DNA of 63,976 bases, the filler included, from Limisphaerales bacterium (GTDB lineage: Bacteria; Verrucomicrobiota; Verrucomicrobiia; Limisphaerales; SIBE01), in assembly GCA_044225505.1 (NCBI GenBank). It is 8 parts of 8 records of this genome, joined end to end, with 100 filler letters (N's around TTAATTAATTAA, not from the genome) between each part and the next. Parts side by side here need not be neighbours in the genome. Positions count along the whole stretch, not along the records: positions 57,195 to 63,976 come from JBGAIN010000283.1; 7 more parts are not named here. One strand, 5' to 3'. Every line of letters starts with the position of its first letter. Position 1 is the stretch's first letter. A model generated the notes under the pieces. That model did no database searches, was not told where the DNA came from, and worked only from the letters and a program-made list of their open reading frames with translations. Shown here one piece after another: positions 1 to 63,976 of the stretch. The position numbers were made by a program, and so were the translations under genes.

Positions 1-742
1 GGCATAGGACGCCTTCGTCTAGTACTGGGAGATGTTCGCGCGCCGCTACCAGGGTGTCCCAGCGCGCGCTCTTAGCGTTAACTTGCTCAACGAGACGATG
101 TTTCCCGAACCGCGGCCCTACGTCAGCCCGGCCGAATCGATCATCATCGCTCACCAAAACCAGGCGCGCGCCCGGCCCCGTCCTCCGATGAGCCACGAAG
201 ACCACCGGCGCGTTATGACCCGCGCCATTGATCGCATCCGCGCGGTTTCGCCGGACCGGATTGTGATTCTCGACGGGCTCGACGTGGGTCGAACCATCAT
301 TCCCGACATGATCCCGAGCGGAGCCGGGCAGAGCGTGCACACGTATTTCCCGCCTGAGGTGAGCCATTATCGCGCCGCTTGGGTAGACGAAAAATCGGAT
401 TTTCCGAGACCGGAATGGCCCGCCCTGCGCCGCGATGGCCAGGCCCGGGTCACGCGCGAGACGTTGGAGAAGATCTACGAGCCATGGGGATGGCTGGCCA
501 CCCAGGGGATTGGCGTCCACGCCGGCGAGTGCGGCTGCTATTCGAAGACGCCGCACGACGTCTTCCTGCGCTGGACCGCCGACGTCTTCGACATTCTGAA
601 GCACCATAAGATCGGCTGGGCCTTGTGGAATTTCCGTGGGCCTTTCGGCGTGCTCGATTCGCAGCGGACCGACGTTGTCTACGAGACGTGGCACGGCCAC
701 CAACTCGACCGCAAGCTCCTCACTCTTCTGCAGGACACGTAG
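1..742 (+). CDS. Glycoside hydrolase family 5-like cellulase, C-terminal part (5'-truncated)
   Basis: NLLNE acid/base motif, SVHTY, HAGECG nucleophile region and GWALWNFRGPFG C-terminal motif typical of GH5. Confidence 0.8.
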
Positions 743-796
743 CGCTGGGGCTCGTTCCAGAGCCTGTTTGAATCCGAGATAACGTCGGTAGTTTCT

Positions 797-2293
797 ATGA
801 ACCAATGCAACCTCCAGCGACGGGCCACGGCGTGGATGCTGGCGATGACCGGGTGTTTGCTCGCTTCAACGCTGATCTCGGCGGCTGAGAGCGCCACTGA
901 ACAGGGAGTCCTACGGGTTTGTCCCGTCAATCCCCGTTACTTCCTTTGGCAAGGGCGTCCCACTGTCCTCGTCGCCTCGGGGGAACACTATGGGGCGGTG
1001 GTGAACGAAGATTTTGATTTCCGCAAGTACCTCGCTGCCGTAGAGGCCGTAGGCCTGAACCATACCCGGTTGTTTCTGGGAGACTACGTAGAAAGGGCTG
1101 GGGCTTTTGGCATCATCGATGACACGATTGCCCCCGCGCCGGGGCGCCTGCTGGTCCCGTGGGCCCGGAGCCGCACGCCGGGCTACGTTGGGGGCGGCAA
1201 CAAGTTCGACCTCGACCAGTGGGATCCAAAATTCTTTGAGCGGCTGCACGCCTTCTTCCAAGAAGCAGCCAAGCGGCAAATCGTGGTCGAGGTGGTGCTC
1301 TTCTTTGTTGGCCCGGGCTGGGACGATAGTCCCCTCAATTCCAAGAACAACATCAATGGCACGACCGAGATCGATTCCAAGCAGTACCTGACCCTGGATA
1401 ACGGGAACATCCTGGGGAGACAGGAGTCTTACTGCCGTAAAATCGTTCGAGAGCTGAACGCCTACGGCAATCTCCTTTTCAACCTCTGCAACGAGCCCTG
1501 GTTCTACAATCAGGAGAAGCCCGGTTTCGCTTCCCAACCGCCGACGGCAGTCAAAGCCTGGATCCGGCGCATCTCGGAATGGGTTAGGGACGAGGAATCG
1601 CGCCTGGCCAACCGGCATTTGCTGGACGTGGACATCTGCAACCAGGGAACGGTCATCACCCAGGAGGATCTGGAGAAGTACTTTGGCGCCCTGTCCATCT
1701 TTAGCGTCCACTATGACGCCAATGCCGAGATCCTCCGGCTGAACCCTAACCTCCCGAAAATCCTGGCCTTCAATGAGACGGGGTTCAACGGAACCAAGGA
1801 CGATTATTACCGCACTCAAGGCTGGCGCTTCCTGCTCTCGGGCGGCGGACTTTATGGGCACTTGGACTTCAGCTTCACGGTCGGGCACGAGGACGGTTCA
1901 GCGACGCCGAGGTTCCGCAATGCCAGTTATGACGGCGGAGGCAGTGCTGCGCTGCGGAAGCAATTGAAGATTCTCCTGGATTTCATGCACTCAGTCCCCT
2001 TCGAACACATGCTGCCGGACAACGGCGTTGTGGTCGGAGGAGCGGACAGTTGGAATGCAATGGTCTGGCCCGATCACGCCTACGCCATCTGGTTCCCGGG
2101 CGAAGGCCCCATCGCCCCCAAGGTGACCATCCCGAAGGGCGATTGGTGCGTGGAATGGGTCAATATTCTCTCCGGCGAGGTCACTTCTTCCGTCGTAAGT
2201 CCAAAAGGCTGGATCACAAACCTGAACGGCACTCGGCGAGGCGGAGGTGTCGGATTAAGAGTCCGTCGCCAGGTACCGGTCTTATCAAACTAA
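797..2293 (+). CDS. Secreted clan GH-A glycoside hydrolase-like protein with C-terminal beta domain
   Basis: Signal peptide; NPRYF start, NLCNEPW and FNETG glutamate motifs. Confidence 0.65.
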   Translation: MNQCNLQRRATAWMLAMTGCLLASTLISAAESATEQGVLRVCPVNPRYFLWQGRPTVLVASGEHYGAVVNEDFDFRKYLAAVEAVGLNHTRLFLGDYVERAGAFGIIDDTIAPAPGRLLVPWARSRTPGYVGGGNKFDLDQWDPKFFERLHAFFQEAAKRQIVVEVVLFFVGPGWDDSPLNSKNNINGTTEIDSKQYLTLDNGNILGRQESYCRKIVRELNAYGNLLFNLCNEPWFYNQEKPGFASQPPTAVKAWIRRISEWVRDEESRLANRHLLDVDICNQGTVITQEDLEKYFGALSIFSVHYDANAEILRLNPNLPKILAFNETGFNGTKDDYYRTQGWRFLLSGGGLYGHLDFSFTVGHEDGSATPRFRNASYDGGGSAALRKQLKILLDFMHSVPFEHMLPDNGVVVGGADSWNAMVWPDHAYAIWFPGEGPIAPKVTIPKGDWCVEWVNILSGEVTSSVVSPKGWITNLNGTRRGGGVGLRVRRQVPVLSN

Positions 2294-2315
2294 AACCTCA
2301 ACAAACAAAGCAGCT

Positions 2316-2978
2316 ATGCCATCCCGGACCATCTCAACCGCAGCCAGTCTCACCACCATTCTCTTCCTGAGTTTAATGGCCAAGGCGGCTGAACCTGCTT
2401 CCGGACCCGCAGCCCAGCCAACTCCGAGCAAGGTCGTTATCGTCGATGACTTCGAGTCCTACACCAACGACCTGCAGTTGGCCAAGACCTGGTACAAACC
2501 GCCTCACGGCGGCGGCATCCACCAAACCTGCGAATCGGTCATCAAGAACAGCGGCCACTTCAGCCTCAAGGTCGAATACAGCACCACCAAATCCAACGAC
2601 AAATTTTACAGCCCGATCTGCCGCGTCTCCAAATGGAACCTTGGCGGCTGCAACGCGCTGCAGTTCTGGTTCAAGCCCGACGGATCGGGTCGTGCCCTCC
2701 TGGTGGACCTCAATATCGCCAATAGCGAGGGAAAGAACATCCACGACCTTTGGGATTTCACGTATCTACCGAAGAAAGGCGACACCAGCCCACGCATCGT
2801 GACGGTGCCCTTCTCCAAGTTGGTCAAGAATGCCAAATACGCCGATTCCCCGAATACCAGCCCAATGTTCAAGCCCGAGGCCTTGATTGAGGTGGCGCTG
2901 TGCATTGGCGGACGGAACGATGAAGCCGGCGTTGGGGTTTACTATTTTGACGATTTCAGCGGCGTGTTTGTGGAATGA
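2316..2978 (+). CDS. Secreted carbohydrate-binding module protein (CBM11-like)
   Basis: Signal peptide; VDDFESY...LQFWFKPDGSG...VTVPFSKL...YFDDF pattern. Confidence 0.65.
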   Translation: MPSRTISTAASLTTILFLSLMAKAAEPASGPAAQPTPSKVVIVDDFESYTNDLQLAKTWYKPPHGGGIHQTCESVIKNSGHFSLKVEYSTTKSNDKFYSPICRVSKWNLGGCNALQFWFKPDGSGRALLVDLNIANSEGKNIHDLWDFTYLPKKGDTSPRIVTVPFSKLVKNAKYADSPNTSPMFKPEALIEVALCIGGRNDEAGVGVYYFDDFSGVFVE

Positions 2979-3022
2979 GTCGGCAGATATGCCAAACTCC
3001 CATCTTTGATCTGGCGACTCCT

Positions 3023-5879
3023 ATGCGCGGTGTCATAACGATGAGAACCATCCTGCTAGCAGTGGCCGCTGCGATCCTGACGTCCCTGGTATCCCGAGCA
3101 GCCGAATTGGCCCCCCGCTCCGCGGCAGAACGCATCAGCTGCTACGACGTGGTCTGGGGCACGCCTTCAAAGGATGCCAGCGGTCAGATGCCCATTGGTA
3201 ACGGCGATATCGCAGCGGGTGTGTACGCGATTGAAAAAGGCGATCTCTACCTCCTTCTGGCGAAGAACGACGCCTACACCTACCAGGGAGATCTGTTTAA
3301 GACGGGCCGGGTCCGGATTTCAATGGATCCCAATCCCTTCGAGTCTGGCAAGCCCTACCGTCAAACGCTTGACCTGCCGACCGGGTCGGTTCGCATTGAG
3401 GCTGACGGCGTGACGCTCCGAATCTGGGCCGATGCCCACCGGCCGGTGTATCACGTAGAAATCAACTCGCCCCGGGAGATCGCCATAGCAGCCAAGCCGG
3501 AGTTCTGGAAACGCTTCGATCACTGTTCCGCCAACCAGCAAGGCTACACGCCCGCCGTAGCCCAAGACGGAGCTGAACCGATTCAGGATGTGCGGCTGGA
3601 GCGCAACGGCCGCATACTCTGGTACTTTGCCGTCGGCGACCGCAGCATCTATCCGGACGATCTCAAGGCCTACGAGGTCGAGCAGATGGCATCGCGCTTT
3701 GCCGACCCTTTTCGTTTCAACACGTTTGGCAACCTGCTGGAAAGCCCGTCGTTGAAGCTCCAGGGCGGAGCGCTTTCCGGAAGCGGGAAGTCCTTCGACA
3801 TCCGCATCCACTCACTCGCGATACGGACGCCCAAGGGCAATGCCTGGATCGAGGCGATCGAGCGCAAAGCCCAGGAACCGGTCGACGCCGCCAGCGATTG
3901 GAAGTCGCATAGCCAGTGGTGGGCCGATTTTTGGGAGCGGAGCTGGATTATTGCTACCGACCGTACCTGCCCGGCTGAGGGCCGTGAACGATTCTTCGGC
4001 GAGGTCAGCGGCGGAGCGGCAAGCAGGAGGAAGACGGCGCCGCACTGGTCTCCCAAAGCTACAATGTCTTCCGCTATCCAATGGCCTGCCAAAGTCGCGG
4101 GCGAGTGCAGGTGAAATTCAACGGCGGACTGTTCACGCAGCCGCTTCATCTTGGAAAGGTCGAACTGGGCAAGATCCTCGCCCCTACGCCGTGGAGCAGC
4201 CCGACGGCACCTGGCTGACTCACGAAGACGATCGGCTTTGGGGCCGCCGGTTCACGTTCCAGAACCAGCGTTTGCTCTACTGGCCGCTCCTGGCCAGCGG
4301 GGACTTCGACCTCATGAAGCCTTTCTTCGATTACTACTCGAACTTGCTGCCGATGCGACGAGCAATCACGAAGGCGTGGTTCGGGCACGACGGGGCCTAC
4401 TACCGCGAGAACATCGAGCCCGACGGCGCCGAGCGCGACTGCGACAAAGGCCTGAGGCCGCCCAAGACTCTGCCGGGAGAGAAGTATGAGGGCTGGTATC
4501 ACGACTACTATTTCACCAGCGTCTGGAAACCGTCGCCATGATGCTCGACTACGTCCGTCATGCCGGCGATACCGATTTTTGCGACCGCGTTGGCGCCGCC
4601 TGCCAGGGAGGTCCTCACGTTCTTCGACCAGCACTCTGCGCGCGGAGCGGACGGCAAGCTCCGGCTCGAACCGTCCCAGGCACTGGAGACTTGGTGGGTC
4701 ACGGTCAACCCGACGCCGGACGTGGCTGGATTGCAGTACTGCCTTGATGGGCTACTGGCTTTGAGCGCGGGGAGTCAGGAGGACCAGGCCCATTGGAGGA
4801 GGTTCCGCGGTGAGATCCCCGAGCTGTTCCTGCCAACCAGCGAAGGCCGTCAAACCATTGCGCCAGCGAGGAAATGGGAGCGTCAGAGCAACATGGAGAA
4901 CGCGGAGCTTTACGCCGTCTTTCCGTTCCGCTGTTTCGGCCTCGCGCTTGGCAGCGGGGACCTCGTGGCATGGACCATGAAACATCGTACGGTCAAGGAC
5001 GGCTTCGGCTCCGCCTGCTGGACGCAGGACCAGATCCAATGGGCTTATGCTGGCAACGCCACGGAGGCCGCTCATGGGTTGGTCCGCCGCTTCCGCGTCG
5101 CATCGCCTCTGTGTCGGTTTCCGTTGTTTGGCCGCGAAGGTCCGGACTCGTGTCCCGACTTCGATCATTTCGGCGCAGGCTCCATCGCGCTCCAGCGGAT
5201 GCTCGTGCAAGAAGCCGGTGCCAAGATTCTTTTACTGCCGGCCTGGCCCGCGGACTGGGATGTTGAATTCAAACTGCACTTGTCCCAGCGCGCCATTCTC
5301 ACGGGCGCCGTCAAAGCTGGCAGGCTGACCACGTGGGACATTCACCCCGCATCCCGGAAGAAAGACGTGGTGGTTTGCGAGCCGCAACCGAACAAACCGC
5401 TTGGCCCTGTCATCCCGGCAAACCATCATGCGCTGCGTGCCGGTTCCGACCAGACTGGCGCGAACAAATTAAAAGGGGGCATCGGCCGCGTCACGTTCTT
5501 TCGCGAAAAACTAAAACCCGAGACGATTCGCGAGTTCGCCGCCAGCGACCGGACGAAATCACTCGATAGCTCGTGGTTGAATCCGAATGCCGGCGACATT
5601 TTGCCGACAAAACCTGAGGACTTCGCCGGCGCCATCTCGTTTGAGGCGTGGATCTGTCCTAGCGAGAACGAAACCGGCCGCATCCTCGACAAGCTCACTG
5701 CCGGCAAGAACGACGGATTTCTCTGGGACACGTATCCCGGCCTTAGCCTGCGCGTGATAGCGGGCGACCAAATCAAAATCGTGAACGACACATTGAAACC
5801 CGGCATCTGGCAACACGTCGCCGTGGTGATTGATCGCGGCGTGCTGCGGCTATACGTCAATGGCCAGCCGCTAGACTGA
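3023..5879 (+). pseudogene. DUF5703/GH95-like six-hairpin glycosidase with C-terminal LamG-like domain, split by frameshifts (~4030 and ~4520-4590)
   Basis: MPIGNGD N-terminus; QNQRLLYWP, ENAELYAVFPF and LLLPAWPADWDVEFKLH pieces lie in three consecutive frames; may be sequencing error. Confidence 0.7.
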
Positions 5880-5912
5880 GTCTCGTCCACAAGAGCCGTG
5901 TAGCCCAATGAT

Positions 5913-8348
5913 ATGTGTCCTATGAATACAAAACACCCTGGTAGCGCATTGACTTGCCTGGTCCTCTGCTTCTGCTGGTCCGTCCACGGAGCCGACTTGG
6001 TGGAGGTGTTGCCGCTCACCGACCGGATTTTGATGCTGCACTTCAATGAAGGGCATGTGATTCATCATGAGCGCGGTCAGAGTCGGTCTGACGAGAAGGT
6101 CGTCATTTCCCCTTTAGACACGGAGGCGGTGTCCAGACTCTCTACCTACGCGGTGAAAAGCCCCGACGACGGCGACTACCAAAGCGCACAAGCACCAGTC
6201 CAGGTCGGTCGGAAAAGCAAGGGCACTGATTTCGCGTGGTTTGTCGACAAATGGGAGAATGGGCACGCGGTCAACACCCGACCCGACCACACCAAGGAGC
6301 ATTGGGTTTACCTGTTCCTTCCCGAAGCGATGAAACGCGGAAAGACCTACAGGGTTGGCACCGGGCCCCTGGCGAGCAACGGTGCGGAATGGAAGTTGGT
6401 GTTCGACGAAACCAGGACGCGGTCGGAGGCCGTGCACGTGAACCTCCTGGGCTACGTTCCGACAGCTCCACAGAAGTTCGGATACGTCTTTCACTGGCTC
6501 GGTGACAAGGGGGGACTCGACCTCAAGGCCTGCGAGGGAAGTTCATTTGCACTCATCGACCTGAGCACCGGGAGTACTGCCTTCGCGGGAAGACTGAAGT
6601 TCCGGATGCCTGCGACTCAGCAGGAGACTTTCCACACGAAGGACTCGCCTCCAGAGGGGAGCTTCCTGAAAGCCGATGTCTACGAATGCGACTTCTCCGG
6701 ATTCAACAGGCCCGGACGATACGTGCTTTCGGTTCAGGGGATCGGCTGCTCGTTTCCCTTCTCCATTGCTCCGGACATTTACCGAGAAGCCTTTCGCACG
6801 ATGGCGCGAGGCTTGTATCACAACCGGAGCGGTATTGCCCTGGAAAAGCCCTATACGGAGTTTACCCGGCCCGCTCCCCACAATCCAAAGCTGACGCCAG
6901 GTTTTGCCGGCAAACTCATCTACACGACCGTCCGGTTCACCGAGTGGGGTTCGGAGGATGGAAATGCCAAGAAGTTACTGGCAGCCTCGAAGGGTCCAAT
7001 CGAATCGGCCGGCTGGTATCAGGACGCTGGGGATTGGGACAGCTATTACTCGCACCTTCGGGTCGCCCAGGAGCTGATGCTAGCTTACGAAATGGCTCCA
7101 CGGAACTTCACCGACGGTGAGCTGAGTATTCCCGAAAGCGGGAATGGCGTGCCTGACATACTGGACGAAGCGGCGTGGCTGCCTCGGTTTTGCTATAGGC
7201 TGCGCCACGAGCTCATGGACAGGCGCTACGGCACCGGCGGCCTGGGCTTACGCATCGCGGGGGATGCCTTTGGGGAGGATGAAAAGACGCTTCCCGACGG
7301 TAAACGAGTCGGTCAGGGCTCATGGGAGGACGTACATCGGACCTGGGCTGCCTCCGGCGAAGATCCGTGGTCCACCTACCGCTACGCCGGCGCGGCCGCC
7401 CACCTGGCTATCTGCCTGGAGCTGGCTCGGTCAAAAGATCCGGAAGGCATCAATTGGGCTAAGGAAGCGGCTGAAGCTTACGCCTGGGCCCAACAGAACA
7501 CCCGTCCTGGTGACGAACAGAAAGGTCCTGCCTTGCGCGAACCGCGCGCCTACGCCGCTGCCGCATTGCTCCGGATCACTGGTGAGAAGGGTTACGAACG
7601 TCAATTAGCCGCGGACACGGCTGACATCCAGAGCACCACCACCTTGTGGGACGACCGGCCATACGGGCCGTTAGTCTATGCTCTGGGGGGCAGAAAAGGC
7701 CAGGGTGACTCCAACCTCACCGCGAAGATCCAAGGCGCGATCCTCACGACGGCCGATCACCTGGCGATCGAAGTCGCTTCCAAACGGGCTTTGCGCTGGG
7801 GCGGCAACTGGAGCATGCCCATGCTGATCGGCCAGCAGACGACACCCTGGATGCTCCAAGCGGCAGTGGGCTACACCCTAACCAAAGACAAAGACCCGGC
7901 CAAGGCGGAACGCTACCTGGCCGCACTTTATACGACGTGCGATTACTTCCTCGGCTGCAACTCGCTCAACATGACCTGGGCAACCGGTTTGGGACCGCGC
8001 CATCCCCGTCAGGCGTTTCATATGGACGCCTGGTATAACGGCCGAGGCGAGTTTCATCCCGGGATCATTCCTTACGGCCCCTGGCGCAAGGAGCGGGCTG
8101 AAGGCCAAGGCCCCTGGGATGTGGCCTGGCCGCACAAGACCGTCTACCCGTCCATTGATGCCTGGCCAGGAAACGAGCGTTGGTTTGATAACCGCTGCTC
8201 TCCCATGAACAGCGAATTCACCATCCACCAGAACACCGCTCCTGCCGCGGCATTGTTTGGATTCCTCTGCGCGGCCACCAGCATACCGGATGCGCCTGTT
8301 GACCCGAACCGCACGCGAGTTTTCAATGGCGCCAATCGCGACGGATGA
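5913..8348 (+). CDS. Glycoside hydrolase family 9 with N-terminal Ig-like domain
   Basis: GWYQDAGDWD motif, LSIPESGNGVPDILDEA, YFLGCNSLN, SEFTIHQN; signal peptide. Confidence 0.85.
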   Translation: MCPMNTKHPGSALTCLVLCFCWSVHGADLVEVLPLTDRILMLHFNEGHVIHHERGQSRSDEKVVISPLDTEAVSRLSTYAVKSPDDGDYQSAQAPVQVGRKSKGTDFAWFVDKWENGHAVNTRPDHTKEHWVYLFLPEAMKRGKTYRVGTGPLASNGAEWKLVFDETRTRSEAVHVNLLGYVPTAPQKFGYVFHWLGDKGGLDLKACEGSSFALIDLSTGSTAFAGRLKFRMPATQQETFHTKDSPPEGSFLKADVYECDFSGFNRPGRYVLSVQGIGCSFPFSIAPDIYREAFRTMARGLYHNRSGIALEKPYTEFTRPAPHNPKLTPGFAGKLIYTTVRFTEWGSEDGNAKKLLAASKGPIESAGWYQDAGDWDSYYSHLRVAQELMLAYEMAPRNFTDGELSIPESGNGVPDILDEAAWLPRFCYRLRHELMDRRYGTGGLGLRIAGDAFGEDEKTLPDGKRVGQGSWEDVHRTWAASGEDPWSTYRYAGAAAHLAICLELARSKDPEGINWAKEAAEAYAWAQQNTRPGDEQKGPALREPRAYAAAALLRITGEKGYERQLAADTADIQSTTTLWDDRPYGPLVYALGGRKGQGDSNLTAKIQGAILTTADHLAIEVASKRALRWGGNWSMPMLIGQQTTPWMLQAAVGYTLTKDKDPAKAERYLAALYTTCDYFLGCNSLNMTWATGLGPRHPRQAFHMDAWYNGRGEFHPGIIPYGPWRKERAEGQGPWDVAWPHKTVYPSIDAWPGNERWFDNRCSPMNSEFTIHQNTAPAAALFGFLCAATSIPDAPVDPNRTRVFNGANRDG

Positions 8349-8680
8349 GAGGCAGATCCTTCCACCTGGACCGTCGTAGACAGTGCGATGCGAGGAGTCG
8401 GGGGGAGTTCGTGGCTCGCCTACACGAAGGCGGATTACGGCAGCTTCCGCCTTATCGTCACCGCGCGCACGAATCCAGTAAACGGGGATCATCTGGGCGT
8501 GCTCTTTTGGGGAGATCGCCTCACCGATGTCTCGAAGCCAAAGATCGACAATGCGGGGTGGATCCAGTTCATTCCACCCTTTGCAGGGATGTGGGACTAT
8601 CATCCCCCCCCAAGCATCACAAACTTGCCTCACGAGAAGATAGCCCAGGGGGCGAACGAATCGACCCTGAGAAACGAATC
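8349..8680 (+). pseudogene. DUF1080-like (3-keto-disaccharide hydrolase-like) fragment, in frame with the GH9 gene beyond a TGA
   Basis: RVFNG.NRDG*EADPSTWTVVDSAMRG...YTKADYGSFRL resembles the DUF1080 N-terminus. Confidence 0.5.
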
Positions 8681-8895
8681 ATTCCCGGTCCCATCGGACT
8701 GTTGCGCCACAGCGGCGGCGCATCCGAATACAAGACGTCTACATCGAATCCAATCCCAAGGACCGCAACCTCACGGGTCCCTGTGGGACGGACCAGAATT
8801 ACCGAACGGCATCTGGTGACGTTTTGTCACCAAACGGGCATCGTTGCATCCTCCAGGCTAATCCACCTCGTATGGCAGCCCGTTTGAGAGCAAAT

Positions 8896-9027
8896 TCAGA
8901 TTTCCGGATCTCGAGGAATTTCGTTGGCCCCGATTGGCTCGAAAACCATTCTTAGTTTCGTTCCAGGATACTCCGTTTCTGAGTCGGTCAACTCGGTGCA
9001 GAGATGGGTCAAGACGTCGTTATGAGC
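8896..9027 (-). mobile_element. C-terminal fragment of a putative IS transposase at the contig end
   Basis: Translates AHNDVLTHLCTELTDSETEYPGTKLRMVFEPIGANEIPRDPEI*; resembles transposase tails of the EL..TE..YPGT.L.L.FE type. Confidence 0.5.
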
Positions 9028-9127
9028 NNNNNNNNNNNNNNNNNNNNNNNNNNNNNNNNNNNNNNNNNNNNTTAATTAATTAANNNNNNNNNNNNNNNNN
9101 NNNNNNNNNNNNNNNNNNNNNNNNNNN
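9028..9127. other. Artificial contig linker (same at 17330-17429, 25356-25455, 33472-33571, 41504-41603, 49352-49451, 57095-57194)
   Basis: 100-nt N run with central TTAATTAATTAA six-frame stop. Confidence 0.99.
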
Positions 9128-10228
9128 CACGTCGAGTTCCTGAGCAAATCGAATCGTATTTTCGACGCTCTCTTGAGTTTCGACCGGGAGGCCCAGAATA
9201 AATGTTCCGTGAATAACAACGCCGGCTTGATGACAGGACTTGGTGAAGCGGCGCATTTCCTCGAGTGTCACACCCTTCTTAATCCGTTTCAGGATCTCCT
9301 CGTTGCCGCTTTCATAGCCCACGAGAAAGAGCCGCAGGCCGGAGTCCTTGAAGAACTTGATGGTATCGTAATCGATGTTGGCTCGGCTGTTGCAAGACCA
9401 GGTCAGCCCGAGGGGTGCCAGTTTGCGCGCGATCTCACGCGCGCGTGGCAAGTTCGCCGTGAACGTATCGTCATCGAAGAAGAATTCGCGAACCTTGGGA
9501 AACAGCTTTTTCATGTAAGCCATCTCGTCGGCCACGTTCTGCGGAGATCGAACGCGGTACTTGTGGCCCCCGATGGTCTGCGGCCAGAGACAGAACGTGC
9601 ATTGCGCTGGGCAACCACGGCCCGTGTATAGGCTCACGTAGGGATGCATCAAGTAGCCGATGAAGTACTTCTCGATCTGCAAGTCGCGTTTGTAGACGTC
9701 TGCTACCCATGGAAGCACGTCCATGTTCGTAATCAGTTCCCGCTCGGGGTTATGGCGAATCTTCCCTTCCTTATCGCGGTAAGAAAGGCCTGCAATGGTT
9801 TCCAGAGGCCGGCCCTCCGCGACTTCCTTACAGGTAAAATCGAATTCTTTGCGCCCGACCCAATCGATGGAAGCGGACGCTTTCAGTGTTTCCGCGGGGA
9901 GAACGGCAGCGTGAGCGCCCACGAATCCAATGCGGGTCTCCGGACGCTGTTGTTTGATCGCTTCGGCCACTTTGCAGTCGTTTTTCAGCGACGGAGTGCT
10001 CGTGTGGATGATGACATGATCGAACTCCTTGGCGCGCCGAAGGCACTCGTCTTTGCCAATATCGTGAGGCGGGCAATCGAGCAAGGTTGCTCCTGGGACC
10101 AAGGCCGCGGGCTGGGCGAGCCAAGTAGGATACCAGAAACTCGTCACTTCACGTCGTGCTTGGTAGCGCGAACCAGCGCCGCCATCAAATCCATCAAACG
10201 ACGGGGGGGAAAGAAACAGGGTCTTCAT
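9128..10228 (-). CDS. hpnJ: Hopanoid biosynthesis-associated radical SAM protein HpnJ (3'-truncated)
   Basis: MKTLFLSPPSFDGFDGGAGSRYQARRE..SFWYPTWLAQ N-terminus; CxxxCxxC (CPAQCTFC). Confidence 0.92.
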
Positions 10229-10303
10229 GTTCTTGTCTTGCGCAGACTAGGAGACAGCAGGGAGCAATCGATATCGCTTTGGAACGGGTAACTCGGAGCC
10301 GAT

Positions 10304-11680
10304 TTATCGCCCTGCCCCGTTGTTCCGGATTTTCGCCAGCAACTCTTCGCGCGCGGACGATCCATTTCCATGGCTGCTGCAACCGTTGCTGCCGGAAACT
10401 TCAGCCGGATTGTTAATCACCGCTTTGGCCTCCGCCAAATGCCCTTTGCCAATGGAGAAACCGTTGTATGCCTTGACGTTTCTTCCCTCGTAATAAGGTT
10501 TGGGCCGCGCCGAAAAGTTGTATTTGAAGTTCTTCCAATTATCGCCGCGCTGATAGTTGGTGCCTAAAGCGCCACTTGGGTCGTAACCACAGTGAACCAT
10601 ACAGTTCTCACACCGCGGATCGCGCGCGACGCCATTGACGACGCCGTACTTGTTCCAATCCACCTTGTCGAGCATCTCGCGGTAGGTGGGATAATGACCA
10701 TCGGTCATGAGGTAACAGGGGGCCTTCCAGCCGCGCACGTTCCGAGTCGGGATCGCCCACGCGGTGCAGGTCAACTCCCGTTTGCCCGCAAGAAACTCCT
10801 GGTAAACCGGCGTCCCGAAAATCGTAAACCGGTCCCCCCACTCCTGAATCTTCGCAAACTTCTCCCGCGTCATGGCGCGCGTGAGGAAAAAGTCTTCCGG
10901 CTGACGCCCCAAGCGCTTGATCATGTCTTTCTTGGCGGCATCATAATCATAGCCCGGTGAGATCGTGTGACCGTCCACTTCGAGCGAGGAGAAAAACTCA
11001 AACATCTCTTCGATCTCTTTGACGTCCGTCTCCTTGTAAACCGTGGTATTGGTCGCTACCTGATAGCCAAGAATCTTGGCCATCTTGATCGCTTCCACGC
11101 ATTCTTTAAACACGCCTTCCCGTTCGACGATCAGATCGTGGGTGTATTCCAACCCGTCGATGTGAACGTTCCAGTACAACCATTGCGTCGGACGGATCGT
11201 CGTCTTTTGCCGCGCTTTTTCATCCGCATGACGTATCGCCTCCGCATCCTTTTCGGTAATCAGCTTCTCCGCGAGCAAGGCGGTTATCTTCGGTTCCAGA
11301 CCTGGGGTGTAAATGCTCGCCAAATACTCGCGCATTTTCTTGCGCATGAACATCCCGTTCGTGCAGATGTAAACGATACGCCCCTGCCCAAGCAACCCAT
11401 CCACCAATTCCTCGATCTTCGGGTAAATCAGCGGTTCACCCCCACAAACCGAAACCATGGGTGCATCGCAATCCTGCGCAGCCCCCAGACAATCCTCCAG
11501 ACTCATGACATCTTTTAAGCTGGTGGAATACTCGCGGATTCGGCCACATCCAGTGCACGTCAGATTGCACGTATGCAATGGTTCCAGCTGCAGAACCATG
11601 GCAAATCGGGGTGTCTTACGGAGCTTGTGGCTGATGATGTGCCGGGCAATCTTCGCCGTCAAAGCGAGCGGGAATCGCAT
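10304..11680 (-). CDS. hpnH: Adenosyl-hopene transferase HpnH-like radical SAM protein (DUF3463 C-terminus)
   Basis: LEPLHTCNLTCTGCGRI, GGEPL, PCYL, DPRCENCMVHCGYD; upstream of hpnJ. Confidence 0.8.
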   Translation of the reverse strand: MRFPLALTAKIARHIISHKLRKTPRFAMVLQLEPLHTCNLTCTGCGRIREYSTSLKDVMSLEDCLGAAQDCDAPMVSVCGGEPLIYPKIEELVDGLLGQGRIVYICTNGMFMRKKMREYLASIYTPGLEPKITALLAEKLITEKDAEAIRHADEKARQKTTIRPTQWLYWNVHIDGLEYTHDLIVEREGVFKECVEAIKMAKILGYQVATNTTVYKETDVKEIEEMFEFFSSLEVDGHTISPGYDYDAAKKDMIKRLGRQPEDFFLTRAMTREKFAKIQEWGDRFTIFGTPVYQEFLAGKRELTCTAWAIPTRNVRGWKAPCYLMTDGHYPTYREMLDKVDWNKYGVVNGVARDPRCENCMVHCGYDPSGALGTNYQRGDNWKNFKYNFSARPKPYYEGRNVKAYNGFSIGKGHLAEAKAVINNPAEVSGSNGCSSHGNGSSAREELLAKIRNNGAGR

Positions 11681-11706
11681 AGTGCTTTTAATCTGCGTTG
11701 AACTGA

Positions 11707-11931
11707 CTAGAGCGGCTGGGCAGGAGCCACAGTCGCTTCAGCAGCTGCGGGTGCTGTCACGGGCGGGTTGTTCTGTCCTAAGCCAGGCAAAAGAAACATG
11801 CCCGGAGAAACGCTTGGAGACGCCGAGAACCCACCGCACCCTGTCAACAGGACGACGAGCAGCGGGAGAGCAGCAACCCAAAGCCGATTCCAATTTGATC
11901 TCACGTAAGCTAGTATATTGGCGCGCGACAT
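11707..11931 (-). CDS. Small lipoprotein
   Basis: Hydrophobic stretch followed by lipobox LLTGC; co-oriented with the hpn genes. Confidence 0.6.
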   Translation of the reverse strand: MSRANILAYVRSNWNRLWVAALPLLVVLLTGCGGFSASPSVSPGMFLLPGLGQNNPPVTAPAAAEATVAPAQPL

Positions 11932-12796
11932 GTTAGCAATAACTATTTCTTGTCCAAGCTCGCTGACCGAGCCGAGCCTCACACCGCTCGCAAGGTCTTC
12001 CCAGAGAAATTGTTATGCAATTCTCGCCGTGTGGTCCGCGATCGTTTTAGCCCTGCTTCAATCGCTCCCAATTTTTGCACAAATCCCCGCTTCCGAGTCC
12101 GAGGCCAGGCGGCTCTACGACGAAGCCCGCCAGGAATTCGCCAAAGCGGAAACCAACACAGTCGCTGGCTGGCGATTAGGTCGAGCCGCATTTAACTTGT
12201 CCGAATTCGCTCACGACGAGGAGACACGCACCAAGATCGCTGAGGCGGGTATTGCTGGCTGTCAGCACACTTTGGCTCTTCAGCCCAAATCGGCCTCTGC
12301 CCACTACTATCTCGGTCTGAATCTCGGCCAGGTCGCACGCGCCAAGAAATTAAGCGCGTTGCGAGTGCTTCGAGAAATGGAGCAAGAGTTTCTTCAGGCA
12401 TTGGATCTAGATCCGGAATTGGACCGAGCCGGACCGGATCGCGCCCTGGGCATGTTATATATGGAAGCTCCGATTTGGCCGGCCAGTATTGGGAATCGCA
12501 GTAAAGCGCGCATTCATTTTGAATCGGCGGTTAAGGTGAGCCCTGAATTCCCTGAGAATCATCTTTGTCTAGCGGAAGCTTTGGCACGTTGGGGGGAGGT
12601 CCAAAGCCTGGAACATCAACTCCATACCCTGGAAGATGTCTTTGCCACGGCACGGGCGCGGTTTCCACTCCCACAGTGGGCCGGTGACTGGGCAGACTGG
12701 GAATCCCGCTTGCAGAAACTCCGTAAAGCCCGTGAGCGGCTGAACTCGAGCAAACGAGTCTCCCCTTCGGAACGCGGGGCACGGCCTGCGAAATAA
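11918..12796 (+). CDS. Secreted TPR-repeat protein (start uncertain)
   Basis: AHYYLGLNLG, ALGMLY, PENHLCLAEAL helical repeats. Confidence 0.7.
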   Translation: MARDMLAITISCPSSLTEPSLTPLARSSQRNCYAILAVWSAIVLALLQSLPIFAQIPASESEARRLYDEARQEFAKAETNTVAGWRLGRAAFNLSEFAHDEETRTKIAEAGIAGCQHTLALQPKSASAHYYLGLNLGQVARAKKLSALRVLREMEQEFLQALDLDPELDRAGPDRALGMLYMEAPIWPASIGNRSKARIHFESAVKVSPEFPENHLCLAEALARWGEVQSLEHQLHTLEDVFATARARFPLPQWAGDWADWESRLQKLRKARERLNSSKRVSPSERGARPAK

Positions 12797-12831
12797 CCGT
12801 GCCGCAGAATTATGCTAAATTCGGCATCCGC

Positions 12832-15800
12832 ATGAGTCACTTGCCGCGTTTGCTTGCGTTCGTTCGCCCTGTGGTGTGCCTATTGGCGATCTCGGCTTGG
12901 CCGTTGGCATTGGTTTCGCACGCGGCTAACCCGGTTATTAGCGAGTTCATGGCGGCCAACCAACTCTCGCTCCTGGACGAGGACGGCGAACCCTCCGATT
13001 GGATCGAGCTCCACAACCCGACGCTTGAGCGCGTCAACTTGGCCAACTGGTCTCTGACGGATGATCCGCTCCTTCGAAACAAATGGCGCTTCCCGGAGCG
13101 TTTTCTCGACCCAGGCGCTTTTCTAATCGTGTTCGCCTCGGGCAAGAACCGCATCGCACCTGGCCCGCTGCATACGAACTTCCGGTTGGATGCAGAGGGT
13201 GAATATTTGGCCTTGTTTCCACCCGGCGGAGCTGGCCCCGCCTCGGAATTCAGTCCGCGCTTCCCTCCGCAAGAGGCGGACGTCTCCTTTGGCATCCCGA
13301 TGCTTGGGAAAACCCGGGATCTTCTCCAAGCTTCGGAGGTCTGGATGCTGCTCCCCACCTCTGCGGCCGATGTCCCAACCGACTGGTCGGCGCCCGGCTC
13401 GAATCCAGGGAGCAACTGGACCCGGCTCAACGGTTTTGCCGTCGGTTTCGATTCCACCCCAGCAGGGTTTGGCACCAATCGCAATCTGGCGATCCAAGGT
13501 ACCGCGAGCCAGAGCACGATCGGGTTTGGATTCAGCCCGGCGAACGCGATCGACGGCGATCCGAACACCTTTACCCATACCGACAGCAACGACAACGCGT
13601 CGACTTGGGCGGTGGACCTGGGCGCGGCCACAGAGATCAGTCAGATCATTTTGCGGAATCGGCAAGATTGCTGCCGTTCCCGGTTTCGGGATCTGACCGT
13701 CAACTTGCTCGCCGCGGACGGGAAGACGGTGGTTTGGTCGTCGGGCTTGCTCAATCCCGAGAATAAACTGGGCAGTCCTGGCAGCCTGACGCTCGATCTT
13801 TTCCAATTGAACGTTGGCCCGATCGAAGCTCAAACCATTCAGGTCGTCCGGACTCCTGACCCGGATCTCTCGGGTTCGGGCGGCGCGGGGAACAACGATG
13901 AAGACAATGTGCTATCCTTGGGCGAAGTGGAGGTTTATGGCGTTGCTTCTGTTTCTTATGCTCCGCTCATCCGCAGCGATCTAAGTGCGACGATGAAAGG
14001 GCACGCCAGCTCGGCGTTCTTCCGCGTCCCCTTCAACGTGGACACCATCGAAGATGCGACCAGCCTGGCCCTCCGCCTGCGGTTTGACGACGGCGTGCTC
14101 GTGCATTTGAACGGAACGGAGATTGCCGCGCGGAATACCCCAACCGCTCCGGACTGGGATTCTGTCGCCCCAACCAAACGCGTAAAATCCGACGCACTCA
14201 CTCCTGAAGTGATCGATCTGCTGCCCTTTCGTGCGCTCGTCAAAACGGGCACAAATTGGCTGGCGTTTCAAGGATTGAACTCTTCGGTCAATGACGCGGA
14301 GTTTCTGTTAAGCGCGGAGCTGCTTCTGGAAACGCGTGGCTCGCAAATCGCCGCCTACCTGGAGCGGCCTACTCCAGGCGCGTCCAACCTGGTCTCTTGG
14401 AACCTGGGCCGGGTCGCGGACACGAAGTTTAGTGTCGGACGCGGTCGGAAGAGCGCCCCGTTGGATCTGGCGCTCTCGACGGCGACCGCCGGGGCAGAAA
14501 TTCGTTACACCCTCGACGGAGCGGCGCCAACGGCCGCGGGAGGAACGGTCTATACCGGGCCGATTCGGATCGATCACACCATGACCGTCCGGGCGGCCGC
14601 GTTTAAGCCGGATTATCGTCCGACCGACGTCGATACCCACACGTATGTCTTCCTGGCAGACGTGGTGCGCCAGCCGGCACTTCCAAACGGATTCCCGGCA
14701 AACTGGGCCGGCGTGGCCGCCGATTACGCGATGGATCCCCGGATCACGCAAGCGCCCGCCTACGCCAATCGAATGGAAGAGTCGCTGCAAGCCCTTCCGA
14801 CCATCGCGATCACCACCGACCGCGACAACCTGTTCGGCACTAGCCGCGGCGTCTACGCGAACCCCGAACGTTCCGGTGCAGACTGGGAACGCCCCATCTC
14901 ACTCGAATGGATTCGGGCGGACGGCACCAGCGACTTTCAAGTCGATTGCGGACTGCGCGTTCAGGGCGGACACTTCCGTCAACGCTTCGTCACCCAGAAG
15001 CATTCTCTGCGATTGCTCTTCAAAGGAGAGTACGGAGTGGGCCGTCTTCACCAAAACCTTTTCGGCGAGTTTGGTGCGGCCCAGGAATTCGACACGCTCG
15101 TGCTTCGCGCCGGCGCCAACGACGGCTACGCTTGGAACGACGCCATCAATACCGAACAGTTCATTCGCGATGAGTTTGGCCGCCGTTCCGCACTCGCGAT
15201 GGGTCAAGCCTCGGCGCGCGGGCAGTTTGTGCACCTTTATCTGAATGGCCTTTACTGGGGCGTTTATAACCTCACGGAGCGCCCGGCGGAGGATTTTTCC
15301 GCGACTTACTTTGGGGGTGAGGCCGCCGACTGGGATGCGATCAATTCCGGTGACGTCAAGGCTGGAAGCCTCGATGCTTGAACGTTCATGGCCGGCGCCC
15401 AAAGCCACGACGCTTGGGGATTACCAGCGCTTGAAAGGACTCAACTCGGACGGGACGCGCCACTTGGCTTTTCCCGAGTATTTCGACGCGACCAACTATA
15501 TCGATTACATGCTGGTGAACATCTGGGGCGGCAACTGGGATTGGCCGAACAAGAACTTTTGGTTTGGCCGTCATCGCGGCGGCCAGGCGGGCGGCTTCAA
15601 ATTCTACCTTTGGGATTTTGAGAACACCATGGGCAACAACCGCGATCGGTCCCCGTTAAATATGGTCTCGCCCCGCCCGGACATCGCCGGCTATTGGGTG
15701 GGTGAACCGCACGCCCAGCTCCAGCGCTTGGAGGAGTACCGCATGGAATTCGCCGATCGCGTCCAAAAGCATTTCTTCAACGGCGGCGCGCTCGCTCCAG

Positions 15801-17188
15801 AATCGCTGATTGCCCGATACCGCGCACTCGCAAGCGGCGTGGAGCCCGCCATCATCGCTGAAACCGCTCGGTGGGGTGACGACAATTGGCCTTCGCCCCA
15901 GGACTTGGCGGATTGGCAGCGAGAACGGGATTGGATTGTGGGCACTTACCTTCCCCAAAGAACGGGGGTGGTGTTGGAACAATTACGCACTGCCGGGCTC
16001 TTTCCAGCGCTTGCGGCGCCGACCGCCCGTCCGGCCGGGGGCTCCGTGACACGAACGACCCCAATCCAGCTTTCTGCAGCGGCTCCGGAATTGTTTTACA
16101 CGACCAATGGCGTGGACCCGCGTCTCCCCGGGGGCGCGGTTCACGCCACGGCGATTCGCCTGGCAGCCAATGGAACAGCGACCGACGCGAACGGCTCGTT
16201 GTTGATTGGACAGCCGACCTGGTTGAAGGCGCGGGCTCGACAAGGTGCCGAGTGGAGCCCGCTCACGGAAGGACGCTACCGCTTGGATGTCGTGCCCGCG
16301 ACGTCGAATCACTTGGTGATCGCAGAGTTTTGCTACCGGCCCGCGGACCCGGCCACGCCTGCGGAGCGTGCCGCGAGTAATGATCGCGATGATTTTGAGT
16401 TTATCGAACTCCTCAACATTTCCACGGAATCCATTGACTTGACGGGCGTCCACTTTACGGCGGGCATTCTTTTCAATTTTCCGGACGCGAGGGCGCCGTT
16501 GGCCCCTGGCCAACGCACTTTAGTGGTACGAAATCAAGCAGCGTTCACCGCTCGCTATGGCACTGGCTTTTCGATCGCCGGCCAATACCAAGGCGCCCTT
16601 TCGAATAGTGGCGAGGAAATTGCCCTCATCGATGCAGGTGGCCGCGATATTGCCCGATTGACGTATCTCGACAGCTCGCCGTGGCCCCCGAGCGCGAACG
16701 CGAATGGTTATTCGTTGGTTTACCAAAAATCACGGTTGAATCCCGATCCGAGTGACCCGGACCAATGGCGTGCCAGCGTGCGGCCCGGAGGAAGCCCAGG
16801 AAGCACAGACGCTTCGGCTTTCGTTGGCTCTCCTGAGGCGGACAGCAATGGCAACGGCCAGCCCGACCTGTTCGATTACGCTTTCGGCGCGCTTTTAACA
16901 AATCCCCTGACGGGAATCGTCGTCGGCATCGAACCCTTCGAAAGCAACGGCCAGAGAACCGAGCATCTACTCCTTACGTACCCCCGCAACCTCGCGGCCG
17001 ACGACGCCGCCGTGATCCTCGAGACAGCGCCTAGTCCGACCGGTCCGTGGCACGAGGAACGTGGGGGCTTCAGCCTCGTTCGGGAGGAACGTGCCGTCGA
17101 TGGCACCGCCCGGCAATCCTATCGGATGAACACTCCGCTAGGCGCGGGAGCCGTGTTCGTCCGGTTGTCGGTCTCATTGGCACGCTAG
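12832..17188 (+). CDS. Large surface protein with lamin-tail, discoidin-like, chitobiase/FN3-like and CotH kinase-like domains; interrupted near 15380-15400
   Basis: VISEFMAAN..DWIELHN, IRYTLDG, HLYLNGLYWGVYNLTER, DWPNKN; in-frame TGA plus frame change at ~15380. Confidence 0.8.
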
Positions 17189-17429
17189 GCGAGGCGTCGC
17201 ATCCGGCCCAAGAAAGGCGGATAGCGCCATCTCGAATTACCATTGATTTTGCCTCCTCGCGCCGGCGACGATTCGTGGTGACGATTGTCACCAGCATGTC
17301 CACAAATTGTTGACATGGCAATTAACCGCNNNNNNNNNNNNNNNNNNNNNNNNNNNNNNNNNNNNNNNNNNNNTTAATTAATTAANNNNNNNNNNNNNNN
17401 NNNNNNNNNNNNNNNNNNNNNNNNNNNNN

Positions 17430-17872
17430 AAACGCACGCGCAGCAAGCCCTTCCTCAGCTCTGGTGCTTCACGCACACGACTAAAGAACTCGAGATACGC
17501 CCTATGCACTCCACTATCCCGTTCCACGACTACTACGTCAAACCCGAACCGCCGCCGAAGAAGGGCGCGCGACACCAGTGCGTACTCCGAGACCCGCAAA
17601 TCCCGTTCAAAGCTGTGTCCCGCTCGCAGGATCGCGATTAGGTCGATGTCATTCGGGTGGTCCTTGGACGTGACGAAGCTGCCATCAATGATCAACTCCT
17701 CAAACAAACCACTTAACCGCATCGCGCGAGCCAGCTCGTCCAGACGGGCAAAGAGCTGGGGACGACGATCTGAACCGCTAAAAGCGCCGAAGCGAGCGCG
17801 CACCTCGGGCAATTCACAGTCGAAGAGCCCGCTGGGCAGTAGTCCATCTGAGTTCAATTCGGGTATCGGCAT
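17430..17872 (-). CDS. DUF6932-like minimal nucleotidyltransferase (3' end at contig edge)
   Basis: IPELNSDGLLPSG...IIDGSFVTSKDHPNDIDL (GS...DxD motif). Confidence 0.75.
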
Positions 17873-17948
17873 TTCGGCAAACCCATTTCTTACGGCCGCC
17901 AGTATGGACAGAACGTGCCTGTGCCGCAATTCAACGATCTGAAAAAAC

Positions 17949-18425
17949 ATGAACACCAAAGATTTTATCCGACTCGGTATTCCTCTCGGTGGAGCTACTC
18001 GCCGGGCAACAGATTTCGTTGCTCAGTTCATCCTCAGCGGGGGTGATAAAACGAAGCTGGAAGAGGAACTAAAGGCCATTGTAGCCAATCCCGCTTTGTT
18101 TGCGGAGGACCCCATGCGCAAGGAACTGGTCAAAGCGATTGTCAACGCTCCGCCGCCACCGCGCGCTGAACCGGTCAAATACCGTCGATGGGGCGAAGGA
18201 CTGGAGCATGAGGCCGTGATGCAAATGGAGAAAGGCTGCCTTCTGCCCGTCGCAGTGGCGGGCGCCCTCATGCCTGACGCGCACGTCCCGGATCTGCCGA
18301 GCGAGTTAAAGCGCTTGGCCTGGTTGTCTTTGGATTCCCAGGAAGGCCAGGAATACCGGGAAGCGATGGAACTGATGGGCCGTTACGCTGCGGACAACCA
18401 AGCCCTCGCTCCACGCAACGACTAA
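17949..18425 (+). pseudogene. rtcB: RtcB RNA ligase remnant with internal deletion and C-terminal truncation
   Basis: AVMQME...AGALMPDAHV joins directly to LAWLSLDSQEGQEY..AM..YA..N; the GYGLPIG and GVDIxC segments are absent. Confidence 0.8.
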
Positions 18426-18453
18426 CGCTGCCATCATAAGCCTGTTTCTTCCG

Positions 18454-18741
18454 CTACGTATTCGAATGCAGCAGGAGAGCGAGCTCGTCTGGTGGCCGAT
18501 GCCAAATGCGTACCGCATCTTTATAGACTTCGCGCACCCGGTGGAAAGGAACCCGATGCACCTGGCCTTCCAGATCCAGCAGTTGAAAGGTAGATGGGCT
18601 TTCCGTCGGAAATGTAACCTCCTTCAGCGGGACCGTAATGATCCGATTCTCCGCGCGATCGTAATAGCCCAGCTCAAAATCTCCCTTGGCAAACTCGGGA
18701 TCCCAGCGAATGCGACTGAGTAGTTCGTGAATAGGGATCAT
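18454..18741 (-). CDS. DUF504 / MJ1316-like RNA-repair-associated protein
   Basis: IHELLSRIRWDPEF...GYYDR...VPFHRVREVYKD..RIW. Confidence 0.85.
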   Translation of the reverse strand: MIPIHELLSRIRWDPEFAKGDFELGYYDRAENRIITVPLKEVTFPTESPSTFQLLDLEGQVHRVPFHRVREVYKDAVRIWHRPPDELALLLHSNT

Positions 18742-19036
18742 TTCGGTTCATCAGACGAGGCTTTGCTCTCAATCCCGATCTTTGGTTCCTGGACCCAGGT
18801 GCTCTTGCATTCCGGACATTTGGAGGGCTTGGTCAATTTCCCTTCCGAAACTTAAGCCCGCAGGCCCGACAGCGGGCTGGTTCCACAATGGCTTTGTATT
18901 CGGTGTGTTTGAGACTGCGCAACAGATGATATAGATCGTCGGCGACATCGCTGGGCGATTCGTCCACCAGTCGCGCAATCTGGATAACGGTCATCGGATC
19001 GCCGAGGAGGATGTCTATTAGGTCCCTTCGAAACAT
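18738..19036 (-). CDS. wHTH plus Zn-ribbon transcriptional regulator-like protein (frameshift at ~18838)
   Basis: PARCRACGLKF, then KLTKPSKCPECKSTW in the -1 frame; stop overlaps the DUF504 start (ATGA). Confidence 0.75.
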
Positions 19037-19127
19037 TCGCAGGTCCTCGCCATAACGAGCCCAAAGTTGGATTCGCGGCCACGCAACAACAACGCGCAAC
19101 CGTGCCCAGATGTCGTCTTCACTCTCT

Positions 19128-19247
19128 GAGCTTGTTGAAAAGTCGAGCCTTCGTAGCCTTAGAAGGTGAGGAGGCGGAGAATTCGGGCGGGTGCGGATCC
19201 TAAATCCGCCTCCTAACCTCCGAGGCTACGGTTTTCAAACAGGCTCT
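19128..19247. repeat. Palindromic REP/MITE-like element
   Basis: Outer IR GAGCTTGTTGAAAA/TTTTCAAACAGGCTC; inner IR GTAGCCT..AGGTGAGGAGGCGGA/TCCGCCTCCTAACCT..AGGCTAC. Confidence 0.8.
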
Positions 19248-19305
19248 TTGACTATGGCTAAGCTTGGGGTCCACATCAGGCCTCAATGATCCGTTCGGCG
19301 GCTCT

Positions 19306-22285
19306 TCAATCTTCGGTAGAATGATCGAGGATCTGGGCCGCCGCTTGGATAAATACGTTCTGCAGCAGGACCCGGCTGGGAGCGACCTGCTCTCGCTCTT
19401 CCATGTATTCGTAACGGCTTCGCATTCGGGCGCTCTCGGGCTTCTTCTGCAACCGTTCAGCGCTGGCCGCCAGGGGATACACCGTGGCTGGCTTCTTTGG
19501 CAGTGATTGCCTCGCATTAGATAGAGCTGTCCAAAGCTTTGGAATGTCGGAGGCCGATTCGAAGGAGACGCTGCTGTGCCGTTGCGCAGGGTCTAAACGA
19601 ATCAGGTTGACTGCGATGGCGTCTTTCTCCGATCCGGGCATCAGAATGTGTCTGGTCAAGCCTTGCATCTTCACCCAAGCGTTCAGATAGTCCGGGTCCA
19701 GTTGAACTGCCTGTTGATAATGTTTCAAAGCCTCCGCGTAGCGGGCCTGTTCTTCTCGAAGGTAGCCTAGTAGATAGTGCACTTGGGGCTTTTCCGGAGA
19801 TTTCTGGACTAAAGAACTGAATACCTTCTCGGCAATGGCTTGGGCTTTTTCACCCGCGAATGTCTGTTCGCAGCCAAAGCAATGGCTTTCCATCCGGCCG
19901 AACTGCTCCGGCATGAGCTCGTAGGCTCGCCGATAATGCTCTTCGGCTTCGGCGTGCTGGCCGAGTTCAGCAAGACGCACGGCCAATCGTGCGTGGATGC
20001 AATAAGCGTCAGCAAAAGTGCTTAAGGAATTCTGGTAGAGGTCTACCGCTCGCTTCAAGAGGCCTGCCGCGTAAAATTGATCCGCTCTTTCCGATTGTCG
20101 AACTGCGGAAACGATGCTCCGTAGGAAATCCGCTTCTTTGGCATCTCCTCTGGCCGCGCGAATTTCGGCGAGCTCCGAATAGGCACGCAGCCGATCGCCG
20201 GGCCCTTCTTCGCCGTCCGTCGGATCGATGCTCATGGCTTTGCGCGCGACTTGTTCGGCTTCCTGGAGTTGGTTGTGCAACCGCAACCAGTGAGCCTTCC
20301 AGATGAGCGGACGCTCTTCGAACTGGTCTAGTGTGAACAGTTTGTCCAAAGCGCTGGGAGCGCCCTCCGGATCCAATTCCAGGAGCAGCTCATACAGTCG
20401 ATCCGAGCCCGGTTCTTGGCCCAGTAATGCGTCGACGATTCGCCGCGCTTCTTGAACACGATCCGTCTTAGCCAGGGCTGCGGCGGCGTAGAGCGCGATC
20501 GGCGTTTCCACTTGATGCATCGTGAACTGGTCTCGGTTGAATGCAAATAAGGTTGGAGTTCGGAATTCGGCCAGGTCCTTTGAACCCCAATAAGGGGCCG
20601 AGTCGAATACTTGCAGTACGTCCCGGTACCGCGCGGCTCCGTGGTATAGCTTCACCAAGCCGGCCAGAAAGGGTTGGCCTGCAGACGTTGAATACCCGTA
20701 TTCCGGTCGTTCACTCTCCAATCTCGCGATCTTCTGCAGTGCTGTTGAAAGGACAGCCTCGGCCTCGGCGCCCCGGCCGATTTGGATCAGGAACATCGGC
20801 AGTGCTGCCGATGCTGAGTATTGCCACATCGCTTGCGACGAGTCCTTTTGGAGGCTTTCTTTCGCGGCGGCGAGTCCTTCCTCTAGCCAGTTGTTCTGGT
20901 TCAGCAGGTATCCAATCTGGGCAAGACGCAGGCCCAAGGCAGCGCGGTCCTCTTGCTCGTAACGGGAGACCGAAGGTTGGCCCTCGGTAGATTTCATGAC
21001 CTGACGAAGCTCAGATACTCCTTGTTCTATGTTATCCGTGGCGAGCAAGGCCCTGTGAAGAAGCTGTTGCAGCCGGAGAGCCTGCTTTTTGCTAACGCCA
21101 GCTCGTTTCGTCGTACTTTGAACCAGCTTCACCATTTCCTCCGTTGCTCCAGCGTGGGCCGCAGCCTGGACATATTCGTCCCAGAACGGGAGTTCGGGAT
21201 TTTCACTAAGAATTTGGTGGAAGAACTCGTTCAGCTGACGCGTGAAGCCTGCCCTTTCCATCTGAACTAGAGCTTCGCTGGGGACGGAGAAATTGTCTTC
21301 CTTCTCGAACTTGTTCGCGACAGCAACAGCCTCTGCCGTCCGTTGCTGAGCGATCAGCCCGAGAAGATAGTACATTTGGGCATTGCGCCGTTGGTAATTT
21401 GCGGGTTCGACACTCGCAGATATGTCCGATTCGGCTCCCGCCTGCGGTTTGGCGGGCTTGGCAAAGCGTTTCTCCAGGGCCTCGTAAAGTTCCGCATCAG
21501 ACAATGAGTTTACCAGTTGCCATTGCGGCGTTTTGAGGCCGGCCATGGATTCGTGGGCGATCTTCTTGGCTAAGGCCGCCGCGGGCGTTCCGCTTTCCAC
21601 CTGAAGCAGAGACTTGGATTCAGTCAAAGCACGTTTGAGGAAAGCTCCGGCTTTTTCCTGTCCGACGAGTGCCACGAAGTTGGCCGGAATGTTCACCGAG
21701 CGCCCATAGCTGTCGCTGTCTTCGCCGACGAGCTTCCGGTTTAGCATCTTGAGAATTGCGTCCNNNNNNNNNNNNNNNNNNNGATTTAGCCGCGATCTGC
21801 TCTAATGCGCCGACGTCCTGCTTGCGCTTCTCAGCATCCCCGGAAATCGTGTGAACAAACAGACGGAGGCCGATCTCTGAAAGGCGAGCGTTCGTTCCTG
21901 CGTTTCGCTGCTCCACAAGACTTCGCAGCGCGGGCCAGGCGGGGGGTGGAGGCAGCACGTCCAGAATTTCTTGGAACTGGAGCGGGATTCCCTCTGGAGT
22001 GCGAGCGGTGCGGGCATCCCCCAACTGCAAATAGCGATCTACAATGCTTAAGAATTGTCTGGCCTGAGCGTCGGGCGGGCTGTTTGTAACCGCTGATGCG
22101 AACTGCTTGAGCTCCGTTCGGAACTGACTGGCAGGGTCCTGTGGTTTCTCTGATTGTTTCTCCTTTTCTGCCGCTTGCACCTGGCCAAGAACTGCCTCGG
22201 CGCCGAGGAAAGGGGCATCCGCTGCAAAGGTCAAACTGGACGTGGTTAAGAGAAGAAATCCGCTCAGGGCATTCTTTGTACGCAT
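19306..22285 (-). CDS. Large secreted TPR-repeat protein spanning a 20-N scaffold gap
   Basis: Signal peptide at 22285; many TPR-like repeats; ESHCFGCE motif. Confidence 0.75.
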
Positions 22286-22394
22286 AGAGTTTCCAGGCTA
22301 AGACATCACAATCGTTTCTGCCGGTTAGACAAGGAGAAGCCGCCCACGTTTTGTCTAATTCTTTCCGCGCATTTGCCCTAGGAAACCGCCGAGC

Positions 22395-22590
22395 TCACCG
22401 TTTGACTGGGTTCAGGGCGAACGCCCTTACCGGGAACGTCCCGTAGGCTTTCACTTTCACCGGCACCGCAAAGAATCGGGCGCCGGTTTCCGGTAGTGCG
22501 GCCAATCCGCACAAATGCTCCACGATGGCCTTTGTCGGTCACCATCCCGTGTTCCACAGTGTGGCTCAGATCGATCAGCGACGTTTTCAT
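22395..22590 (-). pseudogene. Cyclase/kynurenine formamidase-family remnant (middle deleted)
   Basis: N-terminal LIDLSHTVEHGM joined out of frame to C-terminal IVEHLCGLAALP...FFAVPVKVKAYGTFPVRAFA. Confidence 0.75.
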
Positions 22591-22622
22591 TTTCTCTCGT
22601 TCGATTTTCTAGGTCTTCAAGC

Positions 22623-22977
22623 TCAGAGCAGCTTTTCAATATTTTCCGGCGGGCGGGCCAGCACGGCTTGGTCGCCACGCACCACGATTGGCCTTTGGAT
22701 GAGATCAGGATGTTTGGCCATGAGAGCGATCAATTCTTTATCCGTGAAATCCTTTTTACCGATGCCCAACTGCTTCGCCACTGGTTCGTCCTTTCGCAGG
22801 ATCCCGCGGGCGGTTAGCCGGAGCTTTTTTAACAATCCGGGCGAGGTCCGTTTCGCGGAAGGGAACTTCGTAGTAGTTGATCGATTCGAACTCCACGCCA
22901 TGTTCCTTCAAAAGCCGCAAGGTAGTTCGGCACTTGCTGCACGTCGGTTTCTGGTAAACCGTCAGCTTTTTATTCAT
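22623..22977 (-). CDS. ArsC/Spx family reductase (frameshift ~22840)
   Basis: YQKPTCSKCR...HPDLIQRPIV...LARP split over two frames. Confidence 0.8.
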
Positions 22978-23093
22978 CGTTCACCTGCTACTGGAATTGG
23001 GCCCGGCTGTCGACCACTGAGCGAGTTGCTTTCTCCATTCGGTCTTCTTCACTTGCGCTCCGTAATCTCGATTCTGCATTCTGGACTGAAATC

Positions 23094-24050
23094 GTGGCTC
23101 ATCCAGTCCATTTGATTCTCTCGGCTGGCACTCGCATTGTCACCCGAAACGATGTCAACCGCATCGGGGGTGGTTCAAGCATCGCGGCGGGAGCCGTGGC
23201 GGTCATTATCGAGTCGCCATGCGATGCTCAACACGCCTACAAGGTCCGATTCAACGACGGAACTGAAGCAATGGTCCGTCGGAGCGAGTTCTCGATCCTA
23301 AAGGAGTTTAAAGAAGTGGTTCACGGGCATGGAACGGCTCCCGATGAGTCCAACGAATTCGAGCAGTGGGAACCGTATATTATTTACCGATGCATCGTTG
23401 GGTCGCAGGCCTTCGGTCTGACAGACGGGGACTCCGATGTCGATCGCCGTGGGATCTATCTTCCGCCGGCTGAGCTTCATTGGTCCCTCTATGGCGTGCC
23501 GGAACAAATCAATCCACACCGGACAGGGCCGGACGCGGATAATGCCGAAACTTACTGGGAACTGCAGAAATTCCTGATCATGGCGTTGAAGGCGAACCCG
23601 AACATTCTAGAATGCCTGCACACGCCGCTGGTCGAATACAGGACGCCCCTCGCCGAAGAATTGCTCGCCAACCGTCAGCGATTCCTCTCCAAGCTGATTT
23701 ACCAAACCTACAACGGCTACGTGATGAGCCAATTCAAGAAGCTCGAGCAGGACCTGCGTGCGCGTGGTGAGATTCGGTGGAAGCATGCCATGCACCTGAT
23801 TCGCTTGTTGCTCTCAGGGATCACGGCGTTGGAAGAAGGACAGCTTCGAATCCGCTTGGACGAGCACCGGGAGGAACTCTTACGCATCAAACGCGGCGAA
23901 CAAGCCTGGAGCGACGTCAATGCATGGCGGCTCCGGCTGCATCAGCAGTTCGATGAGGCTTTTGCGTCCACCCAATTGCCAGAACGGCCGGACTATGGTT
24001 GGGCCAACGAGTTTCTTTTGAACGCTCGAAGACGAATGGTGGGAGTTTAG
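23094..24050 (+). CDS. RlaP/YcgL-like nucleotidyltransferase with N-terminal SH3-like extension
   Basis: VGSQAFGL..DSDVDRRG, KANPNILECL, KHAMHLIRLL. Confidence 0.85.
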   Translation: MAHPVHLILSAGTRIVTRNDVNRIGGGSSIAAGAVAVIIESPCDAQHAYKVRFNDGTEAMVRRSEFSILKEFKEVVHGHGTAPDESNEFEQWEPYIIYRCIVGSQAFGLTDGDSDVDRRGIYLPPAELHWSLYGVPEQINPHRTGPDADNAETYWELQKFLIMALKANPNILECLHTPLVEYRTPLAEELLANRQRFLSKLIYQTYNGYVMSQFKKLEQDLRARGEIRWKHAMHLIRLLLSGITALEEGQLRIRLDEHREELLRIKRGEQAWSDVNAWRLRLHQQFDEAFASTQLPERPDYGWANEFLLNARRRMVGV

Positions 24051-24188
24051 GAGTTTAGGAGTTTAGGAGTTTAGGAGTTTGGGGGTTTGGGAGTTTAGGA
24101 GTTTGGGGGTGGGGTTTGGGAGTTTGGGAGTTTTACGGTTGATACCGACAACTCACCGATCCCTAAACCCTTTAACTTTCTAACTCTT
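24042..24188. repeat. 8-nt tandem array (GGAGTTTR, ~11 copies) followed by degenerate inverted copies
   Basis: Read directly; contains the stop codons of both flanking genes. Confidence 0.9.
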
Positions 24189-24542
24189 TCTTGCCGTGGC
24201 GAGTGAGGACGAGAAGATCCGGAGGAGATCTTCGCTTTCCTGCTTCAGCGGGCGGACGGTCTCCGGTGGACACACCCCTGCCTCTTCGAACAGTTCAAGC
24301 CATAGCATAGTCTCGTCGGTCTCCTCTACGACCGTGCCCAGCTTGGAAATGAAATCCGCTTTCGATTTGGCCCTGCAGACCGCACGGTAGTTTGCCGCGA
24401 CGGAGGTTCCGGCCCGCAACACTTGTCTTCCAAGGACCCTGGCCTCATCCGATTTCGGAAGGTTTCGGTAGAATATGACGATCTGAACGGCAAACGCCTT
24501 GCTCCGAGCTTTCAGCATTTCCCCGAATTCGAAGTTGGTCAT
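24180..24542 (-). CDS. Four helix bundle protein (TIGR02436 / 23S-IVS-protein-like)
   Basis: GRQVLRAGTSVAANYRA.CRAKSKADFISKL..VVEETDET..WLEL; AGGAGG RBS just before ATG 24542. Confidence 0.9.
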   Translation of the reverse strand: MTNFEFGEMLKARSKAFAVQIVIFYRNLPKSDEARVLGRQVLRAGTSVAANYRAVCRAKSKADFISKLGTVVEETDETMLWLELFEEAGVCPPETVRPLKQESEDLLRIFSSSLATARKS

Positions 24543-24555
24543 AATCCTCCTTGTC

Positions 24556-24716
24556 ACAGTTTAACAGTTTGGGAGTTTAGGGGCTGGTGTCTTCCTTCGT
24601 GAAATCCTTGAACAGAACCCTTCAACTCCGAAACCGACAGCTCCGCAACGCTACCGCTTACTGCCGCTTACCGGCAACCCCTAAAACCCCAAACTCATTA
24701 ACTCTCAAACTCCCAT
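24556..24716. repeat. Second 8-nt direct-then-inverted array
   Basis: ACAGTTTA ACAGTTTG GGAGTTTA ... CTAAAACC CCAAACTC ATTAACTC TCAAACTC, ending just before ATG 24718. Confidence 0.8.
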
Positions 24717-24717
24717 C

Positions 24718-25355
24718 ATGCCTGTCGATCCGCGCCTTAAGAGCATCGTGGCGGCACAACCGTTCCCGCTGCTATTTGCCACAATCAGCGGGGCGCACCT
24801 CTACGGTTTTCCATCTCCAGACTCAGATTACGACCTGCGCGGGGCCCACGTGCTCCCGTTGGAAAAAGTCGTCGGCTCCAGACCACCCAGGAAACGATCG
24901 AGGATTCCCGAGTCATCGAAGAGCTCGAGATGGACATCGTGACTCACGACGTGAAGAAGTTCTTCGGCCTGCTGTTGAAGAAGAATGGTTACGTTCTTGA
25001 GCAGCTCTTTTCTCCTTTGATTGTGCATACGACGCCTGAGCATGGACAACTGAAGGAAATCTGCCGGAACAACGGGTCGCGGGGTGTCATAACCCGCTAT
25101 CACGCGCATCACTACCTCGGATTTGCCGAGACCCAATGGAAGCTGTTCGAGAAGGAGAATCCCAGGCGCGTCAAACCGCTGCTTTACGTCTACCGTGTGC
25201 TGCTCACGGGAATTCACTTGATGCAGACGGGCGAGATCAACGGCAACCTGCTGGAATTGAAGAGTGAGTTTAAGCTGCCCTACGTGCCGGACCTGGTGGC
25301 ACGAAAGCAATCTGGCGAAAACACCTCACTCGCGGGCGGTGATGTCGACTTTCAC
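24718..25355 (+). CDS. Second RlaP/YcgL-like nucleotidyltransferase (frameshift ~24880, 3'-truncated)
   Basis: TISGAHLYGFPSPDSDYDLRG...NGYVLEQLFSPL...KPLLYVYRVLLTGIHL. Confidence 0.85.
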
Positions 25356-25455
25356 NNNNNNNNNNNNNNNNNNNNNNNNNNNNNNNNNNNNNNNNNNNNT
25401 TAATTAATTAANNNNNNNNNNNNNNNNNNNNNNNNNNNNNNNNNNNNNNNNNNNN

Positions 25456-25653
25456 TATTCCGGGGAACTGCTCCAACCGTAAACGCTCAGGGGTTGCTCG
25501 GGCCTTATCAGTTTGCCACGAACCGGATTATGATGCACATAATCGCAGACACTTTTGAGATACCCGCTGCCCGAACCGTCCACCAGCAACGATTCATAGC
25601 GCCCGCTGAATAAGTGCCCAAAGCGCCGATGCCGCCGGTTGAACCGGCGTCGT
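25456..25653 (-). mobile_element. REP-associated tyrosine transposase (RAYT / IS200-like Y1) fragment
   Basis: RFNRRH..GHLFSGRYES.LVD...YVHHNPVR...YGWSS. Confidence 0.8.
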
Positions 25654-25758
25654 GTAAGTAATTAAGGTCTTTTTCGCGGGTGGGAGCCCGCTTCGCTTTG
25701 AAATCGAATGCCCGCCGTAATCCGGGCTCCACCCGCTAAAAAGACCTTAATTACTTAC
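25654..25758. mobile_element. 105-bp MITE-like element with ~36-bp terminal inverted repeats
   Basis: GTAAGTAATTAAGGTCTTTTT.GCGGGTGG(G)AGCCCG at both ends in inverted orientation. Confidence 0.8.
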
Positions 25759-25912
25759 GCGCGCGGCGCTATCGCGAAACAGCTTATTTCCAAGACCTTG
25801 CGCCGTCCTCCACAAATGTGGACGACGGGACAACCGCGCGGCGCGGGCGCGTGGACAGGTGTGCTCATGCGCTACTTGCGTCAGAAGTAACGGTTGAATT
25901 GGATCGAAGTGG

Positions 25913-26224
25913 TCTCGTGTCACCGGAGCAAGTTGCTGGCATCCTGAATGTTGGCCATTTTACTATCGTTAACGAGGAGGCCATGGCTCGCTTTTCGGGC
26001 CCGTTTCTTGATCGTAAGGAGCTGCCGTCTCGCGCAAAGCCCACACTCCCTACGCCACCCCCTCCCGGCAAGCGATGCGCTCGCGACATGCAACCATCCT
26101 ACCGCCGCTTCATGATGGCGACATCTCAACCAATGAGGCCTAAAAACGCCTGCAACCCAGTTCGTTAACGTTCGTAAATCCGCCAAGCACCTCCACAGGA
26201 GAAACTTGCCTCGGTGACACGAGA
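25913..26224. mobile_element. 312-bp MITE-like element with gap-free 63-bp imperfect terminal IRs
   Basis: 25913-25975 vs reverse complement of 26162-26224: TCTCGTGTCACCG..GCAAGTT.CT-N13-TTGGC...TTTAC...CGTTAACGA. Confidence 0.7.
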
Positions 26225-26534
26225 ATCCAATCGTCTTGGCGCTTGGCCATTTGCATCGACATCTTCACTTCATTGGCTAGACGCCATACTTGCTCCAACG
26301 ATGTCCCTTTCATGGTCGACTCCTCTTGCCTCATCCGCCGGTCGGACCTCGCCTCCGAGCCCGCGGCTATAAGCAAAGGGACTTAAGCGCTCAGCACACT
26401 AGCGGTGGCAAAAATTCCCACTCGCAAGTCTTAGCGCCAAATCCGAGTTGGTTACACTCGGATCAGCAATTGCTGATTAGCCGATGCGCTGCCCCGGTTC
26501 CCTTCGTCTTGGGCTCGTCTTGTGGAGGCTCCGG

Positions 26535-26578
26535 GGAAGAGCTGTGGAGGGCCACAGCACTCCAAGACCTCGCGGAGA
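26535..26578. repeat. REP-like dispersed repeat (related copy ~32183-32263)
   Basis: GCCACAGCACTCCAAGAC here; TTCCAAGACGCT...GGAGTGTGGGCAGCCCTCCACCGCT after the GH127 gene. Confidence 0.5.
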
Positions 26579-26827
26579 ATCGCGCGCGCATTCGAGATTG
26601 GAGAAGCACGGTGCACGCGCCATGTCGCTATCCAACGGTTCCGCAAATGACCCACTGCACCGTAAGTCCTATGTCAACAATTTGTGAACCGCATGTGCGA
26701 CAAATCGCGGGATTAACGCTTTTGGGAACGGACCGGCCCCTGCCCCTCGGTCGTTGGTGACATTTAGGCACCAACCGCAATCCCGCCAGCGGCGGATTGG
26801 ACTGGCGGTGCGCCCGCTCGCTTGGCT

Positions 26828-27861
26828 TCAAAGCGACGGATCGCCCGTTCGCAGGGCGAGAACGCCCGCTTGCACTTGCCACCGATGCAGGCGCGCACCC
26901 AATTCTCGCGGCCAACTTTCTTCCGTCGCGGTCATAAACACCTGGCTACCCGCCCGGTCGACGCGGTGCAACAACGGGAGAAAAGCCGCCCGTCGATTGG
27001 CATCCAACTCCCCCATAATGTCATCGATGAGCAACACGGGAGGCACTCCGTGGATCTGGGTTAGGTATTCGGCCTGAGCCATTTTTAGCGAGATGGCCAC
27101 CGACCGCTTTTGTCCCTCACTGCCAAACTCATCGACCACACGTTCATTCACTTCGAGACTTAGCTCGTCTCGGTGCGGTCCGATCAAAGTGGATCGAAAG
27201 GTCCGTTCCCGACCGCGCGACTGCGCCAGTTCCACCAGGAAGTCGCTCTTGACCGACGGCCGGTAGCGCAAGGTCAAGGCTTCGGCACCCCCTGTAATCC
27301 GAGTGTAAGCGGCGGTCGCAATCGGAATGAAATCGGGCATCAGCGCGTGGCGCCGTTGGTTGAGTTCCGTTCCGGACTCAATCAACTCGCGGGTGAAACT
27401 CTCCAGGGCAGCCTCGTCCAAGGGAGTCCGTTTGAGCAAGGCGTTTCGAGAGCGAAGCGCTTGGGAATAGCGCTGGAGCAAAGTTAGATACCCGGGAGCC
27501 GTCTGCGTGAGGAGCAAATCGAGGAAGCGCCGGCGGCGGCTGGCAGGCCCCTTGACCAATTGCAGGTCTTCACTCGAGAAGACGACCGCCCGCAGGACCC
27601 CCAGGTATTCCGAGAGGCGGCGAATCGGACGAGCGTCCAGATTCAATGTGCGTTGCGCCGCAGACCAATAAATCTTGATGAGATGCTCGCCGTCGCTGAC
27701 CACTGTGGCGCCGACAAAGTATCCCGCTTGTTGATGACGAATGATCTGCGCTCCTTGCCCTGTGCGTTGTTGCCCAGAAACAAATGGAAACCGGGCTGAA
27801 AGTCCGCGTCCAATCGCGCGTAATTCCGAAAATCCCGCAGCCGCAAGTGAGCCAGATGCAC
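26828..27861 (-). pseudogene. recF: DNA replication/repair protein RecF with a deletion/frameshift at the Walker A motif (~27755)
   Basis: HLRLRDFRNY..LGNNAQGK, then a frame change; GPASRRRRFLD, GPHRDEL, GSEGQKR, LLIDDIMGELD. Confidence 0.9.
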
Positions 27862-27974
27862 CCCCGGAGGGTACCCTGCCGCACCTCCGGACGTCAAAGA
27901 ACGTCATCGTCCGCTCTCTTTGCGCATCCAGGCCCGATGCCGCTTCCGTTCGGTCTCGGGATTCGGCCTTCTTC

Positions 27975-28075
27975 CGTATTAAACAGGGATATAACTCGGA
28001 AATAACAGGGATTTAACACGGGTTTAATCCGTGTTAAATGCCTGTTTATCCCCTGTTAACTCCCTGCTAATTACG
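27975..28075. repeat. ~100-bp imperfect palindrome built from 11-nt units
   Basis: Four AACAGGG-type units, perfect 11-bp core stem ATTTAACACGG/CCGTGTTAAAT, four CCCTGTT-type units. Confidence 0.85.
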
Positions 28076-28229
28076 AACGATGCCTATCGGGCGTCCTTCC
28101 CGATTCCTGCACTCTCACCCGCCAGAACCCTGTGGCCGCACTTCTCTCTCTTGCTCTTTCACGAGTTTCCTCGTAACAAAACGCCGTCATCGCGGGTATT
28201 GAGGGAGATCGACCTTAGATTCTCGGCCT

Positions 28230-28961
28230 ATGAAAATTGCCATTTTTGCGGCGCTCGTCCTGTTAATCGTCGGCTCCTCGGGATGCATCGGGTTCTCCGA
28301 CTGGAAAACCGTCCAAGGCTCCGGGAACGTCACGACCGAACCTCGAACGGTCCAAGGCTTTGATAAGGTCTCGGTTTCCGGCGGTGGCGAGTTGACGTTG
28401 GTCCAGGGAGATCAGGAATCCCTGACTGTTGAGGCGGACGACAATTTGCTGCCCTACATCCGGTCAGAGGTGCGGAATGGCAATCTGCTCCTGGGTCCGC
28501 ACGAAGCCAACGTGCGCTCCAGCCGACCGATCCGCTACCAACTAGCGTTGAAGAACTTACGCGAACTCCACGTGTCGGGTTCCGTTCGCTCGGAAGCAGC
28601 TCGCATTCGATCGGATAGCCTGGGATTGCATATCAGCGGGTCGGGACGCGTCGAGGTGGGCCAACTCGAGGCGCGCGCGCTGACGGTGAACATTAGTGGG
28701 TCAGGCACAACGACGGTGGCTGGGGCGGTTGACCAACAGGAAATCCACATTAGCGGGTCGGGCGATCAAGTGGCTCCAGACCTAAAGTCGCAGCGAGCTC
28801 AGGTGCATATCAGCGGTTCTGGAGGAGCGACCCTCTGGGTGACAGATGCCTTGAACGCCCATATCAGCGGGAGCGGCCGAGTGCAGTACCGAGGGCAGCC
28901 CAGCGTTGACTCCCACGTGTCGGGATCTGGAAAGGTTCGCCATATGGCTGGAGCTGAATAG
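28230..28961 (+). CDS. DUF2807 / head-GIN-like lipoprotein
   Basis: Lipobox SSGC; repeated ISGSG motifs. Confidence 0.85.
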   Translation: MKIAIFAALVLLIVGSSGCIGFSDWKTVQGSGNVTTEPRTVQGFDKVSVSGGGELTLVQGDQESLTVEADDNLLPYIRSEVRNGNLLLGPHEANVRSSRPIRYQLALKNLRELHVSGSVRSEAARIRSDSLGLHISGSGRVEVGQLEARALTVNISGSGTTTVAGAVDQQEIHISGSGDQVAPDLKSQRAQVHISGSGGATLWVTDALNAHISGSGRVQYRGQPSVDSHVSGSGKVRHMAGAE

Positions 28962-29080
28962 CTTCTTGTTGCGCACAGAGATGCCCGATGGCCAGCTTCC
29001 GCCTTGGCGTGTTGAAGAGAAGCCGCGGTCCTTAATCTCCCACAGTTTCAAGCTTGGGGATTTCCAAGTTCCGGATAAAA

Positions 29081-32000
29081 ATGCCGGGCATGACGTACTG
29101 TCCGATCGGCCACGCCAGGCGTGTGGTCATTGCCCTCACCGTTTTCGTCGGCCTGCTTGCGATTCGCGTGAGTTCGGGTGAACCCGGTAGCTCCAGCGTA
29201 GAGACGTCACGGCTCGACGTCCTCGTGCCCACGTCGCGCATTGTTTATCAACGCGACAACGCCAATCACGCGTCCATTCCCATCCAGGGCGTCTGCGCGC
29301 GCAACGTGGAAGTCGTGGAGGCGCGCTTGGTTCCACGCCAGAATGGCCAGGGCAAACCAACCGGGTGGACCCGCGTGCCCGTCCAACCCAATGCCGGACG
29401 CTACTCCGGATTCCTGGAGGTGGAAGGAGGATGGTACGATTTGGAGTTGCGCGCTTTCATCAGCGGAGCGGAGGTGAGCCATACTGAAGTGAACCGCATT
29501 GGAGTCGGCGAAGTCTTCGTCATTGTGGGGCATTCCGTCGCAGCGGGACAAGACGTCAATATTCCCGGGGCCATCGACGATCGGGTGAGCACGGTCGCGC
29601 TCGACAAAGCAACGGTCGCCTACCAAACCTATTTATCGACTGGGAATCCGAACTTCCTCCCGCCCCCAACGTTTGCTCACTATGGAACCGGCGTTATCCC
29701 AGCGCCGTTTGGCAGTGGCAATTACTTCTGGTCGAGATTCGGCGAGGAGCTCGTGCGAAAACTGAACGTCCCGGTGCTGCTTTATAATGCCGCATTCGGA
29801 GGCACGAGTCTGGAGCACTGGGCCAAGTCAGCCCAAGGGATCCTGTTTACGCATAGCTTTGTGAAGTCGTCGATTCGAATGCCCTATATCAACCTGGCCA
29901 ACACGCTGCAAAAGTATATCCCGTCCACAGGCCTGCGTGCGATCCTCGCGGACCAAGGCCAGAACGATTGGACGGAGAAAGACGAAACGATTATTTTCAA
30001 GAATTACGCGACTTGGGTGGCGCAAGCGCGCGCTGACCTCGAGTTCCCACGCCTGGCAGTGGTGGTGAATCTCCAGACCCCGTTTCGCAGAGATGCCGCC
30101 GTGCGTGCCGCACAGGAACGGATGGCTCACACGCCCGATTGCTTTGCCGGGCCTGACTACGATCAACTCGCCCCGGAAGATCGGGCGGATGGAATCCACC
30201 TCGAATTGTCCGGTCAAACCAATGCCGCGCATCTCTGGGCAGAGGCCTTGGACACTCGCTTCTTTGTCGAATCTGTGGCTTGGCGACCGGACTTCGCCCG
30301 AGCGGTGCAGATCACCACGGAGCGAACGACGCCAAAGCCAGCCCAACTCCGACCTGCGGCCGTGGGCGCCGTTGAAATCGCCGATTCCTTCTGGGCACCC
30401 AAGATCCGAACTTATCGCGAGAAGACCATTCCGCATTCGTGGCAGTACATGCAATGGGAGCTTCGCGCTTTGCACAAAGCGGCTGGAGAAACGGTCACCG
30501 GCGATTTGAACGGCACGTGGGGCGAAGCCAATCTCTACAAATTCCTCGAAACTGCGGCCTATGCGCTCGCGATGCAACGCGATGCTGACCTCGAGAAAAA
30601 GATCGACGCCATCATCGATCTGCTCGCCCTGGCCCAGCGACCGGACGGATACGCGCATTACTTTGTCACCAACAGCAAAAAGCTTCCGTGGGATCCCGCC
30701 TTCCTGGATGGGTCCCATGATGGTTACGTCCTGGGCCATCTGATTGAAGCGGCCATCGAATATTCCGCCGCGACGGGCAAAACGAAGTTCCTGGAGATCG
30801 CGCGTCGGGCGGCCGATGAAGCTTACGATCATTTCCTTGGACCCAACGGACAGCCGGGGTTCTGCGGCCACGCAGAACTGGAAATGGCCCTGGTCGAACT
30901 CCATCGTGTCACGGGCGAAGCGCGATACCTGCAGCTATCGAAAGCGTTCGTCGAATGGCGCGGCCGAGGCAAAGTGAAGCCGGTCAGCGAAACGCCTCGA
31001 TCCTACTTTCAGGACGAAGTGCCGCTGCGCCAGCAATGGACGCTCGAAGGACACGCTGTCCGGGCTCTCTTCTTTGCCACGGGCGTTGCGGATTTAGCAT
31101 TGGAAACGGGCGACGCAGACTATCGAATGGCCGCCCACCGATTCTGGGAGAGCACCGCGCGTCGGCGCCTGGCGATCACCGGGGCGGTCGGACCACGCCA
31201 CGAACACGAAGCTTTCGGCGAAGACTACGAGCTTCCCAACGACGGGTATTACGAGTCTTGCGCAGCGTGTGGTTTGGCCGACTTCGCCCAGCGAATGTTC
31301 CTGCTGGAACGAACCTCGGAATCGATCGACGTGCTGGAACGCGTCCTTTACAACGCCGTCTTGCATGGCATGGAGTTGACCGGGACAAATTCTTACTATC
31401 AAAACCCGCTCTCGGATCACGATCGGCCACGATACAATTCCTGGGTCTGCTGCCCGCCCAATCTCTCTCGGACGTTGTTGCAGATCGGCCGTTACGCCTA
31501 CGCGCAAAGCGACCGTGACCTGTTCGTAAATCTATTCGTCGGCGGGACCTGGCACGCTCGGGTCGGATCGGATGGGGTCGATATCCGCGTCACCACCGAG
31601 TACCCCTGGGACGGTCGGGTCCAGATTGCCCTCACGCTCCCAAAAGCTGCCCATTTTACGGTCTGGCTGCGCCGGCCAGGTTGGGCCAAGCAGGCGGAAC
31701 TGAGCCTGAACGGCGAACGGGTAACCACTCTGCCGCAGGCCGAGAACGGATATTGGCGCCTCGAACGCACCTGGCAGCCCAACGACCGCCTGGATATCCA
31801 GCTGGAGATGCCAGTCGAACGGATGGTCGCGCACCCGAACATCCGCGATTGCCAGGGTAAAGTCGCACTGCAACGCGGTCCGCTCGTTTACGGATTTGAG
31901 TCGTTGGACAATAACGGCTCGGCGCAAGTGGCGTTGGGGCGCCAGCCCAACTTCACCATCGAGAGCCGCCCGGATTGGCTCGGAGGCGTGACGGTGATCC

Positions 32001-32176
32001 ATGGAACGACCGCCGATGCCAAATCATTCGACGCTATTCCATTCTACGCCTTGGCTAACCGCGGGAAGGCTGCCCAGGAAGTCTGGGCCACTCAATGTTA
32101 CGTGGGACTGGGAGATTCGTGGTGGCTCGGGCGCCTGTATCGACCGCTCGAAGAAGTCATCGCGAAGGAGAAGTGA
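29081..32176 (+). CDS. SGNH sialate O-acetylesterase-like domain fused to GH127 beta-L-arabinofuranosidase-like domain
   Basis: GVGEVFVIVGHS, DQGQND, DGIH; then GHLIEAA, GHAELE, EGHAVR, YESCAA, CCPPN. Confidence 0.85.
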   Translation: MPGMTYCPIGHARRVVIALTVFVGLLAIRVSSGEPGSSSVETSRLDVLVPTSRIVYQRDNANHASIPIQGVCARNVEVVEARLVPRQNGQGKPTGWTRVPVQPNAGRYSGFLEVEGGWYDLELRAFISGAEVSHTEVNRIGVGEVFVIVGHSVAAGQDVNIPGAIDDRVSTVALDKATVAYQTYLSTGNPNFLPPPTFAHYGTGVIPAPFGSGNYFWSRFGEELVRKLNVPVLLYNAAFGGTSLEHWAKSAQGILFTHSFVKSSIRMPYINLANTLQKYIPSTGLRAILADQGQNDWTEKDETIIFKNYATWVAQARADLEFPRLAVVVNLQTPFRRDAAVRAAQERMAHTPDCFAGPDYDQLAPEDRADGIHLELSGQTNAAHLWAEALDTRFFVESVAWRPDFARAVQITTERTTPKPAQLRPAAVGAVEIADSFWAPKIRTYREKTIPHSWQYMQWELRALHKAAGETVTGDLNGTWGEANLYKFLETAAYALAMQRDADLEKKIDAIIDLLALAQRPDGYAHYFVTNSKKLPWDPAFLDGSHDGYVLGHLIEAAIEYSAATGKTKFLEIARRAADEAYDHFLGPNGQPGFCGHAELEMALVELHRVTGEARYLQLSKAFVEWRGRGKVKPVSETPRSYFQDEVPLRQQWTLEGHAVRALFFATGVADLALETGDADYRMAAHRFWESTARRRLAITGAVGPRHEHEAFGEDYELPNDGYYESCAACGLADFAQRMFLLERTSESIDVLERVLYNAVLHGMELTGTNSYYQNPLSDHDRPRYNSWVCCPPNLSRTLLQIGRYAYAQSDRDLFVNLFVGGTWHARVGSDGVDIRVTTEYPWDGRVQIALTLPKAAHFTVWLRRPGWAKQAELSLNGERVTTLPQAENGYWRLERTWQPNDRLDIQLEMPVERMVAHPNIRDCQGKVALQRGPLVYGFESLDNNGSAQVALGRQPNFTIESRPDWLGGVTVIHGTTADAKSFDAIPFYALANRGKAAQEVWATQCYVGLGDSWWLGRLYRPLEEVIAKEK

Positions 32177-32340
32177 GAAAAGTTCCAAGACGCTACCGCG
32201 CAAGCACTAAGGCACTACGCTCCGCCCGGTTTGGGAGTGTGGGCAGCCCTCCACCGCTATTCCGGGGAAACGCGACCGAAATGTTGCACATCTTGTCCGC
32301 AAATTGTTCTCAAAGTGTGCGACATTTGCCGATCGCGAAT

Positions 32341-33471
32341 TCACGAAAAGCCCGGCCTCTCAGGCCTGGGAAATGGCTGGGAAGCATTTGAAGCTGTCTC
32401 AGCGAGGCCGGCCAGGTTCGGGTCGGAATTCGCCTCAATCCCGGTCGTGGCCAGGGCCATTTTCGGCCCCCCCAAAGCTTTGCGTATCAACTGGGCGAGC
32501 ATGTCCGGATGACAAGGTTTCGGCAGGAACAGGAATTCTTTCCGATCAGGATCCGGCCTCATCATTTCCTCGTTGTATCCACTGGTAATTACCACGGCCA
32601 AGGTCGGTTTCTCCACGCGGAACCGCCGGGCGAGGTCTTGTCCGGTGATTCCGCCGGGCATGACCATGTCTGCCAGAAGTAATTCGATCTCCGCATGGAA
32701 CTCTTGCCAACGCGCAATCGCTTCACGGCCGTTGGCCGCTTCACGCACGGTATAACCCAGATAACGGAGGCAGAGCGCCGCGGTCCGGCGAAAGGACGGG
32801 TCGTCTTCCACGAGCAGAATGGTTTCCTTGCCACGCGGGGCTGGCTCTGTTTGCAGCGCCGCAACTTGCGTCTCAGGCTTGGGGATCCAGGGTAAGTGGA
32901 TGGAAAACGAACTGCCTTGCCCCACTGAGGATTCAACCCGGATCCAACCTTCATGTTGCTTAACGATGCCAAAGACCGTGGCGAGCCCCAGGCCTGTCCC
33001 CTTGCCGACCTCTTTGGTCGTAAAGAACGGTTCAAAGATATGTTTTAAGACCGATTCGTTCATACCACAACCGGTGTCGGTGACGGTAAGTTGAACAAAC
33101 CGCCCCGGACGCGCGTCCGAATGCGCTCGAACGCAGTCGTCGTCGCAATCGACTATGTTGGTGCTGAGCGTGAGTTCACCGCCCGCTGGCATGGCGTCGC
33201 GGGAATTGAGGCATAGGTTCATCACGGCTTGCTCGATCATTCCACTGTCCGCCCGCACCCATAGGGCCTCGGAAGCCGGGAGAAACGCTATTTCGATGCT
33301 TTCGCCGATCAGACGGCGCAACATCTTCAATAAATCCTGGATTAGGCCGTTTAGCTCCAACGCCTCCACTCGTGGCGCCTGACGGCGGCTGAAGAGCAAA
33401 AGCTGGCGCGTCAAACTCGCCGCGCGCATCGTTTCACCTTCGATACTGCTCATCGCCTCTTTTATAGGAGT
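32341..33471 (-). CDS. Hybrid sensor histidine kinase / receiver (5'-truncated)
   Basis: QAVMNLCLNSRDAMP, DTGCGM, FEPFFTTK..GKGTGLGL, LLVEDD, DMVMPGG. Confidence 0.92.
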   Translation of the reverse strand, partial: TPIKEAMSSIEGETMRAASLTRQLLLFSRRQAPRVEALELNGLIQDLLKMLRRLIGESIEIAFLPASEALWVRADSGMIEQAVMNLCLNSRDAMPAGGELTLSTNIVDCDDDCVRAHSDARPGRFVQLTVTDTGCGMNESVLKHIFEPFFTTKEVGKGTGLGLATVFGIVKQHEGWIRVESSVGQGSSFSIHLPWIPKPETQVAALQTEPAPRGKETILLVEDDPSFRRTAALCLRYLGYTVREAANGREAIARWQEFHAEIELLLADMVMPGGITGQDLARRFRVEKPTLAVVITSGYNEEMMRPDPDRKEFLFLPKPCHPDMLAQLIRKALGGPKMALATTGIEANSDPNLAGLAETASNASQPFPRPERPGFS

Positions 33472-33571
33472 NNNNNNNNNNNNNNNNNNNNNNNNNNNNN
33501 NNNNNNNNNNNNNNNTTAATTAATTAANNNNNNNNNNNNNNNNNNNNNNNNNNNNNNNNNNNNNNNNNNNN

Positions 33572-34366
33572 CACGACGGCACGACTATCCCTGGCCACGA
33601 TGGGGAGGAAGGCATTTCCACGATAGCCGCGTGCTACCAGTTCTGTCGGCCGGATGAACCCAAGCTGCTCCGGTACAAACAACGGGCCATTACAGACGCA
33701 AATCCCCTCTTCAACCAAGGGCTGGAGGGTATTAACTGGCTGGACTGCCGCGATGCCACTAAGCCATGGTCGGGTTGGCGTGCTGGACCGACATCCCCGG
33801 GATGGTGCGCGGCTCTTGCTGGCGCTTCCAATGTCGCTGAGGTGCGCTATTGGTTGCGCAAGCTGGCCACCGTTACCGACGCCGACGGTTCGCTCTGGTG
33901 GTGGCCTTACTCCCTTACCAACCGGGCCAATCTGGCCGACGTGCGCCGGCGCGACTCTGACGCAGATGTGGGCAAGTGTGGCTATGCCGCCTCGCTCTAC
34001 ACCGTGTTGTTCTACAGCAAGCTGCTGGGCGTTTCTGTGGACCGGCCAGCGCAGCGCCTCCTTTGGCGGCCTCTGCTCCCCTGGGAGATGCTGGACTGGA
34101 GAAACTGTAGGATCGGGCCATCTGCGTTTGACTTCGTCTGGAAACGGACGTCGGATTCCCTGGTCGCAGAGATCACCAATCTGAACCAATGTTCCTATGC
34201 GGTTGAAATGGAAATGCCGCTGCCTCCCGGCAAGGAACTTCAACAGTGTGTGGTTGATGGAAGAGATTATAGTCCTCGCCACGGTACGCTTTACGGCCGC
34301 CCCGCTATTTTGGTGGACGCAACAATCCGGGCAGGGGAGGCGCTGAAGGTGCAGTTGCGTTTTTGA
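33572..34366 (+). CDS. C-terminal part of a putative six-hairpin glycosidase-like protein (5'-truncated, frameshifted)
   Basis: Coding-like pieces ending LLWRPLLPW...VVDG...VQLRF; family not identified. Confidence 0.4.
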   Translation, partial: HDGTTIPGHDGEEGISTIAACYQFCRPDEPKLLRYKQRAITDANPLFNQGLEGINWLDCRDATKPWSGWRAGPTSPGWCAALAGASNVAEVRYWLRKLATVTDADGSLWWWPYSLTNRANLADVRRRDSDADVGKCGYAASLYTVLFYSKLLGVSVDRPAQRLLWRPLLPWEMLDWRNCRIGPSAFDFVWKRTSDSLVAEITNLNQCSYAVEMEMPLPPGKELQQCVVDGRDYSPRHGTLYGRPAILVDATIRAGEALKVQLRF

Positions 34367-34602
34367 AAAGGCGGAACCTCTGCGGCTGGTCTGACGACAC
34401 AGTCGCGCTCCTTGACCTCACTCAGTTTCAAACGCACCTGAGCTGGGATCTGATCCAGCGTCGATCGATCCTCGTACTCGAAGACCAGCGGTCTACGTCT
34501 TAGCGAGCTTCGAATTGCGGGAGGATCTGCATCGGTCGAATCGATAGCGGCTCCTGTTTTATCGATTAACACCTCTGCGCAAAGGTGCCGTAAGACTGAG
34601 GT

Positions 34603-34983
34603 GTGAAGGTAAACTTGGTTATCGCGTGGCTTTGGATCCTATCAGGATTTCTAGGAGGCGCATTGCTTGGACTCGGACTTCACCGTGAAGAATGGCTGGG
34701 CGGCTATACGAGCCACCGGCGTCGCCTTTACCGCTTGGGTCATATCTCATTCTTCGGTTTGGCCATCATCAATCTGCTCTTTTATCTGACGGTGCAGCAA
34801 TTGCATGTGAATGGGGCATGGGTAGAGATCGCGGCTTGGGCGTATGTTGCCGGGGCGCTCACCATGCCCGTTTGCTGCGTCTTGATGGCGCAACGACCGA
34901 CGTGGCGCCTGCTCTTCAGTATTCCTGTAACCAGTTTGTTGATCGGAGGGATCATTACCGTCACACAGATCGTCAACCTATGA
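34603..34983 (+). CDS. Small four-TM membrane protein
   Basis: Four hydrophobic segments; RRRLYRLGH motif; ATGA overlap with the next gene. Confidence 0.75.
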   Translation: MKVNLVIAWLWILSGFLGGALLGLGLHREEWLGGYTSHRRRLYRLGHISFFGLAIINLLFYLTVQQLHVNGAWVEIAAWAYVAGALTMPVCCVLMAQRPTWRLLFSIPVTSLLIGGIITVTQIVNL

Positions 34984-36359
34984 AAATTGGATTTATTGCT
35001 ATGAGTGGGGTCCGAGCCCATAACGCCGAATTGACGGCATTGGGTCTGACGTTACCCGGCTTCGTCGATCGTAACCGAATTGTCGCTTCCATGCCGAGCT
35101 TATCGCTGCTGACTTTGGCCGCACTGACGCCACCTCCGTTTGAAGTGGCCTACTTTGAAGTGGCGGATCTGAAGGACCAAGCGGACCTGCCGATGGATTT
35201 CGATCTGGTCGCGATCACTTCGTTCTCGGCGCAAATCTACGAGGCTTACGACCTGGCGGATCGCTATCGCGCGCTCGGTGTCCCCGTCGTGATGGGTGGA
35301 TTGCACGTATCGGCGGTGCCTGAGGAAGCCAAAGCGCATTGCACTAGTGTCGTTATTGGGGAAGGGGAGCCTATCTGGCCGGAGCTCTTGCGAGATCTCG
35401 AAAGAGGGGAACTCAAGCCCTATTACCAGTCCCGCTTGCCCGGAGGCTATTCGTTGCGCGACGCGCCGACGCCGCGATTCGACCTCCTCGACCCGACGCG
35501 TTACAACCGCTTGACCGTGCAGACAAGTCGAGGCTGCCCGCATCGCTGTGAGTTCTGCGCCAGCTCGATTCTCCTCACGCCTCATTACAAGGTGAAGCCT
35601 ATCGAGAACATCCTCCGAGAGATCCACGCCATTAAACAAATATGGCCCAAGCCGTTCATTGAATTCGCCGACGATAATAGCTTTCGACACCGCGCGCATT
35701 CATTGGAACTGCTCCGCGCTTTGGCCAACGAAGACCTCCGTTGGTTCACCGAGACGGATATCCAAGTTGCCGAAGACGACGAGCTCCTGCAAGGGATGCG
35801 CGATGCGGGTTGCCAGCAAGTGCTGATCGGACTTGAGAGCCCCAGGCGGGCGAGTTTGACCGGACTCGAATTGAAGCGGGACTGGAAGGCCCGCCACCAA
35901 GAGAGCTATTTGAGGAGCATCGCCAAGATTCAAAGCTACGGGATTACTGTCAATGGGTGTTTCATTCTCGGCCTTGATGGAGATACACCCGAGGTGTTCG
36001 ACGATGTGCTCCAATTCGTTCGCCAGTCGGGCCTTTATGAAGTCCAGATCACCTTCCTGACGCCCTTCCCCGGAACGCCGCTGTATCGGCGGTTGAAAGC
36101 CGAGGGCCGGCTCGTTCGCGATGGCGCTTGGGAACTTTGCACTTTATTCGACGTCAATTTGCGACCTCGCGGGATGACGGCAGACCAGTTGCAGTCAGGG
36201 TTCATTCGGTTGGCCCGGACACTCTATTCGACCGAGGAAACGCGCCAACGACGCCAGAATTTCAAACAAATGCTCAAACGATCGGTCAATTTTCGAAACC
36301 GGCCGAAAGGGTGGAAAGTTCAAGTTAAAGCAGAGGAGAGTCTGGCTGTATCGAGTTAA
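34980..36359 (+). CDS. B12-binding domain radical SAM protein
   Basis: LSLLTLAALTP, VVMGGLHVS, IGEGE, TSRGCPHRCEFC, FILGLDGD, TPFPGTPL. Confidence 0.9.
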   Translation: MKIGFIAMSGVRAHNAELTALGLTLPGFVDRNRIVASMPSLSLLTLAALTPPPFEVAYFEVADLKDQADLPMDFDLVAITSFSAQIYEAYDLADRYRALGVPVVMGGLHVSAVPEEAKAHCTSVVIGEGEPIWPELLRDLERGELKPYYQSRLPGGYSLRDAPTPRFDLLDPTRYNRLTVQTSRGCPHRCEFCASSILLTPHYKVKPIENILREIHAIKQIWPKPFIEFADDNSFRHRAHSLELLRALANEDLRWFTETDIQVAEDDELLQGMRDAGCQQVLIGLESPRRASLTGLELKRDWKARHQESYLRSIAKIQSYGITVNGCFILGLDGDTPEVFDDVLQFVRQSGLYEVQITFLTPFPGTPLYRRLKAEGRLVRDGAWELCTLFDVNLRPRGMTADQLQSGFIRLARTLYSTEETRQRRQNFKQMLKRSVNFRNRPKGWKVQVKAEESLAVSS

Positions 36360-36724
36360 ATACGGCGAGGCGCGTCCGGTCCAAGGAGTGAAGCATCGCG
36401 GCGCGACTAAGTCCGCAGGAACGGCCGTAAGTGGGTAGGGGACGAGAGGGACCGTCGAGACGCAACAGAACGACTGTGGCGGTTCTGACGACCCAGCCAC
36501 GGTCCGTCAAACGGGATGGAATCCGCCGCCCAGCGACGCGGAATTCATGAACCCCAAATGGATTCTTGCTTGCGCTCCACGGGGGCTTGGAGTTACAACC
36601 TGAGCATACCCAAGCAATCGTGGCACCTGTCGTGGCCGAAGCAATTCGGTCAGATGTCCTCGACCGTAGTTGCAGTCGCAGACTGCAAACAACCAACAAC
36701 CGTAGATCCTGTGGTTATCAGCCT

Positions 36725-39409
36725 ATGAGAGATACACTTCGTTCTCAGTCAAAATCCCGGATGCGTGCGGCCGCTCTCGTCGCTGCACTGCTGCTCACAT
36801 TCGTGCCGAGCGGCCATGCCAGCCTCAAAGATGGCCTCGTTGCGTATTGGCCGCTGGACCAGGTGGTCGGCACCAAAACTCCCGACTTAGTGAGCGGCTA
36901 TGACATGGAACTGGCGAATCTTACCGCCGCCGACCTCGTGGACGGCAAGGTGGGAAAAGCGTTTAAGTTCGATAACGCGCGGCAAACGATGCTTAAGCGG
37001 ATCAACAGTCCAGGAGAGCAATTGCCCATCAATCAGCATCCCGCGTTGACCGTGGCTTTCTGGGCCAAGGTGGCAGGCAGCACGTTGACCGACTTGCGAT
37101 TGTTCTCGGAAGCCAGCACGGCGAATAATGACCCGCTCTTTAATCTGGGGACAGCGAACACGGGCGGAGCTGCCAATCTGGATGTGTTCTTTCGGCAATC
37201 AGGATGGTCAACGATCGATCATATCAAGAGCACCTCCGAGCCATTGGATGACACGTGGCATCACATTGCGTTCGTGCAACAGACCGACGGAAGCCGCGCG
37301 CTGTATGTCGACGGGGTCAAAGACGAATTGGAGATACCAGCCAAGCCAGAAGAAGCCTGGCGGCTGAACACCACGACGATTGGGGGCATTCTCCGCGCCA
37401 ATCCGACTCACTGGTTGACGGGATTAATCGATGATGTCGCCCTTTGGAGCCGCGCTTTGAGCGAGACAGAACTGAAACAAGTGATCTCGGAGAGCTTGTC
37501 CAGTGTTTTCTCACCCATCGCCAACGGCATGGTGGCTTATTGGCCGCTTGACGAAGTCGTTGGCACGAAGACGCCCGACTTGGTGAACGGCTATGACATG
37601 GAACTCGCGAACCTCACCGCTGCCGATCTCGTCGATGGCAAAGTCGGCAAAACGTTCAAACTAGACAATACCCGTCAAACCCTGCTCAAACGGATCAATA
37701 GTCCAGGGGAGCAATTGCCCATCAACCAGCACCCTGCATTGACGATTTCTTTCTGGGCCAAAGTGGCCGGAAGCACGCTGACGGACTTGCGGTTATTCTC
37801 GGAAGCCAGCACGGCGAACAATGATCCCTTGTTCAATTTGGGAACGGGCAACGGCGGAGGAGTGGGCAACCTCGATTTCCTCTTCCGGCAATCGGGATGG
37901 ACAACGGTCGACCATATCAAGAGCATCTCCGAACCGTTGGATGATACGTGGCACCACCTTGCGTTTGTGCAACAGACCGACGGGAGCCGTGCACTGTATG
38001 TCGACGGGGTCAAAGATGAATTGGAGATACCCGCGAAACCGGAAGGAGCCTGGCGGCTGAACACGACGACGATTGGGGGCATTCTTCGTGCTAATCCGAC
38101 CCACTGGTTGACTGGATTAATCGATGATGTCGCCCTTTGGAACCGCGCCTTGTCGGATGCAGAACTGTCGTCCGTGATCAAAAACGGCACTCCTGTTCCT
38201 TTCACGAAGCCTCAGCCATTGGCGATTCGGTCGTTTAAGGCCGACTTGCCAGCCGTGGCTGCGGGCGATTCCATCTGGCTTCGATGGGATGTCACGAAGA
38301 ATATCCAGGTCGAAATCGACCAAGGCGTGGGTGATGTCACGGCGAAAACCGTGTCAGGGCTAGGTTCGGTTCAAGTTCCGGTGACCGCTAGCAAGAAGTT
38401 TACCCTAACGTTGAAGCGTGGCGCTGAAAGTCTCACTCAAACCGTGACCGTGTTCGCCATCGACGGTGTAACCGCTGGGTGGACGTTGCTCGACAACTTC
38501 GATCGATACACCAATGGGTTGTTGAATCTGCAAGGAGGGTGGGGGGACCTCGACGCGACCGATTTCTTCGTGGAGGATGTGAAAGGCAACAAGATGCTGG
38601 GAGCGAATGGCGGCGATGCGACAGCAGCCTTGCGTCTTGGCCCGCTCGCGGTAGTCGAGGGCCAGGAACGGACGCTCTTCTTCCGGGTCTACCGGACGGG
38701 TGACGAAGCGGAACCGGCCCGAGGCACCGTCGCGCTCAGTGATCGCAACGTTCGATTTGGCAGCGATGTGGGGACGAGCGGCAATGATATTGGCCCAGGG
38801 GCCGTGATTAGTGATGAGGCTGGGATCGGGTTGCAGATCGGCGGCGCCAACGGCAATAACAGCGCGGTCGATTTTGTGGCGGACCCAATTCTTGCCTCAC
38901 AGACAATCTACGACGTTTGGGTGGACTTAAAGAATGGTCCTTTTCCGGAGGACAGCAGTTCCACGGGAGATACCTACTCCATTTACATCCAAAAAGATGG
39001 GAGTGGCTCGCGAACGAAAGTGGTAACGGATTATGTTTCGGCTCGGGGGCCCGGTGCCGCCGACGTCGGCTTTGCCACGAAAGACTTGGACAAGTTGATT
39101 GTCGGGGCGCTGACTGGTCACAGCACCAGCACTAACTTATTCTTCGACGACATTTACCTGAGTAAAACCGGATACAATAGCTCCGTTCCTCGCGCGGTTG
39201 GATTCACCACTCCGATCGACGAGGTGACACCCAGCGCGCCAGGCATTTCCGTAAAGGTTTCAGGAGTGCAGATTGAAATCGCTTGGAGCGCGGGAACTCT
39301 GGAATCTGCTTCCACCGTGAACGGAGCGTGGACCCCGGTGAGCGCTGCCGTTTCGCCCTACAAAGCGAATCCAGACGGTGTGCAACGGTACTTCCGGGTG
39401 AAGCCATAG
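36725..39409 (+). CDS. Secreted protein with two tandem LamG/ConA-like domains
   Basis: GLVAYWPLD...WHHIAFV...LYVDG...IDDVALWSRALS twice; signal peptide. Confidence 0.85.
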   Translation: MRDTLRSQSKSRMRAAALVAALLLTFVPSGHASLKDGLVAYWPLDQVVGTKTPDLVSGYDMELANLTAADLVDGKVGKAFKFDNARQTMLKRINSPGEQLPINQHPALTVAFWAKVAGSTLTDLRLFSEASTANNDPLFNLGTANTGGAANLDVFFRQSGWSTIDHIKSTSEPLDDTWHHIAFVQQTDGSRALYVDGVKDELEIPAKPEEAWRLNTTTIGGILRANPTHWLTGLIDDVALWSRALSETELKQVISESLSSVFSPIANGMVAYWPLDEVVGTKTPDLVNGYDMELANLTAADLVDGKVGKTFKLDNTRQTLLKRINSPGEQLPINQHPALTISFWAKVAGSTLTDLRLFSEASTANNDPLFNLGTGNGGGVGNLDFLFRQSGWTTVDHIKSISEPLDDTWHHLAFVQQTDGSRALYVDGVKDELEIPAKPEGAWRLNTTTIGGILRANPTHWLTGLIDDVALWNRALSDAELSSVIKNGTPVPFTKPQPLAIRSFKADLPAVAAGDSIWLRWDVTKNIQVEIDQGVGDVTAKTVSGLGSVQVPVTASKKFTLTLKRGAESLTQTVTVFAIDGVTAGWTLLDNFDRYTNGLLNLQGGWGDLDATDFFVEDVKGNKMLGANGGDATAALRLGPLAVVEGQERTLFFRVYRTGDEAEPARGTVALSDRNVRFGSDVGTSGNDIGPGAVISDEAGIGLQIGGANGNNSAVDFVADPILASQTIYDVWVDLKNGPFPEDSSSTGDTYSIYIQKDGSGSRTKVVTDYVSARGPGAADVGFATKDLDKLIVGALTGHSTSTNLFFDDIYLSKTGYNSSVPRAVGFTTPIDEVTPSAPGISVKVSGVQIEIAWSAGTLESASTVNGAWTPVSAAVSPYKANPDGVQRYFRVKP
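36840..38165 (+). repeat. Intragenic direct duplication, offset 693 nt (231 codons)
   Basis: TATTGGCCGCT at 36845 and 37538, followed by long near-identical stretches. Confidence 0.9.
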
Positions 39410-39475
39410 CATCGTCCGGGATGTTCGTTGTGGCGCGTTCGGCTGAATAACGGTGCGCGGCCGAATGGCGCCAGC

Positions 39476-39512
39476 TTAAAAGAAAGAGCGGGCCAGGTCG
39501 GCCCGCTCTTTC
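39476..39512. terminator. Intrinsic terminator between the convergent LamG gene and rpsA
   Basis: GAAAGAGCGGGCC-AGGTC-GGCCCGCTCTTTC hairpin with T-rich tail on the minus strand. Confidence 0.8.
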
Positions 39513-39537
39513 ACGTACGCTTTGAAAACCCAACAGA

Positions 39538-41202
39538 CTATTTAGTGTCGGCGGCGTCAGCGGCGTCAAAGGCGTGTTGCAATGCCACCAGATCCTCACC
39601 TGGCTTGAGTGAATCGAGCACCGCCTGCTCGGCTTTGAGCTGCTCTTGCGAGTAATTGGCAGCCTTGATCGACAGACCAATGCGGCGTTCGCCCTTATCA
39701 ATCTTAATCACGCGCGCCGTGACTTCTTGATCGACCTTGAGCACGTTCTTGATCTTGTCCACTCGATCCTCGCTGACTTGGGAGATGTGGACCAAGCCGT
39801 CGATATCGTGTTGCAGGCCGATGAAGGCACCGAAACTGGCCAGTTTCGTGACTTTGCCCGTGACCAAGTCGCCGACCTTGTAGAATTTGTCGATGTTGTT
39901 CCACGGATCTTCGCTCAGTTGCTTCAAACCCAGCGAAATCCGCTGGTTGGCTTTGTCGATCTCCAACACCACCGCTTCCACTTCCTCGCTCTTCTTTAAG
40001 ACTTCGGAAGGGTGATTGATCTTGCGGGTCCAAGAGATATCCGACACGTGGATCATGCCGTCCAGGCCATCTTCCAACTCCACGAAAGCTCCGTAGCTCG
40101 TGAGGTTGCGAATCTTGCCTTTGACATGGCTGCCAGGAGGATACTTGTCGAGCGCGCGATCCCACGGGTTGGTCTCGAGTTGTCGAATGCCCAAGGAGAT
40201 TTTCTGCTCTTCCCGATTGATCCCGAGCACAACGGCTTCGATTTCCTGATCTGCTTTGAGCACGTCGGCCGGTTTGGCAATGCGCTTGGTCCAAGAGAGC
40301 TCGGTAACGTGCACCAAACCCTCGACGCCAGGCTCCAATTCCACAAACGCTCCATAGGGAACCAGGTTGACCACTTTGCCTTTGACCCGGGCTCCGATGG
40401 GATACTTCTGCTCGATGCTGTCCCAAGGATTGGCGAGCTTCTGCTTTAAGCCCAGGCTGACGCGTTCCTTTTCCTTGTTGATGTCCAAGACCACCACATC
40501 GATTTCCTGCCCAACTTTGAGAAGTTCGGACGGATGGCCAATTCGGCCCCAGCTCATATCCGTGATGTGGAGCAAGCCATCCAAGCCATTGAGGTCGATG
40601 AACGCCCCGAAGTCCGTGATGTTCTTGACCGTGCCCTTGCGGATGTCGCCCGGGGTCATCTCTGTCAGCAACCGTGAGCGGCGTTCGTTGCGTTCCTGTT
40701 CGATCAACTCGCGGCGGGACAGAACGATGTTCTGGCGTTCCTGGTTGATCTTAACGACCTTGAAATCATAATTGTTGCCCACGAAAATATTGAGGTTTTT
40801 CGGAGGCATAATGTCGATCTGCGACGCGGGGAGGAAGGCTTCGACTCCGATATTTACGAGCAAGCCACCTTTGACAACGGCTTTCACCTTGCCGTTAATC
40901 GTCCCACCTTCATTGCAGATCGTCAGGATCTTGTCCCAGTTCTTCTTGAACTCGGCCTTCTCCTTCGAGAGGACCACCATGCCGTCCTTGTCCTCCAGCT
41001 TCTCGATGAGCACATCAATCTCATCGCCGACTTGAACGGTCTTGATGTCGTCAAACTCGTTGCCCGGGACGGAGCCTTCGCTCTTGTAGCCGATGTCCAC
41101 GAGAACTTCCTTGGGACGGAGTTCAATGACGGTTCCCTTGACGATTTCCCCGGCGGCAAAGCGTTTATCACTTTGCTTCAGGGCTTCTTCCATGGTGAGC
41201 AT
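39538..41202 (-). CDS. rpsA: 30S ribosomal protein S1
   Basis: Six S1 domains (DIGYKSEG, AFLPASQID, DFGAFIDL..DGLLHITDMSW). Confidence 0.98.
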   Translation of the reverse strand: MLTMEEALKQSDKRFAAGEIVKGTVIELRPKEVLVDIGYKSEGSVPGNEFDDIKTVQVGDEIDVLIEKLEDKDGMVVLSKEKAEFKKNWDKILTICNEGGTINGKVKAVVKGGLLVNIGVEAFLPASQIDIMPPKNLNIFVGNNYDFKVVKINQERQNIVLSRRELIEQERNERRSRLLTEMTPGDIRKGTVKNITDFGAFIDLNGLDGLLHITDMSWGRIGHPSELLKVGQEIDVVVLDINKEKERVSLGLKQKLANPWDSIEQKYPIGARVKGKVVNLVPYGAFVELEPGVEGLVHVTELSWTKRIAKPADVLKADQEIEAVVLGINREEQKISLGIRQLETNPWDRALDKYPPGSHVKGKIRNLTSYGAFVELEDGLDGMIHVSDISWTRKINHPSEVLKKSEEVEAVVLEIDKANQRISLGLKQLSEDPWNNIDKFYKVGDLVTGKVTKLASFGAFIGLQHDIDGLVHISQVSEDRVDKIKNVLKVDQEVTARVIKIDKGERRIGLSIKAANYSQEQLKAEQAVLDSLKPGEDLVALQHAFDAADAADTK

Positions 41203-41379
41203 AACAGATGATGACGGAACTGCGGGAGACTTGATCCGGGCAAAGAAAGCCCGAAGAAGCTCCATTGCCTAACGGACCCGACGTTGCGACGGCAACGGAG
41301 GTTGAAGGTTAGGTTGCTTGTTTACTTTTGTTTCTCAGCCTTGACGAACAGCCGCACACGCGGTGCTCAGGCAACAGAA

Positions 41380-41407
41380 AGGATAGGCGGGCCGGAGGAG
41401 CAGGCAA
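41380..41407 (-). promoter_or_regulatory. Candidate sigma70 promoter for rpsA
   Basis: TTGCCT-N16-TATCCT about 180 nt upstream of the start. Confidence 0.4.
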
Positions 41408-41603
41408 GGACTAATTTGGCGAGCTTTCTGGCGCAAGCTGCCCAATCGCGGAGAAGCCGGAGAATAAATCGTCGTCGCCCGGCTCCGGCCCACGATCCGG
41501 AACNNNNNNNNNNNNNNNNNNNNNNNNNNNNNNNNNNNNNNNNNNNNTTAATTAATTAANNNNNNNNNNNNNNNNNNNNNNNNNNNNNNNNNNNNNNNNN
41601 NNN

Positions 41604-43619
41604 CACCCGAGTGGTCGGGCCTTCCGGATCCCAACCGCGCGGCGGTTTGCTGTTGATGGACGAAACTTCTTTGATCGAAATTTGGCGACCGCGCGTTTTT
41701 GGCCCTTTGACCTCCACCTCGGATGGTTTGCAAATCTGCTGATTGATCTTCTGGTAGGCCGCCGGCTTATACTTAATGAACAGTTCCGCGGGAGTTTCCG
41801 GCTCGAAAAACAACACTCGCGATTTTGGAGGAATACATTCGTACTCCTTGTTCATGATCGTGCCGCCAAACGTAAATCGCTTGAGAAAAGTCGCTTCGCG
41901 GTTGGTGTAAGCGAGCGTAAAGACCCGGTCTCGGTCCGGCGTCCCGCAGTAGATCAAGTCCGGCCCTACGAACAGCTTTTCAGGCAACTCCGTCACCCGA
42001 TAATGACCGTCTTTAAAGACGAGCAAGAGTTTGTCGAACTTCGTGCAGTCAATTCGAAACTCGTCGCCGCTGACCTTATAGCCGACATATCCCGACTCAC
42101 GATCGTAAGCGACCTTGAACGCTTTGAAGGCCACTTCGCGAGCATCCACCTCGTCGTAGCGACTCGACTTCGTCAACCGTGGATAGAGCGGCCCGTACTT
42201 CTCCAGCAACCGCTCGAGATGCGCGATGACAAATTTTGTCAGGTTCTTGAGGTTCTTCCTGGTCTCCGCCAGTTCGCCTTTCACCTTCTCGACTTCCTCC
42301 CGATGCTTGTGGATGTCGAAGAGGGAGATTCTGCGAATCCGCACCTGGAGGAGGCGATCGACATCTTCATTCGTCAGAGCGCGGATCAATTCCTGGGCGA
42401 AGGGCTTGAATCCTTCATGCACCGCGGCCATCACCGCGTCGTTCGTGCGGCATTGCTCGATCTTCTTATAAATCCGCTCCTCGATAAAGATCCGCTCCAG
42501 CGTTCGAAAGTGCAGGTCATCCTGAAGCTGCTTTTCCTTTAACTCGAGTTCCTGCTTCAGCAGGGCGACTAACTGGTTGGTGTTCTCCTTCAGCACCTCC
42601 GTGACCGTCATTTCCACCGGGCGATTCTCCCGGATCACCATGATACGGCTGGAAATCGTGACTTCACAGTCGGAGAACGCGTAAAGCGCGTCGATCAACT
42701 GATCCGACGTAACGCCTTGCGGCGAGCGCACCTCAATCTCGACCTCTTCCGATGTGAAATCGTTGATGCTCTTGACCTTGAGTTTGCCCTTCCGCGCCGC
42801 ATCTTCAATCGATGCAATCAAGGAATCGGTCGTGGTCGTCGGCGGGATCTCTTTGATCACCACGACTCCCTCTTCCTTGGCCTTGATCTTCGCCCGGACT
42901 TTGATCGATCCCGCCCCGTCTTGATACTCCCGGGCGTCCATCAGTCCGCCCGTCACAAAATCCGGCAGCACTTTGAAAGGTTGCTTCTTCAAAATCGCAA
43001 TCTGCGCCTGGATCAGCTCCGGAAAGTTGTGCGGCAAGATTCGTGACGAAAGCCCAACCGCAATCCCTTCCGTCCCCAACATCAGCAGCAACGGCAACTT
43101 GGAAGGCAATGTGACCGGTTCTTTGTTTCGACCGTCGTAGCTGGGAACAAACGCGGTGATCTCGTCGTTGAAAACCTCATTCCGCGCCAACTCCGTCAGA
43201 CGACACTCAATATACCGAGAGGCCGCGGGTGGGTCGCCCGTCATGACATTGCCAAAGTTCCCCTGCCCCTCGATCAAGTAGCGCTTGTTCGCGAGCACGA
43301 CCAACGCATCCCCGATCGATGCATCGCCGTGCGGGTGATACTGCATGCAATGCCCGACCACGTTCGCCACTTTGATAAAGCGACCGTCATCCTTCTCGTG
43401 CAAAGCCCATAAGATACGGCGCTGCACAGGTTTAAGCCCGTCCGCCAGGTTTGGGATGGCTCGATCCCGAATGACGTAAGAGGCATACTGCAGAAAGCTT
43501 GTGTTCACTCGATGGTGGAAGGGCAATTCCACCTTCGTCGCAGTCACTGTATGTGCCGCAGGCATAGCCACTTGCTCAGCCTGCACGTGATCGTTGTTGT
43601 CGTTCTTCGCTTCGCTCAT
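41604..43619 (-). CDS. parC: DNA topoisomerase IV subunit A-like protein (3' end at contig edge)
   Basis: DRAIPNLADGLKPVQRRIL, YHPHGDASI, AASRYIECRL (catalytic Tyr); short C-terminal region. Confidence 0.8.
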
Positions 43620-43994
43620 TCCGGAGGGTGAGAAAATTAGGGGAGCGCTCGGAGAAAGCAAGACGCCAATCGGACGGCGAGCCAAGGGCGGTGTGATGGA
43701 CTGGGTGAGATTAAGGACCGCGGCGTGTCACGAGGCCAGCCGCCGTCGCCGTCCGAGGGGCTCGCCCACAATTTGCGTAACCATTTGCGGACAAACCTGT
43801 GCAACAAATCCCATGTTCTCCACGTCGTTGGGAACGGGCCGGCCCCAACATCGGCATCGCAGGTGCCAATTTGTCACCTGCCTGAGCCCATGGCAGCCAA
43901 ACGAGCGCAATTTGCGCTCGATCTGGTTTTGACCGATCGCTCCGCCGACTGAGCAGTTACCGAACAGACGCACGCGGCAGCGCCCCGAAAACTG

Positions 43995-44100
43995 TGCTAT
44001 ACCTCCACGATTCGTTCACGAATCGTCCTGAATGCCTCCCTCCCATTCTCGACCATCACTGGAGGATCACTGGAGGATCACTGGAGGATCATGGGATGGC
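43995..44100. repeat. 11-nt-period array: CCTCC-type units then ATCACTGGAGG x3
   Basis: Perfect triple at 44055-44087, preceded by degenerate complementary units. Confidence 0.7.
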
Positions 44101-44205
44101 AGAGCTCCCGTGCGCGATCGAGCTACCTCCGTCTCAGGCGCAAAACGGACCCAATATCAACTCTTTACGCCCCAACGTCCGGGCAATCCTCCGAAGGGAA
44201 AACGC

Positions 44206-44595
44206 TTAACAAGGGAATAGCTGGCCATGCGCAACGGCCTCAACGGCCGTCAGAAAAAGCGCTCGAGAACAGTCTTTTGGCAGCCAAGCGAGCGCACCCG
44301 CTTCGCGGGCTTGAAGATCCAAGTCCGGACTTTTGTCCGAGGTCAGCATCACCACTTGAGCCTTGGGAACGGCTTGGCGCACGAGTTTGGTCGCTTCGAT
44401 CCCATTCACGTGCGGCAGCCGGAAATCCATGACAACCACATCGGGTTCCAATTCAACCGCCTTGTGCACCGCGTCTGACCCGTCGACCGCTTCCCCGACA
44501 ACCTCAAATCGAGCTGAATCCTCCAGCATAAAGCGAATTCCTTCCCGTGTGAACGGATGATCGTCCACCACCAAGACACGAATTTTTGAACCCAT
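44206..44595 (-). CDS. Stand-alone response regulator receiver (NarL-type receiver, no HTH)
   Basis: VLVVDDH, VVVMDFRLP..NG, MLT, LPK. Confidence 0.85.
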   Translation of the reverse strand: MGSKIRVLVVDDHPFTREGIRFMLEDSARFEVVGEAVDGSDAVHKAVELEPDVVVMDFRLPHVNGIEATKLVRQAVPKAQVVMLTSDKSPDLDLQAREAGALAWLPKDCSRALFLTAVEAVAHGQLFPC

Positions 44596-44608
44596 AACGC
44601 TGATTTTC

Positions 44609-44624
44609 AGCACGAACGGCGCCA
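44609..44624 (-). promoter_or_regulatory. Candidate sigma54 (-24/-12) promoter
   Basis: TGGCGC-CGTTC-GTGCT vs consensus TGGCAC-N5-TTGCW, 13 nt upstream of the ATG. Confidence 0.4.
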
Positions 44625-44662
44625 GGTGCAAGTTTGCACAAAACTCACTGGAGTTCTTCGCT

Positions 44663-45469
44663 TTAGGCGGAGGGGGAAAGGCCCGAAAGGCGCGCCTCAA
44701 CCGGCGTGCCAATCTCGAGTTGGAGAGCCTCCGCCGCACTGCCCCCGTTGATCGCGATCTCCAGAAAACCACTCGAACCTAACACGGCCACTGGGAAACC
44801 CACGCCGACAGCTTGGTAATATGCCCCCACCGGGACAATGACCTCGCGTCCTGGGAACCGAACTTTCACGTCAGTGCCAACGCGGAAGATCGGGGCGCTC
44901 TCGGGAATGTTCGTAATCGCGTTGCCAAATCGATCTACGTAAACGACCGCCCCTGTCCAATGGTCGTCACGATCGGTCGCCAATGAGACAGGAAGTCGTG
45001 CGTAATTCGACTCTGAACGGCCAAGGGCGCGGAGCGGCGTTCCTCTCGCCAGATGGGCCGCGGCCGGGGCAAACACATCCCGCCCTTGAAAGGTCCGACT
45101 GATCGGGGTCAAAAGGTATTCCGGGTTCTCCAAACGAACGCAAGCGATAGCCCCGCCATCCTTTTCCACCGCCCGCGCGAGCAGGCCATTGTCCGGTCCG
45201 ACCCAGAAATACCGGGCCGTTTGGAGGGCGATCGCCGAGCGAGGACTGCCCACGCCCGGGTCGACCACGGCAACATGCACGGTCCCGGCCGGGAAAAACA
45301 GGGCCGACTGCTCCAAAACGAACGCGCCCCCGGGAATATCCCCCGGTCGGATGGCGTGACAAAGGTCAACCAACTGCGCCGCCGGATGGGTTCGGAGCAC
45401 GACCCCTTTCATCGTGCCGACAAACCAATCTTGAAGCCCAAAATCGGTGGTGAACGTGACGACGTTCAA
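44663..45469 (-). CDS. SAM hydroxide adenosyltransferase (DUF62; SAM-dependent halogenase superfamily)
   Basis: TTDFG..D.FVGTMKGV, VVDPGVGS.R, GPDNG, TFQGRDVFAP, DRFGN. Confidence 0.9.
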   Translation of the reverse strand: MNVVTFTTDFGLQDWFVGTMKGVVLRTHPAAQLVDLCHAIRPGDIPGGAFVLEQSALFFPAGTVHVAVVDPGVGSPRSAIALQTARYFWVGPDNGLLARAVEKDGGAIACVRLENPEYLLTPISRTFQGRDVFAPAAAHLARGTPLRALGRSESNYARLPVSLATDRDDHWTGAVVYVDRFGNAITNIPESAPIFRVGTDVKVRFPGREVIVPVGAYYQAVGVGFPVAVLGSSGFLEIAINGGSAAEALQLEIGTPVEARLSGLSPSA

Positions 45470-45473
45470 GGAC

Positions 45474-48400
45474 CTAATACCGTGCTTGCACCGTCACTTT
45501 TCCAACGTCGCCAGGGAGTTCCACCCAGTCTCCTTGGAATCGCTGCCAGGGTTTGCCACCCACTACCACCGACGCGATGGGCCGTTCCGCAGGATGCCGA
45601 AAACGTATGCGAATTTGTTTGGGCGGGTTCCGTCGGGGCCCGTCGACCTGGGCGGTGATCTCATCGGCGGTTGCCGAGTATACGACGCTGGCCGGTCCAA
45701 AGTAAGTCACCGTGTTCTCGATACCGCAACGCTGACCCGGCTTGAGCCATTCTCGCGGAACCGCTTGGCCGAGCAGCAATTGATCGCCCTCCTCACGCGC
45801 AAATAAGAACCGCAGCCACCCGGCGGTGTTCGATTCATCCGAACTCTTGAACTGATCGCCGCGCCAATCGTCCATATGCGGCAGGGCGTGCTCTGTGTTC
45901 ATGCGGACGTCTGGGAAATAACTGACGGATTGCCCGTTGAACAGCGCGCGCAAGGCGTGTTTCACCTCGTCGCGATATAAATAAGGTTCGACGTCCAAGA
46001 GCAAGCAAGCCTGCATGGACATGCCTCCCCGGCTAAACCAATACTTTTCGAAATCGTCCAGCGTATAGCCGTATTGATTGGAGAGATACAGATTATCCTC
46101 GTAATCCTGCAAGATCCAGGTGGCTTCCGGAGAGCTCGGATCGAGCGCTCGCGTGATCAGCAAATGGATCGCCCCTTCCAAAGTTTCGCAGATCCATCCA
46201 AAACAGCGTCCACGCCGATGCACGTGCGACGGAATATGTGGAATCGCGGTGCCATTTCGCAACCGAACCACTGGCGCCCGCTCTGCAGCCAAGCGGAAGT
46301 TCTTCAATAGACTTTGATGATACGCGTCCGCAGCTTGCCGAATGCGGCTCGCGTCGGGATGGCGAATCTGTTCCAACGCCCACGCGGCGGAATCCAAGCC
46401 CCGCCACGTGTAGCAGCTCGTCGATAACCAAGTCCACCAATCGCCGATATCCTCCAAGCTGCCCGCTGGAAGCAACCCGCGCTCGAGTTCGTGCCGGTCG
46501 GCCGTGCGTGCCGTTTCGCGAATAATCCAATCGCACGCCTTCACCACTCCAGCTGCGGAGCGGTTCAACCAGGCCGAGTCGCGCGTAAATCGGTAATGTT
46601 CCGCGAGCATCCAGAGAATCCAGCCGTGATGCTGATTGTAGCCGCCCGCCTCATATCCGCCCGCGCCGTAGAGGACGCCATCTTTCGATGCGAAGGAACC
46701 AGGCAGTCCAGCGGTCCCTTCTTTATGCAACCCGCGGCGGTCCAAGTCGACCACCATCATGCACGATTCATTGCCATAAGCGCCGTAGTCAAATGATCCC
46801 ACCCGGGCGAAACGGCGGTCACTGTTCGGCTCTCGTTCGCAATTCACCAGCAGGTGCATCGCATGCGACCGATAAAACTCATTGAGCATTGGCTCGGGCG
46901 TGATCAGACGCGCGCTCCGATCGAGCTGGCGTCGCCAATAACCGGCCACGGCGGTGCGTTCGCGATCAAAGTCCAACGCCACAAGGGCTGCGCGCTCTTC
47001 GTCCCCGCGCAACACGAGATACGGCACCTTCAAAATCACGGTGCGCGATTGGCCAGGCGCCAGTTCCCAAGACCAACTCAAGCCTCCCGTTCCGATGGAC
47101 GGATTGCCCTCCGCGAGGATCTGTCCACGCAAGTCACTCCCATTCCACAGTAATCCGGCTTCATCCGGCCGAAGCAGCACATTTTGCCCCCCTGCCGTCA
47201 GGGCGAAGGGGAGTTTCGCAGTTTTGATCGACGAAGTTTCATTCGTAAAGGTCAAGCGCGCCAAAAACACGGCAAAGCTATCCGCTGCCGGCGTGGCACT
47301 TCCAGCTACCGTCCCGTTCAGCTCCGTAACGATGGCCGTCTCTTGCACGCCGATGCCATCCTGGTCCCAGGTGGTGATGGGGACGGGAAGACTCTCCTCT
47401 TGCAGGGTGCGATGGCGGGGCTTGCCTGGCAAACCCAAGTCAAACGCGACCGGAGCCTTCTCCAAGGCCAGCCGTCCGGAATCGACCCCAGGCCGTCCGT
47501 GGAGATAGTGATCGTTCGAGCGGAACAGGACGCTGCCATTGGCATTCAAACGAAAGCGCTGCCGCCCTCCGTCGAGTCCCATTGGGAAATAGATATCCGA
47601 CTTCTTCCGCGGGATGCCACTCCAGGCGGCTGACCACGTTTGCTCCGGCAGCGCTGAGACTCGCTCGTAAAGGGTTTTGACGTCTGCTTGCCGTTGCGCT
47701 TGGGCGACGGCTGCGAAGTTCCGCCCGTCCGACTCGCGCAAGATCGCGACCCCAACGTGCGGCAGAAAGAGCGGATCGCGGGAAACATCATCGACTCTGA
47801 AGGTGAAGACTCGGGAACCATCTCGCACCGTGACCAAAGTGCGATCGAATGTGTTCGGATCAGAGTTCACCGTGGTGGCGACACGCAATTGGTAGGTCTC
47901 AGGCGTCAGGCGTTCCAAGCTTTCGCTCACGCCATTGAACACCTCAATCGCCGGAGCTTTCTCCGGTGCCTTCTCCCAGGCCAGCCGAACTGTGCGCGTC
48001 TCTACCGAAGAATCGGTAAAGGCCTGAAGCGTTTGGATCTCCGGGACTGATCCAGATGAAGCGACCCGCAGCTTTAGCGTATACCGAAACGGCGCAGGGT
48101 AATCCGCGACCGTCGGAAACTCGCGGGCATTCACCGGCCGAAAGGTGAACGTCATTTGCTGACGCTCAGCGGTGACTTGGGTGTCGGCCTTGCGCCACCC
48201 GTATTTGTACCAGTTGCCCAGCTCCAACCAGCCGATATCTCCGCCGCCCGGCTCCTGATCCTTCGGCAAGTGCCGTTCGGGCCACCAGCTGCCCCAATAT
48301 TCCAGACGCAGGGTCTCAGGATGCGCAACGGGTTCCTTAAACTGGACAACGACGCGATGGATTTCGCGAGGATCCTCCCAGAGCACTCCATTGCCGTCCG

Positions 48401-48545
48401 GCAATGGCAAGCCAAAAGGAGCAGCATCAAACGAAGCAGCGATGAGCCGCTCCGCACGCAGTCCGACCAGCATCGCAAGCGTCGCAACGATGAGTGTCAC
48501 GCGGGAAATCCGCCGAGGCGAAAGAATATTGCTTTGAGTTATCAT
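45474..48545 (-). CDS. Large secreted six-hairpin glycosidase-like protein
   Basis: Signal peptide; HHGWILW.LAEHY, GLLPAGSLED, LLLGQAVPREWL. Confidence 0.65.
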   Translation of the reverse strand: MITQSNILSPRRISRVTLIVATLAMLVGLRAERLIAASFDAAPFGLPLPDGNGVLWEDPREIHRVVVQFKEPVAHPETLRLEYWGSWWPERHLPKDQEPGGGDIGWLELGNWYKYGWRKADTQVTAERQQMTFTFRPVNAREFPTVADYPAPFRYTLKLRVASSGSVPEIQTLQAFTDSSVETRTVRLAWEKAPEKAPAIEVFNGVSESLERLTPETYQLRVATTVNSDPNTFDRTLVTVRDGSRVFTFRVDDVSRDPLFLPHVGVAILRESDGRNFAAVAQAQRQADVKTLYERVSALPEQTWSAAWSGIPRKKSDIYFPMGLDGGRQRFRLNANGSVLFRSNDHYLHGRPGVDSGRLALEKAPVAFDLGLPGKPRHRTLQEESLPVPITTWDQDGIGVQETAIVTELNGTVAGSATPAADSFAVFLARLTFTNETSSIKTAKLPFALTAGGQNVLLRPDEAGLLWNGSDLRGQILAEGNPSIGTGGLSWSWELAPGQSRTVILKVPYLVLRGDEERAALVALDFDRERTAVAGYWRRQLDRSARLITPEPMLNEFYRSHAMHLLVNCEREPNSDRRFARVGSFDYGAYGNESCMMVVDLDRRGLHKEGTAGLPGSFASKDGVLYGAGGYEAGGYNQHHGWILWMLAEHYRFTRDSAWLNRSAAGVVKACDWIIRETARTADRHELERGLLPAGSLEDIGDWWTWLSTSCYTWRGLDSAAWALEQIRHPDASRIRQAADAYHQSLLKNFRLAAERAPVVRLRNGTAIPHIPSHVHRRGRCFGWICETLEGAIHLLITRALDPSSPEATWILQDYEDNLYLSNQYGYTLDDFEKYWFSRGGMSMQACLLLDVEPYLYRDEVKHALRALFNGQSVSYFPDVRMNTEHALPHMDDWRGDQFKSSDESNTAGWLRFLFAREEGDQLLLGQAVPREWLKPGQRCGIENTVTYFGPASVVYSATADEITAQVDGPRRNPPKQIRIRFRHPAERPIASVVVGGKPWQRFQGDWVELPGDVGKVTVQARY

Positions 48546-48724
48546 ACGGCGATAAGCCAGAAACTCGATTCAGCTTCCGGCGTCCCTGACTATGGGCTTG
48601 GCGACAGACGCCCGTCAATACGGTTGGTTGCAGGAGCTCTGGCTTGGGTTTGCCCGGGCAAGCGCGCTCGGGAATGGACCGAAGGCCGCAATGAGCACTA
48701 GCGGCGACGATGCCGAACAATCAA

Positions 48725-48870
48725 TAACACGACTGCTGGCAATGATTGTCAGGTCCCCTTCGCTGTTATTCGCTGAGGTGTCCTCCCCCCTGTTCCACTG
48801 GGTGAGGTTCTGGTAGTCGCCGACACCCATGATCGGTGCCCACCCTGTCCCGCCGCTGCCCGATCCCCTG
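48725..48870 (-). pseudogene. Fragment of a secreted zinc metalloprotease-like gene
   Basis: GWAPIMGVG.YQNLTQWNRGE..SANN.E.DL.II, isolated with no flanking ORF. Confidence 0.5.
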
Positions 48871-49451
48871 AAGAATGGATAAGGCACCGCGCCCGCCGCG
48901 ACGACGGCACCGGCCGCCGTTCCCGCCCGGATGTCGGGAGCTCACTCTTCCAGGTAAAGCAGGCGTCCAGTCTCGTCGACATGCAGGCGCCTGTCTGTCA
49001 GGAAAAGGTTGCGTAAGCGCTCTGATAGCTATAGCTCTGTGCCACCGGAGGAAAGAACGGTTGTAGCGCGTCCATGGCCGATTGTCCAAGGAAGATGCCC
49101 GGAAGCCTGATTCGCGGATAACTCGCATTGCCCGGATCGTGCTTCGGACTGGCCTGAGCGTGCAGGCTGGCAAAAGTCCCTATCAGTGCCCCTTAAACTA
49201 CGCGTTGGGCGATCGCGTGGATTCTTTGTTTCGCCATCTTATCCGCTTTCCGTCCACCGTCATACGACTGTTGTCCACTAGAAGGAACAGAGGGTTTCAA
49301 CTCTGTTGGGCACACGAAGCTCAAACGAACGATTGACTCAATGAACGCCACNNNNNNNNNNNNNNNNNNNNNNNNNNNNNNNNNNNNNNNNNNNNTTAAT
49401 TAATTAANNNNNNNNNNNNNNNNNNNNNNNNNNNNNNNNNNNNNNNNNNNN

Positions 49452-49688
49452 GCGATTTTCCTTCAAGGTGCGGATCGTTGGCGTAGGCTTCTGCGCGTGA
49501 GGTTGTTGTTGTCAGAGCAGCGTTGCCCGTCAATCAGAGGCCCTCGCGGCCGCTGGCGTCGCCGCGTAACTCGAAAATCGCTGTACCGGGATTTTTCGAC
49601 TGCAATAACAGGGTATCGTTACTACAATCCGAGCACCGGAAGGTGGCTATCGAGAGACCCGATTGGCGAGAGGGGTGGGTGGAACCTT
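49452..49688 (+). other. Leader + Rhs core-tip module, copy 1 (5' end cut by contig edge, 3' end by IS3)
   Basis: GTG 49497 ORF ...[37 protein letters not shown]; homologous to 63199-63394. Confidence 0.8.
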
Positions 49689-49689
49689 T

Positions 49690-50406
49690 GGTCCCGTCCT
49701 GGGATAGATTGACACTCGTTATGGTAAAACGAGTCGGACAAAACAGTGGGATTCGCTACAGTGAAGCGTTCAAGATGGCGGTGGTACGTGAGCTGGAAGA
49801 GAAAGATTTGCCCTTTGAGGAGATGCGGCGAAAGTATGGGATTAAAGGTGCGGTGACGGTGCAGAAGTGGGTTTGGAAATATGGCAATGGCAGTCGTAGA
49901 ATGAGGATACGAGTGGAAAAGCCAGAAGAGATCAACCAATTGAAGAAGCTTAAAGAACGGGTCAAAGCCTTGGAATCGCTCTTGGCCGACACGAATCTGG
50001 AGCTAGCTTTGGAGCGGCAGTATACCCGAATGGCCTGTAAGCGAGCGGGGATCGAGGACGTGGTAGAGTTTAAAAAAAAGGGGACTGGGAAGCCGCCCAC
50101 GGAGCCATAGAGCAAGACGGGGAGTTACCCGGGGTTAACGTGGCCAGGTTATGTCGGAAGTTGGCCATGAGCCGGCAGAACTATTATGCGCGGCGTCGAC
50201 AACGGCAGCGTCGAGCCATGGATGGAGAGCTGGTGGCCGCTTTGGTGCAGCGAGAGCGTCGACTACAGCCGCGCTTAGGTACCCGCAAGGTCTACCACAT
50301 CCTCAAACCTGAGCTGGAGGAGGCTGGGATTGAACTGGGGCGCGACCGAATGTTTGAGGAGTTGAGGAAACGAGAGTTGTTGCTCGAGCCGATGGCGGCG
50401 GAATAA
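49690..50406 (+). mobile_element. Truncated IS3-family element: IRL-like 49690-49715, orfA 49721-50110, -1 frameshift site, orfB truncated before the DDE domain
   Basis: YSEAFKMAVV..HTH; A-AAA-AAG at 50074-50080 puts orfA in frame with LCRKLAMSRQNYY...PRLGTRKV...GRDRMF. Confidence 0.85.
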
Positions 50407-50426
50407 GGCAGGGGCAGGTTCTTGGC

Positions 50427-50590
50427 ATGGCGAGATAGCTGAGGCTGCAATATCCGGGAGCGATTTACCACGGCGCGTCCTTGATGATGGGCGCGGCTGG
50501 CTACGCCGCCGGATCTGTCCGAGAGTGGCTCAAATAATCGTGAGAAACTTTTGCCGAACACCGGACATGCGTATCTGCGGGACTGACCCC
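50427..50590 (+). mobile_element. Internally deleted RAYT/Y1 transposase remnant
   Basis: MAR*LRLQYPGAIYH N-terminus, short tail and terminal GGGACTGACCCC motif. Confidence 0.6.
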
Positions 50591-51320
50591 GACACGCGCT
50601 TCCCCGGCTGGAACCGCCTTCGGCAGATGACCGAAGGCGCTCAAATCATCCGCGACAGTTGTGGGTAAAGATAAGCGCTAAAGCCGCCGGGCTATTTCTC
50701 GTCGGGTCCCTTCGGGACAGATCGGAATTTCCTACACGCATTAGAATTTATTCCGCCAGAAGCCTCGCCTGACCGACTGCGCCCGGAATCGTCCGTGGCC
50801 TGCTCTCCGCGCGCCTGTTCCTGCGGACCAGGAGCCGGTTGAGGAATCAGCATGCGCGCTGCGGCGACGAATTTTGGCTGCAGCCAAGGCGGCGAGGCCC
50901 ACGCATCCCCGCAGCGGGCTGTAAGGGCCGAGCCAACGCCGGATGCAGCCAAAAGACCTGCCGTCCGAAGGATTTCCAAGGAAAAGGCCGACTGCCTTTG
51001 TTGCTCGCTCGGTCGCAGCCCGCTGCGGGGATACTCCCTCGCTCGCGCCGCGCCACTCAGCCTTTTCCTTGGAAACATCGCTCATGCGGATTCTTCAACC
51101 GGCTCCGCGAGTCCGCGTTCCCGTGAAGTTGCTGGTGTTCCGGCAGCAGTCGACATGGCGGCGGAGTGCAGTGGCTTAGTGCTTGCATTCCAGTGTCTTG
51201 AAGTGCTCCTACCGCTACTGCTTTGGCCAGTAAGCGTCTCAGCGAAAGATGAGAGCAATTTGCTCCTGAAATGGGTGGATTCGCCCAAGGTGTCTCACCC
51301 GCGACCAAGCGACGGTCTTT

Positions 51321-51419
51321 CGCTCAGAACACGATGAGAACTCGATGAGAACTCGATGAAAACAGCGTCGCGATGCTGGTCTCATGCTGTTATGAAGCTG
51401 TTTACAGGCTGTTTAGATC
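51321..51419. repeat. 11-nt-period direct-then-inverted array
   Basis: CGATGAGAACT x2, CGATGAAAACA, near-palindromic centre, then CTGTT-headed 11-mers. Confidence 0.75.
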
Positions 51420-51676
51420 GGACGGAGAGCGAGTCGCGGGCATTCCAGCGCTTAAACCGACTGATGCCAGCAATGGTGACAAAAGTCTCCCGAGTGTGAG
51501 ACATTTGCCGGCGTCGATCGACCCCGTCGAAGGATCCAGACGTTACTGGATCCCACCGTTCGCCTCGTAACTCCCGCTTGAGCCGATCTTCGCTCCGCGT
51601 CAACGACCGCCTCGCCAGCAGGCCTGGACGGGTGCCCAGACTGGCAGGCCAATCCGTATTCTGCTACAGCTCGTCT

Positions 51677-52576
51677 GTGGCCCTGGTGGAGATCGATAAT
51701 CTCACGCGAAGTTACGGCGCCCGGCGAGGCATCGAAGGAATCTCGTTCTCGGTTCCGGAAGGATCGCTCTTTGGGTTCCTTGGTCCGAACGGTGCCGGCA
51801 AAACCACGACCATCCGAGTTCTTCTGGGATTCCTCCGCCCTTCAGGCGGGTCAGCGCGGATCTTTGGCCAGGATTGTTGGAGCCACAGTCGAGAGATCAA
51901 ACGGGACATCGGATATGTCCCCGGAGATTTACGTCTCCCCGCATGGATGAACGGGAGCACTTGTTTGTCGATTTTTGGCCAGGTCCGGGGCCGTGACCTC
52001 ACCGAATCGGGTCGGGATCTGGCCGGACGGCTCGATCTGGACTTGTCGGTGAAAGTCCGGGAAATGTCGCGCGGCATGCGCCAGAAGCTGGGATTGATTT
52101 TAGCGTTGGCCCATTCGCCGAAGTTGTTGGTGCTGGACGAACCGACCAGCGCTTTGGATCCACTTGTGCAAGAGATTCTTCGCGAGTTGCTTCGCGAACG
52201 AGCGAGTCACGGGCAAACCGTCTTCTTCTCGAGCCACTCCCTCAGCGAAGTCGACGAACTGTGTGATCGGGTCGCGATTGTGCGAGAGGGGCAACTCGTC
52301 GCGGCGGAGTCGCTCCAGACCCTGCGCGAGAAGGCCGGACACGATTTCACGATTCGCTGGCGACACGAGTCGGTGGCGCGAGCCCTGACGCTTCCCAACT
52401 TCATGCAACTGACCCGCCAGGACGGCACCGTATGGTGTGGGAGAGTTGCCGGGCCGATTCAACCGATGATTGACTTTCTATCCGGCAAGCCAATTGAAGA
52501 GTTGAGTATTGGGCGGCCGGACCTCGAGAGCTTGTTTCGAGGATTCTATCGCAAGGGAGGAGCGCCATCCGCATGA
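51677..52576 (+). CDS. ABC-2 type transporter ATP-binding protein
   Basis: GPNGAGKTT, MSRGMRQK, LDEPTSALD, SSH. Confidence 0.95.
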   Translation: MALVEIDNLTRSYGARRGIEGISFSVPEGSLFGFLGPNGAGKTTTIRVLLGFLRPSGGSARIFGQDCWSHSREIKRDIGYVPGDLRLPAWMNGSTCLSIFGQVRGRDLTESGRDLAGRLDLDLSVKVREMSRGMRQKLGLILALAHSPKLLVLDEPTSALDPLVQEILRELLRERASHGQTVFFSSHSLSEVDELCDRVAIVREGQLVAAESLQTLREKAGHDFTIRWRHESVARALTLPNFMQLTRQDGTVWCGRVAGPIQPMIDFLSGKPIEELSIGRPDLESLFRGFYRKGGAPSA

Positions 52577-53388
52577 ACCGCGGACTAGCATGGCGCGCAT
52601 TCCGGGAGACCTGGGTCACGACCGTGGTTTTGAGTCTCTTGCTCTTTGGAGTCGAGGCCGCGCTGGCCTACGTGCTGCCGAAGTTCGGAATGCAAGTGTC
52701 GCAGCGATGGCTCCAGCTCGAGTTTGCGCGTGGGCTGATTCAAGCCATGCTCGGCACGGAATTGGCCGGGCGTATAGGACCACAGATGTTTCAAGCGATT
52801 GCTTGGGTACATCCGGTGGCGTTGGCGCTGGCATGGGCTCACGCCGTGGTGATCGGCACCCGCATTCCAGCGGGTGAAGTCGATCGTGGCACCATCGACG
52901 TCTTGCTGGGTTTGCCGGTGTCTCGGTGGGAAATCTTCCTTTCGGAATCGGCGGTGTGGATGGCTGGAGCTGCCGCTTTGCTGCTCGGAGCCATGCTCGG
53001 AAACATGTTGGGGAACCTGGGAATGCCCGCGTGGCAACGACCACCGATTTCCCACTTGATCTTGGTGGTTGTCAACTTTGGCTGCGTTTATGTGGCCGTA
53101 GCCGGGTTCGCGTGGCTCGTCTCGGCGCTGTCTGATCGCCAAGGGCGCGCCATCACGACGGTCTTCCTCATTCTGGCCGCGCTGTTCCTTCTGCATTACC
53201 TGGCGCAATTCTGGAGTCCTCTGGCAACGATTGCTTTCCTTTCCCCGCTCCATTACCACCGCCCCGCGCAAGTCTTAGCCAGCGGCTTGTGCCCCTGGCG
53301 CGACCTGGGTATCCTCTTCGGAATCGGCGCCGTCTTTTGGTTAGCCGGAGGCTGGATATTCTGCCGCCGCGACCTTTGCACGGTTTGA
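52573..53388 (+). CDS. ABC-2 type transporter permease
   Basis: Six hydrophobic segments; GEVDRGTIDVLLGLPVSR; C-terminal RRDL. Confidence 0.9.
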   Translation: MNRGLAWRAFRETWVTTVVLSLLLFGVEAALAYVLPKFGMQVSQRWLQLEFARGLIQAMLGTELAGRIGPQMFQAIAWVHPVALALAWAHAVVIGTRIPAGEVDRGTIDVLLGLPVSRWEIFLSESAVWMAGAAALLLGAMLGNMLGNLGMPAWQRPPISHLILVVVNFGCVYVAVAGFAWLVSALSDRQGRAITTVFLILAALFLLHYLAQFWSPLATIAFLSPLHYHRPAQVLASGLCPWRDLGILFGIGAVFWLAGGWIFCRRDLCTV

Positions 53389-53443
53389 TTGCGATGTTTT
53401 GGTCATTGCGGGCCGGGAAACAAATTCATAAATTCATTTCGTC

Positions 53444-54739
53444 ATGAAAGCCCACCTGAACCGCCGCTCGTTCCTGCGCTATGGCGCCTGTTCATTGGCC
53501 GTCGCTCCTTTGCTTATCCCCGCTGTGAGTCTGGGCCGCGGCGCCGAGGTCGCGCCAAGCGGCCGCATACAGGTCGGATTCATCGGCACGGGCGATCATG
53601 GAATGGGTTACAATTTGCCCCCCTACCTTCGCCATAAAGACGCCCGGGTCGTGGCCGTCTGCGACGTCGACGCGCGACGACGCTTGCGTGCGAAAGAAAC
53701 GGTCGATGCCCATTACCAGGACGAGTCGTGCTTTGCGACGAGCGATTTCCGCGAACTGCTCGCCCGGCCTGGCATCGACACGGTGATGATTTCGACGCCG
53801 GACCATTGGCACACGTTGATCAGCATGATGGCCATTGCCGCTGGCAAAGATGTGCAGTGTGAAAAGCCGTCGCTGACCATCGACGAAGGGAAGCGTCTGA
53901 TTAAAGCCGTGCGCAAGAATCAGAAAGTGTTTCAAACCAGCACGGAAGATCGCTCGGTTCCCGTCTATCATCGAATGGCCGAACTGGTAAGGAACGGCCG
54001 AATCGGGAAGCTGCAGCGGATTGATGTCATCCTGCCGAAACAACCTACCGTGCCTGGAGATGCCACCCCACAGCCTGTGCCGGCAGGATTCGACTACGAC
54101 ATGTGGCTCGGCCCGGCCCCTGCCGCTCCTTACAACAAGGATCGCGTGCACTTCAACTTTCGCTGGATCACGGATTATTCCGGCGGGATCATCTGTGACT
54201 GGGGCGCGCATCTATTTGACACGGCGCAATGGGCGAACGATACGGAACGGAGCGGGCCGGTCGAAGTCGAAGGAACGGGAACATATTGGCAAGGCGGTCT
54301 TTATAATACCGTGAAAGAGTACGATGTGACGTATCGCTATGCCAACGGAGTCGTCATGACCTGCCGCCCGGGCAACCCCTCAATTAGATTCACTGGGACG
54401 GACGGATGGGTCGGCAATACCGGGTGGCGCAGCCCGCTCGAAGCGAGTTCCAAAGAGATTCTAGAGTCGAAGATTGGGCCTGAGGAAATCCATCTTTATA
54501 CCAACCCGAACGGGGAGCATGATGATTTTTTGCAGTGCGTGCGCAGTCGCAAAGACCCTTATTTTCCTGTCGATATTGGACACCGCGTCTCCACGGTTTG
54601 CCATTTGGGAAACATCGCCATTCAGTTAGGCCGGAAGCTTCGTTGGGACCCGGCCAAGGAAGAGTTTATCGAGGACGCCGCAGCGAACGCCCTTCGAACC
54701 CGGCCTCTCCGAGCGCCGTGGAAATGGCCTGAAGTCTAG
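53444..54739 (+). CDS. Tat-exported Gfo/Idh/MocA family oxidoreductase
   Basis: NRRSFL Tat motif; STPDHWH, CEKP, DWGAHLFD. Confidence 0.92.
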   Translation: MKAHLNRRSFLRYGACSLAVAPLLIPAVSLGRGAEVAPSGRIQVGFIGTGDHGMGYNLPPYLRHKDARVVAVCDVDARRRLRAKETVDAHYQDESCFATSDFRELLARPGIDTVMISTPDHWHTLISMMAIAAGKDVQCEKPSLTIDEGKRLIKAVRKNQKVFQTSTEDRSVPVYHRMAELVRNGRIGKLQRIDVILPKQPTVPGDATPQPVPAGFDYDMWLGPAPAAPYNKDRVHFNFRWITDYSGGIICDWGAHLFDTAQWANDTERSGPVEVEGTGTYWQGGLYNTVKEYDVTYRYANGVVMTCRPGNPSIRFTGTDGWVGNTGWRSPLEASSKEILESKIGPEEIHLYTNPNGEHDDFLQCVRSRKDPYFPVDIGHRVSTVCHLGNIAIQLGRKLRWDPAKEEFIEDAAANALRTRPLRAPWKWPEV

Positions 54740-54852
54740 CGAGACGGTGCCTCAGACTTGTTCTGACCGCTAGGTCCCTTTAATTTCGTTGCGCTCAAAT
54801 TGGCCTGGGGCGAGGCGTGACAAGCGTCGTGCTTCAAGGTCACGAGGCTTCG

Positions 54853-57094
54853 TCATTCGGAACGCAGAAAAGCGAGCAGATCGGCTAACTCCTGTTTCGT
54901 CATGGCTTTCTCCAACTCAGAAGGCATCAAAGAAGTCCGGGACGCAGTGAACGAAACAATTTCGGTGCGAGGCACAACTTCCTGCTCGCCCAGAGCCCGG
55001 CGCAAAGTCACCGTCCCCTCCGTTTCCGAAACGAGAATCCCATTGAGACTTCGGCCATCTTTGGTCTCGCATTCGTAGTTCTCAAAACCGGTGTAAATCT
55101 CCCGGTCAGGGATCAGAATGTGCAAAAGAAGGGCCTCGGGCGGTTGATTGCGCACGCCGGTCAAATCTGGCCCGACCTTGAACCCCTCGCCTTTTCGTTG
55201 GTGACATGTCGCACAGACTCGTGCAAACACCTCGTGGCCCGACCTTGGATTTCCCTCGAATTGCAGAACGGATCGGTACTCGTCGTAAACGCGGGAACGA
55301 TCGGAGCTGCCTGCCGATCCAAAAACCCGCTCCGCGATGGCCCGACTCGAGGGGTCAGCATGGCCAAGCAGAGCTTTACGCCGATTTGCCGGCACCGCCC
55401 AGGTTGGGACGACTCCTGCGTCGATGGCTCTCAGCAAGGCGGGCGTTTGCCCGGGCCGCCGCAAAACCGATCCGACGATCATTTCGCGAATGACCGGAGT
55501 ATAGCCAGCCCAGCGAGCCGGTTCGAGCACGCTTTCCGCGGCAGCGACGGCATCGAATTGCGTCATGGCGCGGGCCGCTGCGAGCTGGAGGTCTTTCGGT
55601 TGAGCCGGTGCCAACAGGTCCGCCAAAATCGGTCCTCCGCGCGGAAAATCGCAGTCTCCAAGCAGCGTTACCGCAGTGATGCGACGAAATAACGGCGCTC
55701 CCGCATCCCGCGCCAAGTCGGTCGCCCCGTTGAGAATGGCCTCCACGCGTTCTGGACCCCACCGGGTCGAGCTCTGTCGAAGGAACGCCAGTAACGGGGG
55801 TGAACCGTGCGAATCGAACCCACGCTGACGAATTCCCAGTGACAGACCATGCAACATGGCCAACTGCCAACTCGTGCCGGCAGCATTCTCGCCCATAACA
55901 TACTCCAACATGCGATCGGCATGAGGGCCTGCGCCGTACAAACGACCGAGATCCTCCGCCAATTGAACCCATGCTGAGGAGTCTTCGAGCCCATTTCGCG
56001 CGGCCATTCCTGGAGCCACGTCGCGCGGACCATGAAAGAGAACGTCAAGAAACTCCGGCGCGCGATCGCGTATTCCACTCAAGACCACAGCCCGGATCCA
56101 ACGATTCTCCAGTTCGCGACGCAAGATGGAAACCAAGGCCTCCGTCATGCGGCGGTAGTCGCCCTGCCCCAGGCAGTAGGCCAACTGGTAACGCACCGCC
56201 GAGTTGGGATCCTCCGTCCATAGCTTCAAGAGCTCGCCCCCCACATCGGGAATCGGGTTGTGCCCGTCCGAATTCGGCTGCATTGCCATCCAGGCGGCTT
56301 CACGGACGCTTGGCGACGGCGCCAAAGTGGCGGCCAGCCAGCCGTTGAAGATCTCCCGATGCGTTTGCGACGGAAGACCGCGCGGGGATCTCTCCGGGCC
56401 GGAGAGCACTGACAATCGGTCGAAAAGTATTCGAATACGACGCGCGTCGCCTAAATGACGACCGAGGGGCTCGTCGGTCGCCTGACGCTGGGAGGCCGAG
56501 CGAGCCAAGGCCGCATCCGAAAGTTCGTTCGGAATCGGGCCCAGGTCAGCGATCAATCGCGCGGCCAAAACCGCGATGACATTGGTAAGCGGAAGATCCA
56601 ACAAAAGCCGATGCGCGGTTTGTCGAATCCACACCGTAGGCGCACCTAACGCCTCGACCAATCGCACCGTATCCGCGACCTCCAGGTCTTTCCAGTTGGC
56701 CCTCGACGCGTTTGGCTTCGCCAACTCCGAACGGGCAGACCGAATTCGCCAGATGCGTCCGCGATCTTTGCCAGAGATGAAGTCGATGCGCGGGCGCGCC
56801 TCTTCTGGAAGGTAATCCGGATGGTCAATGAACTTCCGATACATATCCGCGAGATACAGGGCGCCGTCCGGCCCGGTCCATGCCGATACCGGATGAAACC
56901 AAGGATCACTCGAAGCCAGAAAATCTCGATCGCCAGGCATCGGTTGACTGCGGAAGCTCGGCCCGTCTGGCCGCGCCACTTGGCGTTGCACGAGATTCTG
57001 GGCGGGTTCGCAAATAAACCAGCCCCCCTGCATCTCAGGTCCTAACGCTTCACCGTAGAACTGATGGATTCCGCAAGCGCTCGTGAACGTCCCA
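54853..57094 (-). CDS. PVC-type membrane-bound dehydrogenase-like protein with c-type heme domain (5'-truncated)
   Basis: GPDGALYLADMYR, GRIWRI, HEAT-like middle, CATCH, GPDLTG, SLMP..LE. Confidence 0.9.
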
Positions 57095-57194
57095 NNNNNN
57101 NNNNNNNNNNNNNNNNNNNNNNNNNNNNNNNNNNNNNNTTAATTAATTAANNNNNNNNNNNNNNNNNNNNNNNNNNNNNNNNNNNNNNNNNNNN

Positions 57195-58041
57195 CAGTCT
57201 GTCCGTAAAGCTCCATGTCTTTCCGGCCAAATGGCCAATTCCAGGAAGCCTGAATGATCCCTTGCGCGTGCGGATAAGTCAGGATCACCGTCGCTTCATC
57301 GTCCACCTTGGGATACACCAGGGGCTTAATCTGCTGCGTTACAGCCAGAACCGAAGTCGGCCTTGCTCCTTTCATCAGCCATGTCATCAAGTCCGCACCG
57401 TAACACCCGAAATCCATCAGCGCGCCGCCCCCGTTTAAAACCGGGTCGGTCAGCCATTCCAGGAATGCGGCGGAGCACCCGATCTCCTTGGGTCCAGAAT
57501 GGCCATCGTGCACCACGATCTTCCTTAATTCCCCAATGGCGTTGGTTTGGTGCACCCAGGCGTAGGCCGCATGATTCGCGGCATACCAAGTCGTCTCGTA
57601 ATTCACGATCACCTGAACTCCACCCTTTTTCGCCGCCGCCTCGATTCGCCGCGCATGGTCCAGGCTCACGGCCAGCGGCTTTTCCATCATCACATGAATG
57701 CCGCGCGCGGCGCAGGCCTCGACGACGCTCGCATGATCGAACGTGCTCGTAAAAGTCGCAACCGCTTGCACTTTGACCTTCTCAAGCATCTCACCCAGGC
57801 TCGCGTAGAAAAGGTTCGTGTTCAGATGATAGGTCTCCGCGTAACGCTTCACCAACTGCGGATTCGGTTCCACAATAGCCGCAAGTTGAACGTCCTTCCG
57901 AGATGCTGCCGACGGGATAAACCCTCGGGCATGATCATGCACCAACCCGACGATGGCATAACGAACAGGTTCGGTCGCCTCCTGCGCCAAGGCAGAAATC
58001 AAGCAACTCCCAACAGTCAACAGAAGCAGAAAGGGTCTCAT
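57195..58041 (-). CDS. Secreted Gfo/Idh/MocA family oxidoreductase (3'-truncated)
   Basis: IVGLVHDH, MMEKPLA, GGALMDFGCYG. Confidence 0.9.
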
Positions 58042-58274
58042 AGGTCCGGTGTTTTGCATCTACCTAGAACAGAACTCGGAGAAACACGAGCTCGGAAATA
58101 TATCCCGGACGAAACAGGCACTACTAGGCCTCTTTCGATTACGCCGGAGCTCTTTGTCGATGCCCCCCTGCCAAGGGATGATTCCGGAGCTAACCGCAGC
58201 TATGATGCGCCGTGTTTTTTACATCGGAACGGGTCTCGGTGAACTCTGTCAAATCGCTGGAGATTTCAGTTCCG

Positions 58275-59027
58275 ATGAAACCGACGCGGGCGTTTACACT
58301 GATTGAACTCTTGGTTGTGATTGCGATCATCGCGGTTCTTGCTTCGATGCTTTTGCCATCCTTATCCCGCGCCAAACTCGCCGCGTATTCGGTAAAATGC
58401 GTAAGCAACTTGCGTCAGATCAATCTGGCTCTCCAACTTTATGGAGATGACCACGAGCGCTATCCGTTCGGGAACTTTGTTGATGCCGGAAGTCCCCCCA
58501 TACTGACCAACAACTGGGCTTACTGTCTCCAACCCTACACTCAGAATCGCTCCGTCGACCCACTCTACCGATGCCCTACGGATAAGGAGTTCTTTAATCC
58601 TACGCTTGTCAACGGCAAGCCGGTCAGAGCGGGAAGCTATGGCTACAACCACATCGGCGTGACTGGCGGCACTTCAGTTCCATTTGAGTTCTTCCTCGGG
58701 CTAGCGGGCACCCGCAGCTCCTTAATCCGGGTTCCAAGTGATATGATTGCGCTGGGAGATGGTTATTTGGAGGTAGCTCCCGGAGCACGCTTGTTTCTCG
58801 GTAACGGAGCGATCGGCATCAACGCTAACGGCAAGGATGGCTACCAACCCAAGGACGCTCTCAATTCCGTCAAAAAACGACATAGCGGAAAACTGAACGT
58901 GTCGTTCTGTGACGGGCACGTGGAAAGCATCAAATACGACACCTTGCTTCTCGATAAGTCCGATTCGGCCCTCCGCCGCTGGAATTTCGATAATGAGCCC
59001 CATCGCGAGCTCCTGATCCCACCGTAA
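58275..59027 (+). CDS. Prepilin-type N-terminal cleavage/methylation protein with H-X9-DG C-terminal motif (DUF1559-like)
   Basis: AFTLIELLVVIAIIAVLASMLLPSL; C.SNLRQ; HSGKLNVSFCDGHVE. Confidence 0.92.
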   Translation: MKPTRAFTLIELLVVIAIIAVLASMLLPSLSRAKLAAYSVKCVSNLRQINLALQLYGDDHERYPFGNFVDAGSPPILTNNWAYCLQPYTQNRSVDPLYRCPTDKEFFNPTLVNGKPVRAGSYGYNHIGVTGGTSVPFEFFLGLAGTRSSLIRVPSDMIALGDGYLEVAPGARLFLGNGAIGINANGKDGYQPKDALNSVKKRHSGKLNVSFCDGHVESIKYDTLLLDKSDSALRRWNFDNEPHRELLIPP

Positions 59028-59265
59028 TGCTTGGCTTTTTTCAATAGGAGTCCGAGCACCTGAGCGCCCGCTGTCGGTTGTGACAACGGACGTGCACAGC
59101 GGTCTTAGAATGCTGACCCGCGGCGATTAACCGCGGTTTTATCTTGTCCGCGCACGCATTACAGATTACTGAAAGGAAGCCAGTTCCATTCCAAAATAAT
59201 CATTTGGCAGAAACATCCCAGCGCATAGGACGAGCCGGTAAGTATTAAACTGGAATTGCATCCCC

Positions 59266-60996
59266 ATGACCACACCTCCCCATTCAGAATTGGCCCGCAT
59301 CACAGCGGGTATCCGGCGAGTAATCACCAGGGCGGCTCTTGGTTTGGCGGCGAGCCTGTTTGCATCGGTTGGGGCACTCGTAACACAAGCGGCGGATTAT
59401 CATGTCGGTCCCGGTCAAACGTTCAACTCCATCGGGGCTCTCCCGTGGACCACATTCGCCCCAGGCGATATCGTTTACATTCATTGGCGGGCTGAGCCCT
59501 ATCGAGAGAAGATTCTGATCAGCAACAGCGGCGCCCCCGATCGACCGATTCGAATCCGCGGTGTGCCAAGCGAAACCGGGCTGCTCCCGGTGATCGATGG
59601 GGAGAACGCCAGCACCAGCAGCCAGTTCAAGTTCCCCTACCCAGGCACCGCGTCCCGTGGCTTGGTCGTGGTGAGCCGCAGCCAGGACCAGGTCGACGGA
59701 TACAAGCCGAAACATATCGAAATCGACGGTCTCGAACTCCGCAACGCGGCTCCAATCTATACGTTTCTGGACGAGCAAGGCGCGGCCACTCCCTATCGGC
59801 CCAATGCCTCCTCAGTCTTCGTCGAGCGCGGAGAGAATATCTCCATCATCAATTGCATTATCACCGGTTCCGGAAACGGTCTATTCGTGGCGTCCAGCGA
59901 TAGCGAAGCGTTTCAGGCGCGCCAGATTTTAATCCAAGGAAATGAAATATTCGGCAACGGCAACGCGAATAGCGATCGCGAACACAACCTCTATACCGAG
60001 GCCATCGGCATCACTTTTCAATTCAATCGGATGCGCCCGTTGCGCGCCGGCGCCTTGGGCAACAATCTCAAAGATCGGTCCGCTCGAACCGTCGTGCGGT
60101 ATAACTGGATCGAAGGCGGGGCGCAACAGCTTGATCTCGTGGACCCGGAAGGAAGCTATACCCAAGCCCTGGCCGATCCTGGTTATAGATCTACTTTCGT
60201 TTACGGCAATGTTTTCATCAACGAACCGACCAGTGCGAGCGTCGTGCACTATGGCGGCGATAGCTCCGTGACCGATATTTACCGGAAAGGCACGCTCCAT
60301 TTTTACCATAATACCGTCATCTTCCGCTCTGACCAAACTCTCCGCTGGCGCGTCGCTCTCCTGCGTCTCGATACCAATGATGAGAGCGCGGATGTACGCA
60401 ATAACATCCTCTACAATCTGGCAGCGAGTCCGGGAGCGCCACTGAGCGAGATGTCGCTCATGCAGACCTATGGCCAGGCCAATCTAGGGGTCAACTGGGT
60501 GAGCGATGGGTGGCTGCCCGCCAGAACCGGCGTGCCTTTTGAGGGAACGCTCACCGGAACGGAATTCCTCCTGACCGGGACAGATCCGGGCTTAGCCTCG
60601 GTCGCCACGGGCGATTTCTCTCTGAAACCCGGTTCGGTATCGGTGGACAAAGCCACGGCCCGGGCGGCGGCGGTTCCCGAAGAATTTGAGGTCACCCAAC
60701 AGTATCTCCCTCACGCCCGAGGCGCCGAGCGTGTGCGCACTGGCACCGCCCTGGATCTGGGCGCGTTCGAGTTGGGCGTCAGCGGCCCGTTCCTGTCCAT
60801 GCAACGTCTTCCCTCGGGCCAACGGCAGATCGCGCTACGCGGTCCGGCCGGGACCTATCGACTCGACGTCTCCACCGATTTCAAATTGTGGCGCGAATCA
60901 GCCACTCGGACCAACACCAGCGACAGCATTGAATTTCCGCTCATCGAGGCCGGAAGTCTCGGACTGTACCGGGCGGTCCTCCTCCCACCACCATGA
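59266..60996 (+). CDS. Secreted right-handed beta-helix (pectate-lyase-like) protein
   Basis: YHVGPGQ, PGDIVYIH, EHNLYTE, DLGAFE; Asn-rich coils. Confidence 0.75.
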   Translation: MTTPPHSELARITAGIRRVITRAALGLAASLFASVGALVTQAADYHVGPGQTFNSIGALPWTTFAPGDIVYIHWRAEPYREKILISNSGAPDRPIRIRGVPSETGLLPVIDGENASTSSQFKFPYPGTASRGLVVVSRSQDQVDGYKPKHIEIDGLELRNAAPIYTFLDEQGAATPYRPNASSVFVERGENISIINCIITGSGNGLFVASSDSEAFQARQILIQGNEIFGNGNANSDREHNLYTEAIGITFQFNRMRPLRAGALGNNLKDRSARTVVRYNWIEGGAQQLDLVDPEGSYTQALADPGYRSTFVYGNVFINEPTSASVVHYGGDSSVTDIYRKGTLHFYHNTVIFRSDQTLRWRVALLRLDTNDESADVRNNILYNLAASPGAPLSEMSLMQTYGQANLGVNWVSDGWLPARTGVPFEGTLTGTEFLLTGTDPGLASVATGDFSLKPGSVSVDKATARAAAVPEEFEVTQQYLPHARGAERVRTGTALDLGAFELGVSGPFLSMQRLPSGQRQIALRGPAGTYRLDVSTDFKLWRESATRTNTSDSIEFPLIEAGSLGLYRAVLLPPP

Positions 60997-63017
60997 AACT
61001 TCCAATGAACTCAGGCGCACTTCGTGCGCGAACCGTTTGCATCGCGGCCCTCTGCTTTTGCCTGGGTGCCCGCGCGGATGAACCAGGTCTTCGGCTGGTT
61101 TCCCCTGAAGATGGCGCCGTCTTCAAGCAGGGAGAACCGATCCTCTTGCAGGCCGAGCCGCGCGGAACTCAAGCGGGCGCGATTGAAAAAGTCGAATTCG
61201 TCAGCCGCTCGGTGATCGGAGAGGCGACCAACGCGCCATTTGCATCGTCGTGGACGGCGGTTCCTCCCGGGATCCATAGTATCTCGGTCCGCGCCAGAAC
61301 AGCCGCTGGGCTGGTGGAGTCTTGGAAAAGCACCATCGCGGTCTTGCCTCAGCCCAATGAAGTGGGAGCAGTGCACGTCGACGGGAACTACGGTGGCGCC
61401 GGCAGCGACGGCAGCGTCAAGGCGCCCTATCGCCGGATTCAGGAAGCGGTTGATAACGCGGTCAGCGGCGCCACCATCAAGGTGGCGGCCGGAGACTATC
61501 GCGAAGCCGTTGTCATCCGGGATAAGGATGTGCGCCTGATCGGGGGTTACACAGGCGCTTCCGCAGCGGTTTATTCGCAGGGCGGCAGTGGAGATTTTGC
61601 GAGTCGCACGGTCCGTTCCACCCGGGTGCTGGGCGAGGGCGCCGACCAGGTGATCGAGGTCGACTTCAATGGGACCACCCGATGGAGCATCGTTGATGGC
61701 CTCACCATTTCCGGCGGCAAACGGGGCGTTCAGGCTCATACCTTTGAGGATCCCACCGGGAAGTATTTTCTTTTGATGAACAGCGCCATCACCGGCAATG
61801 CCAGCGCGACGGATTCGGCCGGCGGAGTCTCCATTAACCAGGTGAGTACGGGAGTCCTCAGCAACTCGATCGCCGGCAATACCGCCCTGGGTTACGCCGG
61901 ACTGTTCGTCAATGGCACCGCGCTGACGGTGGGATTGATCAAAGGCAACAGCGTTGAAAACAACATTTCCACCGAGGATTACAGCCATGCCGCGGGAATC
62001 GCGTTTCGCGGGGCAGGCACCACCGGTTCAATCGTTCGCAACGTGGTGCGAGGGAATCGTGCTTTTTATGGCGCAGGGATTTTCGTGGATGGCGATGTGG
62101 CGTCCAATTTTACGCGACTCTCCTTCAACACCGTGACTCACAACAAAGGGATTTTTGGGACCGGCGAGTTTGTCGATGGCGGGGCCACCGCGATCATTGA
62201 GCACGACCTCATTGCCTGGAATGAGACGCTGAATCGCGAGTTTGGCGGAGCCTTCGGGGTCGATTCCGGTCCTGCCACCCACGCGTCGCTGATCAACTGC
62301 ACCGTTGCTTTCAATGCCAGTTACAACGACGAATTCTCGGGGGGGAACGGGTTGGGCATTACGGAAGATAACTCCGACCAAGTCACGGTGGAGGTGAAGA
62401 ATTGCATCTTTTGGCGCAACTCGATGGTCCCCGGCGGCAAAGAGATCAATGCTCCGGCCAATGGCGTGTTGCAGATCGCGTATTCCGACGTCGATCAACT
62501 TCTCGAAGCCAATGCGCACATTCAGCTGGGCACGGGCGTTTTCCGTGCGGACCCTCTCTTTGCCGATCCGCAACTGGAGGATTTCCATTTGCGATCGAAA
62601 GCAGGTCGTTGGAACCCCGGCGGCGCGAATGGGCAAGGGGCCTGGGTCTCGGATGATGCCGACAGCCCATGCCTCGATATTGGCGATCCCGCGTCTGTTT
62701 TCTCGCTGGAACCTACGCCCAATGGTGGCCGAATCAACCTCGGCGCATGGGGCAACACGATTGAAGCCAGCAAGAGCGGAGAAAGCCCTGGCTTTGCCTT
62801 CACCAATCTTCGTCTCCTTTCCAGCGGCGTCCGCGAGATCTCTGCATCCGGCCCGCCTGGCCGTTTTCAATTGCAAGCCGCCAGTGCGGTGGGTTCCTTG
62901 CAGACGACCTGGATAGATTTAGATGTCCTGACCAACACCGCGGGCGCGGTCGTGTATCGAGACAATTCCCCGTCGTCATCCCCTCACCGGTTTTATCGAG
63001 CGCGCTTGCTGCCTTAG
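60993..63017 (+). CDS. Secreted Ig-like + DUF1565/beta-helix protein
   Basis: GSVKAPYRRIQEAV, VAAGDY, NCIFW.N, SPCLDIGDP...GRINLGAWG. Confidence 0.75.
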   Translation: MKLPMNSGALRARTVCIAALCFCLGARADEPGLRLVSPEDGAVFKQGEPILLQAEPRGTQAGAIEKVEFVSRSVIGEATNAPFASSWTAVPPGIHSISVRARTAAGLVESWKSTIAVLPQPNEVGAVHVDGNYGGAGSDGSVKAPYRRIQEAVDNAVSGATIKVAAGDYREAVVIRDKDVRLIGGYTGASAAVYSQGGSGDFASRTVRSTRVLGEGADQVIEVDFNGTTRWSIVDGLTISGGKRGVQAHTFEDPTGKYFLLMNSAITGNASATDSAGGVSINQVSTGVLSNSIAGNTALGYAGLFVNGTALTVGLIKGNSVENNISTEDYSHAAGIAFRGAGTTGSIVRNVVRGNRAFYGAGIFVDGDVASNFTRLSFNTVTHNKGIFGTGEFVDGGATAIIEHDLIAWNETLNREFGGAFGVDSGPATHASLINCTVAFNASYNDEFSGGNGLGITEDNSDQVTVEVKNCIFWRNSMVPGGKEINAPANGVLQIAYSDVDQLLEANAHIQLGTGVFRADPLFADPQLEDFHLRSKAGRWNPGGANGQGAWVSDDADSPCLDIGDPASVFSLEPTPNGGRINLGAWGNTIEASKSGESPGFAFTNLRLLSSGVREISASGPPGRFQLQAASAVGSLQTTWIDLDVLTNTAGAVVYRDNSPSSSPHRFYRARLLP

Positions 63018-63198
63018 CTCGCGATCCGTCCAGCTCAAGCTCCCAGCGACACTTTGAATCCGTAGATCGGAGTGTCGCACCAGTTCGCCCTTTTGGTCTG
63101 CCTGGCCCCGGGACGGGCTCCACGAAACTAGCCCAGGGTAAGGTCGCCTCGCAAAGCCCCCACCTTGGGTCAGACCCTCCTGGAACGTCCTTCTGATC

Positions 63199-63524
63199 TC
63201 AGGATAGCCACCGTCCGGTGGAGGGGTTGTAATAGCGGTGGCCTGTTATTGCATCTGGAAAAACCCGGTACAGTGATATTCGTTTCGCGCGACGGCGGCG
63301 AGAACGTTCGATCGGCGGACAACACGGCGATCCCATCGAGAGCTTCACGGCTCTATCGCCTACGCCAACGACCCCCAGCTCGAAGGAAAATCGCCGATCA
63401 TTGCGTTGACCGTCTCTGCGATACAGCGCCTTTTGAGCCCTTAAAATCAAGCGCAAGGTCGAATCTTAACGTTAACGAAATCATAGGCCTCTGAGCAGCA
63501 TTTACTTGTCGTGGTGACACCAGA
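63199..63524 (-). other. IS-end-like motif + promoter-like box + leader + Rhs core-tip module, copy 2
   Basis: TCTGGTGTCACC-ACGA-CAAGT at 63524-63504; TGGCGTAGG at 63367-63359; GTG 63348 ORF ...[25 protein letters not shown]. Confidence 0.75.
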
Positions 63525-63819
63525 ACTCAAACGCGCTGTGCCCATCATCAGGAAGCGGCGATTCATGGCCAGGGCCTGTAATCACAAGCCATTCTCAAGT
63601 ACCTGCTGCCGCTCGTGGCCACCGGCAACGCTTTATATCGTCCGCTGAGGAAACCGCACCCCCAAGTTTCCACGCCTTTCCAAGAACAGCCGCTGCTTCG
63701 CCTCAAGCGTCAACATCTACATTGCATTCTGCGAAACTGACCCTGCGATGCGAGATGATCGGCGCCAGAGTCTCGCGGAGGGGCTCTCCGCTTTGACCGT
63801 TTCCGCGTGTTCCGCGGTT

Positions 63820-63976
63820 CTATCGCTCGGCATTGGATCGGCCCCGCTCGGCCACAATGCGCTCGCATTGGACCTTGGGATAATGACCAAAGTTCACCAG
63901 TAAGCCGAGCTTGAGCTGCGTTGCTTTCAGGTAATTCTGGACTTGAGCCCGGTGCTCGTCGGTCAACTCGGTGACG
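63820..63976 (-). CDS. GxxExxY protein, C-terminal part (absent from the ORF track)
   Basis: VTELTDEHRAQVQNYLKATQLKLGLLVNFGHYPKVQCERIV...*. Confidence 0.85.
   Translation of the reverse strand, partial: VTELTDEHRAQVQNYLKATQLKLGLLVNFGHYPKVQCERIVAERGRSNAER

Follow-up and report, generated by a model that had tools for sequence, protein, structure and literature searches.

The window analysed here (63,976 nucleotides) is a row of contigs of one Limisphaerales genome, designated G000, with N spacers between them; C numbers denote its contigs and positions are those of the whole stretch. It contains two related segments, copy A (63199-63524, minus strand, contig C77) and copy B (49452-49688, plus strand, from base 1 of contig C64). 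Pairwise alignment verified what a sequence-only reading had described for both of them: they have in common GCGATTTTCCTTC, TCGTTGGCGTAGGC, a GTG, CTGTACCGGG and TGCAATAACAGG, they then switch to G[HY] and a stretch of Rhs core, and YD repeats are absent upstream of either copy. The likeness of the two is far beyond chance. The right arm of the copy A junction, CGCTATTACA, corresponds to the R-Y-Y codons plus one base. As its tip stops at GRWLS-TGA, copy A is an empty remnant without a toxin. Copy B starts at the first base of its contig and has therefore lost its 5' side; its tip is broken after ...GGWNL by an IS3-type insertion, and the usual continuation is lost there. The match of the IS3-type orfA to HTH_Tnp_1 amounts to 23.1 bits, slightly below the cut-off of 24.1 bits, and an A-run frameshift motif is visible in this element. 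The features of both copies are collected in Table 1.

Table 1. Features of copies A and B in the window
Feature	Position	Strand	Remarks
M1 dispersed repeat, ~130 nt	63403..63529	-	Directly 5' of the leader in 5 of 12 copies; alignment
Motif 1 (GCGATTTTCCTTCGAGCT), earlier termed 'IS-end-like motif'	63377..63394	-	Conserved elsewhere in G000
TAGGCG hexamer, possible -10 element	63357..63362	-	8 nt 5' of the start codon
Copy A leader frame, GTG + 36 codons, ends G-H	63238..63348	-	In frame with the Rhs tip
IR2, type GAAAATC...GGGTTTTTC	63257..63282	-	Weak in copy A
Copy A junction site, TGCAATAACA / GGCCAC (G-H codons) / CGCTATTACA	63228..63253	-	Arms with 7/10 Watson-Crick pairs
Rhs core-tip remnant, then TGA	63199..63237	-	Read from the sequence; no toxin behind
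40-nt flank common to copy A and the C81 remnant	63159..63198	-	BLASTN/motif scan
Copy B motif 1	49452..49464	+	At the extreme start of contig C64
Copy B leader frame, GTG, 40 codons, ends G-Y	49497..49616	+	In frame with the tip
Copy B junction site, TGCAATAACA / GGGTAT / CGTTACTACA	49601..49626	+	Arms 7/10 paired
Copy B Rhs core-tip fragment, truncated	49617..49712	+	TIGR03696 positions 33-60, E 3.2e-9
IS3-type transposase orfA, outside the unit	49721..50110	+	PF01527 HTH_Tnp_1, E 8.5e-5

Genome BLASTN combined with a motif scan located 12 leader-bearing junctions in G000, arranged as two arrays and four dispersed loci. The unit is dispersed, as first proposed, and is arrayed as well, in many more copies than the original two. 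Both arrays, on contigs C140 and C174, open with a short YD-containing gene (the head gene) and its immunity gene and continue with leader-tip-toxin-immunity units, making 4-5 units each; at four leader copies the locus has no head gene. The toxin ORFs after the core comprise 140-250 residues, and each is followed or overlapped by a small ORF. Different toxins with small immunity-type ORFs lie behind the junctions, as the first reading had envisaged. One orphan has a recognizable Ntox16 and one head gene an Ntox44, while Pfam gave no family for most tips (none for the other orphans) nor for any immunity ORF.

The position at which the Rhs core is entered is the same throughout G000. Matches to TIGR03696 start at position 33/34 in eight of the nine leader-bearing ORFs scanned, the ninth being copy A, whose core remnant is too short for this or any other NCBIfam match; the core spans positions 33/34-76 in the orphans but 1-76 in the head genes. 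Leader-bearing and YD-bearing genes become homologous exactly at the hexamer, and orphan and head-gene DNA are near-identical from GGCCAC on. The other Rhs cores of G000 reach merely 27-35% identity. The head genes are short (396 and 539 amino acids, about 200 of them core) and are not full Rhs cages; their N-terminus we take to be IS200/RayT-like. Three further Rhs-core sites in G000 have true YD-repeat sequence upstream in place of the leader. All three YD-containing genes carry the GGCCAC hexamer and the same right arm as the cassettes; the left arm of this YD-type site is GGTTTACTAC, with the hexamer as in the leader sites. The type-M head genes have a leader of their own (MPRQLDLEY...RRFGVSVIA), with no clear motif 1 or junction palindrome.

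The C81 locus is organized as leader, site, a cassette of toxin, immunity and Fic genes, partial leader, site and remnant. Its 3' part (C81:5062-5193) consists of the last ~55 nt of a leader, the site, a RFYNSSTGRWLS-TGA remnant and the flank of the 'empty' copy A, to which it is 89% identical over 132 nt. The M1 repeat is present on contigs C149 and C65 too, where no Rhs sequence accompanies it, and shorter pieces of it are found on C245, C197, C150 and C254. Dispersed repeats are abundant around the loci in general, and include M1, a 60-nt repeat, the IS3-type element and a group II intron reverse-transcriptase ORF.

The leader is a compound element of 165-210 nt ahead of N-terminally truncated Rhs-type tips. 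Ten of 11 copies retain an in-frame start (GTG in eight, ATG in one, and in one a TTG two codons upstream), and all 11 coding lengths (105, 108, 111 or 114 nt) can be divided by 3, although the encoded peptide of 35-40 residues is not conserved. Over the 55 pairs of these 11 copies, pN/pS is 0.78 in the leader, with differences by codon position of 549/555/559, and 0.13 in the core (74/30/189). For copies A and B themselves, pS and pN are 0.77 and 0.09 in the core and 0.31 and 0.32 in the leader. The earlier claim of synonymous change after the junction and amino-acid change before it therefore holds in substance, but 'wobble bases stay fixed' was too strong, as leader differences are even over the codon positions. 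Such even divergence, together with the ratio, indicates that the leader is under no protein-level constraint. A functional peptide, that is, an Arg-rich N-terminal signal or adaptor for export of the tip or for its loading onto a secretion system, accordingly seems very improbable, even though frame and start codon are kept and the peptide is basic throughout, with L28, F32 and G38 invariant. Peptides of related lineages are moreover unalignable and use another frame over IR2, and no Pfam or NCBIfam family covers the leader.

Two of the labels given to the 5' part of the leader found no support. The 'IS-end-like motif' GCGATTTTCCTTC lies within a conserved TTTTCCTTTTAGC that follows a recombinase stop codon in relatives, and it has neither an inverted copy nor a transposase partner. 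This motif 1 reads TTTTCCTTTTAGC(C/T)GC in the other G000 leaders; it stands right after the stop codon of rec2, the second of two tandem recombinase genes, in metagenome loci L028, L029, L031, L034, L036 and L044, and was also seen in L037, L042, L058/L062, L096 and G320. As to the 'promoter-like box', the sigma-70 consensus was not reached in scans of the window copy and the two arrays, which gave no sigma-70 promoter and no intrinsic terminator at any leader. A TAGGCT-like hexamer (TAGGCT, TAGACT or TAGGTT in other copies) does recur 7-10 nt before the start codon in an alignment of G000 and metagenome lineages, and this recurrence keeps the promoter idea alive, with the hexamer as a possible -10 element.

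The inverted repeat IR2 is found in all lineages with altered sequence (AAAAACCC..GGGTTTTT, AGACCC..GGGTCT, AAAAACCGG..CCGGTTTTT), with DNA-fold z-scores of -5.1 to +1.2 (mean -1.26). Its nucleotides are kept between lineages whose local frame differs (KKPLYPGF versus QNPCTGRF). A descent of the leader from degenerate Rhs core was considered and rejected: BLASTN and MAFFT detected no similarity to the sequence upstream of GH in YD-bearing genes, and the leader is accordingly not ordinary Rhs core. A structured RNA spanning the whole leader was likewise rejected, since the covariation in the RNAalifold result (-12.3 kcal/mol, covariation term -0.42) was reached by 77 of 500 shuffles. Rfam gave no match at E <= 1 in positions 62900-63976.

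The leader region ends in 26 nt that make up an inverted repeat of 10-6-10 layout, its centre being the G-H codons, with the boundary pattern TGYARTAWCW-GGYYWC-MGWTAYTACA. The arms show 5-9 Watson-Crick pairs out of 10 in 21 leader-bearing junctions (at least 7 in 19 of the 21), compared with only 2-3 out of 10 in five controls with YD repeats upstream. Paired cells account for 81% against 72.6% in shuffles (0/500), arm covariation is 0.224 against 0.119 (0/500) and further pair types number 9 against 6.4 (1/500), a covariation test that kinship of the sequences may inflate; slid controls are 22-48% paired. An example of a two-sided change is GTAGTATCT/AGATATTAC to GTAGAATCT/AGATTCTAC. In several metagenome copies the pairing enters the hexamer and leaves a 4-nt centre. 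The G000 palindromes are weaker than the metagenome ones (6-8/10, DNA-fold z about 0 to -2.3), and the G000 sites may therefore be fossils. Hybrid sites were also noted: one left arm of G000, TGTAGTATCT, matches the left arm of L031 and L034 exactly, yet faces a host-type CGT-TAT-TAC arm, and TGCAATAACA, the second left arm of G000, fits CGTTATTACA at 8/10. The layout is that of a Xer-type site, with ~10-11-bp inverted arms about a 6-8-bp centre. The sequence-only reading was nearly right in offering TGCAATAACA as the crossover point; it proves to be the left arm of the repeat, and the crossover region is likely to be the hexamer GGCCAC behind it.

When leader DNA was sought in 61 genomes, G000 included, the matches beyond G000 were confined to the R-Y-Y part, in G025, where YD repeats lie upstream in all 11 copies. 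A 26-nt match to the leader in G038 is probably due to chance. Exact-pattern scans of genome and metagenome contigs gave no matches, the patterns being too strict, as the relatives later found by profile search make clear, and a word-index protein search with leader residues 30-75 returned the query's own protein only. An HMM of the leader peptide matched 10 proteins at E <= 3.4e-10, eight of which are not encoded in G000 and come from other organisms. In one of these proteins (P0006) the C-terminus of a tyrosine recombinase runs straight into the leader.

In related DNA the leader is physically linked to a pair of tyrosine recombinases, a linkage for which the first reading had suggested looking. 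It sits behind the second of two tandem XerC/D-like genes, and the gene content upstream comprises a DnaG-like primase and the two recombinases; the rec1-rec2 tandem is found in L030, L031, L038, L044 and L051, all of them relatives. In both proteins the catalytic H-x-x-R, LLGH and Y motifs can be recognized. Their best matches are the XerC/XerD models at 205-232 bits, which lie under the equivalog cut-offs, so that rec1 and rec2 count as Xer-like proteins but not as true XerC/D. R-Y-Y lies 153-190 nt behind the rec2 stop codon in seven loci. At least 400 nt of downstream sequence is available for 29 of the 45 loci fetched with the rec2 motif, and in eight of the 29 an Rhs tip follows within 1000 nt; L030 and L031 are two more recombinase loci with an Rhs tip. 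Because a tip lies behind only about one-third of the loci with enough sequence, the recombinase family is not dedicated to Rhs. The L028 locus presents rec2, leader, toxin, a small ORF and a second leader, which is 85% identical over 210 nt and whose homology stops 18 nt beyond the junction. L038 may be a small circular replicon. The fixed junction of the earlier reading holds in G000 but not in L051, L037/L038 and L042, in which a related leader joins a longer Rhs fragment elsewhere.

The G000 assembly (95% complete, 342 contigs) contains nothing closely homologous to the primase or to either recombinase, the best identity being 33%; short-read assemblies are broken at the leader repeats. 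The 11 matches to PF00589 in G000 include none on the leader contigs C140, C174, C81, C77 and C64, and no recombinase lies on the array contigs. Traces of the element are nonetheless present in G000: the C140_3705 copy retains ~40 nt of the rec2 3' end together with motif 1, and a ParE pair precedes C140_38, as in L074. A phylum-wide search with rec2 gave a close homologue in two of 400 other genomes: in G356 a PIN-like gene lies behind it, and in G095 it is accompanied by motif 1 and a degenerate tip remnant. The site pattern matched in two of 400 genomes, G320 having a real leader-tip junction and G264 probably a chance match. Viral contigs yielded one distant match to rec2, at 30% identity.

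Tip change in Rhs and other polymorphic toxins is ascribed to homologous recombination with silent cassettes, and we know of no dedicated enzyme or site for it. The idea of a mobile or recombinational Rhs-tip unit, as first put forward, stands as regards its dispersal, its arrays, its fixed junction and the recombinases linked to it in relatives, but not as regards an IS end or a promoter box. On balance we favour, with reserve, an expression role for the leader and the junction as the site at which the XerC/D-like pair crosses toxin tips over. The conserved 5' motif, the TAGGCT-like hexamer and the in-frame GTG or ATG would supply a cage-less tip, and the immunity gene coupled to it, with a translation start of its own. 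The last ~60 nt comprise IR2 and then the 10-6-10 repeat, the centre of which coincides with the G-[H/Y/F] codons and the right arm with the R-Y-Y codons; this repeat is our candidate for the core site of the recombinase pair, which in related DNA is encoded directly upstream of the leader on an element with a DnaG-type primase. Crossover in the hexamer would join a tip/immunity unit in frame to the leader, or to a YD-repeat gene with the same hexamer, and crossovers of this kind could build both the arrays and the dispersed copies. The moving unit may be a small, integron-like cassette or the whole primase-recombinase element, the backbone of which would then be deleted, and the leader would keep displaced tips translated. 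The more specific proposal of an in-frame tip exchange system, in which a mobile primase and XerC/D-like pair cross over at the Rhs G-H/R-Y-Y codons and park the displaced tip behind an expressing leader, is plausible but falls somewhat short of probable. Under that proposal every event would bring the recipient gene a fresh toxin tip with its immunity gene, and repetition would build up the arrays. Observed are the anatomy, the copy number, the kept reading frame, the covarying repeat and, in relatives, the recombinase linkage; the action of the recombinases on the site, the direction and products of recombination and the promoter are inferred.

Homologous recombination could by itself have produced an ordinary Rhs orphan array, the leader being a passenger 5' flank duplicated along with the cassettes and the adjacency to recombinases reflecting how often mobile elements carry toxin/immunity pairs at their ends, as cargo or as addiction modules. 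Both the arrays and the 'empty' copy could arise through homologous recombination of one leader copy with another, the leader diverges at an about neutral rate, the assembly contains no such recombinase, two-thirds of the related recombinase loci carry other cargo, and the toxin pair on the possibly circular L038 could be a plain addiction module. The layout, with a main gene followed by CT/immunity modules that keep core, is also that of published orphan arrays (PMC3150448). What this account leaves unexplained is that the left arm tracks the R-Y-Y codons across lineages with unrelated leader peptides, that motif 1 and IR2 persist at the nucleotide level under a shifting reading frame, and that homology between the leader-bearing and YD-bearing genes starts exactly at the hexamer. 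Classical orphans, according to the same paper, have no start codon, whereas 10 of 11 copies here possess one. We regard homologous recombination alone as an unlikely explanation, while taking it more seriously than the other alternatives.

The inverted repeats might instead act in RNA, as 5' hairpins that tune translation, stability or processing of a TA-like toxin/immunity transcript. They do sit within a transcribed and translated leader, their pairing survives two-sided changes, and internally expressed orphan Rhs tips work as type II TA modules in Salmonella (PMC7043789). Yet the fold of the whole leader found no support against shuffles, nor a match in Rfam, and hairpins explain neither the placement behind recombinase genes, nor the partial leader 3' of the C81 cassette, nor the coincidence of copy boundaries with the hairpin centre; a role in RNA therefore appears improbable. 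Chance insertion of an IS or MITE end beside Rhs tips is scarcely credible: the genome is indeed rich in dispersed repeats around these loci, but motif 1 has a single orientation and a fixed distance to start codon and junction, is without an inverted partner or transposase, and in relatives is preceded by the recombinase stop codon.

Koskiniemi et al. reportedly dealt in 2014 with Rhs/CdiA arrays of orphan CT-immunity modules, or 'silent cassettes'. The units of G000 resemble such arrays, as portrayed in PMC3150448, in that polymorphic toxin-tip and immunity modules lie downstream of a gene with the same core and in that every module retains a piece of core; the orphan toxin fragments in that text lack a start codon of their own (Poole et al., 2011). 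They differ in that each module has a non-Rhs leader with its own start codon, that merely ~43 core residues are kept, that the upstream head genes of 396-539 amino acids are not a full-length rhs cage gene, that copies are also dispersed singly, and that the boundary is a covarying inverted repeat whose leader stands behind recombinase genes in relatives. For Salmonella, Starsta et al. (2020; PMC7043789) describe internal expression of main and orphan Rhs-CT toxins as type II TA modules, from a P2 promoter and a CTG start within conserved Rhs coding sequence, 89 nt before PxxxxDPxGL. Cage-less tips with immunity genes and a conserved element just upstream are common to both cases; the start lies within Rhs core in Salmonella but here, as predicted from sequence, in a foreign leader that replaces it.

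The rAID-1 clusters offer another parallel. They comprise a 5' Xer-like tyrosine recombinase, co-oriented short genes and repeats 'reminiscent of integrons', and the mechanism of their assembly is stated as not known (Ross et al., 10.1101/471110; PMC12247911). They are defined there by a recombinase at least 44% identical to BF9343_RS08045 and by downstream co-oriented genes of G+C <=41%, skewed against the recombinase (10.1101/471110). Zhang et al. (2012) mention XerC/D genes adjoining polyimmunity loci without toxin cassettes. The L028 locus has a rAID-1-like layout of at least two co-oriented downstream genes with conserved intergenic motifs, and the 5' recombinase, co-oriented short genes, repetitive motifs and interbacterial-toxin content are alike. 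In contrast, rAID-1 holds orphan immunity genes without toxins, whereas every unit here opens with a toxin tip; it has one recombinase, with close homologues reported only in Bacteroidales, as against a pair; and its repeats are intergenic, those here being fused in frame to coding sequence.

In integrons, a recombinase gene is followed by a site at which promoter-less cassettes gather in one orientation, and attC sites have R''/L''-L'/R' boxes and a GTTRRRY core at cassette 3' ends. Structured, sequence-variable inverted repeats at cassette boundaries are a shared feature. The recombinases are nevertheless not integron integrases (TIGR02249 73-91 bits against a cut-off of 265), the 10-6-10 boundary sites contain no GTTRRRY core and are not attC sites, two recombinases are present, and because the site is internal to a reading frame, an insertion there creates a fusion protein. 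XerC and XerD act at dif, and the pdif modules of Acinetobacter plasmids are Xer-dependent. A Xer-type pair and two ~10-11-bp inverted arms around a 6-bp centre are found here too, but the recombinases are encoded by the element and are not the host pair, and the site is unrelated to dif in sequence, directly oriented and within toxin codons. Shufflons and hsdS-type switches swap C-terminal segments by inversion between inverted sites of one locus. They share with the present units a tyrosine recombinase site in coding sequence and the in-frame joining of C-terminal segments to a constant 5' part; here, however, the direct orientation of the repeated sites implies excision and integration, and the swapped segments bring their own immunity gene. 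Among the papers listed in a literature search on Rhs, tyrosine recombinases and toxin cassettes, none describes such a unit, to judge by titles and the openings of abstracts.

The candidate 26-bp site lies exactly at the tip-swap boundary, covaries with the toxin codons and occurs near a Xer-like pair in several unrelated samples. If it is what we propose, the diversification of polymorphic toxins would gain a dedicated recombinase machinery and the biogenesis of rAID arrays a concrete model. It would explain orphan arrays with their own start codons, reveal a new means by which mobile elements take over and re-arm a weapon of the host, and represent a natural system for in-frame exchange of C-terminal cassettes. 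Should the recombination reading fail, these loci would still be an unusual type of orphan, in which Rhs tips without a cage have a start of their own and probably function as toxin-antitoxin pairs.

Logan contigs of X1, X2, X6 and X10 were compared with C140:1-10000. No excised circle or recombinant junction was demonstrated in the sequence analysed. Contigs stop at the leader/core repeats, as in X2 records 18, 22 and 23, and the joints listed have short sides (22-50 nt) or unknown letters between them, such that other leader copies or strains may account for them. A single X6 contig departs from a 3705-type tip right at the R codon and goes on as a 7031-type leader, as reassortment at the junction might produce. 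Runs of three studies cover the unique portions of the array with high identity.

The strings ascribed to both copies A and B of the leader (the repeated stretch ahead of cage-less Rhs toxin tips), and their abrupt switch to the G[HY] core, were all confirmed by pairwise alignment. The window itself (63,976 bases) consists of contigs strung together with N spacers. The frame of copy A meets a stop codon directly after GRWLS and encodes no toxin, and the tip of copy B is interrupted after ...GGWNL by an IS3-type element (HTH_Tnp_1). BLASTN with both copies and a six-frame motif scan of the 9.04 Mb assembly (342 contigs) located 16 core-motif sites of the RYY type, two of which are of a different type and lie in giant proteins. 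The leader precedes 11 of the 14 GHRYYN[PA]STGRW sites and genuine YD-repeat sequence the other three; with a partial twelfth leader on contig C81, 12 leader-bearing junctions are present in this genome, which disposes of the possibility that only two copies exist.

Coordinates of the features discussed, by window position or by contig (locus) of the Limisphaerales assembly
Feature	Location	Strand	Remarks
Leader copy A	window 63199-63524	minus	near end of contig C77
Leader copy B	window 49452-49688	plus	starts at first base of contig C64
C140 array	C140 (L001), head gene 8016-9635		539-aa head gene (RHS repeat, TIGR03696 positions 1-76, Ntox44), then immunity-type ORF, then leader-tip-toxin-small ORF units
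C174 array	C174 (L002), head gene 5294-6484		same plan as C140; head gene 396 aa; four leader units, Ntox16 in one
C79 head gene	C79 (L004) 6613-7847		frameshift immediately ahead of GHRYYNP
Leaderless array unit	C140 (L001) 4301-4846		core reduced to ...GWLSRDP; begins right at end of preceding immunity ORF
Partial twelfth leader	C81 (L003) 5062-5193		remnant
GAATGGCTTGTGATTACAGG... repeat	window 63535-63594	minus	~60 nt; adjoins the PD-(D/E)XK fragment
PD-(D/E)XK (PF13366) gene fragment	window 63820-63975		
M1 repeat	window 63403-63529; C149 38625-38747; C65 13030-13119		~130 nt; hairpin-like sequence inside; partial tandem duplication on C149
...VAQIIVRNFCRTPDMRICGTDP... repeat (as translated)	C140 (L001) 669-1336 and 2005-2672; C81 (L003) ~1640-1720		dispersed; flanks Rhs-repeat fragments on C140, truncates M1 on C81
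Reverse-transcriptase-like ORF	C140 (L001) 11023-12000	plus	~1.4 kb upstream of array head gene, opposite strand; presumably group II intron reverse-transcriptase/maturase-like

Both arrays have all of their units on one strand. C81 carries one complete unit, copy A is a remnant and copy B is cut. The Rhs core model TIGR03696 is matched from position 33/34 onward only in eight of the nine leader-bearing ORFs scanned, the ninth being copy A, which is too short for a match. The leaderless unit on C140 looks like a 5'-truncated one. All three YD-containing head genes open with MPRQLDLEYPEAAYHAMNR, an N-terminus which we take to resemble that of IS200/RayT-type transposases, fused to ~200 aa of Rhs core. 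Upstream of the motif, the giant ORFs at C139:15103 and C311:82158 extend for ~5,000 and ~10,900 codons, respectively; they end in the other Rhs-type core (RYYDPxLGRFIS), which is followed by ~1,750 more codons.

An in-frame start codon occupies the aligned position in nine of 11 leader copies (GTG in eight, ATG in one), and a tenth has TTG two codons upstream. Start-to-junction lengths (n = 11) are 105, 108, 111 or 114 nt, all multiples of three, and the gaps ahead of the start measure 1 or 2 nt; the CGN-rich stretch may have slipped, which would account in part for the multiple-of-three lengths. The pooled pN/pS is 0.78 for the leader peptide, with differences spread evenly over the codon positions (549/555/559), and 0.13 for the adjoining Rhs core (74/30/189), bearing out the contrast between a synonymously varying core and a freely changing leader. 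Lengths in multiples of three and kept starts, yet a pN/pS of 0.78 with an even spread, indicate that in the leader the reading frame matters and the residues do not, which is the pattern sensed in the sequence-only reading. The leader has no match in Rfam, and it shows no similarity to the Rhs stretch that it replaces.

Initial DNA searches for leader relatives and a word-index protein search were empty. A search with a profile built from the 11 leader peptides, covering 1.84 billion representative proteins, returned 12 proteins at E <= 0.001 and ten at E <= 3.4e-10, two of the latter being the genome's own. The other eight (P0003-P0010) are not encoded in this genome; they come from four different sources, each as a singleton cluster. 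All eight have the leader and seven have an intact RYYNPS-type core behind it, five of which run through the core into mutually different tips, while P0003 ends shortly past the core. The tip of P0004 is 47% identical to the C81 toxin. P0006 begins with a tyrosine recombinase C-terminus directly continuous with the leader, and P0008, with a frameshifted core and no tip behind it, is a frameshifted reading of the same arrangement. A leader-tip junction also stands at a contig start in one genome (G320) of a 400-genome phylum sample.

The DNA fetch based on P0006 yielded 61 metagenome loci, many with the order DnaG-like primase (~910 aa; CHC2 zinc finger, Toprim), tyrosine recombinase rec1, tyrosine recombinase rec2. 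These two tandem recombinases match XerC/XerD models over their full length (205-232 bits), under the equivalog cut-offs and far above integron-integrase models. The rec2 motif is present in 45 loci, 29 of them with 400 nt or more of downstream sequence; eight of these 29 show an Rhs-type tip without YD repeats within 1000 nt; L030 and L031 (381 nt downstream) add two further Rhs-type tips behind rec2. Seven loci place the R-Y-Y codons 153-190 nt from the rec2 stop codon, and all seven have an in-frame ATG at which a leader of 38-50 codons begins. The remaining rec2 loci have cargo of other kinds, which shows that this recombinase family is not tied to Rhs tips alone. The linked recombinase that had been sought is found in relatives, ahead of the leader; the Limisphaerales genome itself lacks close homologues of the primase and of both recombinases (33% identity at best), and two of the 400 sampled genomes have a close rec2 homologue. 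The C140:3705 leader does keep ~40 nt of a rec2 3' end ahead of motif 1 (E 2e-5 and 1.6e-4, small database), and the C140:38 leader has a ParE pair upstream, as in metagenome locus L074. On the 8711-nt metagenome contig L038 the leader lies on both sides of primase-rec1-rec2, and its final 144 nt duplicate its initial 144 nt save for one indel; this redundancy would make L038, with its one toxin unit, a circle of ~8.6 kb or else part of a tandem arrangement. Its sister contig L037 has the same leader with a different tip behind it.

Alignment of the genome's leaders with the regions behind rec2 revealed three nucleotide-level elements. Motif 1, TTTTCCTTTTAGC(C/T)GC (the GCGATTTTCCTTC picked out earlier), lies just past the rec2 stop codon and is followed by a TAGGCT/TAGACT-like hexamer 7-10 nt ahead of the start codon. 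The inverted repeat IR2 remains paired through changes of sequence (AAAAACCC..GGGTTTTT, AGACCC..GGGTCT, AAAAACCGG..CCGGTTTTT), and small indels within it shift the local reading frame (KKPLYPGF versus QNPCTGRF), which is then restored. The third element is the junction itself, where the G-[H/Y/F] codons separate two 10-nt arms that are reverse complements of each other, the right arm starting with the R-Y-Y codons. Across 21 leader-bearing junctions (12 from this genome, nine from metagenome loci), which are not independent sequences, the arms form 5-9 Watson-Crick pairs of 10 (at least seven in 19), compared with 2-3 in five control junctions with YD repeats upstream. In an ungapped alignment 81% of cells are paired (72.6% in shuffles; 0/500), the covariation score is 0.224 (0.119; 0/500) and there are nine further pair types (6.4; 1/500); sliding the partners by 1-3 columns leaves 22-48% paired.

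Tips reading R-F-Y (AGA TTC TAC) have the left arm GTAGAATCT in place of GTAGTATCT. This genome uses CGT as the Arg codon there. Left arm TGCAATAACA of one leader type fits it at 8/10; the other type has TGTAGTATCT, identical to L031 and L034, set against the CGT arm, which makes a hybrid site, as expected had a foreign left arm joined a host right arm at the centre. Xer-type core sites have two ~10-bp arms around a 6-bp centre, a geometry like that of the junction; in several metagenome copies pairing reaches into the hexamer, leaving a 4-nt centre. Sites from this genome are less perfect palindromes than those of the metagenome loci, and could be relics. The constancy of the junction holds for the eight ORFs matched from position 33/34 and fails in L051, L037/L038 and L042, where a related leader behind rec2 is joined to a longer Rhs fragment. 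The joining points there read ...ENRL... or ...YLWGLDLSG... rather than R-Y-Y, and L042 again has a short inverted repeat (AGTCTG-AGAA-CAGACT), which suggests a second junction class.

Homology between leader-bearing and YD-bearing genes starts at the hexamer GGCCAC, which is common to all three head genes. L028 has a second leader copy behind its first cassette (85% over 210 nt, from the rec2 stop region), with homology stopping 18 nt past the junction and unrelated DNA beyond. On C81 the order is leader, site, a cassette of toxin, membrane ORF and Fic protein, the last ~55 nt of a leader (IR2 and left arm), site, a 12-codon remnant and a 40-nt flank. In copy A this remnant and flank follow immediately on the leader, giving it the look of an empty site.

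The simplest account of these data, and one that we consider somewhat probable, is that rec1/rec2 use the junction as their crossover site, with the leader serving expression as well. Through an exchange within the hexamer, a tip/immunity unit would come to lie in frame behind either a leader or a YD gene that shares the hexamer. Small cassettes might move in an integron-like manner, which fits the partial leader 3' of the C81 cassette and the second copy in L028; alternatively, the whole primase-recombinase element might integrate at the R-Y-Y site and lose its backbone later, which fits the rec2 remnant at C140:3705, the hybrid sites and L038. The assembled contigs of public runs, with their ambiguous joints, showed no recombinant molecule.

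Homologous recombination alone would account for the arrays, but it leaves the covarying arms and the nucleotide conservation across shifted frames unexplained, and we regard it as unlikely. Action of the hairpins at the RNA level is less likely still, as the unit boundaries would have no explanation; folded over its full length, the leader gives a weak consensus RNA structure with no excess of covariation. That the leader functions as a peptide is very improbable given how freely its residues change. Least credible is an IS end: the conserved 5' motif, previously described as IS-end-like, has neither an inverted partner nor a transposase. Nor was the supposed promoter-like box upheld, no sigma-70-type promoter and no terminator being called in the leader.

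The layout is that of Rhs orphan arrays (PMC3150448), but here the head lacks a full-length cage gene and the orphans have their own start codons. Self-expression has a precedent in Salmonella, whose cage-less tips are expressed in a TA-like way from a promoter and a CTG start within the conserved core (PMC7043789). A Xer-like recombinase likewise adjoins co-oriented genes and repeated intergenic motifs in rAID-1, which is described as holding immunity genes only, as reported from Bacteroidales and as having an unknown assembly mechanism (10.1101/471110, PMC12247911). XerC/D genes also adjoin polyimmunity loci never interrupted by toxin cassettes, according to Zhang et al. 2012 (PMC3482391). 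No description of such a leader/recombinase arrangement was found in the accessible portions of the literature on Rhs toxin cassettes and tyrosine recombinases, and the leader-tip unit is not a member of any single one of these families.

Several repeats lie near the leaders. M1 stands ahead of five of the 12 and also occurs alone in intergenic DNA, ~400 nt ahead of genes unrelated to these; it may be a MITE-like element or one that carries a promoter. The GAATGGCTTGTGATTACAGG repeat occurs ~20 times in the genome (93-98% identity); in several copies the homology continues for at least ~200 nt on the upstream side, in the direction of the PD-(D/E)XK gene region. Stretches of the VAQIIVRNFCRTPDMRICGTDP repeat have a summed contig depth in public runs much above that of their neighbours.
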